Below, piece after piece: positions 1 through 64,000 of a DNA stretch of 64,000 nt; the first letter of the stretch is position 1, and every line of letters begins with the position of its first letter. The notes under the pieces are model-generated. The model ran no database searches. It was not told where the DNA came from and worked only from the letters and a program-made list of their open reading frames with translations. The position numbers were made by a program, and so were the translations under genes. The DNA is taken from NCBI RefSeq assembly GCF_963921235.1, contig NC_086101.1, positions 158,596,001 to 158,660,000 of the forward strand, in the 5' to 3' direction. The DNA comes from Mobula hypostoma. Its lineage: Eukaryota.

Positions 1-173
1 ATAAAACTGACAGGCAGAAGCACAATGAAAACAGCTTGTGCTAACATGGCAGAAATAAAAAAAAATCTCTATATGTTGGAAATCAAATATATTAAACCAA
101 AAAAAATCTGAAATACAAGTCAGACAGCATCTGTGAAAATAGAGTTAATGTTACACATCAGACAGCCCGAGCT

Positions 174-640
174 TCAGAATCAGGTTTATTATCACGCTGA
201 GCGTGTGCCTTCAGGCTTCTGTACCTCCTACCTGATGGCAACAGTAAGAAAAGGGCATGCCCTGGGTGCTGGAGGTCCTTAATAATGGACGCTGCCTTTC
301 TGAGACACCGCTCCCTAAAGATGCCCCAGGTACTTTGTAAGCTCGTACCAAGATGGAGCTGACTAGATTTACAACCTTCTGCAGCTTCTTTCGGTTCTGT
401 GCAGTAGCCCCTCCATACCAGACAGTGATGCAGCCTGTCAGACTGCTCTCCACGGTACATTTGAATGTATTTGTTGACTTGCCAAATATCTTCAAACTCC
501 TAATGAAGTATAGCCGCTGTCTTGCCTTCTTTATAACTACATCGATATGTTGGGACCAGGTTAGATCCTCAGATCTTGACACCCAGGAACCTGAAGCTGC
601 TAACTCTCTACACTTCTGATCCCTCTCTGAGGAAGCTTCA
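174..640 (-). mobile_element. Rex/Babar-type LINE, 3' fragment
   Basis: EDLTWSQHIDVVIKKARQRLYF...CTVESSLTGCITVWYG RT C-terminus; AACCTGATTCTGA tail on minus. Confidence 0.8.
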
Positions 641-1178
641 ACTTCATCTTTCAGAAGCGTCATGAAACCGGAACTTGACCTGCTTATTGATTGGCTATAT
701 AAATAAATCCTATGCCGTTCTCTCAAACGACCGGGTATTTTTCTGAGACCTAGCCACAGTTATCCCTCTACTTAAAACACACACAATACTTGGCAATTTT
801 AATTCCCGTGAGTTTACTCTGCACGGATTACCACTTCCTTCCAACGTTACAATGACCACACTTGAAACTGAATTGGCAGTAATGAGCTTTCAAATACCCC
901 TACAGCACCTCCTCCTTCTGTGTTTAACTCGTGCACCCGGTTGACGTTTCTGAGCTCGGTTATGTCAGGTTGTTTTGCTCTGCCACCACTCATTAGACAC
1001 CAGAAATCCCACAGCCACCAGCTCCCACGCGGGGTGGCTTACAGCGCTTCCCTCTCTCCCTCCGACTTCACTGCACAAGTACACCCCGCCATACAGAGCC
1101 CGAGACCTCTAGATGCGGGGTTCATGTTCTGGCTATCTTACTGACAAGCCCCGTGCCCTTCGGCCCATTAGTAGATAC

Positions 1179-1242
1179 CTGGCCACTCCGCTGCCACTCC
1201 GAGCCTGCCAAACAGGGCGCATCGCCGTAACCAGGCCGCCAT
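1179..1242 (-). CDS. MRPS27: MRPS27 exon 1 (mitochondrial ribosomal protein S27); gene continues left of the window
   Basis: Minus strand reads AAG-ATG-GCG: MAAWLRRCALFGRLGVAAEWP+G, then donor CAG|GTATCT (phase 1). Arg-rich presequence. Human MRPS27 is head-to-head with PTCD2 and its exon 1 also ends in phase 1 at ...PAG. Identity rests mostly on synteny. Confidence 0.8.
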
Positions 1243-1640
1243 CTTGGAACGCACCAGCGGCCTTCTCCGTAGGTTGGTACAGCAGATAAAATAAATAAAA
1301 CTTAAACTAAATGGTAACTATTATTAATCCTTTTTGCCTTTCGGGTAAAAGAACAAAATGAATCGTGACTGTGTGCAGTTTCTCCGCAGAAGGTCACAGG
1401 TCAGGTTTCGGAGAGGAGCAGTGAAGCCCTCCCCCCCGTGGCCGCGCTCGGTGGTGTGGTCGGAGGAGAATGGCGGTGATCGTGACGCGGGGGCTCCGCG
1501 TCCTCCTGCAGACCCTCAGGTGCGGCATGTTCGCTCCTCCGCCGCCGCCGAGACTCCGCGACTGCCGGCGCTGCGGTGAGTACCGAAGGAGAGCGGCCGA
1601 TCGGCCGGCCGAGTCCTCCCAGTAACCGTCTACGCATCAT
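1180..1640. promoter_or_regulatory. Bidirectional CpG-rich promoter region shared by MRPS27 and PTCD2
   Basis: Divergent ATGs at 1242(-) and 1470(+). High CpG density. YY1-type CCGCCATCTT over the MRPS27 start codon. Perfect DR1 AGGTCAcAGGTCA at 1391-1403. Confidence 0.8.
1470..1575 (+). CDS. PTCD2: PTCD2 exon 1
   Basis: MAVIVTRGLRVLLQTLRCGMFAPPPPPRLRDCRRC+G, donor G|GTGAGT. RVLLQTL resembles human RVLLQAL. Phase 1 joins exon 2 in frame. Confidence 0.88.
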
Positions 1641-2094
1641 TGGTAAGGTGGGAGGTGAACCATCTTAACGCCGCAGATGCATTGGTGTACCGGGCACTTG
1701 GCAGACCCCTTTTAAAGGAAAGTAACTCAGCATCACCCTTTTGAATGTAATGTTTTAAATAAAGCGTTTTACTAAGTTGTTAAAACAGAACCCATTTTTC
1801 AGTCAATGTTATCGATTGCCCAGCACTTTGAAAGATAGTGCGTGGTGGTTTCATTATTTGAAATGTGCCCCTGATGCTTACTGGCCAGTGACAATTCTAG
1901 AATTCAAATAAAAACTGAATAACTTATGTTGAACGTATATAACAAGCGTGTTTTCTTATACAATGTAAGGACAATATTTTGAGTTAGTTTGTGAATAATA
2001 TTTTTTAGTCTAGGTTTTAATGTTATCGGAATGGGATTTTATTAGAATTACTATCTAATCAGGTGCTTAGGGAAATAGGTAACCTTGCTAGATA

Positions 2095-4630
2095 ACACAC
2101 ACACGGTGCTGGAGGAACTCAGGAGGTTAGGCAGCATCGATGGAAATGGATAAACAGCTGATGTTTCAGGATTGGAAGGGAAGAAGGCAGCATATAATGT
2201 GAGAGGAGGGGTCGGAGTAAAAGCTACAGGAGCCTGGTGAAGGGTCTCTGCCTGAAACATCGACTGTTATTTTTTTCGTTTCCACAGATGCTGCCTGAGC
2301 TGGTGAGTTCCTCCAGCATTTTGTGTGTTGCTCTGGATTTCCAGCACGTGCAGGATCTGGAGTATTGGTGATTGGTGAAGCTAGGTGGGTGGGGAGGAGG
2401 GATGAAGTAAGAAGCAGAGAAGTGATAGGTAGAAAAGGTAAAGGGCTGGAGAAGAAGGTATCTGATTGTGGACGATGGGAGGAAGGGAGGAGCACTTAGG
2501 GAGGGTGTTAGGTAGATGAGAAGAAAAGAACAAGTAACAGACATTCCACCCTGCAAAAACTCATTTCAGGGAGGTAGCACCATCAATTTGCCAGAGACTT
2601 CCTGGAGAGGTGGGATGTCTGCAATAGAGTAGCTCCTTCGCAGCTAGCCAGCTAGTTTAAATAACGTTAGCTATGCTAATGAACAAATGACATCTGTTAA
2701 ACTCAGCTCAACATGTCTTTTACATTTTAACCCACCATGGGCAATAGAAAAGTCACTGTTGCAAACAGTGCAGCGAGCAACACTGTCATTATTTTGACCC
2801 CTATTAGGCAGGGGTACACTTTAGTGTAGTCTGGGGTGAGGTACGTTTTATATTTTTTTTGGAACACTCTGCAATGGTGCGCTCTTGCTCGCACACGTGC
2901 TGTCTCTCTCGTCGCTCGCTCTGTCTCTCCCTCGCTTGCTTTCGCTCTCGCTTTCTTGCTCTCGCGCGCGCTCTCTCATGGTCGCTCTCACGCTCTATTT
3001 TGCTTTTCTCTCACTTGCTCTCAAAAAGTTTGTTTTCCATGATATTGTATATAATTTGCGGGCATCAGGGAGCCACTATTAATATGCGGGAGACTCCCAG
3101 AAGTTCCGGGAGAGGTGGGATGTCTGAAGTAAGAGGGGAGCCAGAGTGGAGAGGGAAGACGGAGGGTGAAAATTACTGATTGTTCGAGAAACTGATGTTC
3201 ATGCAATCATGTTGGAGGTTAACCAGACAGAATATGAGGTTTTGCTCCTCCGACCTGAGAGTAGCCTCATCATGGCAGTAGAGGAGGCCATCAACTGGCA
3301 TGTCGAAATGGGGATTGGAATTGGAATTGAGATGGCTGGCCACCAGGAAATCTTGCTTTTTGCAAATGGAGCAAAGTCCTCAACAAAGCGGTCCACCATT
3401 CTATGTTGGATCTCACCAAAGTAGAGGAGGTCGCATTGTAAGCATTGGATGACAGTAGAACTCAACGGCTTCGCAGGTGTAGTTTTGCCTCAGCTGCAAG
3501 GGTGGTTTGTGTCCCTGATTAGAGGTGAGGGAGAAAGTGAATGTGTAGGTGTAGCACTTCTCCCACTTGCAGGGATATGTGCCAGGAGGAAGATTAGTGG
3601 GGAAGGACAAATGGACAAAGGGAATCATGGAGAGAGCATTCCCTGCAGAGAGTGGGGGGGTGGGGGTAAAGATGTATTTGGTGGTAGGATTTTCTTGTAG
3701 ATGGTGGATACTGCGGAGAATGATATGTTGGATGCAGAGGCTCATGGGGTGGGCTCAAGAGGACCTCTATCCCAGTTAGGATGATGGGAAGATTGGGTGG
3801 GAAATGGAGAGCATTGGTGGGGGAGGGAGATGGTGAAGGCTTCATCACTGTTCGGGAAGGGAAAGCCTCATCCTGAGAACAGATCCGGCAGAGACAAAGG
3901 AACTGAGAAATGGAAATGCCCATTTTATAGGAGATGGGGAGGAGGAAAGGATAAGGTCAAGATACCTATGGGAGTTGGTAAGTCCAGTAAAGATAGATAG
4001 TTTGTCTTGGAGATAAAAAAAATTGAGAAAGGGGAGAGAGATGTCAGAAATAGACCAAGTGAATTTAAGTGTAGGGTGGAAGTTGGAGGCAAAGTTAATG
4101 AAATTGAGTTCAGCATGGGTGCATGAAGCAGCACTATTACAGTCATCAATATAGCACAGAAAGAGGTGGGGAGCTTTACCAGGGAAGGGTTGGAACATGG
4201 ACCCCACATAGCCAACAAAAAGGCAGACACAGCTGGAGCCCATGCAGATGCCCTTGGCTGCGCCTTAAGTTTGGTGAACATGGGAGGAGCCAAAATCGAA
4301 ATTTTTGAGTGTAAGTACCAGTTTTGCCAGATGGAGGAGGGTGTTGATGAAGTGGAACAGGTCTGTTGCTGAGAAAGAAGCAGAGAGCTTAAGGTCTTTT
4401 GATGGGAGTGATAGAAGTGAATAGGGACTGAACATCCATCGTGAAAATGTGGCAGTCAGGTCCAGGGAATTTAAAGTTGTTGAGATCATGAATGGCAGAA
4501 GTTTCGCAGATGTAAGGACTGAACCAATGGGTATAAAATTGAGCTGAGGTATGCGGACGCAAGTTCAGTGGGGCAGGAGCAGGCAGAAACGATGAGCCTA
4601 CCTGGACGGTCAGGTTTATAGATCTTCAAG
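2095..4630 (-). mobile_element. Penelope-like retroelement (degenerate RT + GIY-YIG) with inverted pLTR piece at 2230-2358
   Basis: MGSSCVCLFVGY...YIDDC...FASNFHPTLKFTWSIS (RT) and IQCLQCDLLYFGEI (GIY-YIG). Interrupted by the MITE at 2538-3126. Confidence 0.85.
2538..3126. mobile_element. Non-autonomous DNA transposon with 6-bp TSD (hAT6-like MITE), copy 1
   Basis: TIR CAGACATTCCACC...GGTGGGATGTCTG; AAGTAA duplicated on both flanks; CT/CG-rich microsatellite core; near-identical to 56900-57538. Confidence 0.85.
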
Positions 4631-5616
4631 ATAGAAACAAGTATTGTAGGGTAAGGGAACTATGAGATCGTTTTAAAAGACAAGTGATAGGGAGCTCTAG
4701 ATCTTTGAAAAAGGCAATATTATTGCAGAGTGAAGTAAAGGAATGCATTTTCATTGCTCAGCGAAGAATGGTGACATTTGCAAAGCATCTGCTGAATCCA
4801 AAGTGTGGAGTGGGCAGTGAAGGAAATGGAAAGTGTTAGAAGATAATTGCTTTGATCTTACTTAAAACTGCAGCAAGTTTTTAATCTGCTCCAACAGTAG
4901 ATAAGGAATCACCAAAATCAATTAAATGCTATGACAAATGGGCACTTGTTTAATCTGACCAACTGAAAGACCCAAGTTAGCTGGTCAAGAGCCAAAATTG
5001 GTGAAAAGGGACAAAACTAGCGTTTGTGATGTGACAGACCATCCAGTGTCACTGCTTGAAGATAGATTGTGCACTGTCTGGAATTTTTCCAAACTGTGCC
5101 CAGCAATGGAAAGGTGAGGAATATGTCACATTAATTTCTAAATAAATCAGGTGAAAAGTGTATATGTCATTGATGTTCTGCCTCAGGATAAGATGCTGCT
5201 GTTTCTTGAAATTTGAAATAAAATGGTAAAATTTACTAAGGAGCGAGGAAGTACAAGAAGTAAAGAATCGGGAGGTCTAAAAGCAGCAGTCTCCAGCTGA
5301 CTAAAAGCATGAATGAGTTCTAACTACAGTAGTTGTGAGATGATTGGACAGTCCATGTGGAGAAACAGCAGTTCAGGGGAAGTTCAATGAAAGAAATGGC
5401 TAATGGTGAGCAGACCATTTTATTAGTACAGTCAAATGTGGTTTAGATTGCAGAATCTAAATCTTTGCATCATTCTTTTGTGTCTTATTTATTGAAGTAT
5501 TACCATATACTGTATACTGTTTACTCAGTGAGTTTATGCAGGCAAAGAATGTCATTGCACTTTGGTGAATTAGAGAAACTAATCCGAATCAAATTTATTT
5601 ATTTTTGTATCTGCAG

Positions 5617-5709
5617 CCAGACGATACTTACTTTCAGACAATGTGATACGCTTGCTCGAGTTCCAACAGAAGAAGGTTGCACTTGCAAATCAGTTATATA
5701 TCAGTAGGG
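5617..5709 (+). CDS. PTCD2: PTCD2 exon 2
   Basis: ctgcag|..|gtaagc, 93 nt. [31 protein letters not shown] (human [24 protein letters not shown]). Confidence 0.95.
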
Positions 5710-7008
5710 GTAAGCTATATCAATATGCAATTGAAAAGATGATAAGATTTAAAAGTGGGTAATTTATGATTGAGTATAGAGCTTGAATATGAGTGCATGA
5801 GACTGTTGTTAAAACGACACTTATTGAGCTACTGATTTATTCTTCAACTGTTTTAGAACTTTGAAGTTTCCTTAAAGTGATAACCTGCACTAGGTTAGAT
5901 TTGTATTGATGGAGTACTTAATGTTCTGTCCGTATTTGGCTTTAAGAAGATTCTCCTTTAGCTGATCCATCTTTCTAATGGTTTTCCATTCATTACATTT
6001 GGCCCCTCCAGCAAGCTGTCTAATGGAAGAGTTTACTATTGTTTCCAGCCTGATAGTTCCTTCAGTTTTCCACGTTTGGAAATGCTCAATATTGTTGGGC
6101 CAGGATCAGGCTGTGCACTGACAGCCTCTGAGATTGGCTGACATCCTAACAGGTGAAATATAGTTGAGGTACATAAGGAATGACTTCTCCTGTGGGATGT
6201 TATCCTGGCGAGAGTTATCTTTGTAAAGGGGAGCAGGGAATGGTCACCTGTTCTGTGGAAGGACAGGAGGTCAGCAGTGGCCCTTGTATTAGATGGAGCT
6301 TATCTCTTTTCTTTGTGCATTGCAGATGATAGAATTAGGTTTTTATAAGTTTTTGAATGATTTATCCCTCTGGAAATGAAATCAGCTTTTCACGAATGAT
6401 ATTATTTGTTTCTCTCTTAGTCCTCTAACTGGCATTTCAAGGTAATATCTATCAGCTACAGAAATTACAGGGAAAGAAGGTTAAGGTTATGGGTCTTTCT
6501 ACATCAAAAAGTTATTTTATCAAACGGATTTTTAAAATTAGGAAATTTCATGGAAGAACATTGAAATATTAAGCGGAAAAGTTAGAATAAAAGAATTGTT
6601 TGCCATATAGGAACACTATTTATATGCATTGTGCTGCTTTGTGGTAAGGGGACTAGGGCGCACATTTTTCTGTATTGTAATCATAACATTTTCTTCAGAT
6701 AGTTAATACCTGGAAATTTTAGTAGAATTTTTGAAATCATGAAAACACATCTCTTGATTTGAACTCAACTGCACTAATGGAAAGAAAATGTCCAACTGTT
6801 TCTGTAGCCTTGTGGAGGCCGTGTCTTGTTGCTTATTTATTTACTTATTTTACCTATTAGTTTCTAAGCCTATAGTGGTTGTTTTCTGAGTGTCAGAAAT
6901 AAACATGAAGAGCCAGGGGGAGACTTACTAACTGCTAAAGGTATTTTGTACTTTGGAAATTTTGTTTATCTTTTACTCGCTTTTCACACAGATGTGTTAA
7001 TTTTGCAG

Positions 7009-7138
7009 ATCAATATTTCAAATCAATTCAGGAAAAATTAAAAAAGAATGAACTAATCCTCAAGGATGATTTAAAAATATTGTTACATTTGTGTCAAATA
7101 CCAGCAGAAGTAGAACTAGCAAAGGATGTAATTTACAG
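7009..7138 (+). CDS. PTCD2: PTCD2 exon 3
   Basis: ttgcag|..|gtatgt, 130 nt. DQYFKSIQEKLKKNELILKDDLKILLHLCQIPAEVELAKDVIYR. Confidence 0.95.
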
Positions 7139-7315
7139 GTATGTTCCTAAAATGTGAAACAGAATTTATCGTAATTGTGAATTACTGCATGAAGAAAAAT
7201 CTCTTTATTCATTACTATTTATACTTTCTCATCAGGACTGAAGATAATGTGTGTGGACAGTTATTTTTGTATTTCACCTTTCCACTTTTCGGGCACTTTC
7301 AGGCAATAAAATTCT

Positions 7316-7934
7316 TTAGATTATTAGATTATGAGGACATGCAGTCCTTTTCCATTGTCATTTAGTAATGCATGCATTAAGAAATGATACAATATCCCCC
7401 GGTGAGATATCACAGAAGCACAGGACAGACCAAGACTGAAAAACTAACAAAACCACATAATTATAACATATAGTTACAACAGTGCAACAATACCATAACT
7501 TGATGAAGAACAGTAAAAAAGTTCAAAGTTTCTCAAAAGTCCCACATCTCACGCAGACGGGAGAAGGAAGAAAACACTCCCTGCCATGCCCAACCACAGT
7601 CCGACTCTGAGTCGTCTGAAAACTTCGAGCTCTGATCAGCCCTCTGACACCGAGTACCGAACACCATCTCTATCCGAACGCTTTGACCTCAGCCACGGTC
7701 GCCAGCAGCAGGCAAAGCTGGGGATTTTGAGGACTTCCCTCCGGAGATTCTCGATCACACAGTAACAACGGCAGCAAAACCAGGCATTTCAGAAATTTCT
7801 CCAGATGTTCCTCTGCTTCTCACGTCTGTCTTCATCAAATCAGAATTGTCCACAGCCCCTATTTAACAGACACGATATAATTTCACCGGAGAGCTGCGCA
7901 CGCTGCGTCGCGCTGCCATCTTCTCCTCCCGCCT
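7316..7934 (-). mobile_element. Non-autonomous retroposon (probably Rex-partnered)
   Basis: CpG-rich head GGCGGGAGGAGAAGATGGCAGCG; short (ATAATCTA)n-like tail; flanks TAAAATTCT/TATAATTCT resemble a TSD; no coding similarity recognised. Confidence 0.55.
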
Positions 7935-8539
7935 TATAATTCTCCAATGTAAATTGAGTTTAAAGTAACAATTTTCAGCAGTTCAACCCTGAAACTTTAA
8001 TATTAAGTGCTAGAAATACTCAGCTAATTTAGTATTTCTGTGGAGAGAGAAGCAAGTTTGAATTTCAAATTGATAACATTTCCTCATTAAGTATGGCTGA
8101 TATAAGCTGGGCTGTTTGTAAACCTACAGCTTGTTTCAGCCCCTACATACGAAATAAAACTTGGGAGACCAGCAGCATGGATTGGTTGGATTGTTTGAGA
8201 CTGCAGGCAACTTCTAACTTGGGAATTCAGTTTGTGGTGTCATTTCCAACTTGCAAACTGTGCTGGCTATGAACAGTGCACAGGAATGGAACCCTAGTGT
8301 AACCCAGGGAAATTTAGAGTGGAACAAATGTGAGTTCGCAGAGAAAGAATGAAGTAGTTCCCAGTAGAGAAAGGGAAGGACTCTGGACCAAGGAGAACTT
8401 AAATGACACACTGTGGTGGTGTTGGTTATAAAAAGGCAGTGAAACAAAACCAGGTATCTCTGAAGGAGATGCAAATGGGATCAGATGATTGAACCCTAAA
8501 CTTAATAGAAGTGGAAAGAAAAACAAATTGACTGTTAGA

Positions 8540-9350
8540 GAATGTGAAGTTAAAGCTATAATGACTCATCGCCTTGATGTTGTTGAATTCAATGTTGATT
8601 CTTGTGAGCATGAAAAGACAGAGAAATCAGAATGGGAGTGAGATGGAGAAATAAAGCAGAAGGCAACTAGAAGCTCATGGTCATCCTGTGGAATGAAGAG
8701 ATGTGTTCTGCAAGCAATCGTCCATTCTGTGCTTGGATGCTCCAGTGAAGAGGAGACAAAACTGTAAGCCCTGAAAGTACTAAAATTGTGCTAAGTTAGA
8801 AGTACAAGTGCATCACAGCTGCACCTAGACAGTGTGTTTGAGGCCCTGGATGTGGGAAGGGAAGGTAAAAGAGCAGATGCTGCATTTCCTGTGATTCCAG
8901 AGAAACTGGTGCATACACAAGAGTCGCAGGTTAAGCAATGCTTTTGGAGTACTGGAAGAGGAGAAGAGGGTTGATGATGGTGGCATCACACTGGAGCTGT
9001 CTAAGATATTGGAGCCTGATCTATTGAATATGGAAACTGGTGAGTGGAAGATGAAGTTAAGGGCAATCCTTGTTTTAGATTACAGGGAAGCAAGTGAGAA
9101 CGGAAGTGTGGAAAATGGTAAAAGCATGGTTAAGAGCCCTGCGCTAATGGTGGAGGCAAAGCCATAGTTAAGGAAAACATTTTATAAGCACTGTTGTGGA
9201 AGGAAGTGTGGTCAGACTGATATGCTGTTGTTGATAAAAGTTCGAGAGTAAAATGAATGAAAAGTCATGAAAAATCAGCTCTTCCTTGTTACCAGCCGCT
9301 GTATTTCCAGCATCACTTGTTTTTATTTTGGATTTCCACATTCTGCAGTT
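8540..9350 (-). mobile_element. Old degraded Penelope-like fragment
   Basis: Diverged resemblance to the GIY-YIG region at 3180-3800, plus a pLTR remnant near 9290-9350. Confidence 0.45.
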
Positions 9351-9379
9351 TTTTTTTGGATTAACTGTGGAGTTTAAGT

Positions 9380-11292
9380 AGAAATTGTTCAACATTTGAA
9401 CAAGTCCTGCTGGGGTCAGGGCAGTGAAGATGGAAACGATTGTCAGGGCAACAGGTAGGGGATTCTGTGGACACGAAAAGGAAACACGGATGGTAGTTTG
9501 CCTCTTGGTGCCAGGTTCCAAGATGTTTTTGGACTTGTCCACAATATCCTGAAATGGGAAGGTGGTACTATTGGTAACAGTGACATAGGAAGAAAAAGGG
9601 ACGAGGTCCTGAAAACAGAATATGGGGAGTTGGCAAGGAAGTTGAGTAGCAGGACCTCAAGGGTTGTAATCTTGGGATTGCTGCCTGTGTCACGTGACAG
9701 TGAGGATAGGACTAGAGTGAAGTGGCAGATAAATATGTGGCTGAAGAATTGGAGCAGGGGTCAGGGTTTCAGATTTCTGGATAATTGGGACTTCTTCTGG
9801 GGCAGGTGCGATCTGTACAAAAGGGATGGGTTGCACTTGAATCCGGGGGGGACCAGTATTCTTGTGGGTAGATTTACTAGAGCTGATGGGAGTGATATAA
9901 ACTAATATGGCAGGAGGATGGAAACCAGTATGGTAGAGCTGAGGATGAGCCAGCAGGTTTACAAGTAGATGATGGGTATAAAATCAATGTAAGGGAGGAC
10001 AAGCCAATGATTGGGTGCAAATGCAGACAGAGCAAAGAGTTAAATTGTACCACAGAGCTGAAATTCAAAAGGATGAAGAATGAAGGAATGAAGAATAAAT
10101 GCTACATATAATGCACGCAGCGTTCAGAATAAGATGGATGAACTGATGGCACAATTAGAGATTGGTTGGTATGACATTGTTGGCATCACTGAGTTGTGGC
10201 TAAAAGAAGAGGAGCTTAACATCAAAGGATATGCTTTGTATTGAAAGGATGGACAGGAAGGCATAGGTGCTGGTGTGGCTCTGCAGTAAGAGATGGAGCT
10301 ACATCTTTAGAAAGGTAACATAGGGTCAGAGAATGTTGGATCTTTGTGGGTGGAGTTGAGAAATTGCAAGGGTAAAATATCCATCATCGGAATTGTATAT
10401 AGCCCTCTAAATAGCAGCCAAGATGTGGCTTTCAGATATGCAAGGGGATTGGGAAAATCAGGTTGGTGTCGGATTGCAAGGGAGGGAATTTGTTGAATGC
10501 CTATGAAATGGCTTTTTAGAGCAGCTTGTGTTTGAGCCTACTTGGGGAAAGGCTATCTTAGATTGGGTGTTGTGTAATTACCCTGATCTTATTAGGGAAG
10601 CTTAACATAAAAGAGTGCTTAGGAGGCAGTGATTATAATATGATTGAATTCATACTGCAATTTGATAGGGAGAAGCACAAGTCATAATGTATCAGTATTC
10701 CAGTGGAATAAAGGGAATTATAGAGGGATGAAAGAGAAGCTTGCCCAGGTAGATTAGAGGGGATACTGGCGGGAATGATGGCAGAGCAGAGATGGCTGAA
10801 GTTTCTGCAAATAGTAGAGAAGGTGCAGGATAGATATATCCCACAGAAGAAGTTGTTCCCAAATGGCAGGGATAGGCAACTGTGGCTGACAAAGGATGTT
10901 AAGGACTACATAACAGCCAGGACTAGAAAGCACTAGATAGGGTGGATCTGGAGAGGATGTTTCCTGTTGTGGGCGTATCCAGAACTAGAGGGCAAAACCT
11001 CAAAATTGAGGGGCAACCCTTTAGAACAGAAATAAGGAGGAATTTTGTTAGCTAGAGTAGTAAATCTGTGTAATGCTCTGCCGCAGACTGCGGTGAAGGA
11101 GAAGTCAGTGCGTATATTTAATGCAGTAATTGATCATTTCCTGACTGGTCAGGGCATCAAAGGATATGGCCAGAAGGCAGGTAGGTGTATGGGGTTGAGA
11201 GGGATCCGGGATCAGCCAAGTTGGAATGGCGGAGCTGACTGGATGGACTGAATGACCTAATTCTGCTCCTATATCTTGTGGTCTTGTGACTA
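9380..11292 (+). mobile_element. CR1 LINE, internally deleted (ORF1 esterase part, endonuclease, 3' end)
   Basis: SRTSRVVILGLLPV...GFRFLDNWDFFWGR..RDGLHLN (SGNH esterase). Degenerate APE region follows, then a jump near 10921 to RVVNLCNALP and the CR1 3' end. Confidence 0.85.
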
Positions 11293-12539
11293 TATTCAAG
11301 GAAGAAGTGAAGTGTTGTGAGGTTGTGTGGAGGGATTGGACAACCTAGAAAGCAAAATGCTGCAGATGCTTGAAAGCTGAAGTAAAACTAGAAAACGCTG
11401 TATGAAATTGTCTGGGCAGGCTGTGTCTGTAGAGGGGATGGATTGTGGGGGGGAAGAGAGAAACTGGTTTTGCTGGCAAGTATAGAACAATCACTGTTAT
11501 CAATTGAAATTACTCCTAACAGATTGAGTTCTAAAAAGTAATCAAGTCCTCATCAGTCTTAAAAGTGGTCATCATCCCATCATTCTTTGGTTATGCAATT
11601 ATGCCTACATTATAAAAGTAACGCAGGAATTTCTGATGCATAGATTACTCTGTAAATCTGGTAACATGATAAGAAACAGTTTGAAATACAGACTTGGGAA
11701 ATATGTAACCATGTGAGTATTAAGGTCCAATAAGGAGTGCAATGATTTTTTCATGTCCACTTTAAGACAACTGTTGTGAAGTGATAGCTTCAGTTAATGA
11801 AACAAAAAACTTAATGAAACAACCAAAATGAATCGAGCATTCTTCGTCAGAAAGCAAGCTATTACTTCCAAACCTTGTAGTAACCCAAAAAAATACTGTG
11901 TTGCTTCTGTTTTTCCTGGCTCTCTCTTTGTAAAATCCTAGCTCCAACTGTCTTGTAGCCTTACACCACAGCTTCCAGATCCCAAAGCAAGCCCCACAGC
12001 TATGTGCCTAATAAATACTGCTGAGTAATCGCTCTGTGAAAGCTGAGAAGATCAATAGCCAATCTGTTTGTTTCCAGTGTTCAACAACTCTGATGATACC
12101 TAGAAAAGCTCCAGTGTTGCTGGAAGGAACATACTGAAGCAGTAATCCTGCAGATTTTGCTGCTATCTATCTATCTATCTTATCTATTTATTTATGAAGG
12201 AAGGAAAGCTTTTTGTACTCCAGCCCAGGCTTATTCCAACAGTGAAAGTGCAAACACTGTGGCGAAAATCCGATTGTCTCTCAGGATCTTGTCAGTGTTG
12301 CAGGGAGTCCTTCCCTAATGGAGCTGTTGACTTTCTAATGGGAAAACAATGAATAGTGCAATGGGGAAGCAGAAGTAAATTGTTGGACAGTTTCGAAACC
12401 CTCCTCTCTAACCTCAACCTTTACTTCATCTAAAGTGATCATTTGAGCACGTCAGAACAAAAGATTCATCAAGTACAAATGGGAGGTTGAAATAAATCAG
12501 TTACGTTAAGGAACACTGGACGTTTTTTGCTTCTTAACA

Positions 12540-12760
12540 ATGCGGTAGCATGGTGGTTAACACAATGCTTTATGGTAGCAGCAATCTGGCTTCTTACCAT
12601 GACCATGTGGGTTTCCTCCCACAGCCCAAAGACATACTGGTTGGAAGATTAATTGGTCATTGTAAATTGTCCCATGATTAGGCTGGGATTAAATCGGGGG
12701 ATTGCTGGCCAGCAAGGCGCGGCTCAACAGGCCTATTCCGCGCTGTCTGTCTATAAATAA
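12540..12760 (+). mobile_element. tRNA-derived V-SINE
   Basis: A-box-like GGTAGCATGGTGG; V-core GGGTTTCCTCCCACAGCCCAAAGACAT...TTAATTGG; TAAA tail. Confidence 0.7.
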
Positions 12761-13490
12761 GCACGTGAAAAGAAATGATGGGTTATCTGTCGGGCTGTCA
12801 GCCAGAACTGATCGGTAGCTTCCTGTCATGACAACAGTGGTGGGCTTGAAATTGAAATGGTGACTAACAATATAGTTTTGCAGTTACCAAAAGAAAGCTA
12901 TTCATGTTTGTGCCGGATTTTTGAAAGATTCATTCATCTGCTCCCACTAATCTTTTATTTTCCATGGTCCTGTAATCCCCATTAAAAGTCACTGTTGCAC
13001 AGCGATCTGCTTAAATCCATTTTAGGAAAAGCATTGCCAATCATAACAATTTATCAAGTATTTCCCTGGGCCATTTGTCAATTACAGGTTTAAATACTGG
13101 CCCATCCGCATATTTTCTCCCTCTCCTCTCTTGAGGAATTTGACCAACTTCCTGAAAACTATTCTCTCATTGTTATTGATGCAAGTGCCTGAATTTCTCT
13201 TCTCTCCAAGTCATTAATGTCTTATCATCCTTCCTGCAATTCCAGTAATTCCTCATTGTCCAAATTTTGAAGAGCTAATTGTTTTGTTAAAGTGGGTAAT
13301 ATATTTAGTTCTTTAAAATACTGATAATTGTGTTGGTATGAAGATAACATAATAACTTAAGTGCAAAGTTAATCAGTTATATCATAAGCTAGAACAACAG
13401 TTGTTGGGAGTTTTAATAACTGATTTGGGCACTATCATTTTGTATAATTCTGTGCCATTAATATGAAGTACAATAATGGTTTGCCAACAG

Positions 13491-13608
13491 GTACCATGCT
13501 GAAAACAAAAACATGGCCTTTGGAGAATTTAAGTTTGGACCTCTGTTCGTAAGGCTGTGTTATGAATTGGGTCTTGAAGGAACTGCAGAAGAGATGGTGA
13601 AAGACCAG
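13491..13608 (+). CDS. PTCD2: PTCD2 exon 4
   Basis: caacag|..|gtacag, 118 nt. [39 protein letters not shown]. Confidence 0.96.
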
Positions 13609-14354
13609 GTACAGCTTTTTGACTAAAATCCATAGCTATTTATTAAATAAGGTTATTAGGAGAGATGACAGATAAATGGAGTTAACATATAACTCTTATA
13701 CAGGTAAAGAATATTGATGCGGTTTAGAGTAATTGTCCTTAATATAATTCCTCTATGTATCAAAATAAAATCTAGTTTTCTGAAAGTTACAATGTACATT
13801 TCCCTCAAAGATTAGATTGTGAGCCATTCATGGTCATAAATTTATACAGCATGAGCACAGGGCCTTTAGCCCAACTTGTCCACACTGAGCAAGGTGCCAT
13901 CCTGAGGAATGCAGGCAAAAGGGACTTAGACCCATATCTTTCTAAACCTTTCCTATCTTACTTATCCAAATGTCTTCTAAACTTGGTAATTATACTTGCC
14001 GCTACCATTTTTCTTATTACTATGAGTAAGTAAAGCCAAAGATCTGTACCTTTTTATTTCAAATGCTTATTTGGTTGTTCATTATAGTTAAATTTGTTTG
14101 ATAGACAAAACCTACAACTAAAACATGTTTGTCCTCTTGAAGTATAACTGTATTGCAAATTCTCAGCCTGTTACCAACTCTAATGACAAATCTGGAACCA
14201 ATTGTTTTATTATGACAGCTCTTTGTATACCATCGTTGTAATATGTATTCGCAATTTCAAATGGACATTTTGCTAAAATCTTTACAAATACAGGTGTAAT
14301 GTTTGTACCTATCATAAGTGAAGCACACTCAGGGATTTTAGTGATATACTAAAT

Positions 14355-15137
14355 CAGTGGTCCCCAACTACCGGGCCGCAAAGCACGTGCTACCGGGCCG
14401 CGAGGAAACGATATGATTTGGCGATATGAGTCAGCTGCACCTTTCCTCATTCCCTGTCATGCCCAATGTTGAACTTGAACATAGGGTTGCCAACTGTTCC
14501 ATATTTACCGGGACATCCCATATATTGGGCTAAATTGGTTTGTCCCATACGGGACCGCCCTTGTCCTGTATTTCCCCCGCTAAGGTAGAGCATTCCTATG
14601 AAACCTTTCGTGCAGAAATGGCGTGAAGCGAAGAAGCAATCACCATTAATTTATATGGGAAAAATTTTTGAGCATTCCCAGACCCAAAAAAACCTACCAA
14701 ATCATACCAAATAACACATAAAACCGAAAATAACACTAACATATAGTAAAGGCAGGAATGATATGATAAATACACAGCCTATATAAAGTAGAAATGATGT
14801 ATGTACAGTGTAGTCAGGAAGATGAAGGCAAAAGCGATTTGTGGGGGAAAAAATAGGCACGTACGCGCACATCACATGCTCAGTCACGCATGTGCACACA
14901 GGTGCCCGCGTGAGGCTTCATGGTCATGGTAGTCTTTCCTGGGGTAAAGTGTCCCGGGATTTGACTGCTACTTTTGTCCCTTATTAGGGAGTGAGAAAGT
15001 TGGCAACCCTAACTGTAAAAGACATGTTGAAGAGAGTTTAACCCTACTTGAACACCTCCCCCACCGGGACAGCTGGTCCGCAAGAATATTGTCAATATTA
15101 AACTGGTCCGCGATGCAAAAAAGGTTGGGGACCCCTG
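14355..15137 (+). mobile_element. Chimeric non-autonomous hAT (Charlie ends enclosing pieces of other transposons)
   Basis: Both ends match the Charlie element at 59625-61610. Inner TIR pair TAGGGTTGCCAACT spans 14482-15011. A Tigger end lies at ~14571-14815. Confidence 0.85.
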
Positions 15138-18100
15138 TAATAGAAACCATAGAAACCATAGAAACTAAAGCACAGAAACAGACCTTTTGGCCCTTCTTGG
15201 CTGTGCCGAACCATTTTCTGCCTAGTCCCACTGACCTGAACACAGCCCATATCCCTCCATAACACCTCCCATCCATGTATCTGTCCAACTTATTCTTAAA
15301 TGTTAAAAAAGAACCCGCATTTACCACCTCATCTGGCAGCTCATTCCACACTCCCACCACTCTCTATGTGAAGAAGCCCCACCTAATGTTCCCTTTAAAC
15401 TTTTCCCCCCTCACCCTTAACCCATGTCCTCTGGTTTTTTTCTCCCCTTGCCTCAGTGGAAAAAGCCTGCTTGCATTCACTCTATCTATACCCATCATAA
15501 TTTTATATACCTCTATCAAATCTCCCCTCATTCTTCTACGCTGCAGGGAATAAAGTCCTAACCTATTCAACCTTTCTCTGTAACTGAGTTTCTCAAGTCC
15601 CGGCAACATCCTTGTAAACATTCTCTGCACTCTTTCAACTGTATTTATATCCTTCCTGTAATTTGGTGGCTAAAACTGAACACAATACTCCAGATTTGGC
15701 CTCACCAATGCCTTATACAACCTCATCATAACATTCCAGCTCTTATACTCAATACTTTGATTAATAAAGGCCAATGTACCAAAAGCTCTCTTTACGACCC
15801 TATCTACCTGTTACGCCACTTTTAGGGAATTTTGTATCTGTATTCCCAGATCCCTCTGTTCTACTGCACTCCTCAGTGCCTTACCATTAACCCTGTATGT
15901 TCTACCTTGGTTTGTCCTTACAACGTGCAATACCTCACACTTGTTTGTATTAAACTCCATCTGCCATTTTTCAGCCCATTTTTCTAGCTGGTCCAAGTCC
16001 CTCTGCAGGCTCTGAAAACCTTCCTCACTGTCTACTACACCTCCAGTCTTTGTATCATCAGCAAATTTGCTGATCCAATTTACCACATTATCATCCAGAT
16101 CATTGATATAGATGACAAATAACAATGGACCCAGCACTGATCCCTGTGGCATACCACTAGTCACGGGCCTCCACTCAGAGAAGCAATTCTCTACCACCAC
16201 TCTTTGGCTTCTTCCATTGAGCCAATGACTAATCCAATTTACCACCTCTCCATGTATACCTAGCGACTGAATTTTCCTAATTAACCTCCCATGCGGGACC
16301 TTGTCAAAGGCCTTACTGAAGTCCATGTAGACAATATCCACTGCCTTCCCTTCAACCACTTTCCTGGTAACCTCCTCGAAAAACTCCAATAGATTGGTCA
16401 AACATGACCTACCACGCACAAAGCCATGTTGACTCTCCCTAATAAGTCCCTGTCTATCCAAATGCTTGTAGATTCTGTCTCTTATACCTACTACCGACGT
16501 TAAACTTACCGGCCTATAATTTCCCGGATTACTTTTCGATCCTTTTTTTAAACAACGAAACAACATGAGCCACTCTCCAATCCTCCGGCACCTCACCCGT
16601 AGACAGAGACATTTTAAATATTTCTGCCAGGAACCCTCGCAATTTCAACACTAGAGACTTCAAGGTCCGAGGGAACACTCGGTCAGGTCCCGGGGATTTA
16701 ATTTTAATTTTCCTCAAGACAGCAAGCACCTCCTCCTTTTCAATCTGTACAGTTTCCATGATCTCACTACTTGATTCCCTCAATTCCATAGACTTCATGC
16801 CAGCTTCCTTAGTAAATACAGCCGCAAAAAACCTATTTAAGATCTTCCCCATTTCCTTTGGTTCCGCACATAGCTGACCACTCTGATCTTCAAGAGGACC
16901 AATTTTATCCCTTACAATCCTTTTGCTCTTAATATACCTGTAAAAGCTCTTTGGATTATCCTTCACTTTGACTGCCAATGCAACCTCATGTCTTCTTTTA
17001 GCCCTCCTGATTACTTTCTTAAGTATTTTCTTGCACTTCTTATACTCCTCAAGCACCCGATTTACTCCCTGTTTCCTATACATTTCATACAACTCCCTCT
17101 TCTTTATCAGAGTTGCAATATCCCTTGAGAACCAAGGTTCCTTATTCCTATTCAATTTGCCTTTAATCCTGACAGGAACATACAAACTCTGCACTCTCAA
17201 AATTTCCCCTTTGAAGGCTCACCTACCAATCACATCTTTGCCAGAGAACAATCTGTCCCAATCCACGCTTTTTAGATCCTTTCTCATTTCTTCAAATTTG
17301 GCCTTCTTCCAGTTCAGAACCTCAACCCTAGGACTAGATCTATCCTTGTCCATGATCAAATTGAAACTAATGGTGTTATGATCACTGGAACCAAAGTGCT
17401 CCCCTACACAGACTTCCGTCACTTGTCCTAACTCGTTTCCTAACAGGAGATCCAATATTGCATCCCCTCTAGTTGGTCCCTCTATATATTGATTTAGAAA
17501 ACTTCCCTGAACACATTTTACAAACTCTAAACCATCTAGACCCCTAACAGTATGGGAGTCCCAATCAATGTATGGAAAATTAAAATCCCCTACCACCACA
17601 ACTTTATGTTTCCTGCAGTTGCCTGCTATCTCTCTGCAGATTTGCTCTTCCAAGTCTCGTTGAGTATTGGGTGGTCTGTAATACAATCCCACTAACGTGG
17701 CCATACCTTTCCTGTTTCTCAGCTCCACCCATAAGGACACAGTAGACAAGCCCCCTAATCTGTCCTGCCTGAGCACTGCTGTAATATTTTCCCTAACAAG
17801 CAATGATACTCCCCCACCTTTCATTCCTCTGCTTCGATCACATCTGAAACATCGGAACCCTGGAATATTAAGCTGCCAGTCCTGCCCCTCCTGTAGCCAA
17901 GTTTCACTAATTGCTATAACGTCATAATTCCATGTGTCAATCCACGCCCTCAACTCATCCGCCTTCCCCGCAATACTCCTAGCGTTGAAATATATACACC
18001 TCAGAAGATTTTTACCACCACTCACAACCTTTCTATCAGCGGATTTGCTTGAACTTTTAACATCATTTATTTTCACCCCAGCCACACTGTCAACTGTGGC

Positions 18101-19355
18101 ACTCTGGTTCCCATCCCCCTGCAAGTCTAGTTTAAAGCCTCCCCAATAGCACTAACAAACCTCCCTGAAGGGATATTGGTCCTCCTGTAGTTCAAGTGTA
18201 ACCCGTCTCTCTTGCAGGTCCCACCTGCCCCAGAAGAGGTCCCAATGATCCTGAAATCTGAAACCCTGCCCCCTACACCAGTTCCTCAGCCACTTGTTCA
18301 TCCTCCAGAGCATCCTATTCTTACCCTCACTGGCACGTAGCACGGGTAGCAATCCTGAGATTACCACCCTTGAGGTCCTGCTTTTCAACTTCCTACCAAG
18401 CTCTCTATACTCGCTCTCCAGGACCTCCTCACTCTTCCATGCTATGTCTTTGGTACCGATGTGCACCACGACATCTGGCTGATCACCCTCCCACTTCAGA
18501 ATGTCATGCAAGCGATCAGAGACATCCTTGACCCTGTCACCCGGGAGGCAACAAACCATCCTGGATTCTCTGTCACGACCACAGAACCTCCTATCTGCAC
18601 CTCTAACTATCGAGTCCCCTGTCACTACCGCTCTCCTCTTTTTCCACCCTCCCTTCTGCACTGCAGAGCCAGACTCAGTGCCAGAGATCCGGCTACTGCA
18701 GCTTGTCCCAGGTAAGTCATCCCCCCGCCCCCCCCAACAGTATCCAATGCGGTATACTTGTTGTTGAGGGGAATGGCCACAGGGGATCTCTGCTCTGCCT
18801 GCCCTTTCCTCTTCCCTTGCCTGACAGTGACCCAATTTCCTGTCCTCTGCTCCTTTGGCGTAACTACCTCCCTGTAGCTACTATCTATAATCTCCTCATT
18901 CTCCCGAATGATCCGGAGGTCATCCAGCTCCTGCTCCAGTTCCCTAACGTGATTTGTTAGGAGCTGCAGCTGGATGCACTTCTTGCAGGTGTCGTTGTCA
19001 GGAACACCGGAGGGCTGCCTGACTTCCCACATCCTGCAAGAGGAGCATTCCAACATCCTGCCTGGCATTCTCTCTACTCTAAACAATTGGAACAAAAAAC
19101 TTACCGTAACCTGCCCTGGCCTCTGCCTGTTCTCGCCGCAGCCTGTTGAGCCAAAGCCGTCCCACTCTGACTCAGTCCACTCCAACAATGACCGCTACAA
19201 GGATGGCCGCTGTATATGGAGGTCTGCTTTTAAACCTTGGCGCGCTACGTCACACGCTTGCGCAGTGCAGACCCTTCTCCCCGAGCAGTGTTTAAAAAAA
19301 AAACTTCTTCTACCCAATTTCTTCAATCCCTTCTTCTCAGCTGCTTGCTTTGACT
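15138..19355 (-). mobile_element. Near full-length CR1 LINE (ORF1 Zn-finger/zipper + SGNH esterase; ORF2 APE endonuclease + RT), frameshifted
   Basis: ORF1 CSSC..CKKC and VVTGDSIVRG. ORF2 YFNARSI, GDFNFP, SDHN, YMDFSKAFDKV, PQGSVLGP, FADD. (ATGGTTTCT)n tail at 15139-15165. Confidence 0.95.
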
Positions 19356-20081
19356 GAAACAAGAACCGTTGAAAATTTCTCTTTTTAGAACCGTTGAAAA
19401 TTTCTCTTTTTTTTAAATTATTGAATTATTGTAAATCCATTTCTTTTATGCAATATTTCTTTCTATAAAATAAAATGTTAGAGAGCATAATCTATTGCTT
19501 GTTAGAAGAGCAGAAAAATGTGTAAGGTGAGAGATTTTATACACAGTAGCAACTTGAATTCGTAAGATACTTATAATATTAGTGACATTGTAAGTATTGA
19601 TAGGACGGCTAATGTCAGCAGTTCCAAAAGTTTATACCGTGTCAACTAGCTACATCAAGTCATGCAGGGTGACAACTGCATCTAGCACACAAGGAGTTCT
19701 CGTAAGAATCTTTGGTATTCTGCATGTTGATCTCTTTCAGCCTGACTGATTTAGCCTGCTGCAGGAGATCTGCCCTTCAGCATTCTCTTATGCAGGTGGC
19801 CCAATGACATTAAGTAAAAGCAATGATATCTACCTCTATAGGATTTCAGCTGCTCAAAACAACTTGCTTCTATTTTGTAACCATTAGCTGTTTGAATTGA
19901 CAACGAAGTACTTTAACTTCATTGAAAGCAGTGGAGTCTAAAAAGAATTAATTCTTCTGCATGATTGTTAATGTAATATCTTTTCAGTCAATGTTCAGAT
20001 TAGATTAAAGTCACTGTGCCCTCCTTATGTGTACTTATGTGTAATAAGCTGTAGGTGAAATAGAGATTTTTTTTTAAAGTA

Positions 20082-21625
20082 CAGGTTTCCCCTGCCATCC
20101 AAAGGTAGAGCATTCCTATGAAACTGTTCGTAAGCCGGAATGTCGTAAAGTGAAGAAGCAATTACCATTTATTTATATGGGAAAATTTTGTGAGCGTTCG
20201 CAGACCCAAAAACAACCTACCAAATCATGCCAAATAACACATAAAACCTAAAATAACAGTAACATATAGTAAAAGCAGGAATGATATGATAAATACACAG
20301 CCTATATAAAGTAGAAGTACTTTTCCACAATCATTTCCGTAGCGAAAATCTCACGCAAGTGCTCTCGGCAGAAAATCTCACACAAGCACTGTTGGCAGAA
20401 ACACTCTCTCCAGTAACCTTTAAGCTATGATGCTGTCAAATCGTACCAAATAACACATAAAAATACACAGCCGATATAAAGTAGAAATAATGTATGTACA
20501 GTGTAGTGCCACTTACCGGAATCGGGACAGTGCCGAGCACACTGATGGTGTGTTAGGCTGAGTCATCGCAGGTTGGGGTGGTGCAGTGGCCCCCACCCTC
20601 CAGGCCGCTGAGCGATACATTGCCGCGAAGCACGCAGGGGTCCAGCAGTAGCCGGGATGCACCCAGCACATCTTTAAGAAAAAAGCCAAAATAAACATGC
20701 TAATTAATTAGGTGCCGCTTGACACCAGATCAGAGGAGATTGCTGATTGCACCTAATTAATTAGCATGTTTGTTTCGGCTTTTTTCTTAAAGATGTGGTG
20801 TGTGCCTCCAGGCTACGCTGCGTTCTCCACGAATCGGTAGCTGTCCGTAGCCTGGGGGTTGGGGTGGTGGGACACTGGGGTGTCATCTCATCGTCGTCTG
20901 TTTCCATTAGAGCAGGCAGCTCATCTTCTATGACTGCCCGCCTCGATGTCAAAGGTCGAGGTTCGTCGTCTGCTGTGGCTGATATGGAAGGCTTGCTTGA
21001 CTGTTGAGCCTCGCGCATTTTTCTATCATACAGTTCTTTGTAAGCACTCAAACCGTCCTGCAAATATCCCCTAAACCTATGTACCCTTTCAAAATTAAAG
21101 TCGTACATTATCATTGCAGTGAAAATCTCACGCAGTTGCAACGCGTTCATTTCGCTAATGAATTCAGTTTCGATTGTTAAATCCTTTCCTCTTCCAATTG
21201 CATCAGCTCTTCATCTATCAGTTCTTAGTCATAGGATGCCAAAACCTCTTCAACATCATCTTTGTCAGCTTCCACAAGCCAAACTCCCGTTGTCCTTACT
21301 TCGTTCACCACGATCGAAACGCATAATTATGTCCAGTTTTAAGCTAAGTGTAACACTCTTACGAGCTCTTTCAGGCTTTTCCGACACCTTAGAACTCATC
21401 TTGCTAACAGCTGCTCAATGCAACGTGTTTAAGCAATGCCGTTCCGAATCCGGGGGAGAGCGGCTGCTTGGGGCACACGCTTTTTTTGCCGCACGCTGAT
21501 TTTTTCGCATGCTGATTTTTTTCATAACAGTGAAAACACCTGTTAGCGAAAACAGGGTACTTATGTAGGTCTTTCGTAACAGTGAGGTTTCGTAAAGCGA
21601 ACGTTCGAAAAGCGGGGGACACCTG
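20082..21625 (-). mobile_element. Tigger/pogo internal-deletion element, copy 1
   Basis: TA|CAGGT...ACCTG|TA; transposase N-terminal and acidic C-terminal remnants; inverted copy of 23800-25419. Confidence 0.9.
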
Positions 21626-21654
21626 TATTGTGATAAAGGTTAAATGGTGATTTA

Positions 21655-23211
21655 CACTCAGTGGCCACTTTGTTAGTTACATCTGTACACCTGCTCATTA
21701 ATGCAAATATCTAATCAGCCAGTCATGTGGCAGCAACTCACTGCATAAAAGCTTCCAGACATGGTCAAGAGGTTCCATTGTTTTTCAGACCAAACATCAG
21801 AATGGGAAAGAAAGATTTAGATGAAGGAATAGTTGGCTTTGTTGCCGAGTTTGCAAATGATACAAAGTTTGTTGAAGGGGCAGGTAGTGTTGAAGAAACA
21901 GTTAGGATGCAGATGGACTTCGACAGCTTAGGGGAATGGCCAAGAAAATGGCAAATGAAATACAAAGTTGGAAAATGCATGGTCATGCACTTTGGTAGTA
22001 GAAATAAATGTGCAGACTAATTTGTAAACGGGGAGAAAATCCAGGAATCTGAGATGCAGAGGGACTTGGGAGTCCTTGTGCAGAACACCCTGAAGGTTAA
22101 CTTGCAGGTTGAGTTGGTGGTGCTGAATGGAAGTGCCATGTTAGCGTTCATTTCAAGAGGTCTAGAATACAAGAGCAAGGATGTGATGCTGAGGCTCTAT
22201 AAGGCACTGGTGAGGCCTCACCTTGAGTATTGTGAACATTTTTGGGCCCCTCATCTTAGAAAAGATGTGTTGGCATTGGAGAGGGTCCAGAGAAGGTTCA
22301 CAAGGATGATTCCAGGAATGAAAGGGTTATCATATGATGAACATTTTATGGCTCTGGGTCTGTACTCGCTGGAATTCAGAAGGATGGGGGCGGGGGGATC
22401 TCATTGAAATGAATGTTGAAAGGCCTAGAAAGAGTAGATATGGAAAGGATGTTTCCCGTGGTGCGAAAGACTAGGACAAGAGGGCACAACCTCGGGATAG
22501 AGATGCGGAATAATTTCTTTATCCAAAGGGTGGTGAATTTGTGGAATTTGTTGCCACATGCAGCTGTGGAGGCCAGGTCGTTGGATGTATTTAAGGCAGA
22601 GATTGATAGGTTCTTGATTGGACATGGCGTCAATGGTTACAGGAAGGCGGCTGGGAACTGGGGTTGAGGAGGAGATAGCAAAAAAGAATCAGCCATGATT
22701 GAATGGCGGAGCAGACTCAATGGGCCAGATGGCCTAATTCTGTTCCCATGTCTTAAAGTGTTATGGTCTTAAATATGATGTAAGTGACTTTGACTGTGAA
22801 ATGATCGTTGATGCCTAAAAGGGAGGGTTGAGAATTAGAAACTGCTGATCTGCAAGTTTCATACGCAGTCTCCAGAGTTTACAGAGAATGTTGGGAAAAT
22901 CAATTTTTAAAAAATCCAGTGTGCCCCAGTTCCGTGGTTAAAATTCCTTGTTAATGTGAGAGGTTAGAGGAGAGTGGCCAGATTGGTTCAAGCTGATGGG
23001 AAGGCAACGGTAACACAAATAATTGGGCAATACAACAGTGGTGTGCAGAAGAGCATCTTTGAACACACATTGTTGAAACCGTAAGTAGATGGACGATAGC
23101 AACAGAAGACCACAAACATACACCCAGTGGCCATTAGGTAGGTACAGGATGTATGTATTACCATGCTCAAAGACAGCTTCCATTCTGTTATAACTAAGTG
23201 GCCACTGAGTG
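21655..23211 (+). mobile_element. Tc1-type MITE interrupted by a CR1
   Basis: TA|CACTCAGTGGCCACTT...AAGTGGCCACTGAGTG|TA; collinear with 43888-44416 once the CR1 is removed. Confidence 0.8.
21813..22772 (+). mobile_element. CR1 LINE, 5'-truncated
   Basis: DLDEGIVGFVAEFANDTK...YKALVRPHLEYC...RVVNLWNLLP and the CR1 3' UTR. Confidence 0.9.
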
Positions 23212-23799
23212 TAGATGTTGGATCAATTTGTGCAGTGGTTCAGAAACGTATAACTGAGATTGAATTCTAGTCACTTTTTATAGTAATACAATTTTTCTGT
23301 CAATGTCCTTGTAAATACGCATGTTCAGTAAAAGCAAGGCAGCTTTATTTCAGTAAGTAATGGACCACTACGAATAAGGAAGTTGAATTGAGTTTGACGA
23401 CAGACAAGATATTGCAGAAGGTCCCATAAAACTTGGCAGAAAAATACTGGTACCATCTAGGACTGGGTGGGAAGGAGATACCGAAGCCTTGGGTCCCACA
23501 CCACTATATTCAGGAACAGTTATTACCCTTCAACCAGGAGGCTCCTGACCAAGCCTGAATGGCTTCACTCACCTCAACACTGAGCTGATTCCACAACCTG
23601 TGGACTCACTTTCGAGGACTCTACAACACGTGTTCTCAGCTGTATCTCTCTATCATTTTATTGCAGTTGCACTGTTTCTGTTCTTTTGCACATTGTTTGT
23701 CAGTCTGTGTATGCAGTTTTTCATTGATTATGTTGTATTTCTTTGTTCCACAGTGAATGCATGGAAGAATTTGAATCTCAGGGTAATATTTGATGAATA

Positions 23800-25419
23800 C
23801 AGGTGTCCTCCGCTTTTTGAACGTTCGCTTTACGAAACCTCACTGGTACGAAAGATCTACATTAGTACCCTGTTTTCGCTTTCAGAAGGTGTTTTTACTG
23901 TTACACAAAGAAAGGCAGCGCGCGAAAAAATCAGCGCACGATAAAAGGCAGCGCGCACCCCGAGCAGCCGCTCTCCCCCGGATTCTCACCGGCATTGCTT
24001 AAACACGTTGCATTGAGCAACTGTTAGCAAGATGAGTTCTAAGGTGTCGGAAAAGCCTGAAAGAGCTCGTAAGGGTGTTACACTTAGCGTAAAACTAGAT
24101 ATAATTAAGCGTTTCAATCGTGATGAATGAAGCAAGGACAAACTGAGTTTGGCTTGTGGAAGCTGACGAAGATGATGTTGAAGAGGTTTTGGCATCCCAT
24201 GACCAAGAACTGATCGATGAAGAGCTGATGCAATTGGAAGAGGAAAGGATAACAATCGAAACCGAATGCAGTAGTGAAAGTGAAGTCATCCCGGAACTGA
24301 ACATGAAGCAACTGCGTGAGATTTTCGCTGCAATGATAAAGTACGACTTTAATTTTGTAAGGGTACATAGGTTTAGGGGATATTTGCAGGATGTTTTGAG
24401 TCCTTACAAACAACTGTGTGATAGAAAAATGCTCGAGGCTCAGCAGTCAAGCAAGCCTTCCACATCAGCCACAGCAGACGACGAACCTCGACCTTTGACA
24501 TCGAGGCAGGCAGTCATAGGAGAAGATGAGCTGCCTGCCCTGGTCGACGATGAGATGACACCCGTGTCCCACCACCCCAACCGCCGGACCCCGGACAGAT
24601 ACTGTACCGATTCGCGGAGAATGCAGCGGTAGCCGGGAGGCACCCAGCACATCTTTAAGAAAAAAGCCGAAATAAACACGCTAATTAATTAGGTGCCGCC
24701 TAGCACGTAATTGTCGGCCCAGATCAGTGCTGATGCAATCAGCAATCGCCTCTGATCTGCGCCGACATTTACGTGCCGGACAGCACCTAATTAATTAGCA
24801 TGTTTATTTCGGCTTTTTTCTTAAAGATGTGCTGTGTGCCTCTCAGCTACCCCTGCGTGCTTCGCAGCAATGTATCAGTTGGCGGCCTGGAGGGTGGGGG
24901 CCGCTGCACCACCCCAACTTGCGAAGACTCAGTCTAACACACCATCATCAGTGTGCTCGATGTCTTCCCAATGCCCGTTAAGTGATACTACACTGTACAT
25001 ACATTATTTCTACTTTATATAGGCTATGTATTTTTACGTGTTATTTGGTAGATTTGGCAGCTTCATAGTTTAAAGGTTACTGGAGAGCGCGTTTATGCCA
25101 ACAGTGCTTGCGTGAGATTTTCTGCTGAGAGCGCTTGCGTGAGATTTTTGCAACGGAGATCTGTGCAGTCAATCGTTGTAGAGAAGTATTTCTACTTTAT
25201 ATAGGCTGTGTATTTATCATATCATTCCTGCTTTTACTATATGTTACTGTTATTTTAGGTTTTGTGTGTTATTTGGCATGATTTGGTAGGTCATTTTTGG
25301 GTCTGCGAACGCTCACAAAATTTTCCCATATAAACGTAATTGCTTCTTTGCTTTACGACATTTCGGCTTACGAACCGTTTCATAGGAACGCTCTACCTTC
25401 GGATGGTGGGGGAAACCTG
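23800..25419 (+). mobile_element. Tigger/pogo internal-deletion element, copy 2 (inserted in a Rex 3' UTR spanning ~23460-25455)
   Basis: TA|CAGGT...ACCTG|TA; MSSKVSEKPERARKGVTLSVKLDIIKRF joined to EADEDDVEEVLASHDQELIDEEL. Confidence 0.9.
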
Positions 25420-27935
25420 TACAAGTACTTTGATAAATTTACTTTGAACTTTGAGTGGGGGAAATGAGAAGAGATACTAACTGGTAGTTATTATTGTTAT
25501 TATATTCTTGACAGCAGGGGATCTGTCTGCCTGCTTGTCAGGAAAAAGAGCAAACTCTGACTGTAGCTGAGCTGTTTTTGCTGTGTACTTAAATAATGCA
25601 ATTACATAATTTAGAATGAAATTCAAAAGACTCCAGTTTTATGAACTGGACAGAATTAAATATCCTTGTGACTTGCAAATTAAATTCAGTGCAGCAATGG
25701 GACACGAGGTCAAGTTGAAGCCTAAAAAGGTAAGGTAATGAATGATATTCAGAATACTATCTTTAAAATGCTGCCCAGGCTTGTGTACCAGTTTGCATAT
25801 CATGTAGTCAGCTAGGACACAATATTCATTGCTGACTTCAACTACTGGAGGTCCTCATCTTCAAAATCTAAAATTAAAGCATATTTTGGAGCATGGACCC
25901 TTTTCATAGATGAGAGCTAGACAGATCTTGTTGCTGGATAAAATGATAGGGACAAAGGAGCATGAGGTCATTATAATAGGAATCAAGCAGCCATGCTGAA
26001 TTGTGGTTTGATGATCAGGTTGTGTATTACTTCATTTAAAACTAAACTCTTTATTCCTCAGAGGAGCCGATTGAATCCAGTTGAAATAGTTTACTTTGGT
26101 AGAAAAAGAGAAGAGCAGAGCATTTTCAAAATGGTGAGACATTGGTAAAGGAGTAAAGACAATTTAGTAAAAATTACTTGAGGAAGGATTTAGTTTGATA
26201 GAGGGAATCCAATGAAAGTTCACCAGGTTGTTTTCTGGGATTGGAATTTTGTCCTAAGAGGAGAGATTAATTAGGCTTGGCCTATATGTGAGAAGTGATC
26301 TTATTGAAGTTATATAGTTCATATGGGAGTAGGCAGGATCGATGAAGAGGAGATATTTTTCCTGGGTAGCCAGCATAAGGAATTGCAGTCTCAAACGGTA
26401 AGACTATGAGGACAAAGAAGAGAAGACATGTATTTGCTTGGGAACAGAGAATTCCTCTACCCATGAGAACTGCAGAGACCCAGGCAATGAGTATATCCAA
26501 GACTGCCTAAATCCTGCTACTACCTATAGTAGCAGAGGGAAGATCCTCTTGCCAAGAGTCACTTTGTCCCTTTATCGTTTCTTGTCAGATACCTTATGTT
26601 CAGATACTCCTGCTCCTGGTGTCATTTTATGTACATATAATCAATCTATGTATATAATACTAATCTTATTATATACTACCACAGTTGGCAGTTATTTGTA
26701 TATTGTGTTTCATAGGATTGCTTTTGTATTTGTTGTGTTTTTCAATGCTTACTGTGTTTTAATTCTATTTGTTCTCCTTTAACTTGCATACTGAAGAATG
26801 ACAATAAACAATCTTGAATTAAAGGAAATCAATAGATTTTTTGATATCAAGGACTGTGGGTTAACTAGAGAAAGTAGCAGCAAAACAAAAGGTCAACTGT
26901 GATTTTATTAAATAGTGGAAAAAAACAGAAGTTGCTGATTGGTTTCCTCCTAGTTCTATTTTGTATGTGATGGAAAATAATTTGAGTCGATCATCTGTAT
27001 TAGAATTTGAATATGATATGAATTGAAATATAAATTTTCAGGAAGTTGTGCAATCTTCTGTGAAATCTAATCTCTTTGAAAGAATACACACCATCTTTCA
27101 CAGCAAGAAGTTATCTGGAGAATCGTAGAAACATTTCAAGAATACTCCAGGGAAACTCCTTCAAAAGATATGTCCCTACTGAGTTGTGGATATCATAGCC
27201 ATGATTTTTCAAACTGGAGAAAGAGCATTCAGGGTGACAGGTCCATTTGTTGGAAGCTTGTGGAAGCCCTGCAAAGTTTGGCAGAAAGAGGTCAGTCTCC
27301 TGTTCCCCTCACATATTCCTCCCACCCCAACTGCAACAGAGTCTGTAGATCCCACATTGGAAGCAAAGTCAATCTCAGCTCTGCGGTCCTGCCTAAAGGG
27401 GATACCATGTAGTAGCTTTAGCACAACCAGCCAAAGGATTTCCAGGCAAGTTAATGCTCACTGCGTAACATCATAAGGGTCCTACTGTTCATCAACTGAT
27501 AAGATCAAGAAAGTTAAAACACCACTGAACTTCGGTCCAGGCAATGATTCTTGACCCGAAATGTTAACTATCTATTTCTCTTCACAGATGCTGTGCGCTA
27601 AGTTCCTGCAGCAGCTAGTTTTAAAGAAATAATTATTATTGTTCTTTAGTGCTTGATTAGCTGTGCTCTATGTTTATTTATTCCACAATCGCTGCCTTGG
27701 AGAATCAGCTAGCCTTTAATTATATTTGGCAAAATGTCCCAACATGACCACACCATGATATCAGGGATACTTTTCTTGAACTGTAAACCAGATAGTCTTG
27801 TTTGCCTTCTCAAATTTGTAATTTGTTTTGCATCTATCATTCAAAATGTTCTTTTCTTAATCTCTGGTCCAGAGTGTTGTACGTATGGATGTTATTCCTG
27901 TGGCATTCTATAGATGATACTTTTCTGTTTCTTAG

Positions 27936-28014
27936 AATCTGAAGGGTTTCTTCAATGATTCAACTTCATTCAACATTTTGATGGACATGCTGTTCATGAA
28001 GGAAAGCTACGAGC
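27936..28014 (+). CDS. PTCD2: PTCD2 exon 5 (PPR motif)
   Basis: tcttag|..|gtaagt, 79 nt. NLKGFFNDSTSFNILMDMLFMKESYE. Confidence 0.96.
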
Positions 28015-29301
28015 GTAAGTGAGCATTTGGCGGGAAAATAGATTGCATGCTGTATTCTGGTCAAAGGTTTTTGTAGGTAACCGTGGATTATTTCGTCAGT
28101 GGGTTCATTCCACCATTGTCCTTCCAGTATGAAAAGTAAAGCTAGTTGTTCAAATTAATAGTAGAACATTGAATATTAAACTAGCAGTTTCCTACGTAAT
28201 ATGCAGTCGATGTTTATACTAACAAAGGTTAGTTTAAACAATGAAAAAAAATGCATATCTTGCAAAGCGTATGAATAAGCAGGCTACTTGTTTCATCCAG
28301 ATTGTGGCTCAACGGTTATAACCTCAACTACCTGCAGTAGTCTTCCTGCTGAAGGGTCTCAGCTTGAAACATTGACGGTTCTCACTTCCATATATGCTGC
28401 CTGGCTTGCTGCATTTTGTGTGTGTTACTTGGATCTCCAGCACTGCAGATTGCTTCAGTAATCTTCTTCCCCTTTACTTAACACATGTCTATTTCTTACC
28501 TGCTGTAATATTCCCCTTTATTCATCATGTCTTTTTTACCACCATATAATATTGAGACTTTCCTTCCACTACAGTTTGAAGAAGAGAGATCAAAAGTCTT
28601 TATGACCCAGTGAGAGAGGGGGAAAAATACCATGCTCATTTGAGTGGCCCCATATTTTTAAATAGTCTTGGATTCTCCATGTTCACCTGTCAAGACCAGT
28701 CTGGAACCTACACATCTAAATTAAGTCCCCTCTCACTCTTCCAAAATACAGCAGGTACACCTGTCTAAACTTTCCTGCTTATAAACTTTTGCTTCTAGTG
28801 TGTTAGCATTTTTTCTTTTAAAAATAGGATCTCCCTACTTCTGTATTCAATTGCCCTAGCAAAGAAATGGTAGGATTCTGTTAGCTTTCCTAGTTACTTG
28901 TTGTACCTTCATTCTAGCTTTAATGCAGCATGCTACCCAGGTCCATCTGCATTTCAAAGCTCTCTAATCCCTCACCAATTAAATAATGTGCCTCTATTGC
29001 CAAAACGGATTATTTACCTTGTCCTACTTGAAATTCCAGTTTGGTCTGGTAATAGATGCACCTCTTTGTCCTCCAATCTGCTCTATTCCATTCTGCGCTC
29101 GTGATGTAGCATCTATATTGGTGAAATCGGGTGTGGACTAGACCACTGTTTTGCGGAGCTCTGTCCCCAATAACCATCTTGTTTATAACTCCACTTCCCA
29201 CTATTACACTGATCTGTCCTGTGCTTTTTCTGCTATGGAGAGGCCAAGTACAAACTGAAAGAATAACATCTCATACTCTGCTGCAATGCAGTGTGATTCT
29301 A

Positions 29302-29881
29302 CGAGAGGTGATTGATAAGTTTCTGGCCTAAGGTAGAAGGTGTCAATTTCAGAAAACCTAACACATTTATTTTTCAACATAGTCCCCTCCTACATGTACA
29401 CACTTAGTCCAGAAGTGGTCCACAGCAAGGGTGATTGATAAATTTGTGGCCTAGGCTAGAAGGAGGTGCATTATTAACTTCAAACTTTCTGCATTATCAC
29501 TCAAAGACTTGAACTGCGTGTGCATGTAACAAGAGCATCCTGGACCTTCAGGTGGTCCACAGCAGGGGTGATTGATAAGTTAGTGGCCTAAGGTAGAAGG
29601 AGATGAGTTATACAGCTCTCATTACATGCACATGCAGTTCAACTCTTTGAGTGATTATGCAGAAAGATTGAAGTTAATAACTCATCTCCTTCTACCTTAG
29701 GCCACAAACTTATCAATCACCCCTGCTGTGGACCGCCTGGAGGTCCAAGACGCCAACTTCTACAAAGAAGAGATCCGTATGCTCCATGACCGCTGGACTA
29801 AGTGTGTAAATGTAGGAAAAATGAATGTGCTAGGTTTTCTAAAATTGACTCTTAGGTCACAAACTTATCAATCACCCCTCG
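29302..29881. mobile_element. Mariner-type MITE with internally reiterated TIR motifs
   Basis: TA|CGAGAGGTGATTGATAAGTTT...AAACTTATCAATCACCCCTCG|TA. Confidence 0.8.
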
Positions 29882-29974
29882 TAATGTGTTAAAACTAAAT
29901 TGTATTAGTTTTTATATGTATGTCAGGGTTAATTCATTAATTTCTGTCAATGTCTTTCTATGTTATTTGAGTAG

Positions 29975-30066
29975 GTGCCTTGGGAGTGTTATTGGAAATG
30001 AAAAATCAAGAAATAAGATTTAATAAAGACACCTACACACTTGCATTTGCTATCTGTTACAAGTTG
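29975..30066 (+). CDS. PTCD2: PTCD2 exon 6
   Basis: gagtag|..|gtaagt, 92 nt. [31 protein letters not shown]. Confidence 0.95.
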
Positions 30067-30766
30067 GTAAGTAATTTGTAAATTCATTTTACAGTTCCCA
30101 CTTTAAATCTGTTGCCACACCATGAAAAACTTGTCAGTCAGATTCGTGCTGAAGTTATTGCCAACTGGTTGCGGAGATGAGAAACTGCAAGGAAGTACTT
30201 AATCTGAAGGAATGTAAAGATAGAAAGATTGGTTAAAAAGATCAAGGCATTTTCATGCAGAATTTGTACAAGATTGAATAAAGAAATAACTGATGCATTT
30301 AAGATATTCTTGTTGTGTAGGAAAGCTCCCATTACTCTTCAGTCTTATTTATTGCATCCTGGCTTCTTCTATGCTGTTTAAAATCAGTCAAATCCACACA
30401 ACACATGTGAAGTTGTAGCCTTGGGTTGGATACTTCTGAATTTCTTAGAAATTGAGGTGCTAGATAATTTGCCAATTGTCCAGATTTAAATACTATCCCT
30501 TATGTTATTGGTACTTGGATCTGAAACCTAGCCTTATTAAGGTATTTTTTTTTCTTAGTCAAATACCTTCATTTGTTTTTTTTGTATGCTACACGTTTGT
30601 ATTACTTTGAACAGCAGCTTAACCTTCAATATATAATTGTCTGTCTATACACAGTTGAGCTAAAAAGTAATATGACTCTCCTCATGGGGTGGGGAAGCTA
30701 GGCAGGTGTGGGGCTGATGGCTGAAATTTTGTTTTCTGATGAAACATCTGAACGTTGCTCACACAG

Positions 30767-30880
30767 AATACGATTGAATCCTACAAGTTCTGTACTGCGT
30801 TGTTAGAAGAAATATTGACAAGAGGCAGTTTTGTCCCCCGTCATGCATTCTGCTTTGCAATAGCACTTGCAATCAAACAG
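30767..30880 (+). CDS. PTCD2: PTCD2 exon 7
   Basis: acacag|..|gtatgg, 114 nt. NTIESYKFCTALLEEILTRGSFVPRHAFCFAIALAIKQ. Confidence 0.94.
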
Positions 30881-32508
30881 GTATGGGTTTTCTACTCATT
30901 TTAACAGCATTGAAGTTCTACTGAATAAATTGGTTGAGACTGTTGTGTAATCCGAATAGCAGATTTCAGGAACTACAAACCAGCTCCCCTTGACATTCTA
31001 TTGTTTTGCTGTCATCGACATTCTGGGCATTGTCATGGACCAGGACTAACCAAATAGATGGCATTGCCACAAAAGCAAGTCAGAAGTTGGGGAGGTCATG
31101 ACTTTTCTTTTCCTGAAGGCCCTTGCATATTTTACAAAATACATTACGGACTATTAAGCTCCTATCTTGTAACAGCTTTAACAACATCTTAGGTGGCCAA
31201 GGTCATTTGGGACAAATCAGCCTTTCTGAGATGGGCATCTCAACCACCATCTTAAACATTACTCCATCAGGTACTTTTGCAATATTGTCACAGTTTACAA
31301 AAATGAACTGTACTAATTCAGCAAATCTTCTAACGGCTCCTCAAAAGCCCATGACTACCTCAAATTTCATCTCCATCTCCCACACCATCCTGATTTAGAA
31401 ATATATTCTCTGGAATATTGTGCACAGGTCTGGTCTGTCTATCCAAGGAAGGATAAACTTGCAAAAAAGATTGCAGCAAAGGTTTGGTTGATTTGTAGGA
31501 TGGTGGGTTTGTAACTGCAGGCTGGACACTTGCTGTCTGGAGATTTGAAGAATGAGAGGTGGTCTACTGGACGTATACAAAGTTCATTTGAAGCTTGGCA
31601 GGATAAATGCACAGATGACAATTCCCTAGGGGAAAACAAAGTAAGTATACGGTTGCTGGAAGCCAAGGGTCTGCATGGAACTACTGAAATTTCAGTCCAG
31701 GTTCTGCATGAATTCCTGGTAGTTGTTGAGATTATCTGTGGGCCACAGTCTCAAAATATGATATCAGAAATTGGGGGCTGAGGCAAAAAGAATGTTTGTT
31801 TTTACCTAAAGTGCAATAGACTCCTTTGGAATTCTGTATCATGGGGGTTGTGGAGGCACAGTTACTGAGTAGATCAATGATAGGGATGGCTGGATCTTTA
31901 AAAATCAGACCATAAGGCCATAAGATATAGGAGCAGGATTAAGCCATTTGGCCCATCAAGTCTGCTCTGCTATTTCATCCTGGCTGATCCATTTATCCTC
32001 TCAGCCGGAATCTCCTACCTTCTTTCTGTGTCCTTTCATCCCCTGACTAATAAGACGACAAGATATAGGAGCAGAATTGGGCCATTTGGCCTAATTATTG
32101 AAGTTGAGGGATATTCCTGATTTAAAATCTTGGGCTACTCTTTCCAACAACATATTGAAAGTTTTATTGCCAAAAGGATAGAAATAGGTGGCTTCATTTT
32201 CCCAGGAGACAATGATGGACAGCAAATGCTATTCCTGTCATGATTCCCAGATCTTGAAAACTATTTTGTTTCATTGAATGAAAATATTTCTTCTTTCCTC
32301 ATTCCCCTGATTTGCCTCTCTATTATGTGCAGTACCAGGTGAATGAAAACCTTGCAGTTTGATTATACAGTTAATATAAGCACACCAAGGCACAGTCAGA
32401 GAAAAATATAATGAGCTGGTCTCAGAGCTACAATAGGAATAGATCTGAGCTCAGCCCTTGTCCTTATCTACAGTCAGATGACCTGCTGACACTTGCCACA
32501 GATGCACA

Positions 32509-33234
32509 TGTAGCCCCCTGTTAAGCCTCAGGCTCACTCAACTTGCTTCCATCTAGGGGGAGCAGCCTTCAGCCCCGCCAAACTGGGTAATCAAGTTTGT
32601 GTAGATGCTGTGTGATGTACCCCACCACGCCAAATACCAGGCAGTACACCATATACGATTAAATGATTACACTTTATAGATCTTACTGGAACTACGTAAT
32701 TAATAGAGATACAATATAAAAGGAAAGTAAAAGGCGCCAAGCTTATCAAAGTTCAACCACTTCGTGCACAACCATTGGAGCTCAATTAATGGAGTCTTCT
32801 TTCCACCATTTGATGTCCTCCAAACTCCTCCAACCCTCGAATGGGACCATCCTTGGTGGTCGACCAAATGCTCCACACGAGTCTGTCCTCGTCTCCCCTC
32901 CTTGCTGAAGACCCTGAGCCTCGGACTCCTGCTCGGGGTCCGTTCTGTCACCCCACTTACAGCATCGCGTCTCCTCTCTCTGTCCCCATCGTGCCTTCTG
33001 CCCAAAGCCCTCGAAAACAATATCTTACAGACACACAGGAAAGAATAACACCTATCCCGATTGGTTAGCAAATGGATACAATTCTCGTTATCAGTAATTA
33101 TAACCTAAACAAGCTGCTAGAGAGAACCACTGTCTGAGCAGTTAACATCACAGAGAAGCCATTTTTATTATAACATAACAAAGAAGCCATTTTTATTAGC
33201 CTTAGCAGTAACATAAAAGAAGAAACCCCTTACA
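32509..33234 (-). mobile_element. Solo LTR (Gypsy-like)
   Basis: TGTAG...TTACA termini with 4-bp TSD CACA. Orientation is tentative. Confidence 0.75.
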
Positions 33235-33930
33235 CACAAGTAAGAGTGGCTTTCTTAAAGAAAAGTATAAAATCGGGACATTACGGTTGATTACACAGCC
33301 AGCATTTTGAACCAGCGAGTTGTCTTTGAAGTGATAGGAGTAGGACACTGCAATCCGTGTGAAACCGTTCCACCAATTTTGTCATGTATCCTTTTCCAGG
33401 ACTTTGACCCAAGTCAATGAGGGTGCAGGCAAAGTACTCAAGGGTTTAACCAAATAGAATTTAATTGCCGACTTAATTTTAGAATTCTGTCAGTGGGGAA
33501 AGGAGGACAAGGATGCAGAATTTTATTAGTAAAACCTATCTTATGCTGCCAATTGGAATTGGGGAATGAAAAAGAGTTTTCATGGTACAAGACATTTAGT
33601 CTTCCAAGTATGTGTGGGTAAGTTTTATTTAAAATTTATATTGTTTCAAAAACAATATCCCAATATTATGCTTTTAATTTCTCAGAACGTGGTGCAGGGC
33701 CTTCTTACAGAAATGTTTAAATTTTTAATATGAGTATTTGCAATGATGTAATTACTTTTAACTTTAAATGCTGTTTTCAATGTAGCGTTCGTTAAGGGGA
33801 AAACTGCTTCATTAGAATTATTCCTCAGAAACGTAATATTTGTTAGTGCCCCTGCAAAACTGGCATATTGCTTTTGGATGATTACTTGTTTTGATGTAAA
33901 AGCTAGTGTTTTCTTAATCTCATATTTCAG

Positions 33931-34005
33931 AATGATATTGAAAAGGCTTCGTCAGTCTTTTCACGGATTATACACTCGAACAACAACATTTGTCATAATC
34001 TTCAT
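33931..34005 (+). CDS. PTCD2: PTCD2 exon 8
   Basis: tttcag|..|gtaagt, 75 nt. NDIEKASSVFSRIIHSNNNICHNLH. Confidence 0.93.
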
Positions 34006-35953
34006 GTAAGTATCTCTGGATTCATTTGGATCATAAGACATAGGAGCATAATTAGGCCATTCAATCCATCGAGACTGTTCCACCACTTGATCTTGGCTGA
34101 TCGATTTCCCTCTCGACCCCATTCTCCTGCCTTTTTCCCCAAAATCTTTCGTGCCCTGACTAATCAAGAACCTGTTAACCTCCACCTTAAGTACACCCAA
34201 TGACCTGGCTTCCACAGCCACGTGTAGCAACAAATTCCACAGATCCACCTCATTCTAGCTAAAGAAATTTATCATTTCCATTCTAAATGGATGTCCCTTT
34301 ATCCTGAGGTTGTGCCCTCTGATTCTACACTCCCAACTATAGGGAACATCTTCTCCGCATCCATTCTCTCTTGCCTTTCAACATTCAATAGTTTTCAATG
34401 AGATCCCCCCAAATTTTTCTAAATTCTGGTGAGTATAGGCTCATAGCCATCAAATGCTCCTCATGTGATAATCCTTTCATTCCATGAACTTCCTTTGGAC
34501 TCTCTCTGATGTCAGCATATCCTTTCCTAGATTAGGGGCCCAAAACTGCTCTCAGTACTCCAAGTGAGGCCTCGTCAGTGCTTATAAAGCTTCAGCATCA
34601 CGTCTTTGTTTTTATATTCTGGTCCTCTCGAAATGAGTACTAACATTACATTTGCCTTCCTCACCACTGACTCAACCTGCAAGTTAACCTTTAGGGTATC
34701 TTGCACGAGGACTCCCAAGTCCCTTGGCACTTCAGGTTTTTGAATTTTCTCCCTATTAGAAAGTAGTCTACACTTTTATTCCTTCTACCAAAGTACATGA
34801 CCATACATTATACCATCTGCCACTCCTTTGCTTATTCTTCTAATTTGTCTTTGAGTTCTTCTGCATCATCCCTGCTTCCTCGACAATACCTGACCCTCCA
34901 CCTACCTTCATGTGGTTCGCAAACTTGGCCACAAAGTCTTCAATTCCGTCATCCAAATCATTGACATACACCATAAAAAGAAGCAATCCCAAGACTGACC
35001 CCTGCAGAATGCTACTAGTCACTGGTAGCTAATCAGAAAAGGCTCCTTTTATCCCCACTCTTTGCCACCTGCCAATCAGGCATTGCTCTATCCATGCCAG
35101 TATCTTTCCTGCAATACCATGGGCTGTTATCTTGCTAAGCAGCCTCATGTGCACATCTTGTCAAAGGACTTATGAAAATCCAAGTACACAACATTCCCTG
35201 ATTCTCCTTTGTCTTGCTTATTATTTCCTCAGGATACTGACAGATTGTCAGTCAAGAATTTCTCTGAAGGAAAACATGCTGACTCTGGCCTATTTTATCA
35301 TGTGCCCCCAAGTACCCCAAAACTTCATCCTTAACTATCAACTCCAACATTTTCCCAACTACTGAGGTCAAGCAGACTGGCCTATAATTTCCTTTCTTCT
35401 GCCTCCCTCCCTTGAAGAGTTGAGTGGCATTCACAATTTCCAGTCTTCTGGAACCATGTCAGAATCAATTGATCCTTGAAAGATCATTACTAATGCCTCC
35501 ACAATTTCAGCTACCTCTTTCAGAACCCTGGGGTGTAGTTCACTTGGTCTAGGTGACTTTTCTACCTTCATACTTTTCAGCTTTCCAAGCACATTCTCCC
35601 CAGCAATAGCAACTGCACTCTTTTCTGCCCCTTGACACTCTCGAACTTCCAGCATACTGCTAGTGTCTTCCACAGTGAAGACTTGATGCAAAATACTTAA
35701 TTCAATTCATCTTCCATTCCGGCATCATTTTCCAGTGGTTCAATACCTACTCTCACCTCTCTTTTACTCTTTATATATCTGAAGAAAAGACTTGTGGTAT
35801 CGTCTTTCTTATTATTGACTAGCTTAACTTCATATTTCATCTTTTCCTTATAGCTTTTTTAGTTGTCTTCTGTTGGTTTTTAAAAGCTTCCCAATCCACT
35901 AACTCCCCACTAATGTCCTCTCTTTTTCTTTAATGTTGGCTTTCACTTGTCAG

Positions 35954-37480
35954 CTAGGTTCCCTCTAAGCTGTGCGTGTGTGCGCGCGCACAAGTTTTCA
36001 ACCAGCGCACAAAGGAAATTAATGTGCGTACAGAAGATTAGTTACCTAAAATAATGTAGTAATTAATAATTATACTTACCGAAAATAATCTTTTAGCTAA
36101 ATGTTTCTGTTAACTAGTTACACACATAAAAGTTGCTGGTGAACACAGCAGGCCAGGCAGCTCCTCTAGGGGTCTCGGCCTGAAACATCGACTGCACCTC
36201 TTCCTAGAGATGTTGCCTGGCCTGCTGCGTTCACCAGCAACTTTTATGTGTGTTGCTTGAATTTCCAGCATCTGCAGAATTCCTGTTGTTTGCTGTTAAC
36301 TAGTTAGTCGGTTTTTCAAATACCACAATGCACGTTACTGATTTACGTCACCTCACCTTTCCTGTTCCGATTTGTACAGCTGCATCACGGCGGCAGCCAT
36401 CTTTGGCGGACAGTGTTCATATCGTAAAGTTTACAAAGATCTGTTTCAAATCTTGTAGATAGCTTGCTAAGTTTTTATTGAAAACGATCAGTCAAATGAC
36501 CCTGTGGCTAAATACTGTCACAAGAAATTGATAAACATCACATACAAAGTAGCTTTACTGGTTTTAAGTGATGTCTTTGATGAACTGGCTGCACTGTGCA
36601 AGACTCTGCAAAAGAGTGGTCTGACACCTATTGATTCACTTCATTTTGCGCGAGGCAAAATTAACAAGATAAGAAAGCAGTATCTGGGAGACAATGTATC
36701 GTGGAGTGACAAAGTTAAAGTTTTGCTAAGCCAAAAATGTGAAGAAAACGTCATAGTAGATACAAGTTCACTGTTGACTTTTATAAATAGTCTTTGTGTT
36801 CATTTAGAAGAAAGGTTTCCTGAAGATGAGGTACAAGAATGGTCAGCTTTTGATTTCTCCGCAATTGCAGATTGTGATTTCACACTTGGCAATGAACAAG
36901 TTAATGCCTTATGTCTAAAATATCATGATTTTCTAGCTGAAAATACTGTAATAGTTTAATGATTTCAAATTTTCTGTGCAAGAAAAATTTAAATTCAAAC
37001 TGATTTCAAACTTTGCTCAAATGGTGGCATTTGTACTTGAAAATGAAGAGTTTTGCGACCTTGCACAGTTGATCAACATTGGGGGAACCTTTCTTGCGTC
37101 TAGTGCGGACTGTGAGTGAGGTTTTAGCCTAATGAATCAACTCAGAAACAAGCTGAGAAACTGTTTAGGTGATGTCATTTGGATATATTAATGAGAATCA
37201 AAAGCTTTCAATTGGATGGAAGTTCTATTAGTCTAGTTAGAGTTTACAAAGAATGGGTAAATGCCAAAGACAGGAGAGAGAAAAAAAAATAACCGAGTGA
37301 CTTAAATATGTATGTTATTTTGTTGTTACCCTGTGCAGTTTTATGCCAAATATTTTGTAAACCTACTTAAACTCTGCGATGTGTGCATTCAGTGTGCACA
37401 TACTTTTGTCACAGGAAAAAAAAATTGCATAACATAAGATTTTTGCACACACTGACTACTAAAAATTAGAGGGAACATTG
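35954..37480 (+). mobile_element. hAT (Tip100/ZNF862-like) deletion derivative carrying the transposase C-terminus
   Basis: Termini CTAGGTTCCCTCTAA / TTAGAGGGAACATTG; perfect 8-bp TSD CTTGTCAG; ORF 36504-36959 and the ASSADCE*GFSLMN dimerisation motif near 37095. Confidence 0.88.
36121..36292 (+). mobile_element. Penelope pLTR-only insertion with inverted 5' arm
   Basis: 14-bp TSD CTGTTAACTAGTTA; ~50-bp inverted arms; 3' half of the hammerhead motif in the loop. Confidence 0.85.
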
Positions 37481-38159
37481 CTTGTCAGCCATGATTGTGT
37501 CATCCTGTCTTTAGAATACTGCTACTTCTTTGTGATATATCTATCTGATGTCTTCCGAATTGCTCCTAGAAACTCCAGCCATTTCTGTTCTGCTGTCATC
37601 CCAGCTAGTGCCTCTTTCCAGTCAACTTTGGCCTGCTCCTCGCTCATAACTCTGTAACTCACTTTACTCCTTTGTAAGACATACATTTAGCCTCTCCCTC
37701 TCAAATTGCAGAGAATTTTATCATGTTATGACCACTGACTCCTAAGGGTTCCATATTCTCAAGCTCACTAATCGAAGCCAGTTCATTGCACAACACCCTA
37801 TGCAAAATAGCTGATCCCTTAGTGGACTCGACCACAAGCTGCTCCAAAAAGCTATCTCATAGGCATTCTAAAACTACTCTCAATTGAGGCCCAAAATCAG
37901 CACCAACCTTATTTTCCCAATCTACCTGCATATTGAAACCGCGCCCCCCCCCACCCCATGACTATTGTAACAATGCCCTTTTGACATGCATTTACTATCT
38001 CCTGTTGTAGTTTCTACTCATGGACCTGGGGGGCTCCTGTCTTGTTCCTGATTCGACTGGGCTGTCAGAAACATTTAATTGTAGTGTTCATGATCCAATA
38101 AAGAGATGAAAAGTCTTCCATTTACAATGCATATTTCACAACATCAGGACATTATCATA

Positions 38160-38775
38160 TCAAGTCAAGTCAAGTCACTTTTTATTGTCATTTCGACCAT
38201 AACTGCTGGTATAGTACACAGTAAAAACGAGACAACAGACTACAGACCTACCCAGGACTGCATAAAGTGCACAAAACAGTGCAGGCATTACAATAAATAA
38301 TAAACAAGACAGTATGCACAGTAGAGGACAGTAGGTTGGTGTCAGTCTAGGCTCTGGGTATTGAGGAGTCTGATGACTTGGGGGAAGAAACTGTTACATA
38401 ATCTGGTCGTGAGAGCTTGAGTACTTCGGTGCCTTTTGCCAGACGGCAGGAGGGAGAAGAGTTTGTATGAGGGGTGCGTGGGGTCCTTCATAATGCTGTT
38501 TGCTTTACGGATGCAGTGTGGTGTAAATGTCTGTAATGGTGGGAAGAGAGACCCCGATGGTCTTCTCAGCTGACCTCGCTATCCGCTGCAGGGTCTTGCA
38601 ATCCTGGATGGTGCAATTTCCGAACCAGGCAGTGATGCAGCTGCTCAGGATGCTCTCGATACATCCTCTGTAGAATGTGGTGAGGATGGGGGTGGTGGGA
38701 GATGGACATTTCTCAGCCTTCACAGAAAGTAGAGACACTGCTGGGCTTTCTTTGCTATGGAGCTGGTGTTGAGCT
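38160..38775 (-). mobile_element. Rex/Babar-type LINE, 3' fragment
   Basis: ILTTFYRGCIESILSSCITAWFGNC; (CTTGA)n tail. Confidence 0.85.
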
Positions 38776-39026
38776 CCAACACCATCATGATGTTTACTGC
38801 CAATGTTGTACTTCTGAAGAGTTTTCATTTTTTATTCTAATGACACTGGTAGCCATTATTCATAGCACTGCATAAATCCACCAGAATCATACTGCCTTAA
38901 GTGCTTTGAGTTTAGAAATTTAAAGGATGATCTGATTGAGGACTTCAAAATTTTTTGTACTGGACTTTCAATTGTGAACATGTTTTGCTGAACACCATAT
39001 CAAATGCAATGGCAATATTTGTTCAG

Positions 39027-39140
39027 GTCTATCTACTGGCTTTGTCAGGAGAACAGCAGAACTTGATCTCTGCTTTGGAGGCAGCGCTTGGAAGCAGTGT
39101 CTCGAAACTTGTGAAGAAAGTGTCTTTTTCACAAGAAGTG
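39027..39140 (+). CDS. PTCD2: PTCD2 exon 9
   Basis: gttcag|..|gtaaga, 114 nt. VYLLALSGEQQNLISALEAALGSSVSKLVKKVSFSQEV. Confidence 0.93.
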
Positions 39141-40002
39141 GTAAGAAAATAAATTGACAAATGTATTATCCTAACTTACTGAATTGTTAAATACTGTTTA
39201 GGACAAAATCCTAGAATATTTTATTTAAGAATATTGGGGGAATAGATTCGCAAAAAGTATAGTGGTCTACTGCCACAGCAGAAGGGCAATAAATACCTGA
39301 CTCGCTGGTAACTTTGGCACTTGAGGATTAATTTTCTTCTTTAAAGGTCAGTCTTGTCTATATATTTGGGAGAGGGGGTTATTTCACTGTACACTATTCC
39401 TGTGCTTGAGTCCAATTCTTTCTTCAATTGATGTCAACTTGCATGGATTTCCTTGGTAATTTTAAGACTACTAGAACCTTGGGTCATTTTGTTTTCCTCA
39501 AGTCCTGTCCATCGATGTTAAATGTAGTGATGGACTGTCGGGTATTTATATCTACTGATTAGTCATTTGCCGGACCCATTGAACATCCCACCCAACCAGA
39601 CTCTCAACCCCTATCCACCTGCAAGTGTCACCAACATCCACTAGACTGCACTCATTGTTGACCATCTTACTCCCCACCCCACCCACCACATCCTCTCATA
39701 TGATCCACATACCAACTCTCCTGGGGATCCTTTCCCTTGACACACTCATCTATGTATTGCTGCCATATCTACATCCTTGACTGTGGTGGACCACAGTGGG
39801 CTAAGTCAGGAGTAGCCTGAGGACCATATTTATTCCATGGGAATGATTGAGTATTGCTGGTGAATATGATTAAGTACACTTTGCATTTAGTCTCATCACT
39901 GAATATGGCAAAATGAGAGGCATTTTTAAAACAAATATAGTAATATTTGTGGTCAGCATGCATGTCATGGCTTTCAATAACCATAATCTACTTCTCATCA
40001 AG

Positions 40003-40227
40003 ATGGCTGTAGTCCAAGAAGCCATGAAGAGCAGCACAGAGCTACAGAGCCAGTATGAGGATATCTATGGATTACTGCAACAATCTGGACAAATCACAGC
40101 TCTAAGTCTCGATGACATACTCTGCCAAACACCAGTTGGAAGGAAACTTCTTAACCCTTTGCTAGATCAAAGGAAAATTAGCCGGCGGACTTTCAAACCT
40201 CTGCGGTCAGCATTGCTGTCTGAGTAA
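40003..40227 (+). CDS. PTCD2: PTCD2 exon 10 (terminal coding exon); spliced CDS 1146 nt / 381 aa
   Basis: catcaag|MAVVQEAMK...SLDDILCQTP...ISRRTFKPLRSALLSE-TAA (human ...VSRRTFQPLSQSLLAE). The ten exons sum to one open frame. Confidence 0.95.
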   Translation: MAVVQEAMKSSTELQSQYEDIYGLLQQSGQITALSLDDILCQTPVGRKLLNPLLDQRKISRRTFKPLRSALLSE

Positions 40228-41263
40228 CAGGAATGGACTATGCAATCTCTGCATCCTTTCTAAATTGGTGGTATCCATTTGCTCACCTGAAACAACTGTT
40301 TCAAAGACTTGGTTCAATTAACACTAAACAGTATAAAGCATACGTGAAAGGTATTAAGTTTAGTTTCTTTACAGATCTTGTAATTGTTACCTTAAGTGGA
40401 AATATTGATCTTCATTTATGAGAAGGTTTCAAATGAATAACCACATAGTTATATTTTACCTTAAGTAAGATGTAGGAGGAAAAAGCAGTAACCAAACCTA
40501 TTGCTTTTCTATTTGTATATCCAGAGACCTTGCAAATAATTGAGAATATTTTATCACATTTTATTAATGAGGTGGTAATTCATTATCTATTGTGATTCAA
40601 TTTAAAACAGAAGCCATAGCCTTGCCCCAAAAGAACAATGAAGTTCTAGGTGATTGGTCACGAATTTTGTAAAGTTATAACAATGCTGACAGAGTTGTTC
40701 TTACTGCAGGTAGAAAAGAGCTGAGCCGCCTTTATTTGCAGAAATAACTTATACAGTAATTAGTGTTTTTTTTAGCATAATTTCCTATTTTGGGGTATTT
40801 CAACAGGTTTAGAACATTGTTTCACTTTACTTTCCTGCTTTGATTGAAACAAATGGTATTTCATGGCCATGAGAGTGAAGTATTGGGGAAAATTTCCAGA
40901 AGTTGTGTGTAATCCGTGGAGAGAGAAAGGGAGACAGATTTCTGTTATGTGTCCTTATCACCAGTTTGTGAGAATTGTTAGCATTCTTACTTAAATGTGA
41001 TCAAAAATGTTGGCATAAGTATAAACCAGAAATAAGCCTCTTCTACCTCATCCAACATTTTTATTACAATTGATAAGCTTAGAGATTTCCCTGTTTTCCT
41101 TTAAATGACAATGCATTGTAATTGTTTTCAAACTACGATTTGCATTCAATTGTATCCTTTATCCAAATTAGCAAAATCCATTTCAATTCATTAGAAATCC
41201 TCTGTTAGGTAATGTGATGAAGATTACCAATAACACTTTCTGCAGTGTTTATAAATAATGTGC

Positions 41264-41269
41264 AATAAA
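41264..41269 (+). terminator. Candidate PTCD2 polyadenylation signal
   Basis: AATAAA about 1 kb after the stop, followed by a T/GT-rich tract (tttatcttttgtgtccttggtgtc). A second AATAAA lies near 41342. Confidence 0.55.
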
Positions 41270-42214
41270 ATATTGCAATATCCTCTGTATGTGAACTCAT
41301 ACTTTATCTTTTGTGTCCTTGGTGTCATAGCATGGAACTGAAATAAAACAGATCCTGCACATTTTAAAAGGAAACTGAAGTTTGAAATCTATGTGCACAA
41401 AGACTATTCAGACTTTGCTTTCATGTGTAAAAAAAACCTTATTTTTCTGATTCTTTTCAACCAAAACAACAGTTACAATGGTATACAAATAAATTTTCTA
41501 TAATTTGGACAATATGCTGGTATTTTGCTTGTAAGATGCTCTAATCAGAGAGCAGTTTTTTTAAAACTGCTTTTTTTTTTATTTCATTGTCTATCATTGC
41601 ATAGTAACTGGACAATAAATTGTAGAATCAGCCAGCAGTATGTACTGAGACCAGCTAAGATTAGTAGAGGTTAATTCAGACACTGCAGCTAATAATCTCT
41701 ATTATCATCCTTTGTAATGGAGCTCTTTGTCCCTTTTCCAAGTCTCTCGGACGTGTGCCTACCCTGAAGTTTACATCTACTCTTTAACAGGAGTTCAGTG
41801 AGACCCTTTCTCACTGCTACCCCCTCTGTGATCTCTCCTGCCCTCCGACTCTTCAGACTCATCCAGACTCACCAGCTTGTACTCCATTCCCCCCCCCCGA
41901 CCTTTTTGTTCTGGCTTCTTCCCTCTTCCTTTTCGTAGATGCTGCCTGACCTGCTGAGTTCCTCCAACATTTTATGTGTGCATAACTGCTAATCAAAAGC
42001 CATTCTTTGATTCTGGCCTTCATTATTTTCTCAACTGAGATGACACTGCATTCAGTACCCTAAAGGAAAAGGCAGTCAAAAGAGATGTTAAAATTACATT
42101 TGCTGCAAATGGAAATGATTTTGAGCATGATAATCATTCTGAAGAGGTAATGCAACCAATTCAGAGCAAATATCCAAAAGTAATTTTAAAAATGCACCAA
42201 GGCAAAAAGTGAGA

Positions 42215-42415
42215 CAGAAGAGATTCTGCAGATGCTGGAAACCTGGAGCAACACAAAATGCTAGAGAAACTCAGCAGGTCAGGCAGCATCTATGGAGGGA
42301 AATGACCCTCTATGTACATATTGGGCCGAGACCCTTCATCAGGACTGTTGACTGTTATTTCCCTCCATAGATGCTGCATGACCTGCTGGGTTCCTCCAAC
42401 ATTTTTGTGTGTGTT
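42215..42415. mobile_element. Penelope pLTR inverted pair
   Basis: TGCTAGAGAAACTCAGCAGGTCAGGCAGCATCTATGGAGGGAAAT and its reverse complement flank a partial hammerhead (CTGATGAAGGGTCTCGGCCC on minus). Confidence 0.75.
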
Positions 42416-43887
42416 AAGGCAAAGAAGGAATGAGGTGTGGAGGTCAGCTTGTGGGAGTTCTTAAAAGTTCTGGGAAAGAGAATGCAGATACAGAATAAAA
42501 GCAGACCTATTTGGAAATAGAACAGGCAGCATCTCTGAAAGGAGTTAAGCATGTTTTAAGCTGCATTTAAGGTTAGAGCAGGGGGATGGTGAGAACAATT
42601 GTTGAGTGCTGTCAGCATTTTCTGCTTTATTTCAAATTCCCATTTCTACAATTTATAGATTTTTATCTAACAACAATAACTGATTTGATACATCAGCTAT
42701 CATTGTACATGGGACATATACTATTAAAGATATAATTCAACATTCTACAAAGAGCAATCTCTGGAACAGAACTGAAGTTGAAGGCAGCAGGGGCCCTCCT
42801 TTCTGATGTTTAATTTGTCTCTTCTCTTGGTGATAAAGGCAATGAAGATGTCTGGAACTGGCTGAAAGTGTGAATCTCAGTCTGGTGCTTGAGTAGTTAG
42901 TGGAAAAGTTCAACCAGTGTTACAATGACTCTTGAGGACTTCCATTTTGACGAAGTTTTCATTCAGTACAAATCTGATGTACTGGTCAAGTTTGGGGAGT
43001 CCATTAGTTTTTGAAATATTTAATTGGAATGGTTAGCTTCAGAGAATGGCTTGTTAGATCAAAGTTAATTTATTATCAAGTTATGTATAACTTATACAAC
43101 CTTGAGATTCGTCTCCTTACAGGCAGCCACGAAACAAAACTTTGAACTTTGAGATCAATGTAGGTGGCAGTTCTGAATCAGTACTAAAGTCATTTTGGAG
43201 CCAAGTGAAGATAAGTCATAGTCATAGTCATACTTTATTGATCCCGGGGGAATTTGGTTTTCGTTACAGTTTAAGGCTTAAGATAAAAGCAACAGATTTT
43301 GTTCCATAAGAGGGATTAGTGACCCATATTTTCCCCATAGACATACAGTTTAAAAGTAAAAATCTAGATGTACTGAATTTACATTTATACTATCCAGAGG
43401 CTACATTAAGGATTTGGAATTGAATTATTCATCTAATATTGTACCCATATGTATATTAAAGAGGACAGTTGTTTAAAATGGGAGTTAATGTTTTTGTGGA
43501 AGAGGTTAACTGAAGTTAAATAAATTAATGAGTAAAGGAGACCATTTTCCAAGTGGGGAGCTCGAAATACAGTTAGCCTAACATTACTTTCTTCCTTTTT
43601 GATACTGGGAATTCTCGTGCCTGTGTAGTTGGGTGGAATTTATAATGTGTTTACACAAATGCAAGACAGGAACCTCAGGGTGAATATTCCAGGTTCCAAG
43701 CTTGTTTATTGTCATTCTTCAGTACATAAGTATGAAGAAAAACAAAATGATTGTTACCCCAGATCAGATGCAGCATGAATAACACAATAAGCATAAAAAC
43801 AAAAAAATATAAATATAAAAGCAATCTTATAAAATACAATGTACAAGTAACTGTTGAGTGTGGCTGTATACAAGGTTAGTTTATATA

Positions 43888-44416
43888 CATTCAGTGGCCA
43901 CTATTAGGTACACTTATTCACCTTGTTAATGCAAATCAGACAATCATGTGGCAGCAACTTAGTACATAAAAGCATGTAGACATGGTCAAGAGGTTCGGTT
44001 GTCGTTTAGACCAAACATCAGAATACGGAAGAAATATGATCTAAGTGATATTGACCATGGATTGTTGGTGCCAGACAGGGTTGTTTGAGTATCTCAGAAA
44101 CTGCTGCTATTCTGGGATTTTCATGCACAACAGTTTCTAGAATTGACAGAGAACGGTCAAAAAAGAGAGAAAATAAAAAAAAGAGTGGCATCAGTGGGTG
44201 AAATTGCCTTATTAATGAGAGGGGTCAGAGGAAAATGATCAGCCTGGTTTGAGCTGACAGGGAGGCCAGAGTAACTCAAATAACCATGTGTTACAACAAT
44301 GGTGTGTAGAAAAGCATCTCAGTGTTCAACATGTTGAATCTTGAAGTGGATGGACTACAGCAGAAGAAGACCATACCAGGTTCCTATCCTGTACTGAATA
44401 AAGTGACCACTGGGTG
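43888..44416 (+). mobile_element. Tc1-type MITE
   Basis: TA-flanked CATTCAGTGGCCACT...AGTGACCACTGGGTG; same family as 21655 and 62737. Confidence 0.8.
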
Positions 44417-45009
44417 TAGATAGACTAATGGTATGTGTGTAAAGTGACACTAGGTGCCAAGGTTTCAGTTCTTTTAAATCTCTGCATAACCTTGCTGAAA
44501 ATTCCTAATATCTTTGCTAAAATAAAAGTGGAATGCACATTTATGACACTTTTGTAATATTTAATTGCTCTTAAAGTTTGAGGCTGGAATGATGCTCGTG
44601 GCTATTTGGCTCAATAATAGGATATTAAGAAGGAAACATGGAAAATGCTGGGGATACTCAGCCATTGAGGCAAGACTTGAGAAGAAAGAAACATGGTTAT
44701 GTGCCTATCATTTCTCAGCTGTGTTGACTCAACATATGAATGGTATGTCAACTTTGGGAAAGCTGTGGCCCAATACCCAAGGTTCCTCCATGGTCATCTT
44801 TGGGTACCTGATGCCCCACCATCTGAAGAGTCTACCATTATGCTAAGGCAAGTAATGCAGTGGGGAAGTATGTATGTATGTATGTGTGTGTATGTATATA
44901 TATATTTATATATCATGATAAGGTATATTCTGTACATGCCCATTAGCTAAAGCACATAAGGGAAAATACGCTATAGCAGCCAACTCTTGGTTCGATCTGC
45001 CTGTGATAT

Positions 45010-45270
45010 CCAACATCTTGACCTTGAAAGTGCTGTGTCTAGGGGTAGAATTGGGAAAGCGACTTCTACAGGACCTGAATGATAAGGATATGCAAAGCAC
45101 ATCTCTTCTAACCAATCAGATTTGAAAGGTAGCGCAGAGTCTGAGCCGGAATTTCTCTCAGCAAACTCACACCCAGGGATTATTCCGAAATCCACTGGGA
45201 GTACGTCACGAGCCCGCTCCACGTAGTGTGCGTGTGAAGTTCTTTCTGCTCCACACACACATCCGAAGCG
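45010..45270 (+). promoter_or_regulatory. Promoter of the IDH2-like gene
   Basis: TGACCTTGA (ERR element TCAAGGTCA on minus) at 45019-45027; CCAAT at 45112-45116; ACGTCA CRE-like site near 45203; CACGTA (TACGTG on minus) at 45220-45225; local CpG enrichment. Confidence 0.65.
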
Positions 45271-45358
45271 ATGGCCGGGTTGTTAAAGATTGTGCCCTAT
45301 TCGATCAGGAATGGAGCGCGGGTACTCCCGGCCTTCGGCAGCGTCCCGCGAAGAGACT
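45271..45358 (+). CDS. IDH2: IDH2-like NADP-isocitrate dehydrogenase, exon 1 (mitochondrial presequence)
   Basis: MAGLLKIVPYSIRNGARVLPAFGSVPRRD+T, donor T|GTGAGT. Resembles human MAGYLRVV...PRRH-Y with the same split Tyr codon. May be a paralog rather than the ortholog. Confidence 0.88.
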
Positions 45359-46467
45359 GTGAGTGAACTCGATACTTGCTTAACAACAGCTTCTGGAAAA
45401 CCTTAGTTACCCCACACAGGCTTTATCAATTCGGGCCGTGACTGCTGGTGCGTGAAGTTATTGCTGGCGTTGCCTGGGACGCTGGGCAATTCGTTTGTCA
45501 ATAGTTTGAGCTCAGTAAAATCCACGAGGCTCCGTCACCTGCTGTTCTGTTCCTTGTACTGGTTTTTGCAAACTGAAAGGTTCTCGTTTACATTCCTTGT
45601 GAGTTCCTTTGAAGACCAATTCCCACCCTCCCTTTTGCAATGATGCTTTTGACAATTGCGATGATGTCGACAGGTTATTCTACTTTGTCCGTGTGGGTTG
45701 ATTTCCTAAGAATGCATTTCGCCAACATTTTGTTTATTCACGGGAAAAGTCTTTTAAATTGACTTGCTCTGTTGTAGGTATGCAATATGGCTACTGAATG
45801 AAGTGTTCTTAACTGCGTGAGTTCCAGCATCTTGTACTTATTGCTGGTAGGGAAAGCCAGATAGAAAAAGAACTCCCTTATTTCTCAATCAAATGATTCT
45901 TAACCACTTCTTCCTCACATCCGCAGCATTTGTTTTATGATCACTAACAAAAATACTCAAAGACGTATAGGAACTTAATATAAATAATTTTTGAATCCAA
46001 CTGAATTTTCTCTGTGGTCTGGGTTAATCATCAGTTCTGGGAATTCTTGCCCAGTCCTGTAGTTTGGTTGAAGCAGATCAGGAGACACAAGGAAGAGACT
46101 GCAGATGCTGGAATCTGGAGTGGAAAAAACCCCAAACTGCTGGAGGAAGTCGGTGGGTGGACACCATAGTGTAGCAGTTATAGCTCAGGGCACCCTCTGT
46201 AAGGAGTCTGTACTGTATGTCCTCCCCGTGGAATGTGTGGGTTTTCCCTGGGTGCTGTGGTTCCCCCCCACAGTCTAAAGACGTACTGAGTTACGCCAGA
46301 CAAGCAGGATCTCCCAGTGGCCACCTGTTTCAATTCTACTTCCCATTCCCATTCTGACTGTCTGCTGCCGCAATGAGGTCACGTGCAGGGTAGAGGAGCA
46401 ACACCTTGTATTCCATCTGGGTGGCCTCCAACTTGATGGCATGAACATTGATTTCTCAAACTTCCAG

Positions 46468-47323
46468 TGTTACGTACCCCGTAACTGGGTTGCCAAACCA
46501 GCAGAAATGGATCACTCAGTTGGAGTCTGGAGTACTACTAAGAAAGTTTTATTAAAGAAACAAGCAACACCGTAATCGAAAGGATAATAAATGCAACAGT
46601 TCAGTGATGATAAACACACATGTGCACAGAAGTAAGATAACAGCATCAATCAAGCTCTATCGTTGTCTAGGGGTAAATGACCAATTTCAAAATGACTCAA
46701 AGTTCAGTCCAGTTAGTAGTTCAGTTCGCAGTAATCGTTGCCATGGCGATGGACAAGGTGGGGGAAGAGACAGAGAGAACAGGAACAACTGATCATTCAG
46801 ACACGGCTTCACTCACAGACCGGCGAGATGGCTCATAAGCAACTTTTGGGCGGGTCCTTGGTGATGTCACCTGAGGTCACCGACTGTGACCCCTCCTCCA
46901 GATGCGGTCGATCCTCTGCAGTGAACCCGGCACCCAGGCAAGGGCGGACACACACCGGGTTCCCGCTGATCGTACCTTTCCACCCTGGTCATTGTCTGGT
47001 ACTTCTCACCCACTCGTGAGAAGCGTACCGCTTCCAGGGTCTCGTTACCTCGGGTGGCGTGTGTCCTGCCTTAGCGAACCGGTCCCTTTTTATCCCCCCT
47101 GCTGGGGCATCGCCTGTCCATCACTTCAAACAGTTCAGGGTTCAAAGGGGGAGCCGCTCCAGACAGCTCTCTCTCCCCCGTTCCTTCATTACACATCTCC
47201 AGACGCTGCTCCATTGTTCCTTATCTCTCCTTCCCCTGAGGGCAGGTGGCAGACCAACTGCTGATGCCACTGATGCTAGCCCAGGCCAGCAAACATCTTA
47301 ATTTTATGTGTATTCTCGTAACA
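46468..47323 (-). mobile_element. Solo LTR (Gypsy-like)
   Basis: TGTTACG...CGTAACA termini; 4-bp TSD CCAG; AATAAA on minus near 46550. Confidence 0.85.
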
Positions 47324-47481
47324 CCAGTAATTGCCACCCCCTAGGGTACCCTATTCCCGTTTCCCTCACTCACCTTATCTCCCTACCTGACCATCACCTC
47401 CTTCTGGTGCTCCTTCCCCTTCCCCTTCTTCCATGGTCTTCTACCTCTTCCATCAGATTCCTTCTTCTCCAGCCCTTTATC

Positions 47482-48162
47482 TGAATTGAATTGAATTGAA
47501 CTGAAATGAATTGACTTTATTTCTTACATCCTTCACATATGTGAGGAGTAAAAATCTTTACTTTATGTCTCCATCTAAATGTGCAATGTGCAATCATAGT
47601 AATTTATAATAAATAGAACAGTACACTCAAGTCAGGAAGAAGCTGTCCCGGAGCCTGTTGGTCCTGGCTTTTATGCTGCGGTACTGCTTCCCGGATGGTA
47701 GCAGCTGAAATAGATTGTGGTTGGGATGGCTTGGGTCCCCAATGATCCTTTTTACACACCTGTCCCTGTACATATCATGAATCATGGGAAATTCACAACT
47801 ACAGATGTGCTGGGCTGTCCGCACCACTGTCTGCAGAATCCTGTGATAAAGTTCCCTTAATCAGTTCCCTGACTGGGTGATGCACCCAGTCAGGATGCTC
47901 TCAATTGTGTCCCTGTAGAAAGTTCTTCAGACTTGGAGGCCCATACCAAACTTCCTCAACCGTCTGAGGTGAAAGGCACTGTTGTGCCTTTTTCACCACA
48001 CAGCCGGTGTGTACAGACCACGTGAGGTCCTCAGTGATGTGGATGCCAAGGAACTTGAAGCTGCTTGCCCTCTCAAGCCCAGATGCATTGATGTCAATAG
48101 GGGTTAGTCTGTCACCATTCCTCCTGTAATCCACAACCAGCTTCTTTGTTTTTGCGACATTG
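47482..48162 (-). mobile_element. Rex/Babar-type LINE, 3' fragment
   Basis: KTKKLVVDYRR...SFKFLGIHITEDLTWS; HNLFQLLPSGKQYRSIKARTNRLRDSFF; (ATTCA)n tail. Confidence 0.88.
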
Positions 48163-49079
48163 TCACCAATCAACTTCCCAGCTCTTTACTTCACCCCTGC
48201 TCTCTCCCAGTTTCACCTATCACCTACCACCTTGTACTTCCTCCTCTCCTCCCCCCACTTTCTTAGTCTGACTTCTCATCTTTCTCTCCAGACCTAATGA
48301 AGGACCTCAGCCTGAAATATCAACTGTACTCTTTTCCATAGATGCTGGCTGGCCTGCTGTGTTCCTCCAGAAATTTGTGTGTGTTGCATGGATTTCCAGC
48401 ATCTGCAGATTTTCTTGTGTTTGAGATTAACTGATTATCGTACACGGTCCCGTGATTAAGTTAGGATTAAATTGGGGTTGTTGGGGTTGCTGGGGTGGCA
48501 CTGCTCAAAGGCCAAACCCGCGCTATATCGCTAAGTAAGTAAATAAATAAACCTGCTCCATTCCTGAGTTCCTCCAACAGTTTGTTCTTTTGTGTAAGCC
48601 TGGTCCCTATTCAACAGGATCATAGGCTGCTGTTCTACTTCAACACTATCTAAAGCCTTGTCCTTTGAATCGCTAATATCCATGAATCTATGGATCTCAG
48701 TTTTGAATCCATATTGGTGCTAATGAGGAACACTATCTCCTATATCCCTTTCCCCTCTCCTCACAGAAGCTTCTGGATGATGTCTACCTGACCAGCGTTT
48801 TTAGAAAATGTACGTCTCTGCCTGTATGCCCAATAATGTTGCATTAGGCTTAATTACAAGTACGCCATCTGCAATTAGTATCTTTACAGACTTGGTTGCA
48901 CAGTTCATGTACTATATGAATTCTCATAAAATGGGGCATCTTCTAACTACTGCCACGTATAATCATTAGGAATCTAAAAATTTAAATAAAATTACAGGAA
49001 CTGCACAGTCTCTTTGGGGTAAAGAGTGATTAATCTACATCTTGTTGGTAAATGTATGTTTAATTAATTTATGAGTCAG

Positions 49080-49465
49080 AGTATAACAGTACAGAAACAG
49101 GTCCTTGGGCCCATCTAGTCCATGCTGGTTTGGTTTTCTGCCTAATTCAGGGGTTCCTGAATTTTTATGCTATGGACCCTTGTCATTAGCTAAGGGGTCT
49201 GTGGGCCGCAAGTTGGGAACCCTGGCTCAGACAGTCCCATGTAGCTGCACTTGGACTGTAGTCCTCATCCAGACTTGGACCCACATCCACCACTTCCGCT
49301 GGCAGCTCGTTCCACACTTGCACCACCTTCACATAAAGAAGATCCCCCTACAGTTCCTCTGAAATATTTCACCTTTATTCTCAAATTATGACCTCCAGTT
49401 CTAGTCTCACAAAATCTGAATGGAAAAATCCTGCAAGGATTCACCTTGTGTATAACCCTCATGAC
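49080..49465 (-). mobile_element. CR1 3' fragment containing a small hAT-like MITE (~49148-49225)
   Basis: ETRTGGHNLRIK motif; inner CAGGGGTTCC...GGGAACCCTG. Confidence 0.6.
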
Positions 49466-50002
49466 TGAAAGAAATATTTAATCACAGATGGGATAAAAAC
49501 CATGCTTGCTGGCAGAAGCCAGCCAGTCACTCAGTCACATTAAGTTTTAGGGCAGATACTAAAATAGCTAGGTCTACGCTAGATAAAATGAATCATTGAC
49601 AGAAAACCAGCCAGGCGTGTGAACTTGATGGGCCAAAGGAATGACTTAAGAAATCATCAACTTCCTCTTTTGTGATGCATGTTGATATTTTCGTGGATCA
49701 CTCTGCAACTTTCAGTTGTCTGCAGCAAAGTAAAATGTGCACACAGTATATCATTGTACCTCATCTATCTGTGCCCTGGATTTATTGCATCCCATTTGAC
49801 TCTGTAGCTTGTCCCTAGGTGCTAAATTAATAATTTGCTTGGAACTGTGATGTTAAATCTGATTCTGTGTCCATCATTATCAAAAATGAATTTGGAGCTT
49901 TCGAGGATTGCCAGACCTTATCTGGCTCTGTTGAATATCTGTGGTGGCCACATTGAATTACAATGAGTGTTTGACACTCAGTCTGTGGTTTACATTTCAA
50001 CA

Positions 50003-50610
50003 TGCACAAAATGCTGGAGGAACTCAGCACATCAGGCAGCAGCTACGGAAATGAATAGATGTTGATGTTTCGGGCCAAGACCCTCTTTCAGGACTGGGGG
50101 GGGGAGGGAATGATGGCAGACTGAAAAGGTGGAGGGAGAGGAAGGAGGCTAGCTGGAAGGTGATAGGTGAAGCCAGGTGGGTGGGAAAGCCAAAGAGCCG
50201 GAGAGGAAGGAATCTGATAGAGAAGAGTGGGCCATAGGAGAAAGGGAAGGAGAAGGGGACCCAAGGCAAGCAATCAGATGGTGAGAAGAGATGAAAGGTC
50301 AGAGTGGGGAAGAGAGGAAAGAGGGTGGGAAATTTGTTTACGGGGAGGAGAAAACAATATTCCGTCCCATCAGGTATGAGGCTACTGAGACAATATACGA
50401 GGCGTTGCTCCTCCACCCTGAGAGCGACCTCATCGTGGCACAAGAGGAGGCCATGGACTGACATGTTGGAATGGGAATTGGAATTAAAATGTTTGGCCAC
50501 CGGGATGTCCCACTTTTAGCCGATGGTGCGGAGCTGCTCAACGAAGCAGTCCCCCAATGTGTGACGGATCTCAGCAATGTAGAGGAGGCTGCATCATGAG
50601 CACCAGCCCA
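50003..50610 (-). mobile_element. Penelope 3' fragment (GIY-YIG end + pLTR)
   Basis: AKHFNSNSHSNMSVHGLLLCHDE..RVEEQRLVYCL; degenerate hammerhead near 50060-50095. Confidence 0.85.
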
Positions 50611-53140
50611 CAATGGCCCTGTCTAGTTTATTTAATTTGCTATAGAAATGCAGTAAAGATGAGACATTAAAGTGATAGTGAAGTGTAGACAAAGGTAGAT
50701 CAAACAAAGTTTCCACAGAAGATGTTTGCTGTAGTACTTAGAATAATATTGTTTGAAGTAAATTTATTATCAATGTGCATGCAGTCCTGTGCAAAAGGTC
50801 TTTGGCACATGTATAGAGCTAGGGTGCCGATGACTTTTACACAGTACTGTAGCAATTTTATGTATTGCACCGTATTGCTGCAAAAAAAAACCAAATTTCA
50901 TGACGTGTGAGTGATGATAAGCCTGATTCTGATATGGAGACTCTATCGTGGACTGAAAGTGGGAACGGGGCAGGGAGAGGGGACATGGTTGGGAAAAGAG
51001 GAAAGGAGAGGGGAATGAGCAGGAATCACCGGAGAGACATTCTGTAATGATCAATCAGCTAATTGTTTTGGATCAAATGACCTTGCCTGGTCTTTCAGGG
51101 CTGGGTTGCGCTGTACCCACACCAACCCCCTATCCCGGCTGTCCTCTTCTGCTGCCTGTCTCGTACCCCTCCCACAGCGCTCCACCCTCACCTTTCCCCA
51201 TATCCATTGCTTCCGCCAGACTTACAAACTCTGTTCCACGTTGTTAAGTACAGTACTGTGCAAAAGTCTTAAGCACCCTAGCTATACAGGTATATATGTC
51301 ACCATAAGCTACCCTGAGATTCATTTTCTTGCAGGTATTCACAGTAGATACCCACCTTATTGGATATGGTAAGCAAAATGGATGGTTTTGATACTAAGGT
51401 GGGAAACCATACTATGTTCCTGGGAGGTGCCACAATCTGAGATTAAAAAAGACCTCAGCTGCACAAACACAGATCTGCCGAAACATGGTGGCAAAACATA
51501 CATTAGTTTATTGAAAAACAGAAAATTCTGGAGATCAGACAACATGTAGAGGGGGGAGTTAGTGTTTAGGTGAAAACATGTAATCTGAATTCCAGTTGGA
51601 ATTCCATTCTTCATATTTTAGTCCACTAAAAAACTACAGAAATATTCGAAAGAGTAAGAGATTCTGAAAATCCACAACAACACAGAAAATGCTTGGAGAA
51701 ACTCAGCAGGGCAAGCATTGTCTATCGAGGGGAATAACAATCGACGTTTCGGGCTGAGCCCCTTCCAATCTGAAATGTCAACTGTTTATTCCCCTCCACA
51801 GTTGCTGCTTGACCTGCTGAGGTCCTCCAGCTTTTTGTGTGTTCCCACAGAAATATATCATGTACTTTAATAATAAATATACTTTGACCTTTGAAATTCT
51901 CTCAGCTTTGAGTATGGTTGGTTGTTATTTTTGATTTGGTGCAAAAAAATTATTGGAAGCATGCTGAGTTTTAAAAAAAAACAAATTGGTAAAATGCAGG
52001 GTCACAACAAATGCCTCCCCGCCCCCCCCCCCCCCACACACACACACAGATGTTACTTGATTTATTGAGCTCCTCCAGTCAGTTTGGGTTTGGTAAATTG
52101 CACCTGAAAATTCTCAGGGAAGTGAAGGATGAGCAACAACTTTATAGTATTGATGTCATCCAAGGAATAAATGCAAAATATTCTTCAAGTGAGAACTATA
52201 ATAAATGTACAATGCTGGAAATACTTACCACAGATCCTGCTTCTTCTGTTAAGCAAAAAAGAGTTAACACTTTAGATGAGTTATAATTAGAATGCTCTCC
52301 AGTGAAAATGCTTTCCTGGGATATTAATTGATCAGTTATGTATTTTCAGTGTTATTTTGTTAGTATATAGGCAACCTATTTTGTTGGTGTTTTGTAGATG
52401 AAGTCTTTTTCAGCAGAAAATGCAAACATTGATATGAATGTTCTATGAGGTGAAAATGCTCGATTCGGCATAAATTTGCCAGTCACCGTTAATTTATCAG
52501 AATGCTCAGAATGTCTGTTGGTGCAGATTAAGTCTGATCGGAGGGTGGATGACGGAGAACAACAGTTTGCTTGAGAATTTGGGTGAGGCTTTGCTGGTGG
52601 TGAACAAACCGACCAGGTTATCCTGTATTAGATAATGATATCAATATTCAAACAAGCCTCAAGCAATTGTATAAGATTATTTGAACAAGAGAGTTATAGA
52701 GACAGGAAAAGATAACTGACTTTTTTATCACAAAAAAATTACAAACATACATTTTTCAACCTTTTTTTCAATATGCTACTTGTATTGTTAGAAATTTAAA
52801 GCAATTTTAAAATGGTACAGAGGCGCTGCTGGATGACTTTGGAGTTTCAATGAGGAAATTTGAGGATACTATATTGCCAGAACGCGACATAATTGTTATG
52901 AGGGAAGTTCAACTGGAATGTCGGTTCGGTAGGAGATGACGTTTCATTGCATTGTATATTACTGACATGCTTTCAGAAGTGTGATTAATAAAATGGATCT
53001 GGAGGTGGGCAGTTTAAGGGTCTTTTCTCCCCCCCCCCCCAGTGATTGTGGGAGACTGGAACATGATGCTTTCGGTTTTCTGATGTGCAGCTGAAATGTT
53101 GTAACCTATAGAGTGCAAACTGGGATTAAGGTGCATATTA

Positions 53141-53280
53141 CATCAAAGTTGCTGGTGAACGCAGCAGGCCAAGCAGCATCTATAGGAAGAGGCACAGTCG
53201 ACGTTTCAGGCCGAGACCCTTCGTCAGGACTAACTGAAGGAAGAGTGAGTAAGGGATTTGAAAGCTGGAGGGGGAGGGGG
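53141..53280 (-). mobile_element. Penelope pLTR fragment
   Basis: Same subfamily as 36121-36292 (AAAGTTGCTGGTGAACGCAGCAGGCC). Confidence 0.8.
53195..53232 (-). ncRNA. Minimal type I hammerhead ribozyme motif (Penelope-associated)
   Basis: Minus strand: AGUC-CUGACGA-AGG(GUCUCGG)CCU-GAAA-CGUC^GACU. Complete core, stems I and II, palindromic ACGU helix III. Confidence 0.8.
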
Positions 53281-54390
53281 ATATTGTTCTTTTGTAACCA
53301 ATAGTGGACTGAGGGACATTCAGTTCTGCCCTGTCTGAACTGTAGTGTTTGCTGCACAATAATGGCAACTTTGTTGTACTATACACTTCAATAATTTTTA
53401 ATTAGATATGCGGTAGAATTTAAATACAAAGTTACAATATTTACTTTTAAAGGTAAATAATGTGGCAAAAATTCCCATGGAACAGTGGCTCCCTACTTGA
53501 TAGGAAATTCTGTGAGCTTTTAAAATATAAATGAAGTCACTGAGACTGCTTGAATTTCTTTTAAGGAATGAATGGTCCATGATGTCAGATGGTGAATGTG
53601 TGGTAGAGTGGGGCTGGGAGTGTTTGAGTGCTTTACTGAGTGTGAACAAGTGGAGCTTCCATTCAAATCCACTGCTGTGGTTCACAACATTTATCAGTGT
53701 TCTAGGTTACAGGTGACAGTTTTCTCTCTATTCTCTGCACCAGCAACAGAAGATATGAAATACCAACCAGCAATTTGCATCACAGTGACCTTATTGCATA
53801 TTTTTACTTAAAGCTGAGGATGACTAAACTGCCTGTCGTGACCTAGTCAGGATGGTTATCAGAAAGTGGCCACTTAAGCAGCCTGAGAATCACAAGCACT
53901 GTTGGCCAGTAAGAGTATACCGAGAGCACTCTTGCGAATACATACTCATGGAAGCATGTGCTTTCTGCGCGCGGAATCCACGAACATTTAGACAGAAGAT
54001 CATATCATACCCATCACCTTGGACATAGTACATCATTTGGGTTTGTTGCATGTATCTATTTCCAGGAGCTCTGGATATTTTTCCTGTCACTTCACTCGCC
54101 TATTCACACTTAAATGTTCTGTTTTATTGGCTTTTTTTACTCAATTTCTTGTGCTTCCCCACCACCACCATTCCTTCTTCCTCTGTTTTATTTCTGTGTC
54201 CCAGCAGAAAATGATGAATCTTCATCTTACCGTGATGGTAATCTGTAATTACCACCATCCAGTTTGTTTCTGCTGTGGAGCAGGGATTGTAGGCTCACAA
54301 TTTTGTCCACAGCCACAAGGGCCACTTGTATTCATGTGGCATTAGACAGGTGTTTGCATAAGAGATAAATAATGTACTGTTGCCACACGT

Positions 54391-54691
54391 CAAAGTTCCC
54401 TCCAAGTTTTGCTACTAGCGCACAAAGGAATTTAAACTGGGCATAAACGGTTGTCACCCTCTACCTCGTTGACATGTTAAACATCGTACACAATCACATC
54501 TGGTTTCTGATGTGGGCAGTGTTGACAACGTGGAGTTTGCAATGATTTGTCTGCAGAGATTAGAAGTGACACTTGTACTGTTTTTATTGAAGAAATTATT
54601 CAATGCGCACATGTTGCCGTCACTGGACAAAAAAACTGCACGGCACAAGATTGTTGCGTGCACTGGTCATTACAAATAAGAGGGAACATTG
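54391..54691 (+). mobile_element. hAT (Tip100-like) MITE related to 35954-37480
   Basis: CAAAGTTCCCTC...GAGGGAACATTG; TSD CCACACGT/CCACATGT. Confidence 0.8.
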
Positions 54692-55711
54692 CCACATGTC
54701 ACCTCTATTTAGAAAAATAATGAAATTTTACAAATGCCTTTAATTTTTTTTAATGAAGCTAAACCACAGTTTTAGGATGCTGACAATGTGTTAAGATACT
54801 TCAGTTCATCCCATAGGTGAGAGTTCAAGTGGATGGCAATCCATTCTGTTGCATTGTGATTGGTGGTTCAGGACTAGGTGGTGGAAGAGGGCAGTTACCT
54901 TCTGCATCCAATACCTGAGCCACAGGTATAACACATGGTTTGTGAAATGCCATAAGTCACACCCATTGTTCAATAAGTGAAACATCGAACTCTGTAATGT
55001 TTCTTGTGCTCAGTGGCTACAGAGTAAAAATACATTGGAGGCTTGAATTCTGAATTGATTAATTAAAAAAATGCAGAAATCAAATGGCAACAAAGGCAGG
55101 AAAATGCGCAGTTTAGGCTTGTTTTGTGCAAGTGTAATGCAGGACTAACAACACAGAGGCCATCCTATCAAGGCTATTTCTTACCCTGGCAAGGAGTCAT
55201 CAAAATCAAACATTATTAACACAAGGGCTTTGAGCAATGGACTAAGTACAAGTTCACTCCCCAGCATGGTACTAACAACATGTTTATTATTAACACCATG
55301 CTGGAGGGTTGGGTGGACCGAACTGAGGAGAGGCCTTAACAAGTCTGTTATAAATGCAGAGACTTTATATTTTGTAAAATGGAATACAATGAGGGAAGAT
55401 ATTAATTTGCTTTGTGTTTTGAAATGGTGACAAACAGGTAAATACTGTTAACTGAGGAATCTTTGTGTGACATTTCATGGAATACACAGAGGTAATAAGT
55501 AGAAGACAGATACATGTTGCCTTTCTATTTCAAGGGGTTTAAAGCAGAAGAGTTAGGAGGTCACTATTACGTTCTCTTTACTGAGATTTCTTTCCCCCAC
55601 CCCACCACCACCACCACCCTTCCCTCAAAGTGTTATGTGCAGTTACCCATGTAGAAATAGACTTTACAGAACAATGAGTAAGTAGGATTCCTGGGCTAGC
55701 CAATGTTGAGA

Positions 55712-58355
55712 TTGTGGATTGGGACAGGCTGTGTTTTTCTTTTGGTGAAGATGAACTTGGTAAGTGGGAGACCTTCAATAGTGAAATATTGAGAGTACAA
55801 AGCTTGTATGTGTCTGTCAGAATAATAAGTAAAGATAACAGGTGTAGGAAATCTTTGTTTTCAAGAGATGTTGTGACTCTGGTTAAGAGAAAAAAGGAGG
55901 TGCATTGCAGGTAGAATATAGGCAGGTAGGAACAAATGAGATGCTTATGGAGTATGCAAGAGAACACTTAAACAAGAATTCAGGGGAGCTAAAACAAGGC
56001 TTGAGGATGCCTTAGGAGAGAAAGTGAAGGAGAATCCTAAGGGATTCTACAGATAGGTTAAGAGCAAAAGGATTGCAAGGGACAAAATTGGTCCTCTGGA
56101 AGATCAGAATGTTAATCCATGTGTGGAGCCGAAAGTGATGGGCGGGATCTTAAGTGAATGTTTTGTTCCTGTATTTACTCAGGAGACTGACACAGTGTCT
56201 GTAGAAATGAGGCAAAGTGGCTTCAACTTAAGGCACCCTATACATGTTACAGAGGAGGAGGTGTTTGCTGTCCTGAGGCAAATTAGGGTGGATAAAGCTG
56301 CAAAACTTGGCAAGGTGTTTCCTCGGACCCTGCAGGAGGCAAGTGCAGAAGTTGCTGAAGTCCTAGCAGAGATATTTAAATCATCCTTCGTGATAGGTGA
56401 GGTACCAGAGGATTAGAGAATAGCCAAAAGTGTATGAAAAGCTCTAAAATAAACTTAGAAATTATAGGCCAGTGAGCCTGACATCAGTAGTGCAAAAGTT
56501 ATTGCGAGGTTTTCTAAGGGACCCCATATATAAGTGTTTGAATAGATAAGGACTGATTAACTGACTTAGGATAGTCAGCATGGCTTTGTGCATGGTAGGT
56601 CTTGTCTAACCAATCTTATACCTATGTTTTTGAAGGAGGTTATCAGGAAAGTGGATGAAGGCAAGGCAGAGGATGTTGTCTACATGGACTTAAGGAAAAC
56701 ATTTGACAAGATCCTGCATAGGAGGTTGGTCAAACAGGTTCAGACACTCAGCATTCAAGATGAGATAGTAAACTGAATTAGACATTAGATTGTGGGAGAA
56801 GCCAGAGAGTGTTAGTAGATGGTTGCCTCTCGGACTGGAGGCCTGTGACTAGTGGTGTGCCACAAGGATCGGTGCTGGGTGTGTTTTGTTTGTCATCTAC
56901 AGACATCCCACCCTGCAAAAACTCATTTCAGGGAGGTAGCACCATCAATTTGCGGGAGACTTCCGGGAGAGGTGGGATCTCTGCAATAGAGTAGCTCCTT
57001 AGCAGCTAGCCAGCTAGTTTAAATAACGTTAGCTATGCTAATGAACGAATGACACCTGTTAAACTCACCTCAACATGTCTTTTACAGTCTTAACCCACCA
57101 TGGGCAATAGAAAGTCATTGTTGCAAACAGTGCAGCGAGCAGCACTGTCATTATTTTTGACCCCTATTAGGCAGGGGTACACTTTAGTGTAGCCTGGGGT
57201 GACGTACGTTTTATATATTTTTTTGGAACACTCTGCAATGGTGCGCTCTCTCTCTCTCTCTCTCTCGTGGTCGCTCGCGCGCTCTCAAGCGCTCTTGCTT
57301 GCTTTCTCTCTCGCTCTCTCTCCTCTAGCTTGCTTTTGTTCTCGCTCACTCTCTCGCTTGCTTTCTCTCTCATGCGCGCACACTCTCTCGTGGTCGCTCT
57401 CATGCTCTCTCTTGCTTTTCTCTCGCTCGCTCTCAAAGAAATTGATTTCCGTGATATTGTATATAATTTGCGGGCATCAGGGAGCCACTATTAATATGCG
57501 GGAGACTCCCGGAAGTTCTGGGAGAGGTGGGGTGTCTGCATCTATATCAACGATGAGGATGATAATGTGGTTAACTGGTTCAGCAAATTTTGCAGATGGT
57601 ACAAGATTTGGGCTGTAGTGGCACTGAGGAGTGTGGTAGAATAAAGTGATCTCAGAATTTTGGTCCATAACTCATTGAAAGTGGCATCACAGGTAGATAG
57701 GGTCACAAAGAAAGCTTTTGGCACATCGGCCTTCATAAATCAAAGTACTGAGTACAGGAGGTGGGATGTTATGTTGAAGTTGTATGTAAGACATTGGTGA
57801 AGCCTAATTTGGAGTATTGTGTGCAGTTTTGGTCACCTAATTAAAGGAAAGATGAAAATTAGGTTGAAAGAATACAGAGAAAATTTACAAGGATGTTGCT
57901 GGGTCTGGAAGACCTGAGTTATAAGGAAAGATTGAGTAGATTAGAACTTTATTCTTTTGAACGTAGAAGATTGAGAGAAGATTTGATAGAGTTATACAAA
58001 ATTATGAGGAGTATAGATACAGTAACTTCAAGCACATTTTTTCCACTGAGGTTGGATTGGACTGCAACTAGATGTCTTGGTTTAAGGGTGAAAGGTGAAA
58101 AGTTTAAGGGGAACATGAGGGGAAAACTTCTTCACTCAGAAGGTCGTGAGTATGTTGAACGAGCTGCCAGCGCAACTGGTGCACGTGAGCTCAAGTTCAA
58201 TGTTTAAGAGAATTTTGGATAGATACGTTTTTTGGTAGGAGTATGGAGGGTTGTGGCCCTGGTGGTGGATTAGAGTAGGCAGTTTAAATGGTTCAGCACA
58301 GACTAGATAGGCTGAAGGACCTGTTTCTGTGCTGTACTTTTCTCTGACTATGACT
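55712..58355 (+). mobile_element. CR1 LINE ORF2 remnant (close to the 15-19 kb subfamily)
   Basis: DWDRL, GRSCLTNL, YMDLRKTFDK, SGVPQGSVLG and the CR1 3' end; split by the MITE at 56900-57538. Confidence 0.9.
56900..57538. mobile_element. Non-autonomous DNA transposon with 6-bp TSD (hAT6-like MITE), copy 2
   Basis: CAGACATCCCACC...GGTGGGGTGTCTG; TSD CATCTA; excision restores the CR1 codons for FVIYIND. Confidence 0.9.
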
Positions 58356-58364
58356 CATTGCTAT

Positions 58365-58646
58365 GATCAGGAAGGAGGTATAGGAGTCTGAAGACACACA
58401 CTCAACGATTCAGGAACAACTTCTTCCCCTCTAGCATCCGTATTATAAATGGACTTTGAACTCCTGAACAGGACATCACTAATTTTTAATGTTTATTTTT
58501 GCACTACTTATTTAATGTGACTATTTAATATATATGCACTTACTGTAATTCATGTTTTTCTATTATAATGTATTACATTGTACTGCTGCCACAAAGATAA
58601 CAAATTTCATGACATATGCTGGTGATACTAAACCTGATTCTGATTC
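58365..58646 (+). mobile_element. Rex-type LINE 3' end
   Basis: SGRRYRSLKTHTQRFRNNFFP followed by the AAACCTGATTCTGATTC tail. Confidence 0.75.
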
Positions 58647-59165
58647 ATTTTCTGCTCAAGTCTCAGGACTGCAAATGATACCACTGTGTCTGTTGTAAGC
58701 AGCTTAATATTTTGTATTCCTAAGAGCTTCCAGCTGGAATGCATATCATTGGTACAGAGGATCTGAGAAAAAAATTGGAACCTACGAAACCCACACAGGT
58801 TTTAAACTAAATACCTCATAGAACCTTTGTAAATAACTTAGAGTCACTTGTGTCATAAATCATTGACTTGGCTTGTAAAGTGAATTTCTTAACCTTGTTT
58901 AACCTGACTGGATATGGTAGTTTCTCTTAAAATGCTAGCCTTAGATTGAAAATCTGCACCAAGATAAAACTAAAATTCAGAACACTCAGAAATGCAGCAC
59001 TTTCAAATGAATTCACTAACATTTATGCAAATATCTTTCCACCACATTTGACTTTCTACAAAAGCCCTACCCAGTCTGCATTTTTGCCCAGACTGGAGTT
59101 CACATTCTTTTGACTTTTTTTACACCTTTGTCAATAAATGGATTTTTTTGTTTGTTTTTTTGCAG

Positions 59166-59257
59166 ATGCTAAGACACGGGTCAAAGTAGAAAATCCTGTT
59201 GTAGAAATGGATGGAGATGAAATGACCAGAGTGATTTGGAGTTTCATTAAAGAAAAG
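59166..59257 (+). CDS. IDH2: IDH2-like NADP-isocitrate dehydrogenase, exon 2; gene continues right of the window
   Basis: ttgcag|..|gtaaca, 92 nt. (Y)[30 protein letters not shown] versus human [31 protein letters not shown]. Confidence 0.95.
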
Positions 59258-59624
59258 GTAACAGATGCTGGATTAAACCAAGTGTCCTTTGTAATCAGGG
59301 TCATTTTCTTTTATAATTGGCTTCAATTTATTCTTCAATGATCATTTAATATTTTTTCATCTAAATTGTGAATGATAATAGAAAATATATTGGACTTCTA
59401 AAATAAAAAAGGTTCTGCCCTTTTTCAATATCAGATCATTTCTTTCTTGTAGGAAGCAGCAGCATTGTCACAGATTAGCCCATACAATCAATTGTTGTCC
59501 AGTTAATTTTACATTGTGTAATTATCCTACATAGGCCAAAGATTATGAATATTTTGTTGATTTGATTTGAGAATCACTTTTGGAAAAAAATTAGAAGTTA
59601 ATAGTGTTTTTTTAACTTCTAGAT

Positions 59625-61610
59625 GAGGGGTCCCCAAACTTCTTTGCACTGCGGACCGGTTTAATATTGACAATATTCTTGCGGTCCGGCCGACCCGGTG
59701 GGGGCGGGGGTGGGGGGGAGGGTTAATCTCACAACCAGAATATAGGTGATAGGTCAACTATAAGTCATTTATCAGTGGCTAATACACTCAATTTTGTTTC
59801 TAAAAGGGTTTATCTAACGAATTTAATATTAACCACACAGTGCATATTTTCCTCACATGAATATAGTGATAAGTCAATTATAAGTCATAAGGGGGTTCCT
59901 TCCGTCCAGTCTATTCCATAACTTAGTTTTCATTGCATTCATTGCTGAAAACTCCGCTTTGCAGAGATATGATGTTGGAAATGAAAGCTACGTTTTCAGT
60001 GCTTTCATGGCTATCTCAGGATATTCAGCCTTGACTTTGATCCAGAATGCCAGCAGAGATGTTATGTCAAACATACTTTTCAGCCCACCGTCAAGCTCGA
60101 GGAGAGTTGATCTTCTTCCCGCGCAGACATGGATGATTCACCGGGGACATTCACAGATGGGTCACGGATCCATTCCTTTGCACGTCTTGGGTCATTTGCG
60201 GTTGGGAAGTAACGCTCGAATTCTGTCGACAGCGAAGACAGGTGATCGCACACCAGCTGTGAGCCTCAGTCTCTCCCAAATTCCCTGCTAATGTTGGGAA
60301 CGTGTCAAATATGCCCCTGTCCACTCGCAGTCCCCACAGTTCCAGTTTGGCTGTGAAAGCAGACACTTTATCCGCCAACTTGAAGACAGTTGTTATTCTC
60401 CCCTGAAGTGACAAATTGAGTTCATTGAGCAGGTTGAAGATGTCACACAGATAAGCGAGTTTTGCTATCCACTCCTCGTCACTGAAGTGTGCTGTCAGGG
60501 GTGTGACTTTTTTCTTGAAAGAAATCTCTGTAGCTGCTCTCTTATCTCAAAAACCCTGGCCAGGGCTCTCTCCCTTGATAGTCACCTGACTTCAGTGTGT
60601 AAGAGAAGGCGTTTGTGCTCTGCATTCATTTCCTCGCAAAGCTGCTCAAACAGACGTGAGTTATGGGCTTTTGCTCTGATGTGATTCATAACTTCAACAA
60701 AGTCACTCAATACAATGTTAAGATCAGGTGACATTTTTCAGCTAGCCAGCATTTCCCTGTGTGTGACACAGTGTGTAGACTGGCATTCAGGAGCAACCTC
60801 TTTGACTCGGGTAGTGAAACCAGACTCGTTAAGCTGTTCCAACAGCTGTGCTTCGATGTCCTCCGCTATGTCATCGATTCTCCTTGAAACTATGGTAGCT
60901 GAAAGAGAAACCTGTGCCATCTTGTTAGCTGCAGCTTCTCCTAACTGTTCATGGCACATGTCCTTGGCAGCAGGCAGAATCAATTCTTCAGCAACAGTGA
61001 AAGGCTCCTTAGCCTTAGCAATACGGCTAGCCACTACGTACGACGCTCTCAGAGCAGCAGCGTTTGTGGAAGTGGTGGCTCTCAGCACTTGCTTCTGTCC
61101 CGCTTGCTCACGTTTTTTTCTGCTCAAAAAACTCAACGGGTTTGTCTTTCAGTGCTGGTTGCTTGTACTCAAGGTGCCGAAGCAGTTTTAAGGGCTTCAT
61201 TGCCTCATTAGACAGCTTGTCTCCACATATCACACACAGGGGGCTTGGAGTGTGCAAGTCACCGATCGCAATAAAGCCGTATTTTATGTACGACTCGTCG
61301 TATTTTTTGTTGAAGGAAGCTTTCTTTTTTTTTGCAGTATCGGCCTCAGCTGTCTCTGTGTGATCATCGTTAGGCCTTTTATGTCCCATACCACCTCTTC
61401 TAAAGAAACTCTCAAGCAACGTTTGTTTTTTACTCATCGAGTAGTTGTAGGTTAACGACCGACTGATGACCTCGTGTGCGTTCAAGTTCAGTAGTGGGCG
61501 TGACAGGGAATGAGGAAAGGTGCAGCTGACTCGTATCGTTTCCTTGCGGCCCGGTAGCACATGCTTTGCAGCCCGGTACCGGTCCGCGGCCTGGTGGTTG
61601 GGGACCACTG
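59625..61610 (-). mobile_element. hAT Charlie/Buster-type transposon (MER1/Charlie3/OC1-like ends), disrupted transposase
   Basis: TSD TTCTAGAT/TTCTAGAC (NTCTAGAN); TIR CAGTGGTCCCCAAC; KYDESYIKYGF..PLCVICG..LSNEAMKP, AKAKEPFTVAEELILPAA, HCVTHREMLAS. Confidence 0.92.
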
Positions 61611-62736
61611 TTCTAGACCATACAGGTATTTTGAATAATTTCATAATGCCTATCATGATGTAAGAGTTTACCAATGACCTGAAGCCTCTACTTTGTTAAA
61701 CATTTCATTATTTCAAACATCCACGTTAAATTCTCATTTGCTTTGTTTTGCAAGCCATTATGCATGTCGTCATTCTCGAGTTTTCTTCTTGGAATCAGTT
61801 TCCATCTTAGCTGGTGCCTTGAAAGTTGATCAAATTTTCAAATGCTAACCTAGAGTCAAGTCATTGATGTAGGGTAGGAGAATGGTGTTTAGGAGTTTCA
61901 GAACCGGCGTCTGGTGCACTCTGTACCACCTCCATTTTACATTCTAATCTGATACTGTTTCTGCAATGTGTTCATTGCTTCCTAACCTCCAATTAATTTC
62001 CTATTTGTTCCTATCCTGAACTTTGAATCCCCATCACCTTGAACTTGTAGTTTTTCATATAGCATTTCAATAAATTAGTTTTTAGCTGTAGAGCAACCAC
62101 GTTCCCTGCAGACGATACAGTCTTTAACAAAGACAGTAAAGTCAACAAGGTTGTTCCCTTCTGTACCCTAAGTAAAATGTTTTAAATGCACAGTAGATCA
62201 AGCAGCAAATGTGAATGAAAAGACTGATTTATGTTTCTGATGCCTATATCAATGAAGTTGATGATTAGGTCTAGAAAATGTGTGGTACTAATTTATGTTT
62301 ACAGACTGACCAGTACATTTTCAGTTTGTTTTGCCGCCTTTTGAATCCTCATTAGCTGTTTTTTTTTCTTCCTTGATTATTACATCATCAAAGTGATAAA
62401 GTCTTCACACAGGAACACGAGAAATGGAGCAGAAATAGGCTGCCTGGCCTGCCATTCAGTATGGTCACAAATAGTCTCTCCCAAGCCTCAACTCCTCCTC
62501 TGCCAGTTTCTCACAGACCTCTATTCCAAAATCTTTCAAAATACCTTCAATTCTTCTAATGATATGGCATCTAAAATCCTCTGGGGTAGAGAATTTCAGA
62601 TAAACACTCTTCTTTGCTAAAACAAATCTCTAAATACCTTAACTTTAAATTATCGGCTCTTTATAACTATATCACTTTGTTTGAGATGCTCCCTTAATGA
62701 AAGCATCTCAACATCTGCACACCAAATCCCTTCATA

Positions 62737-63269
62737 CACTTAGCACCTACTTTATTCGGTACAGGAGTGGAACCTGGTGTGGTCTTCTGCTGTTGTAGCC
62801 CATTCACTTCAAGGTTGGACATGTTATGCATTCAGAGTTGCTCTGAACACCACTGTTGTAATGCATGATTATTTGAGTTACTTTCACCTTCCTGTCAGCT
62901 TGAACCAGTCTGACCATTCTCCTCTGACCTCTTTCATTAACAGGATGTTTTTGCCCACAGAACTGTTGTTCACTGGATGTTTTTTTTTGTTTTTCACACC
63001 ATCCTCTCTAAGCTCTAGAGACTGTTGTGTGTGAAAATCCCAGGTTATCAGCAGTATCTGAAGATACTCAAACCACCCTATCTGGCACCAACAATTATTC
63101 CATGGTCAAGCCATTTAGATCACATTTCTGAACAGAAATGTGAACAACAACTGAACCTCTTGAACATGTCTGTGTGTTTTTATGCATTGTGTTGCTGCCA
63201 CATGATTGGCTGATTATATATTTGCATTGATATGCAGGCATACCTAATAAAGTGGTCACTTTCTGAATG
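62737..63269 (-). mobile_element. Tc1-type MITE inserted in a degraded minus-strand CR1 3' end (~62405-63600)
   Basis: Reverse complement of the 43888-44416 family. Confidence 0.75.
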
Positions 63270-64000
63270 TTTCTTTTAAACTCCAAGGAATAACTACCCA
63301 AACTGTGTAGTCTTTCTTGATAGGACAACCTTCTCATCTCAGGAATTAGCCTGGTGAAGCTCCCTCCTACTGTCCCCAGTGCTACTGTTTACTTTTTTCG
63401 TGTGAGGGCTGAAGCTGTGTCCAGCGCTAAAGGTGTAGGCTCACCAATACCCTGCACAATTCCAACAATATCCCATACTTATAAACTCCAAACCCTCTGT
63501 AATAAACACCAATATGTTGTTTGCCCTCTTCACTTCACTACTTGTTGGAGCTGCCTGTTAACTTTATGTAAATTAAGTGTATGGAAATGTACTTTACTTG
63601 CAGTAACAAATTAGCATTTTTGTCTGTAACAAAATGTAACCTGCATTTTACCGGAGTGCTTTGCTAATAGTGTTCATTCAACATTATGCTGACGGATCTT
63701 GAATATACCTGTATGACAAACAGTTGGTGTGTTGAATGCCAAGTGTACTAATTAAGCAGACAAACAGAATGCATCCTGTCCTTGAACTGGCGCAGGCAGA
63801 TTATAGTTGGGTATAAAAGAGTGATTATGCTGTCTGTTTTCGAAGTTATCACTGGCTCTTGTGTGGTGATGGTCTTCCCTTGCAGCAAGTAAAATAAATG
63901 TGCTTATGATTGATCCACTGAGTTAACTGATATTTTTTTATAAGACGTAGTGAAAAGGTGCTCCGCAGAATTTGGAGCACCAAAGATCGCATGGTTAGGA

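Follow-up and report, generated by a model that had tools for sequence, protein, structure and literature searches.

We report that a 64,000-nucleotide stretch of Mobula hypostoma DNA (the window) carries the first two exons of a gene, here referred to as IDH2L, which is likely to be a functional second mitochondrial NADP-IDH gene, an IDH2 paralog present throughout sharks and rays and a probable ohnolog. IDH2 has been studied intensively in metabolism and cancer and, to our knowledge, it is treated as single-copy in vertebrates, fish-specific duplicates aside. The gene in the window is already annotated automatically: RefSeq names its products (XP_062905287.1 and XP_062905288.1) "isocitrate dehydrogenase [NADP], mitochondrial-like", a "-like" label of the kind that the preliminary description of the window had anticipated. 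A literature search for an IDH2 paralog in cartilaginous fishes returned no paper.

Structure and expression of IDH2L

Exon 1 of IDH2L (45134-45358, plus strand) consists of a 5' UTR, delimited by transcript starts at 45134-45196, and a coding part (45271-45358) that opens with the ATG at 45271 and holds 29 codons plus one base of the predicted mitochondrial presequence. A repeat-filled intron of 13,807 nt (45359-59165, plus strand, GT...AG) separates it from the 92-nt exon 2 (59166-59257, plus strand), which encodes the start of the mature enzyme. The donors after exon 1 (45358) and exon 2 (59257) are GTGAGT and GTAACA, respectively, and the acceptor before exon 2 (59166) reads ...ttgcAG. The two intact exons with canonical splice sites and the peptide given earlier were read directly from the DNA, and the joined translation of 60 residues agrees with them.

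Four M. hypostoma RNA runs yielded assembled IDH2L transcripts as contigs of 1758-1790 nt (approximately 1.8 kb). The contigs begin 75-137 nt upstream of the ATG, match the window to position 45358 and pass from there to the first 30 bases of exon 2; the splice from 45358 to 59166 is in use according to these contigs, while the region from 44800 to approximately 45134 has no contig depth. The gene is expressed, as had been proposed, and the claim of an intact-looking promoter is borne out to the extent of these transcript starts.

According to the NCBI gene model, IDH2L has 11 exons and extends over 70,348 bp counted from the ATG. With a gene of approximately 70 kb, exons 3-11 fall outside the window; the spliced mapping ends after exon 2, and the remainder of the window is the first 4.7 kb of intron 2 (59258-64000, plus strand). 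This part of the intron includes a DNA-transposon remnant of approximately 2 kb (59618-61617) with 20-nt terminal inverted repeats. The minus-strand ORFs within the remnant are broken, its ORFs have no Pfam matches, and it plays no part in IDH2L function.

The exon plan was derived from exact spliced mapping of three IDH2L loci, compared with cichlid and bamboo shark loci. The coding exon sizes (x, 92, 166, 161, 144, 137, 152, 113, 98, 93 and 82 nt, with x in the place of exon 1) are shared by cichlid idh2 and the IDH2L genes of sawfish, skate and sevengill shark, and every idh2 or idh2-like locus mapped has a 92-nt exon 2. In the window, exon 1 ends in phase 1 and exon 2 has 92 nt, in agreement with this plan and with the IDH2 exon phases noted in the preliminary description. 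Moreover, all ten idh2 intron positions are kept in IDH2L, and the gene therefore originated through duplication at the DNA level rather than through retroposition.

Features of the predicted protein

The 60 N-terminal residues encoded in the window are identical to those of the two M. hypostoma RefSeq proteins, and they are also the first residues of the IDH2L proteins P0298 and P0387. The complete product is a 442-residue precursor. When the 30-residue exon 2 query was searched against a representative protein library, it gave short mis-called genomic fragments only and no full-length protein; full-length relatives were reached in two hops, through one such fragment (P0099) and then a mixed alignment. 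Against solved chains, exon 2 alone scores 40-43 bits with mitochondrial IDH2 and approximately 25 bits with cytosolic IDH1, and the full protein scores 807 bits with human IDH2 structures vs 650 with IDH1. On the TIGR00127 family model P0387 reaches 737.8 bits (cut-off 397), and PF00180 is recorded for every member of the IDH2L protein cluster.

Vertebrate IDH2 (human 5I96, pig 1LWD) thus gives the best PDB and family scores, and it has the 11-exon plan, the catalytic residues and, as predicted, an N-terminal presequence in common with IDH2L, which over the whole protein is approximately 78% identical to canonical IDH2 (77-78% to the deer and ray sequences). The cytosolic/peroxisomal IDH1 shares the fold family PF00180, TIGR00127 and presumably the chemistry, but it lies approximately 160 bits below the IDH2 score and matches exon 2 weakly. 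IDH1 chains align only from IDH2L residue 23-40, and hence there is no IDH1 counterpart of the presequence.

Residues R140, R149, R172, Y179, K251, D291, D314 and D318, which we take (both list and numbering) to be the catalytic and substrate-binding residues of IDH2, are kept in an alignment of four IDH2L sequences, with positions taken on the 452-residue deer IDH2 sequence. Shark and ray IDH2L copies are 89-93% identical to each other, an indication of purifying selection. IDH2L differs from canonical IDH2 by approximately 20 substitutions that are fixed in the IDH2L clade at positions where the canonical sequences agree; many of these are concentrated near the C-terminus, which is one residue shorter than that of canonical IDH2. 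The substitutions suggest that regulation or partnering may be altered while the chemistry would be unchanged.

The 30-residue N-terminus of IDH2L contains K6, R13, R17, R27 and R28 and lacks acidic residues before D29. This composition fits a putative targeting signal, and the segment is probably a cleavable matrix-targeting signal. It is 7-9 residues shorter than the canonical presequence, in keeping with the shorter presequence reported before. Transcription starts at approximately 45134-45196 and the transcript is spliced from 45358 to 59166; in the pathway that we envisage, the encoded 442-residue precursor would be imported and processed to a mature enzyme that, judging from its similarity to IDH2, would form the usual dimer and yield 2-oxoglutarate, CO2 and NADPH in mitochondria.

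Genomic copies and neighbouring genes

The M. hypostoma genome also has a canonical IDH2 (XP_062921956.1, 449 aa). In assembly GCA_963921235.1 it is located on a chromosome of 98,202,791 bp, and IDH2L on one of 199,023,498 bp; IDH2L is therefore not a translocated single copy, and the earlier reading of a second IDH2-type gene, as opposed to the sole IDH2 of the genome, is upheld. The idea that the window carries the sole IDH2 at a new location, or a decaying or unexpressed copy, is refuted by this separate gene, by 11 intact exons in the three mapped species (the downstream exons are not disrupted) and by the full-length transcripts. The similarity of the shark and ray copies also speaks against decay. 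No evidence in favour of the idea emerged, and we assign it practically no probability.

Annotations of IDH2L exist for at least 15 elasmobranch (shark and ray) species, and the gene was not found in Callorhinchus, hagfish, mammals or any bony vertebrate, so that the absence from mammals stated in the preliminary description extends to the other non-elasmobranchs. This absence from Callorhinchus, hagfish and bony vertebrates also fits a duplication restricted to elasmobranchs. Unlike canonical IDH2, the gene was found in elasmobranchs only, lies on another chromosome beside PTCD2 and encodes a shorter predicted presequence.

Teleost genes annotated as "IDH2, mitochondrial-like" resemble IDH2L in having the same automatic label and in being a second IDH2-type gene in each genome. 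As orthologs of IDH2L they were ruled out: they are nested in the teleost IDH2 clade (96/87*, 100/98*), which marks them as duplicates that arose within fishes, separately from the elasmobranch gene.

Upstream of IDH2L the window contains a PTCD2-like gene of the PPR / mS27-PTCD2 family (1470-40227, plus strand; start at 1470 putative), delineated by exon-like ORFs and the NCBI model. Its last coding exon (39937-40227, plus strand; 5' limit approximate) is an ORF that ends in ...RRTFKPLRSALLSE followed by the stop codon at 40225-40227. The stop precedes the ATG of IDH2L by 5,044 bp, with the same spacing in the M. hypostoma assembly, and this corroborates the location 5 kb downstream of PTCD2 given earlier; the spacer, including the promoter region, spans 40228-45133 on the ORF and gene-model coordinates. 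The RefSeq model predicts a 381-aa product with matches to the PPR_2 and MRP-S27 families. In Pfam searches with single exons there was one weak PPR_2 match (29971-30078), the exons did not match solved mS27 chains, and an ESM Atlas search with the last exon gave chance bacterial matches only. On account of the PPR_2/MRP-S27 matches and the lack of a match to mS27 chains we refer to the gene as PTCD2-like; the name reflects domain matches, length and position and not a database label.

The last two PTCD2-like exons are 80% conserved at the sawfish (Pristis) locus, where the last exon has its tblastn match at 4611-4865 (80% identity), and a PTCD2-like gene is found approximately 5 kb upstream of IDH2L in both Mobula and Pristis. 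The adjacency was seen in these two batoids only; the corresponding neighbour is more than 10 kb away in skate, sevengill and white shark.

The human genes are arranged as MAP1B-MRPS27-PTCD2-ZNF366, and ZNF366 has its 3' part towards PTCD2 (PMC10293283); ZNF366 is most closely related to ZNF710 (PMC1693901). Canonical IDH2 lies tail-to-tail with a C2H2 multi-finger gene of the ZNF710 type in crow and cichlid; the two finger genes are orthologous and have 10-11 fingers (ten by motif scan). Bony-vertebrate IDH2 is also accompanied by a SEMA4-type gene. Downstream of IDH2L, the annotations of Mobula, Amblyraja, Pristis, Heptranchias and Carcharodon show no gene within 10 kb, so that the ZNF366 gene predicted in the preliminary description was not seen over this distance. 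The downstream flanks of Amblyraja, Pristis and Heptranchias (up to 10 kb) were also scanned for C2H2 motifs, and none was found. The neighbours of canonical IDH2 in Mobula and Chiloscyllium are likewise more than 10 kb away. The correspondence of the IDH2L region to 5q13 (MRPS27-PTCD2-ZNF366) accordingly applies to its upstream side only.

The neighbours of IDH2 in amphioxus are NNT and fibrillin, and an ancestral PTCD2-IDH2 adjacency in amphioxus is ruled out by them; the human relatives of these two genes are presumably on chromosomes 5 and 15.

Age and origin of the duplication

In the protein tree IDH2L forms a clade of its own (support 100/100) inside the gnathostome IDH2 clade, branching after hagfish (97/87*). 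In the best tree it falls among the gnathostome sequences but not inside the chondrichthyan canonical clade (100/99), and it is nominally grouped with bony-vertebrate IDH2 (94/85, unstarred) on a branch of 0.025. The IDH2L stem is 0.37 substitutions per site long, and acceleration is therefore needed under any scenario. In AU tests, none of three alternatives was rejected: IDH2L with chondrichthyan canonical IDH2 (p 0.35), IDH2L with elasmobranch canonical IDH2 only (p 0.15, cost 17 log-likelihood units), and monophyly of the canonical sequences with IDH2L outside (p 0.37, cost 2 log-likelihood units); each alternative topology has 1-3 informative sites only, and such counts are too small to date the duplication. 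The best tree is compatible with a putative duplication before cartilaginous and bony vertebrates diverged, and the AU values (p 0.15-0.37) reject no alternative to this. An IDH1/IDH2 tree had been suggested as a check in the preliminary description: it puts IDH2L inside the vertebrate IDH2 branch but does not date the duplication. Similarly, the proposal of a sister ohnolog of IDH2 holds as far as a second IDH2-type gene beside a PTCD2-like gene is concerned, but its 2R age is not shown by the protein tree.

We consider it probable that IDH2L is an IDH2 ohnolog derived from a genome duplication on the gnathostome stem and that the slot beside PTCD2 is its original one; bony vertebrates, and apparently chimaeras too, would have lost the gene. 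The location of IDH2L agrees with this 2R-ohnolog reading. An origin on the chondrichthyan or elasmobranch stem as a segmental copy of canonical IDH2, inserted next to PTCD2 by chance and then diverging quickly, is rather unlikely. Such a copy would agree with the presence of IDH2L in elasmobranchs only, the AU test retains IDH2L with either set of canonical sequences, and the acceleration that quick divergence would require is demanded by the long stem in any case. However, the best tree has IDH2L outside the chondrichthyan canonical clade, and forcing it together with the elasmobranch canonical sequences has the cost of 17 log-likelihood units given above. Furthermore, a random insertion would have to strike the one slot beside PTCD2 where the human neighbour is ZNF366; this gene is the only close paralog of ZNF710, which adjoins IDH2 (PMC10293283, PMC1693901).

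It is very improbable that paralogy is hidden in the opposite sense, i.e. that bony-vertebrate IDH2 has its true ortholog in IDH2L, with the chondrichthyan "canonical" gene as the other ohnolog. The nominal grouping of IDH2L with bony-vertebrate IDH2 in the best tree points in this direction, as do derived states shared at two or three sites, but the uniting branch carries no star and giving it up lowers the log-likelihood by just 2 units. In addition, bony-vertebrate IDH2 resides with SEMA4-type and ZNF710-type genes and IDH2L beside PTCD2, and chondrichthyan canonical IDH2 clusters with a frog IDH2 at at least 90% identity.

Returning to the ohnolog reading in its extended form, we find it moderately likely that sharks and rays alone have retained a 2R ohnolog over more than 400 million years, within what was an ancestral PTCD2-IDH2-ZNF366/710 block, and that bony vertebrates and chimaeras lost it independently. 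Following a burst of stem-branch change it would have become a specialised second mitochondrial NADPH-producing IDH, which might be regulated differently or form mixed dimers with IDH2.

The finding is modest in that IDH2L had been annotated automatically before and that its chemistry is almost certainly ordinary. The RefSeq label "mitochondrial-like" nevertheless hides a distinct orthology group. If the proposed origin is true, IDH2L adds another ohnolog that cartilaginous fishes retained but bony vertebrates lost, and a conserved, expressed second mitochondrial NADP-IDH across sharks and rays would offer a natural enzyme variant for comparison.

A transcribed IDH2-type gene with eleven coding exons

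The second IDH2-type gene of Mobula hypostoma (IDH2L) has its first two coding exons on the + strand of the window. The coding part of exon 1 (45271-45358) starts with ATG and comprises 29 codons plus one base followed by GTGAGT, while exon 2 (59166-59257) is preceded by ttgcAG and followed by GTAACA. RNA contigs of 1758-1790 nt, assembled from four M. hypostoma RNA runs, start at 45134-45196, match the window until 45358 and then run into the first bases of exon 2 (ATGCTAAGACACGGGTCAAAGTAGAAAATC). The splice between exons 1 and 2 is in use, and full-length mRNA of the gene is produced. Translation of the joined exons gave the 60 residues of the preliminary description, and together with the spliced contigs this bears out the two exons and the peptide proposed there. 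Upstream of the transcript start, at 44565-44843, we observed a peptide-like stretch (...STLGKLWPNTQGSSMV...) resembling the 45 in-frame codons (MPTLGKLW...) by which the X1 model lengthens exon 1 upstream in the sawfish Pristis (L002 10001-10223); the two may be a shared repeat rather than coding sequence.

Exon 2 alone scored 40-43 bits against solved mitochondrial IDH2 chains vs about 25 bits against cytosolic IDH1. Used as a direct query, its 30 residues matched only mis-called fragments, and full-length proteins were reached after two further hops: XP_062905287.1 (P0298) and XP_062905288.1 (P0387), both annotated in RefSeq as M. hypostoma "isocitrate dehydrogenase [NADP], mitochondrial-like". 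The first 60 residues of these two and of the M. birostris protein are exactly those of the window. The gene extends over 70,348 bp of a 199 Mb chromosome in GCA_963921235.1, and this span and the matching 5,044-bp upstream spacing (see below) limit the window to exons 1-2, with exons 3-11 past 64000. The standard form has 442 residues; isoform X1 (P0298) carries ten additional ones, KTSVSSLILL, immediately ahead of the catalytic tyrosine where exons 4 and 5 meet (outside the window), which probably reflects either an artefact of annotation or the use of an alternative acceptor.

Exact spliced mapping in sawfish, skate and sevengill shark gave 11 coding exons (x, 92, 166, 161, 144, 137, 152, 113, 98, 93 and 82 nt), and the coding exons of cichlid canonical idh2 have the same sizes. 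Since all introns are kept, IDH2L is a DNA-level duplicate and not the product of retroposition. Intron 2 holds an element of approximately 2 kb (59618-61617) with 20-nt terminal inverted repeats, the minus-strand ORFs of which are broken and without Pfam match.

Canonical IDH2 and the species range of IDH2L

A 98 Mb chromosome of the same assembly carries a separate canonical IDH2 (P0391, XP_062921956.1, 449 aa), so IDH2L is a second gene as had been proposed and not the product of translocation; the canonical protein clusters at 90% identity or above with its counterparts in Pristiophorus, Chiloscyllium and Callorhinchus, and even with one from a frog. IDH2L is annotated in rays (two Mobula species, Hemitrygon, Pristis, Narcine, Amblyraja) and sharks (Stegostoma, Hemiscyllium, Rhincodon, two Scyliorhinus species, Mustelus, Carcharodon, Cetorhinus, Heptranchias). 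The Heptranchias IDH2L evolves most slowly, and as a query against 5.8 billion protein clusters it retrieved only two IDH2L clusters, both elasmobranch (92% and 88% identity); the next matches were canonical IDH2, with identities of at most 83%. None of the matches was an IDH2L from a chimaera, a bony vertebrate or a cyclostome. The suggested absence from mammals thus holds, and extends to every non-elasmobranch searched. Teleost "mitochondrial-like" genes were rejected as orthologs, being nested within the teleost clade and hence unrelated duplicates. Many teleost models named 'IDH2-like isoform X2', 516-705 residues long and recurrent across species, have an EMP24/GP25L domain (PF01105) ahead of the IDH domain (P0415, P0416, P0419-P0422, P0425-P0428, P0438) and look like read-through with a TMED-type neighbour.

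Neighbouring genes and the age of the duplication

In GCA_963921235.1 a + strand gene stops 5,044 bp before the IDH2L ATG, which is the spacing from stop codon (40225-40227) to 45271 in the window. Its RefSeq product (381 residues) has PPR_2 and MRP-S27-family matches, and the sawfish IDH2L has the same upstream neighbour, the last two exons being 80% identical to those of the window. Because the window exons gave no match to solved mS27 chains, we infer from domain matches, length and position that the gene is PTCD2, the other member of the MRP-S27/PTCD2 family. One of its introns contains a - strand LINE retrotransposon (15814-18151) with endonuclease (PF03372) and reverse transcriptase (PF00078) ORFs.

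The head-to-head neighbour of crow IDH2 is of SEMA4 type, and the tail-to-tail one, 1.6 kb off, is a C2H2 gene of 718 residues; the same multi-finger gene lies tail-to-tail with cichlid idh2, 2 kb away. Between these zinc-finger genes a colinear match extends over 487 residues, and the IDH2/ZNF710-type pair is therefore ancestral for bony vertebrates. The order on human 5q13.2 is MAP1B-MRPS27-PTCD2-ZNF366, with ZNF366 exons 2-5 toward PTCD2 (PMC10293283), and the sole close relative of ZNF366 is ZNF710 (PMC1693901). Taken together, these data place IDH2L, downstream of PTCD2, in the slot predicted by a duplicated PTCD2-IDH2-ZNF block. As to the ZNF366 predicted downstream in the preliminary description, no genes were called within 10 kb downstream of IDH2L in five elasmobranch genomes, and scanning the three downstream flanks available as DNA sequence revealed no C2H2 motif. 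In amphioxus (L006 1-41058, L007 1-37585) IDH2 has NNT head-to-head (1073 aa, transhydrogenase domains) and a fibrillin gene tail-to-tail, i.e., two mitochondrial NADPH-producing enzymes are immediate neighbours. The human relatives of NNT and fibrillin map to chromosomes 5 and 15; the amphioxus arrangement fits descent from a common linkage group, but PTCD2 is not a neighbour of IDH2 in it.

In a protein tree (46 sequences, LG+C20) the IDH2L clade had 100/100 support and a long stem (0.37), and was placed within gnathostomes after hagfish (97/87), outside the chondrichthyan canonical clade (100/99) and with bony-vertebrate IDH2 as nominal sister (94/85, branch 0.025). That IDH2L is instead an elasmobranch- or chondrichthyan-specific duplicate is a live, rather unlikely rival. 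Joining it to the chondrichthyan canonical proteins cost 6.7 lnL (p-AU 0.35), and to the elasmobranch ones only, 17.1 lnL (p 0.15). Placing IDH2L outside a single clade of all canonical IDH2 cost 2.0 lnL (p 0.37), and only one to three shared derived sites were found per alternative. These data do not discriminate between the scenarios; the enzyme has changed too little for its protein tree to give the age of the duplication. The best-supported reading, by position and not by the tree, is that IDH2L is probably an ohnolog of IDH2 from the gnathostome-stem genome duplication (2R); of the preliminary interpretation, the real and expressed IDH2-type gene beside PTCD2 stands, and its origin in 2R is favoured at that strength.

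Protein conservation and predicted function

The full IDH2L protein scored 807 bits against human IDH2 structures vs 650 against IDH1, and exceeded the cut-off of 397 on the eukaryotic NADP-IDH equivalog model with 738 bits. In the alignment the catalytic and substrate-binding residues known from the IDH literature, R140, R149, R172, Y179, K251, D291, D314 and D318, are all kept. Identity is 89-93% among IDH2L of sharks and rays vs 78.5% between IDH2L and canonical IDH2 of the same ray, and at approximately 20 positions, many in the C-terminal region, IDH2L has a fixed state vs one common to other gnathostome IDH2. Its 30 N-terminal residues include five basic and, before D29, no acidic ones, a composition that fits a putative matrix-targeting signal. 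A literature search yielded no paper describing IDH2L, and many RefSeq genomes already carry, as had been anticipated, an automatic "mitochondrial-like" annotation of the gene. It is likely to be an ordinary mitochondrial NADP-IDH producing NADPH, perhaps with altered regulation or partnering.
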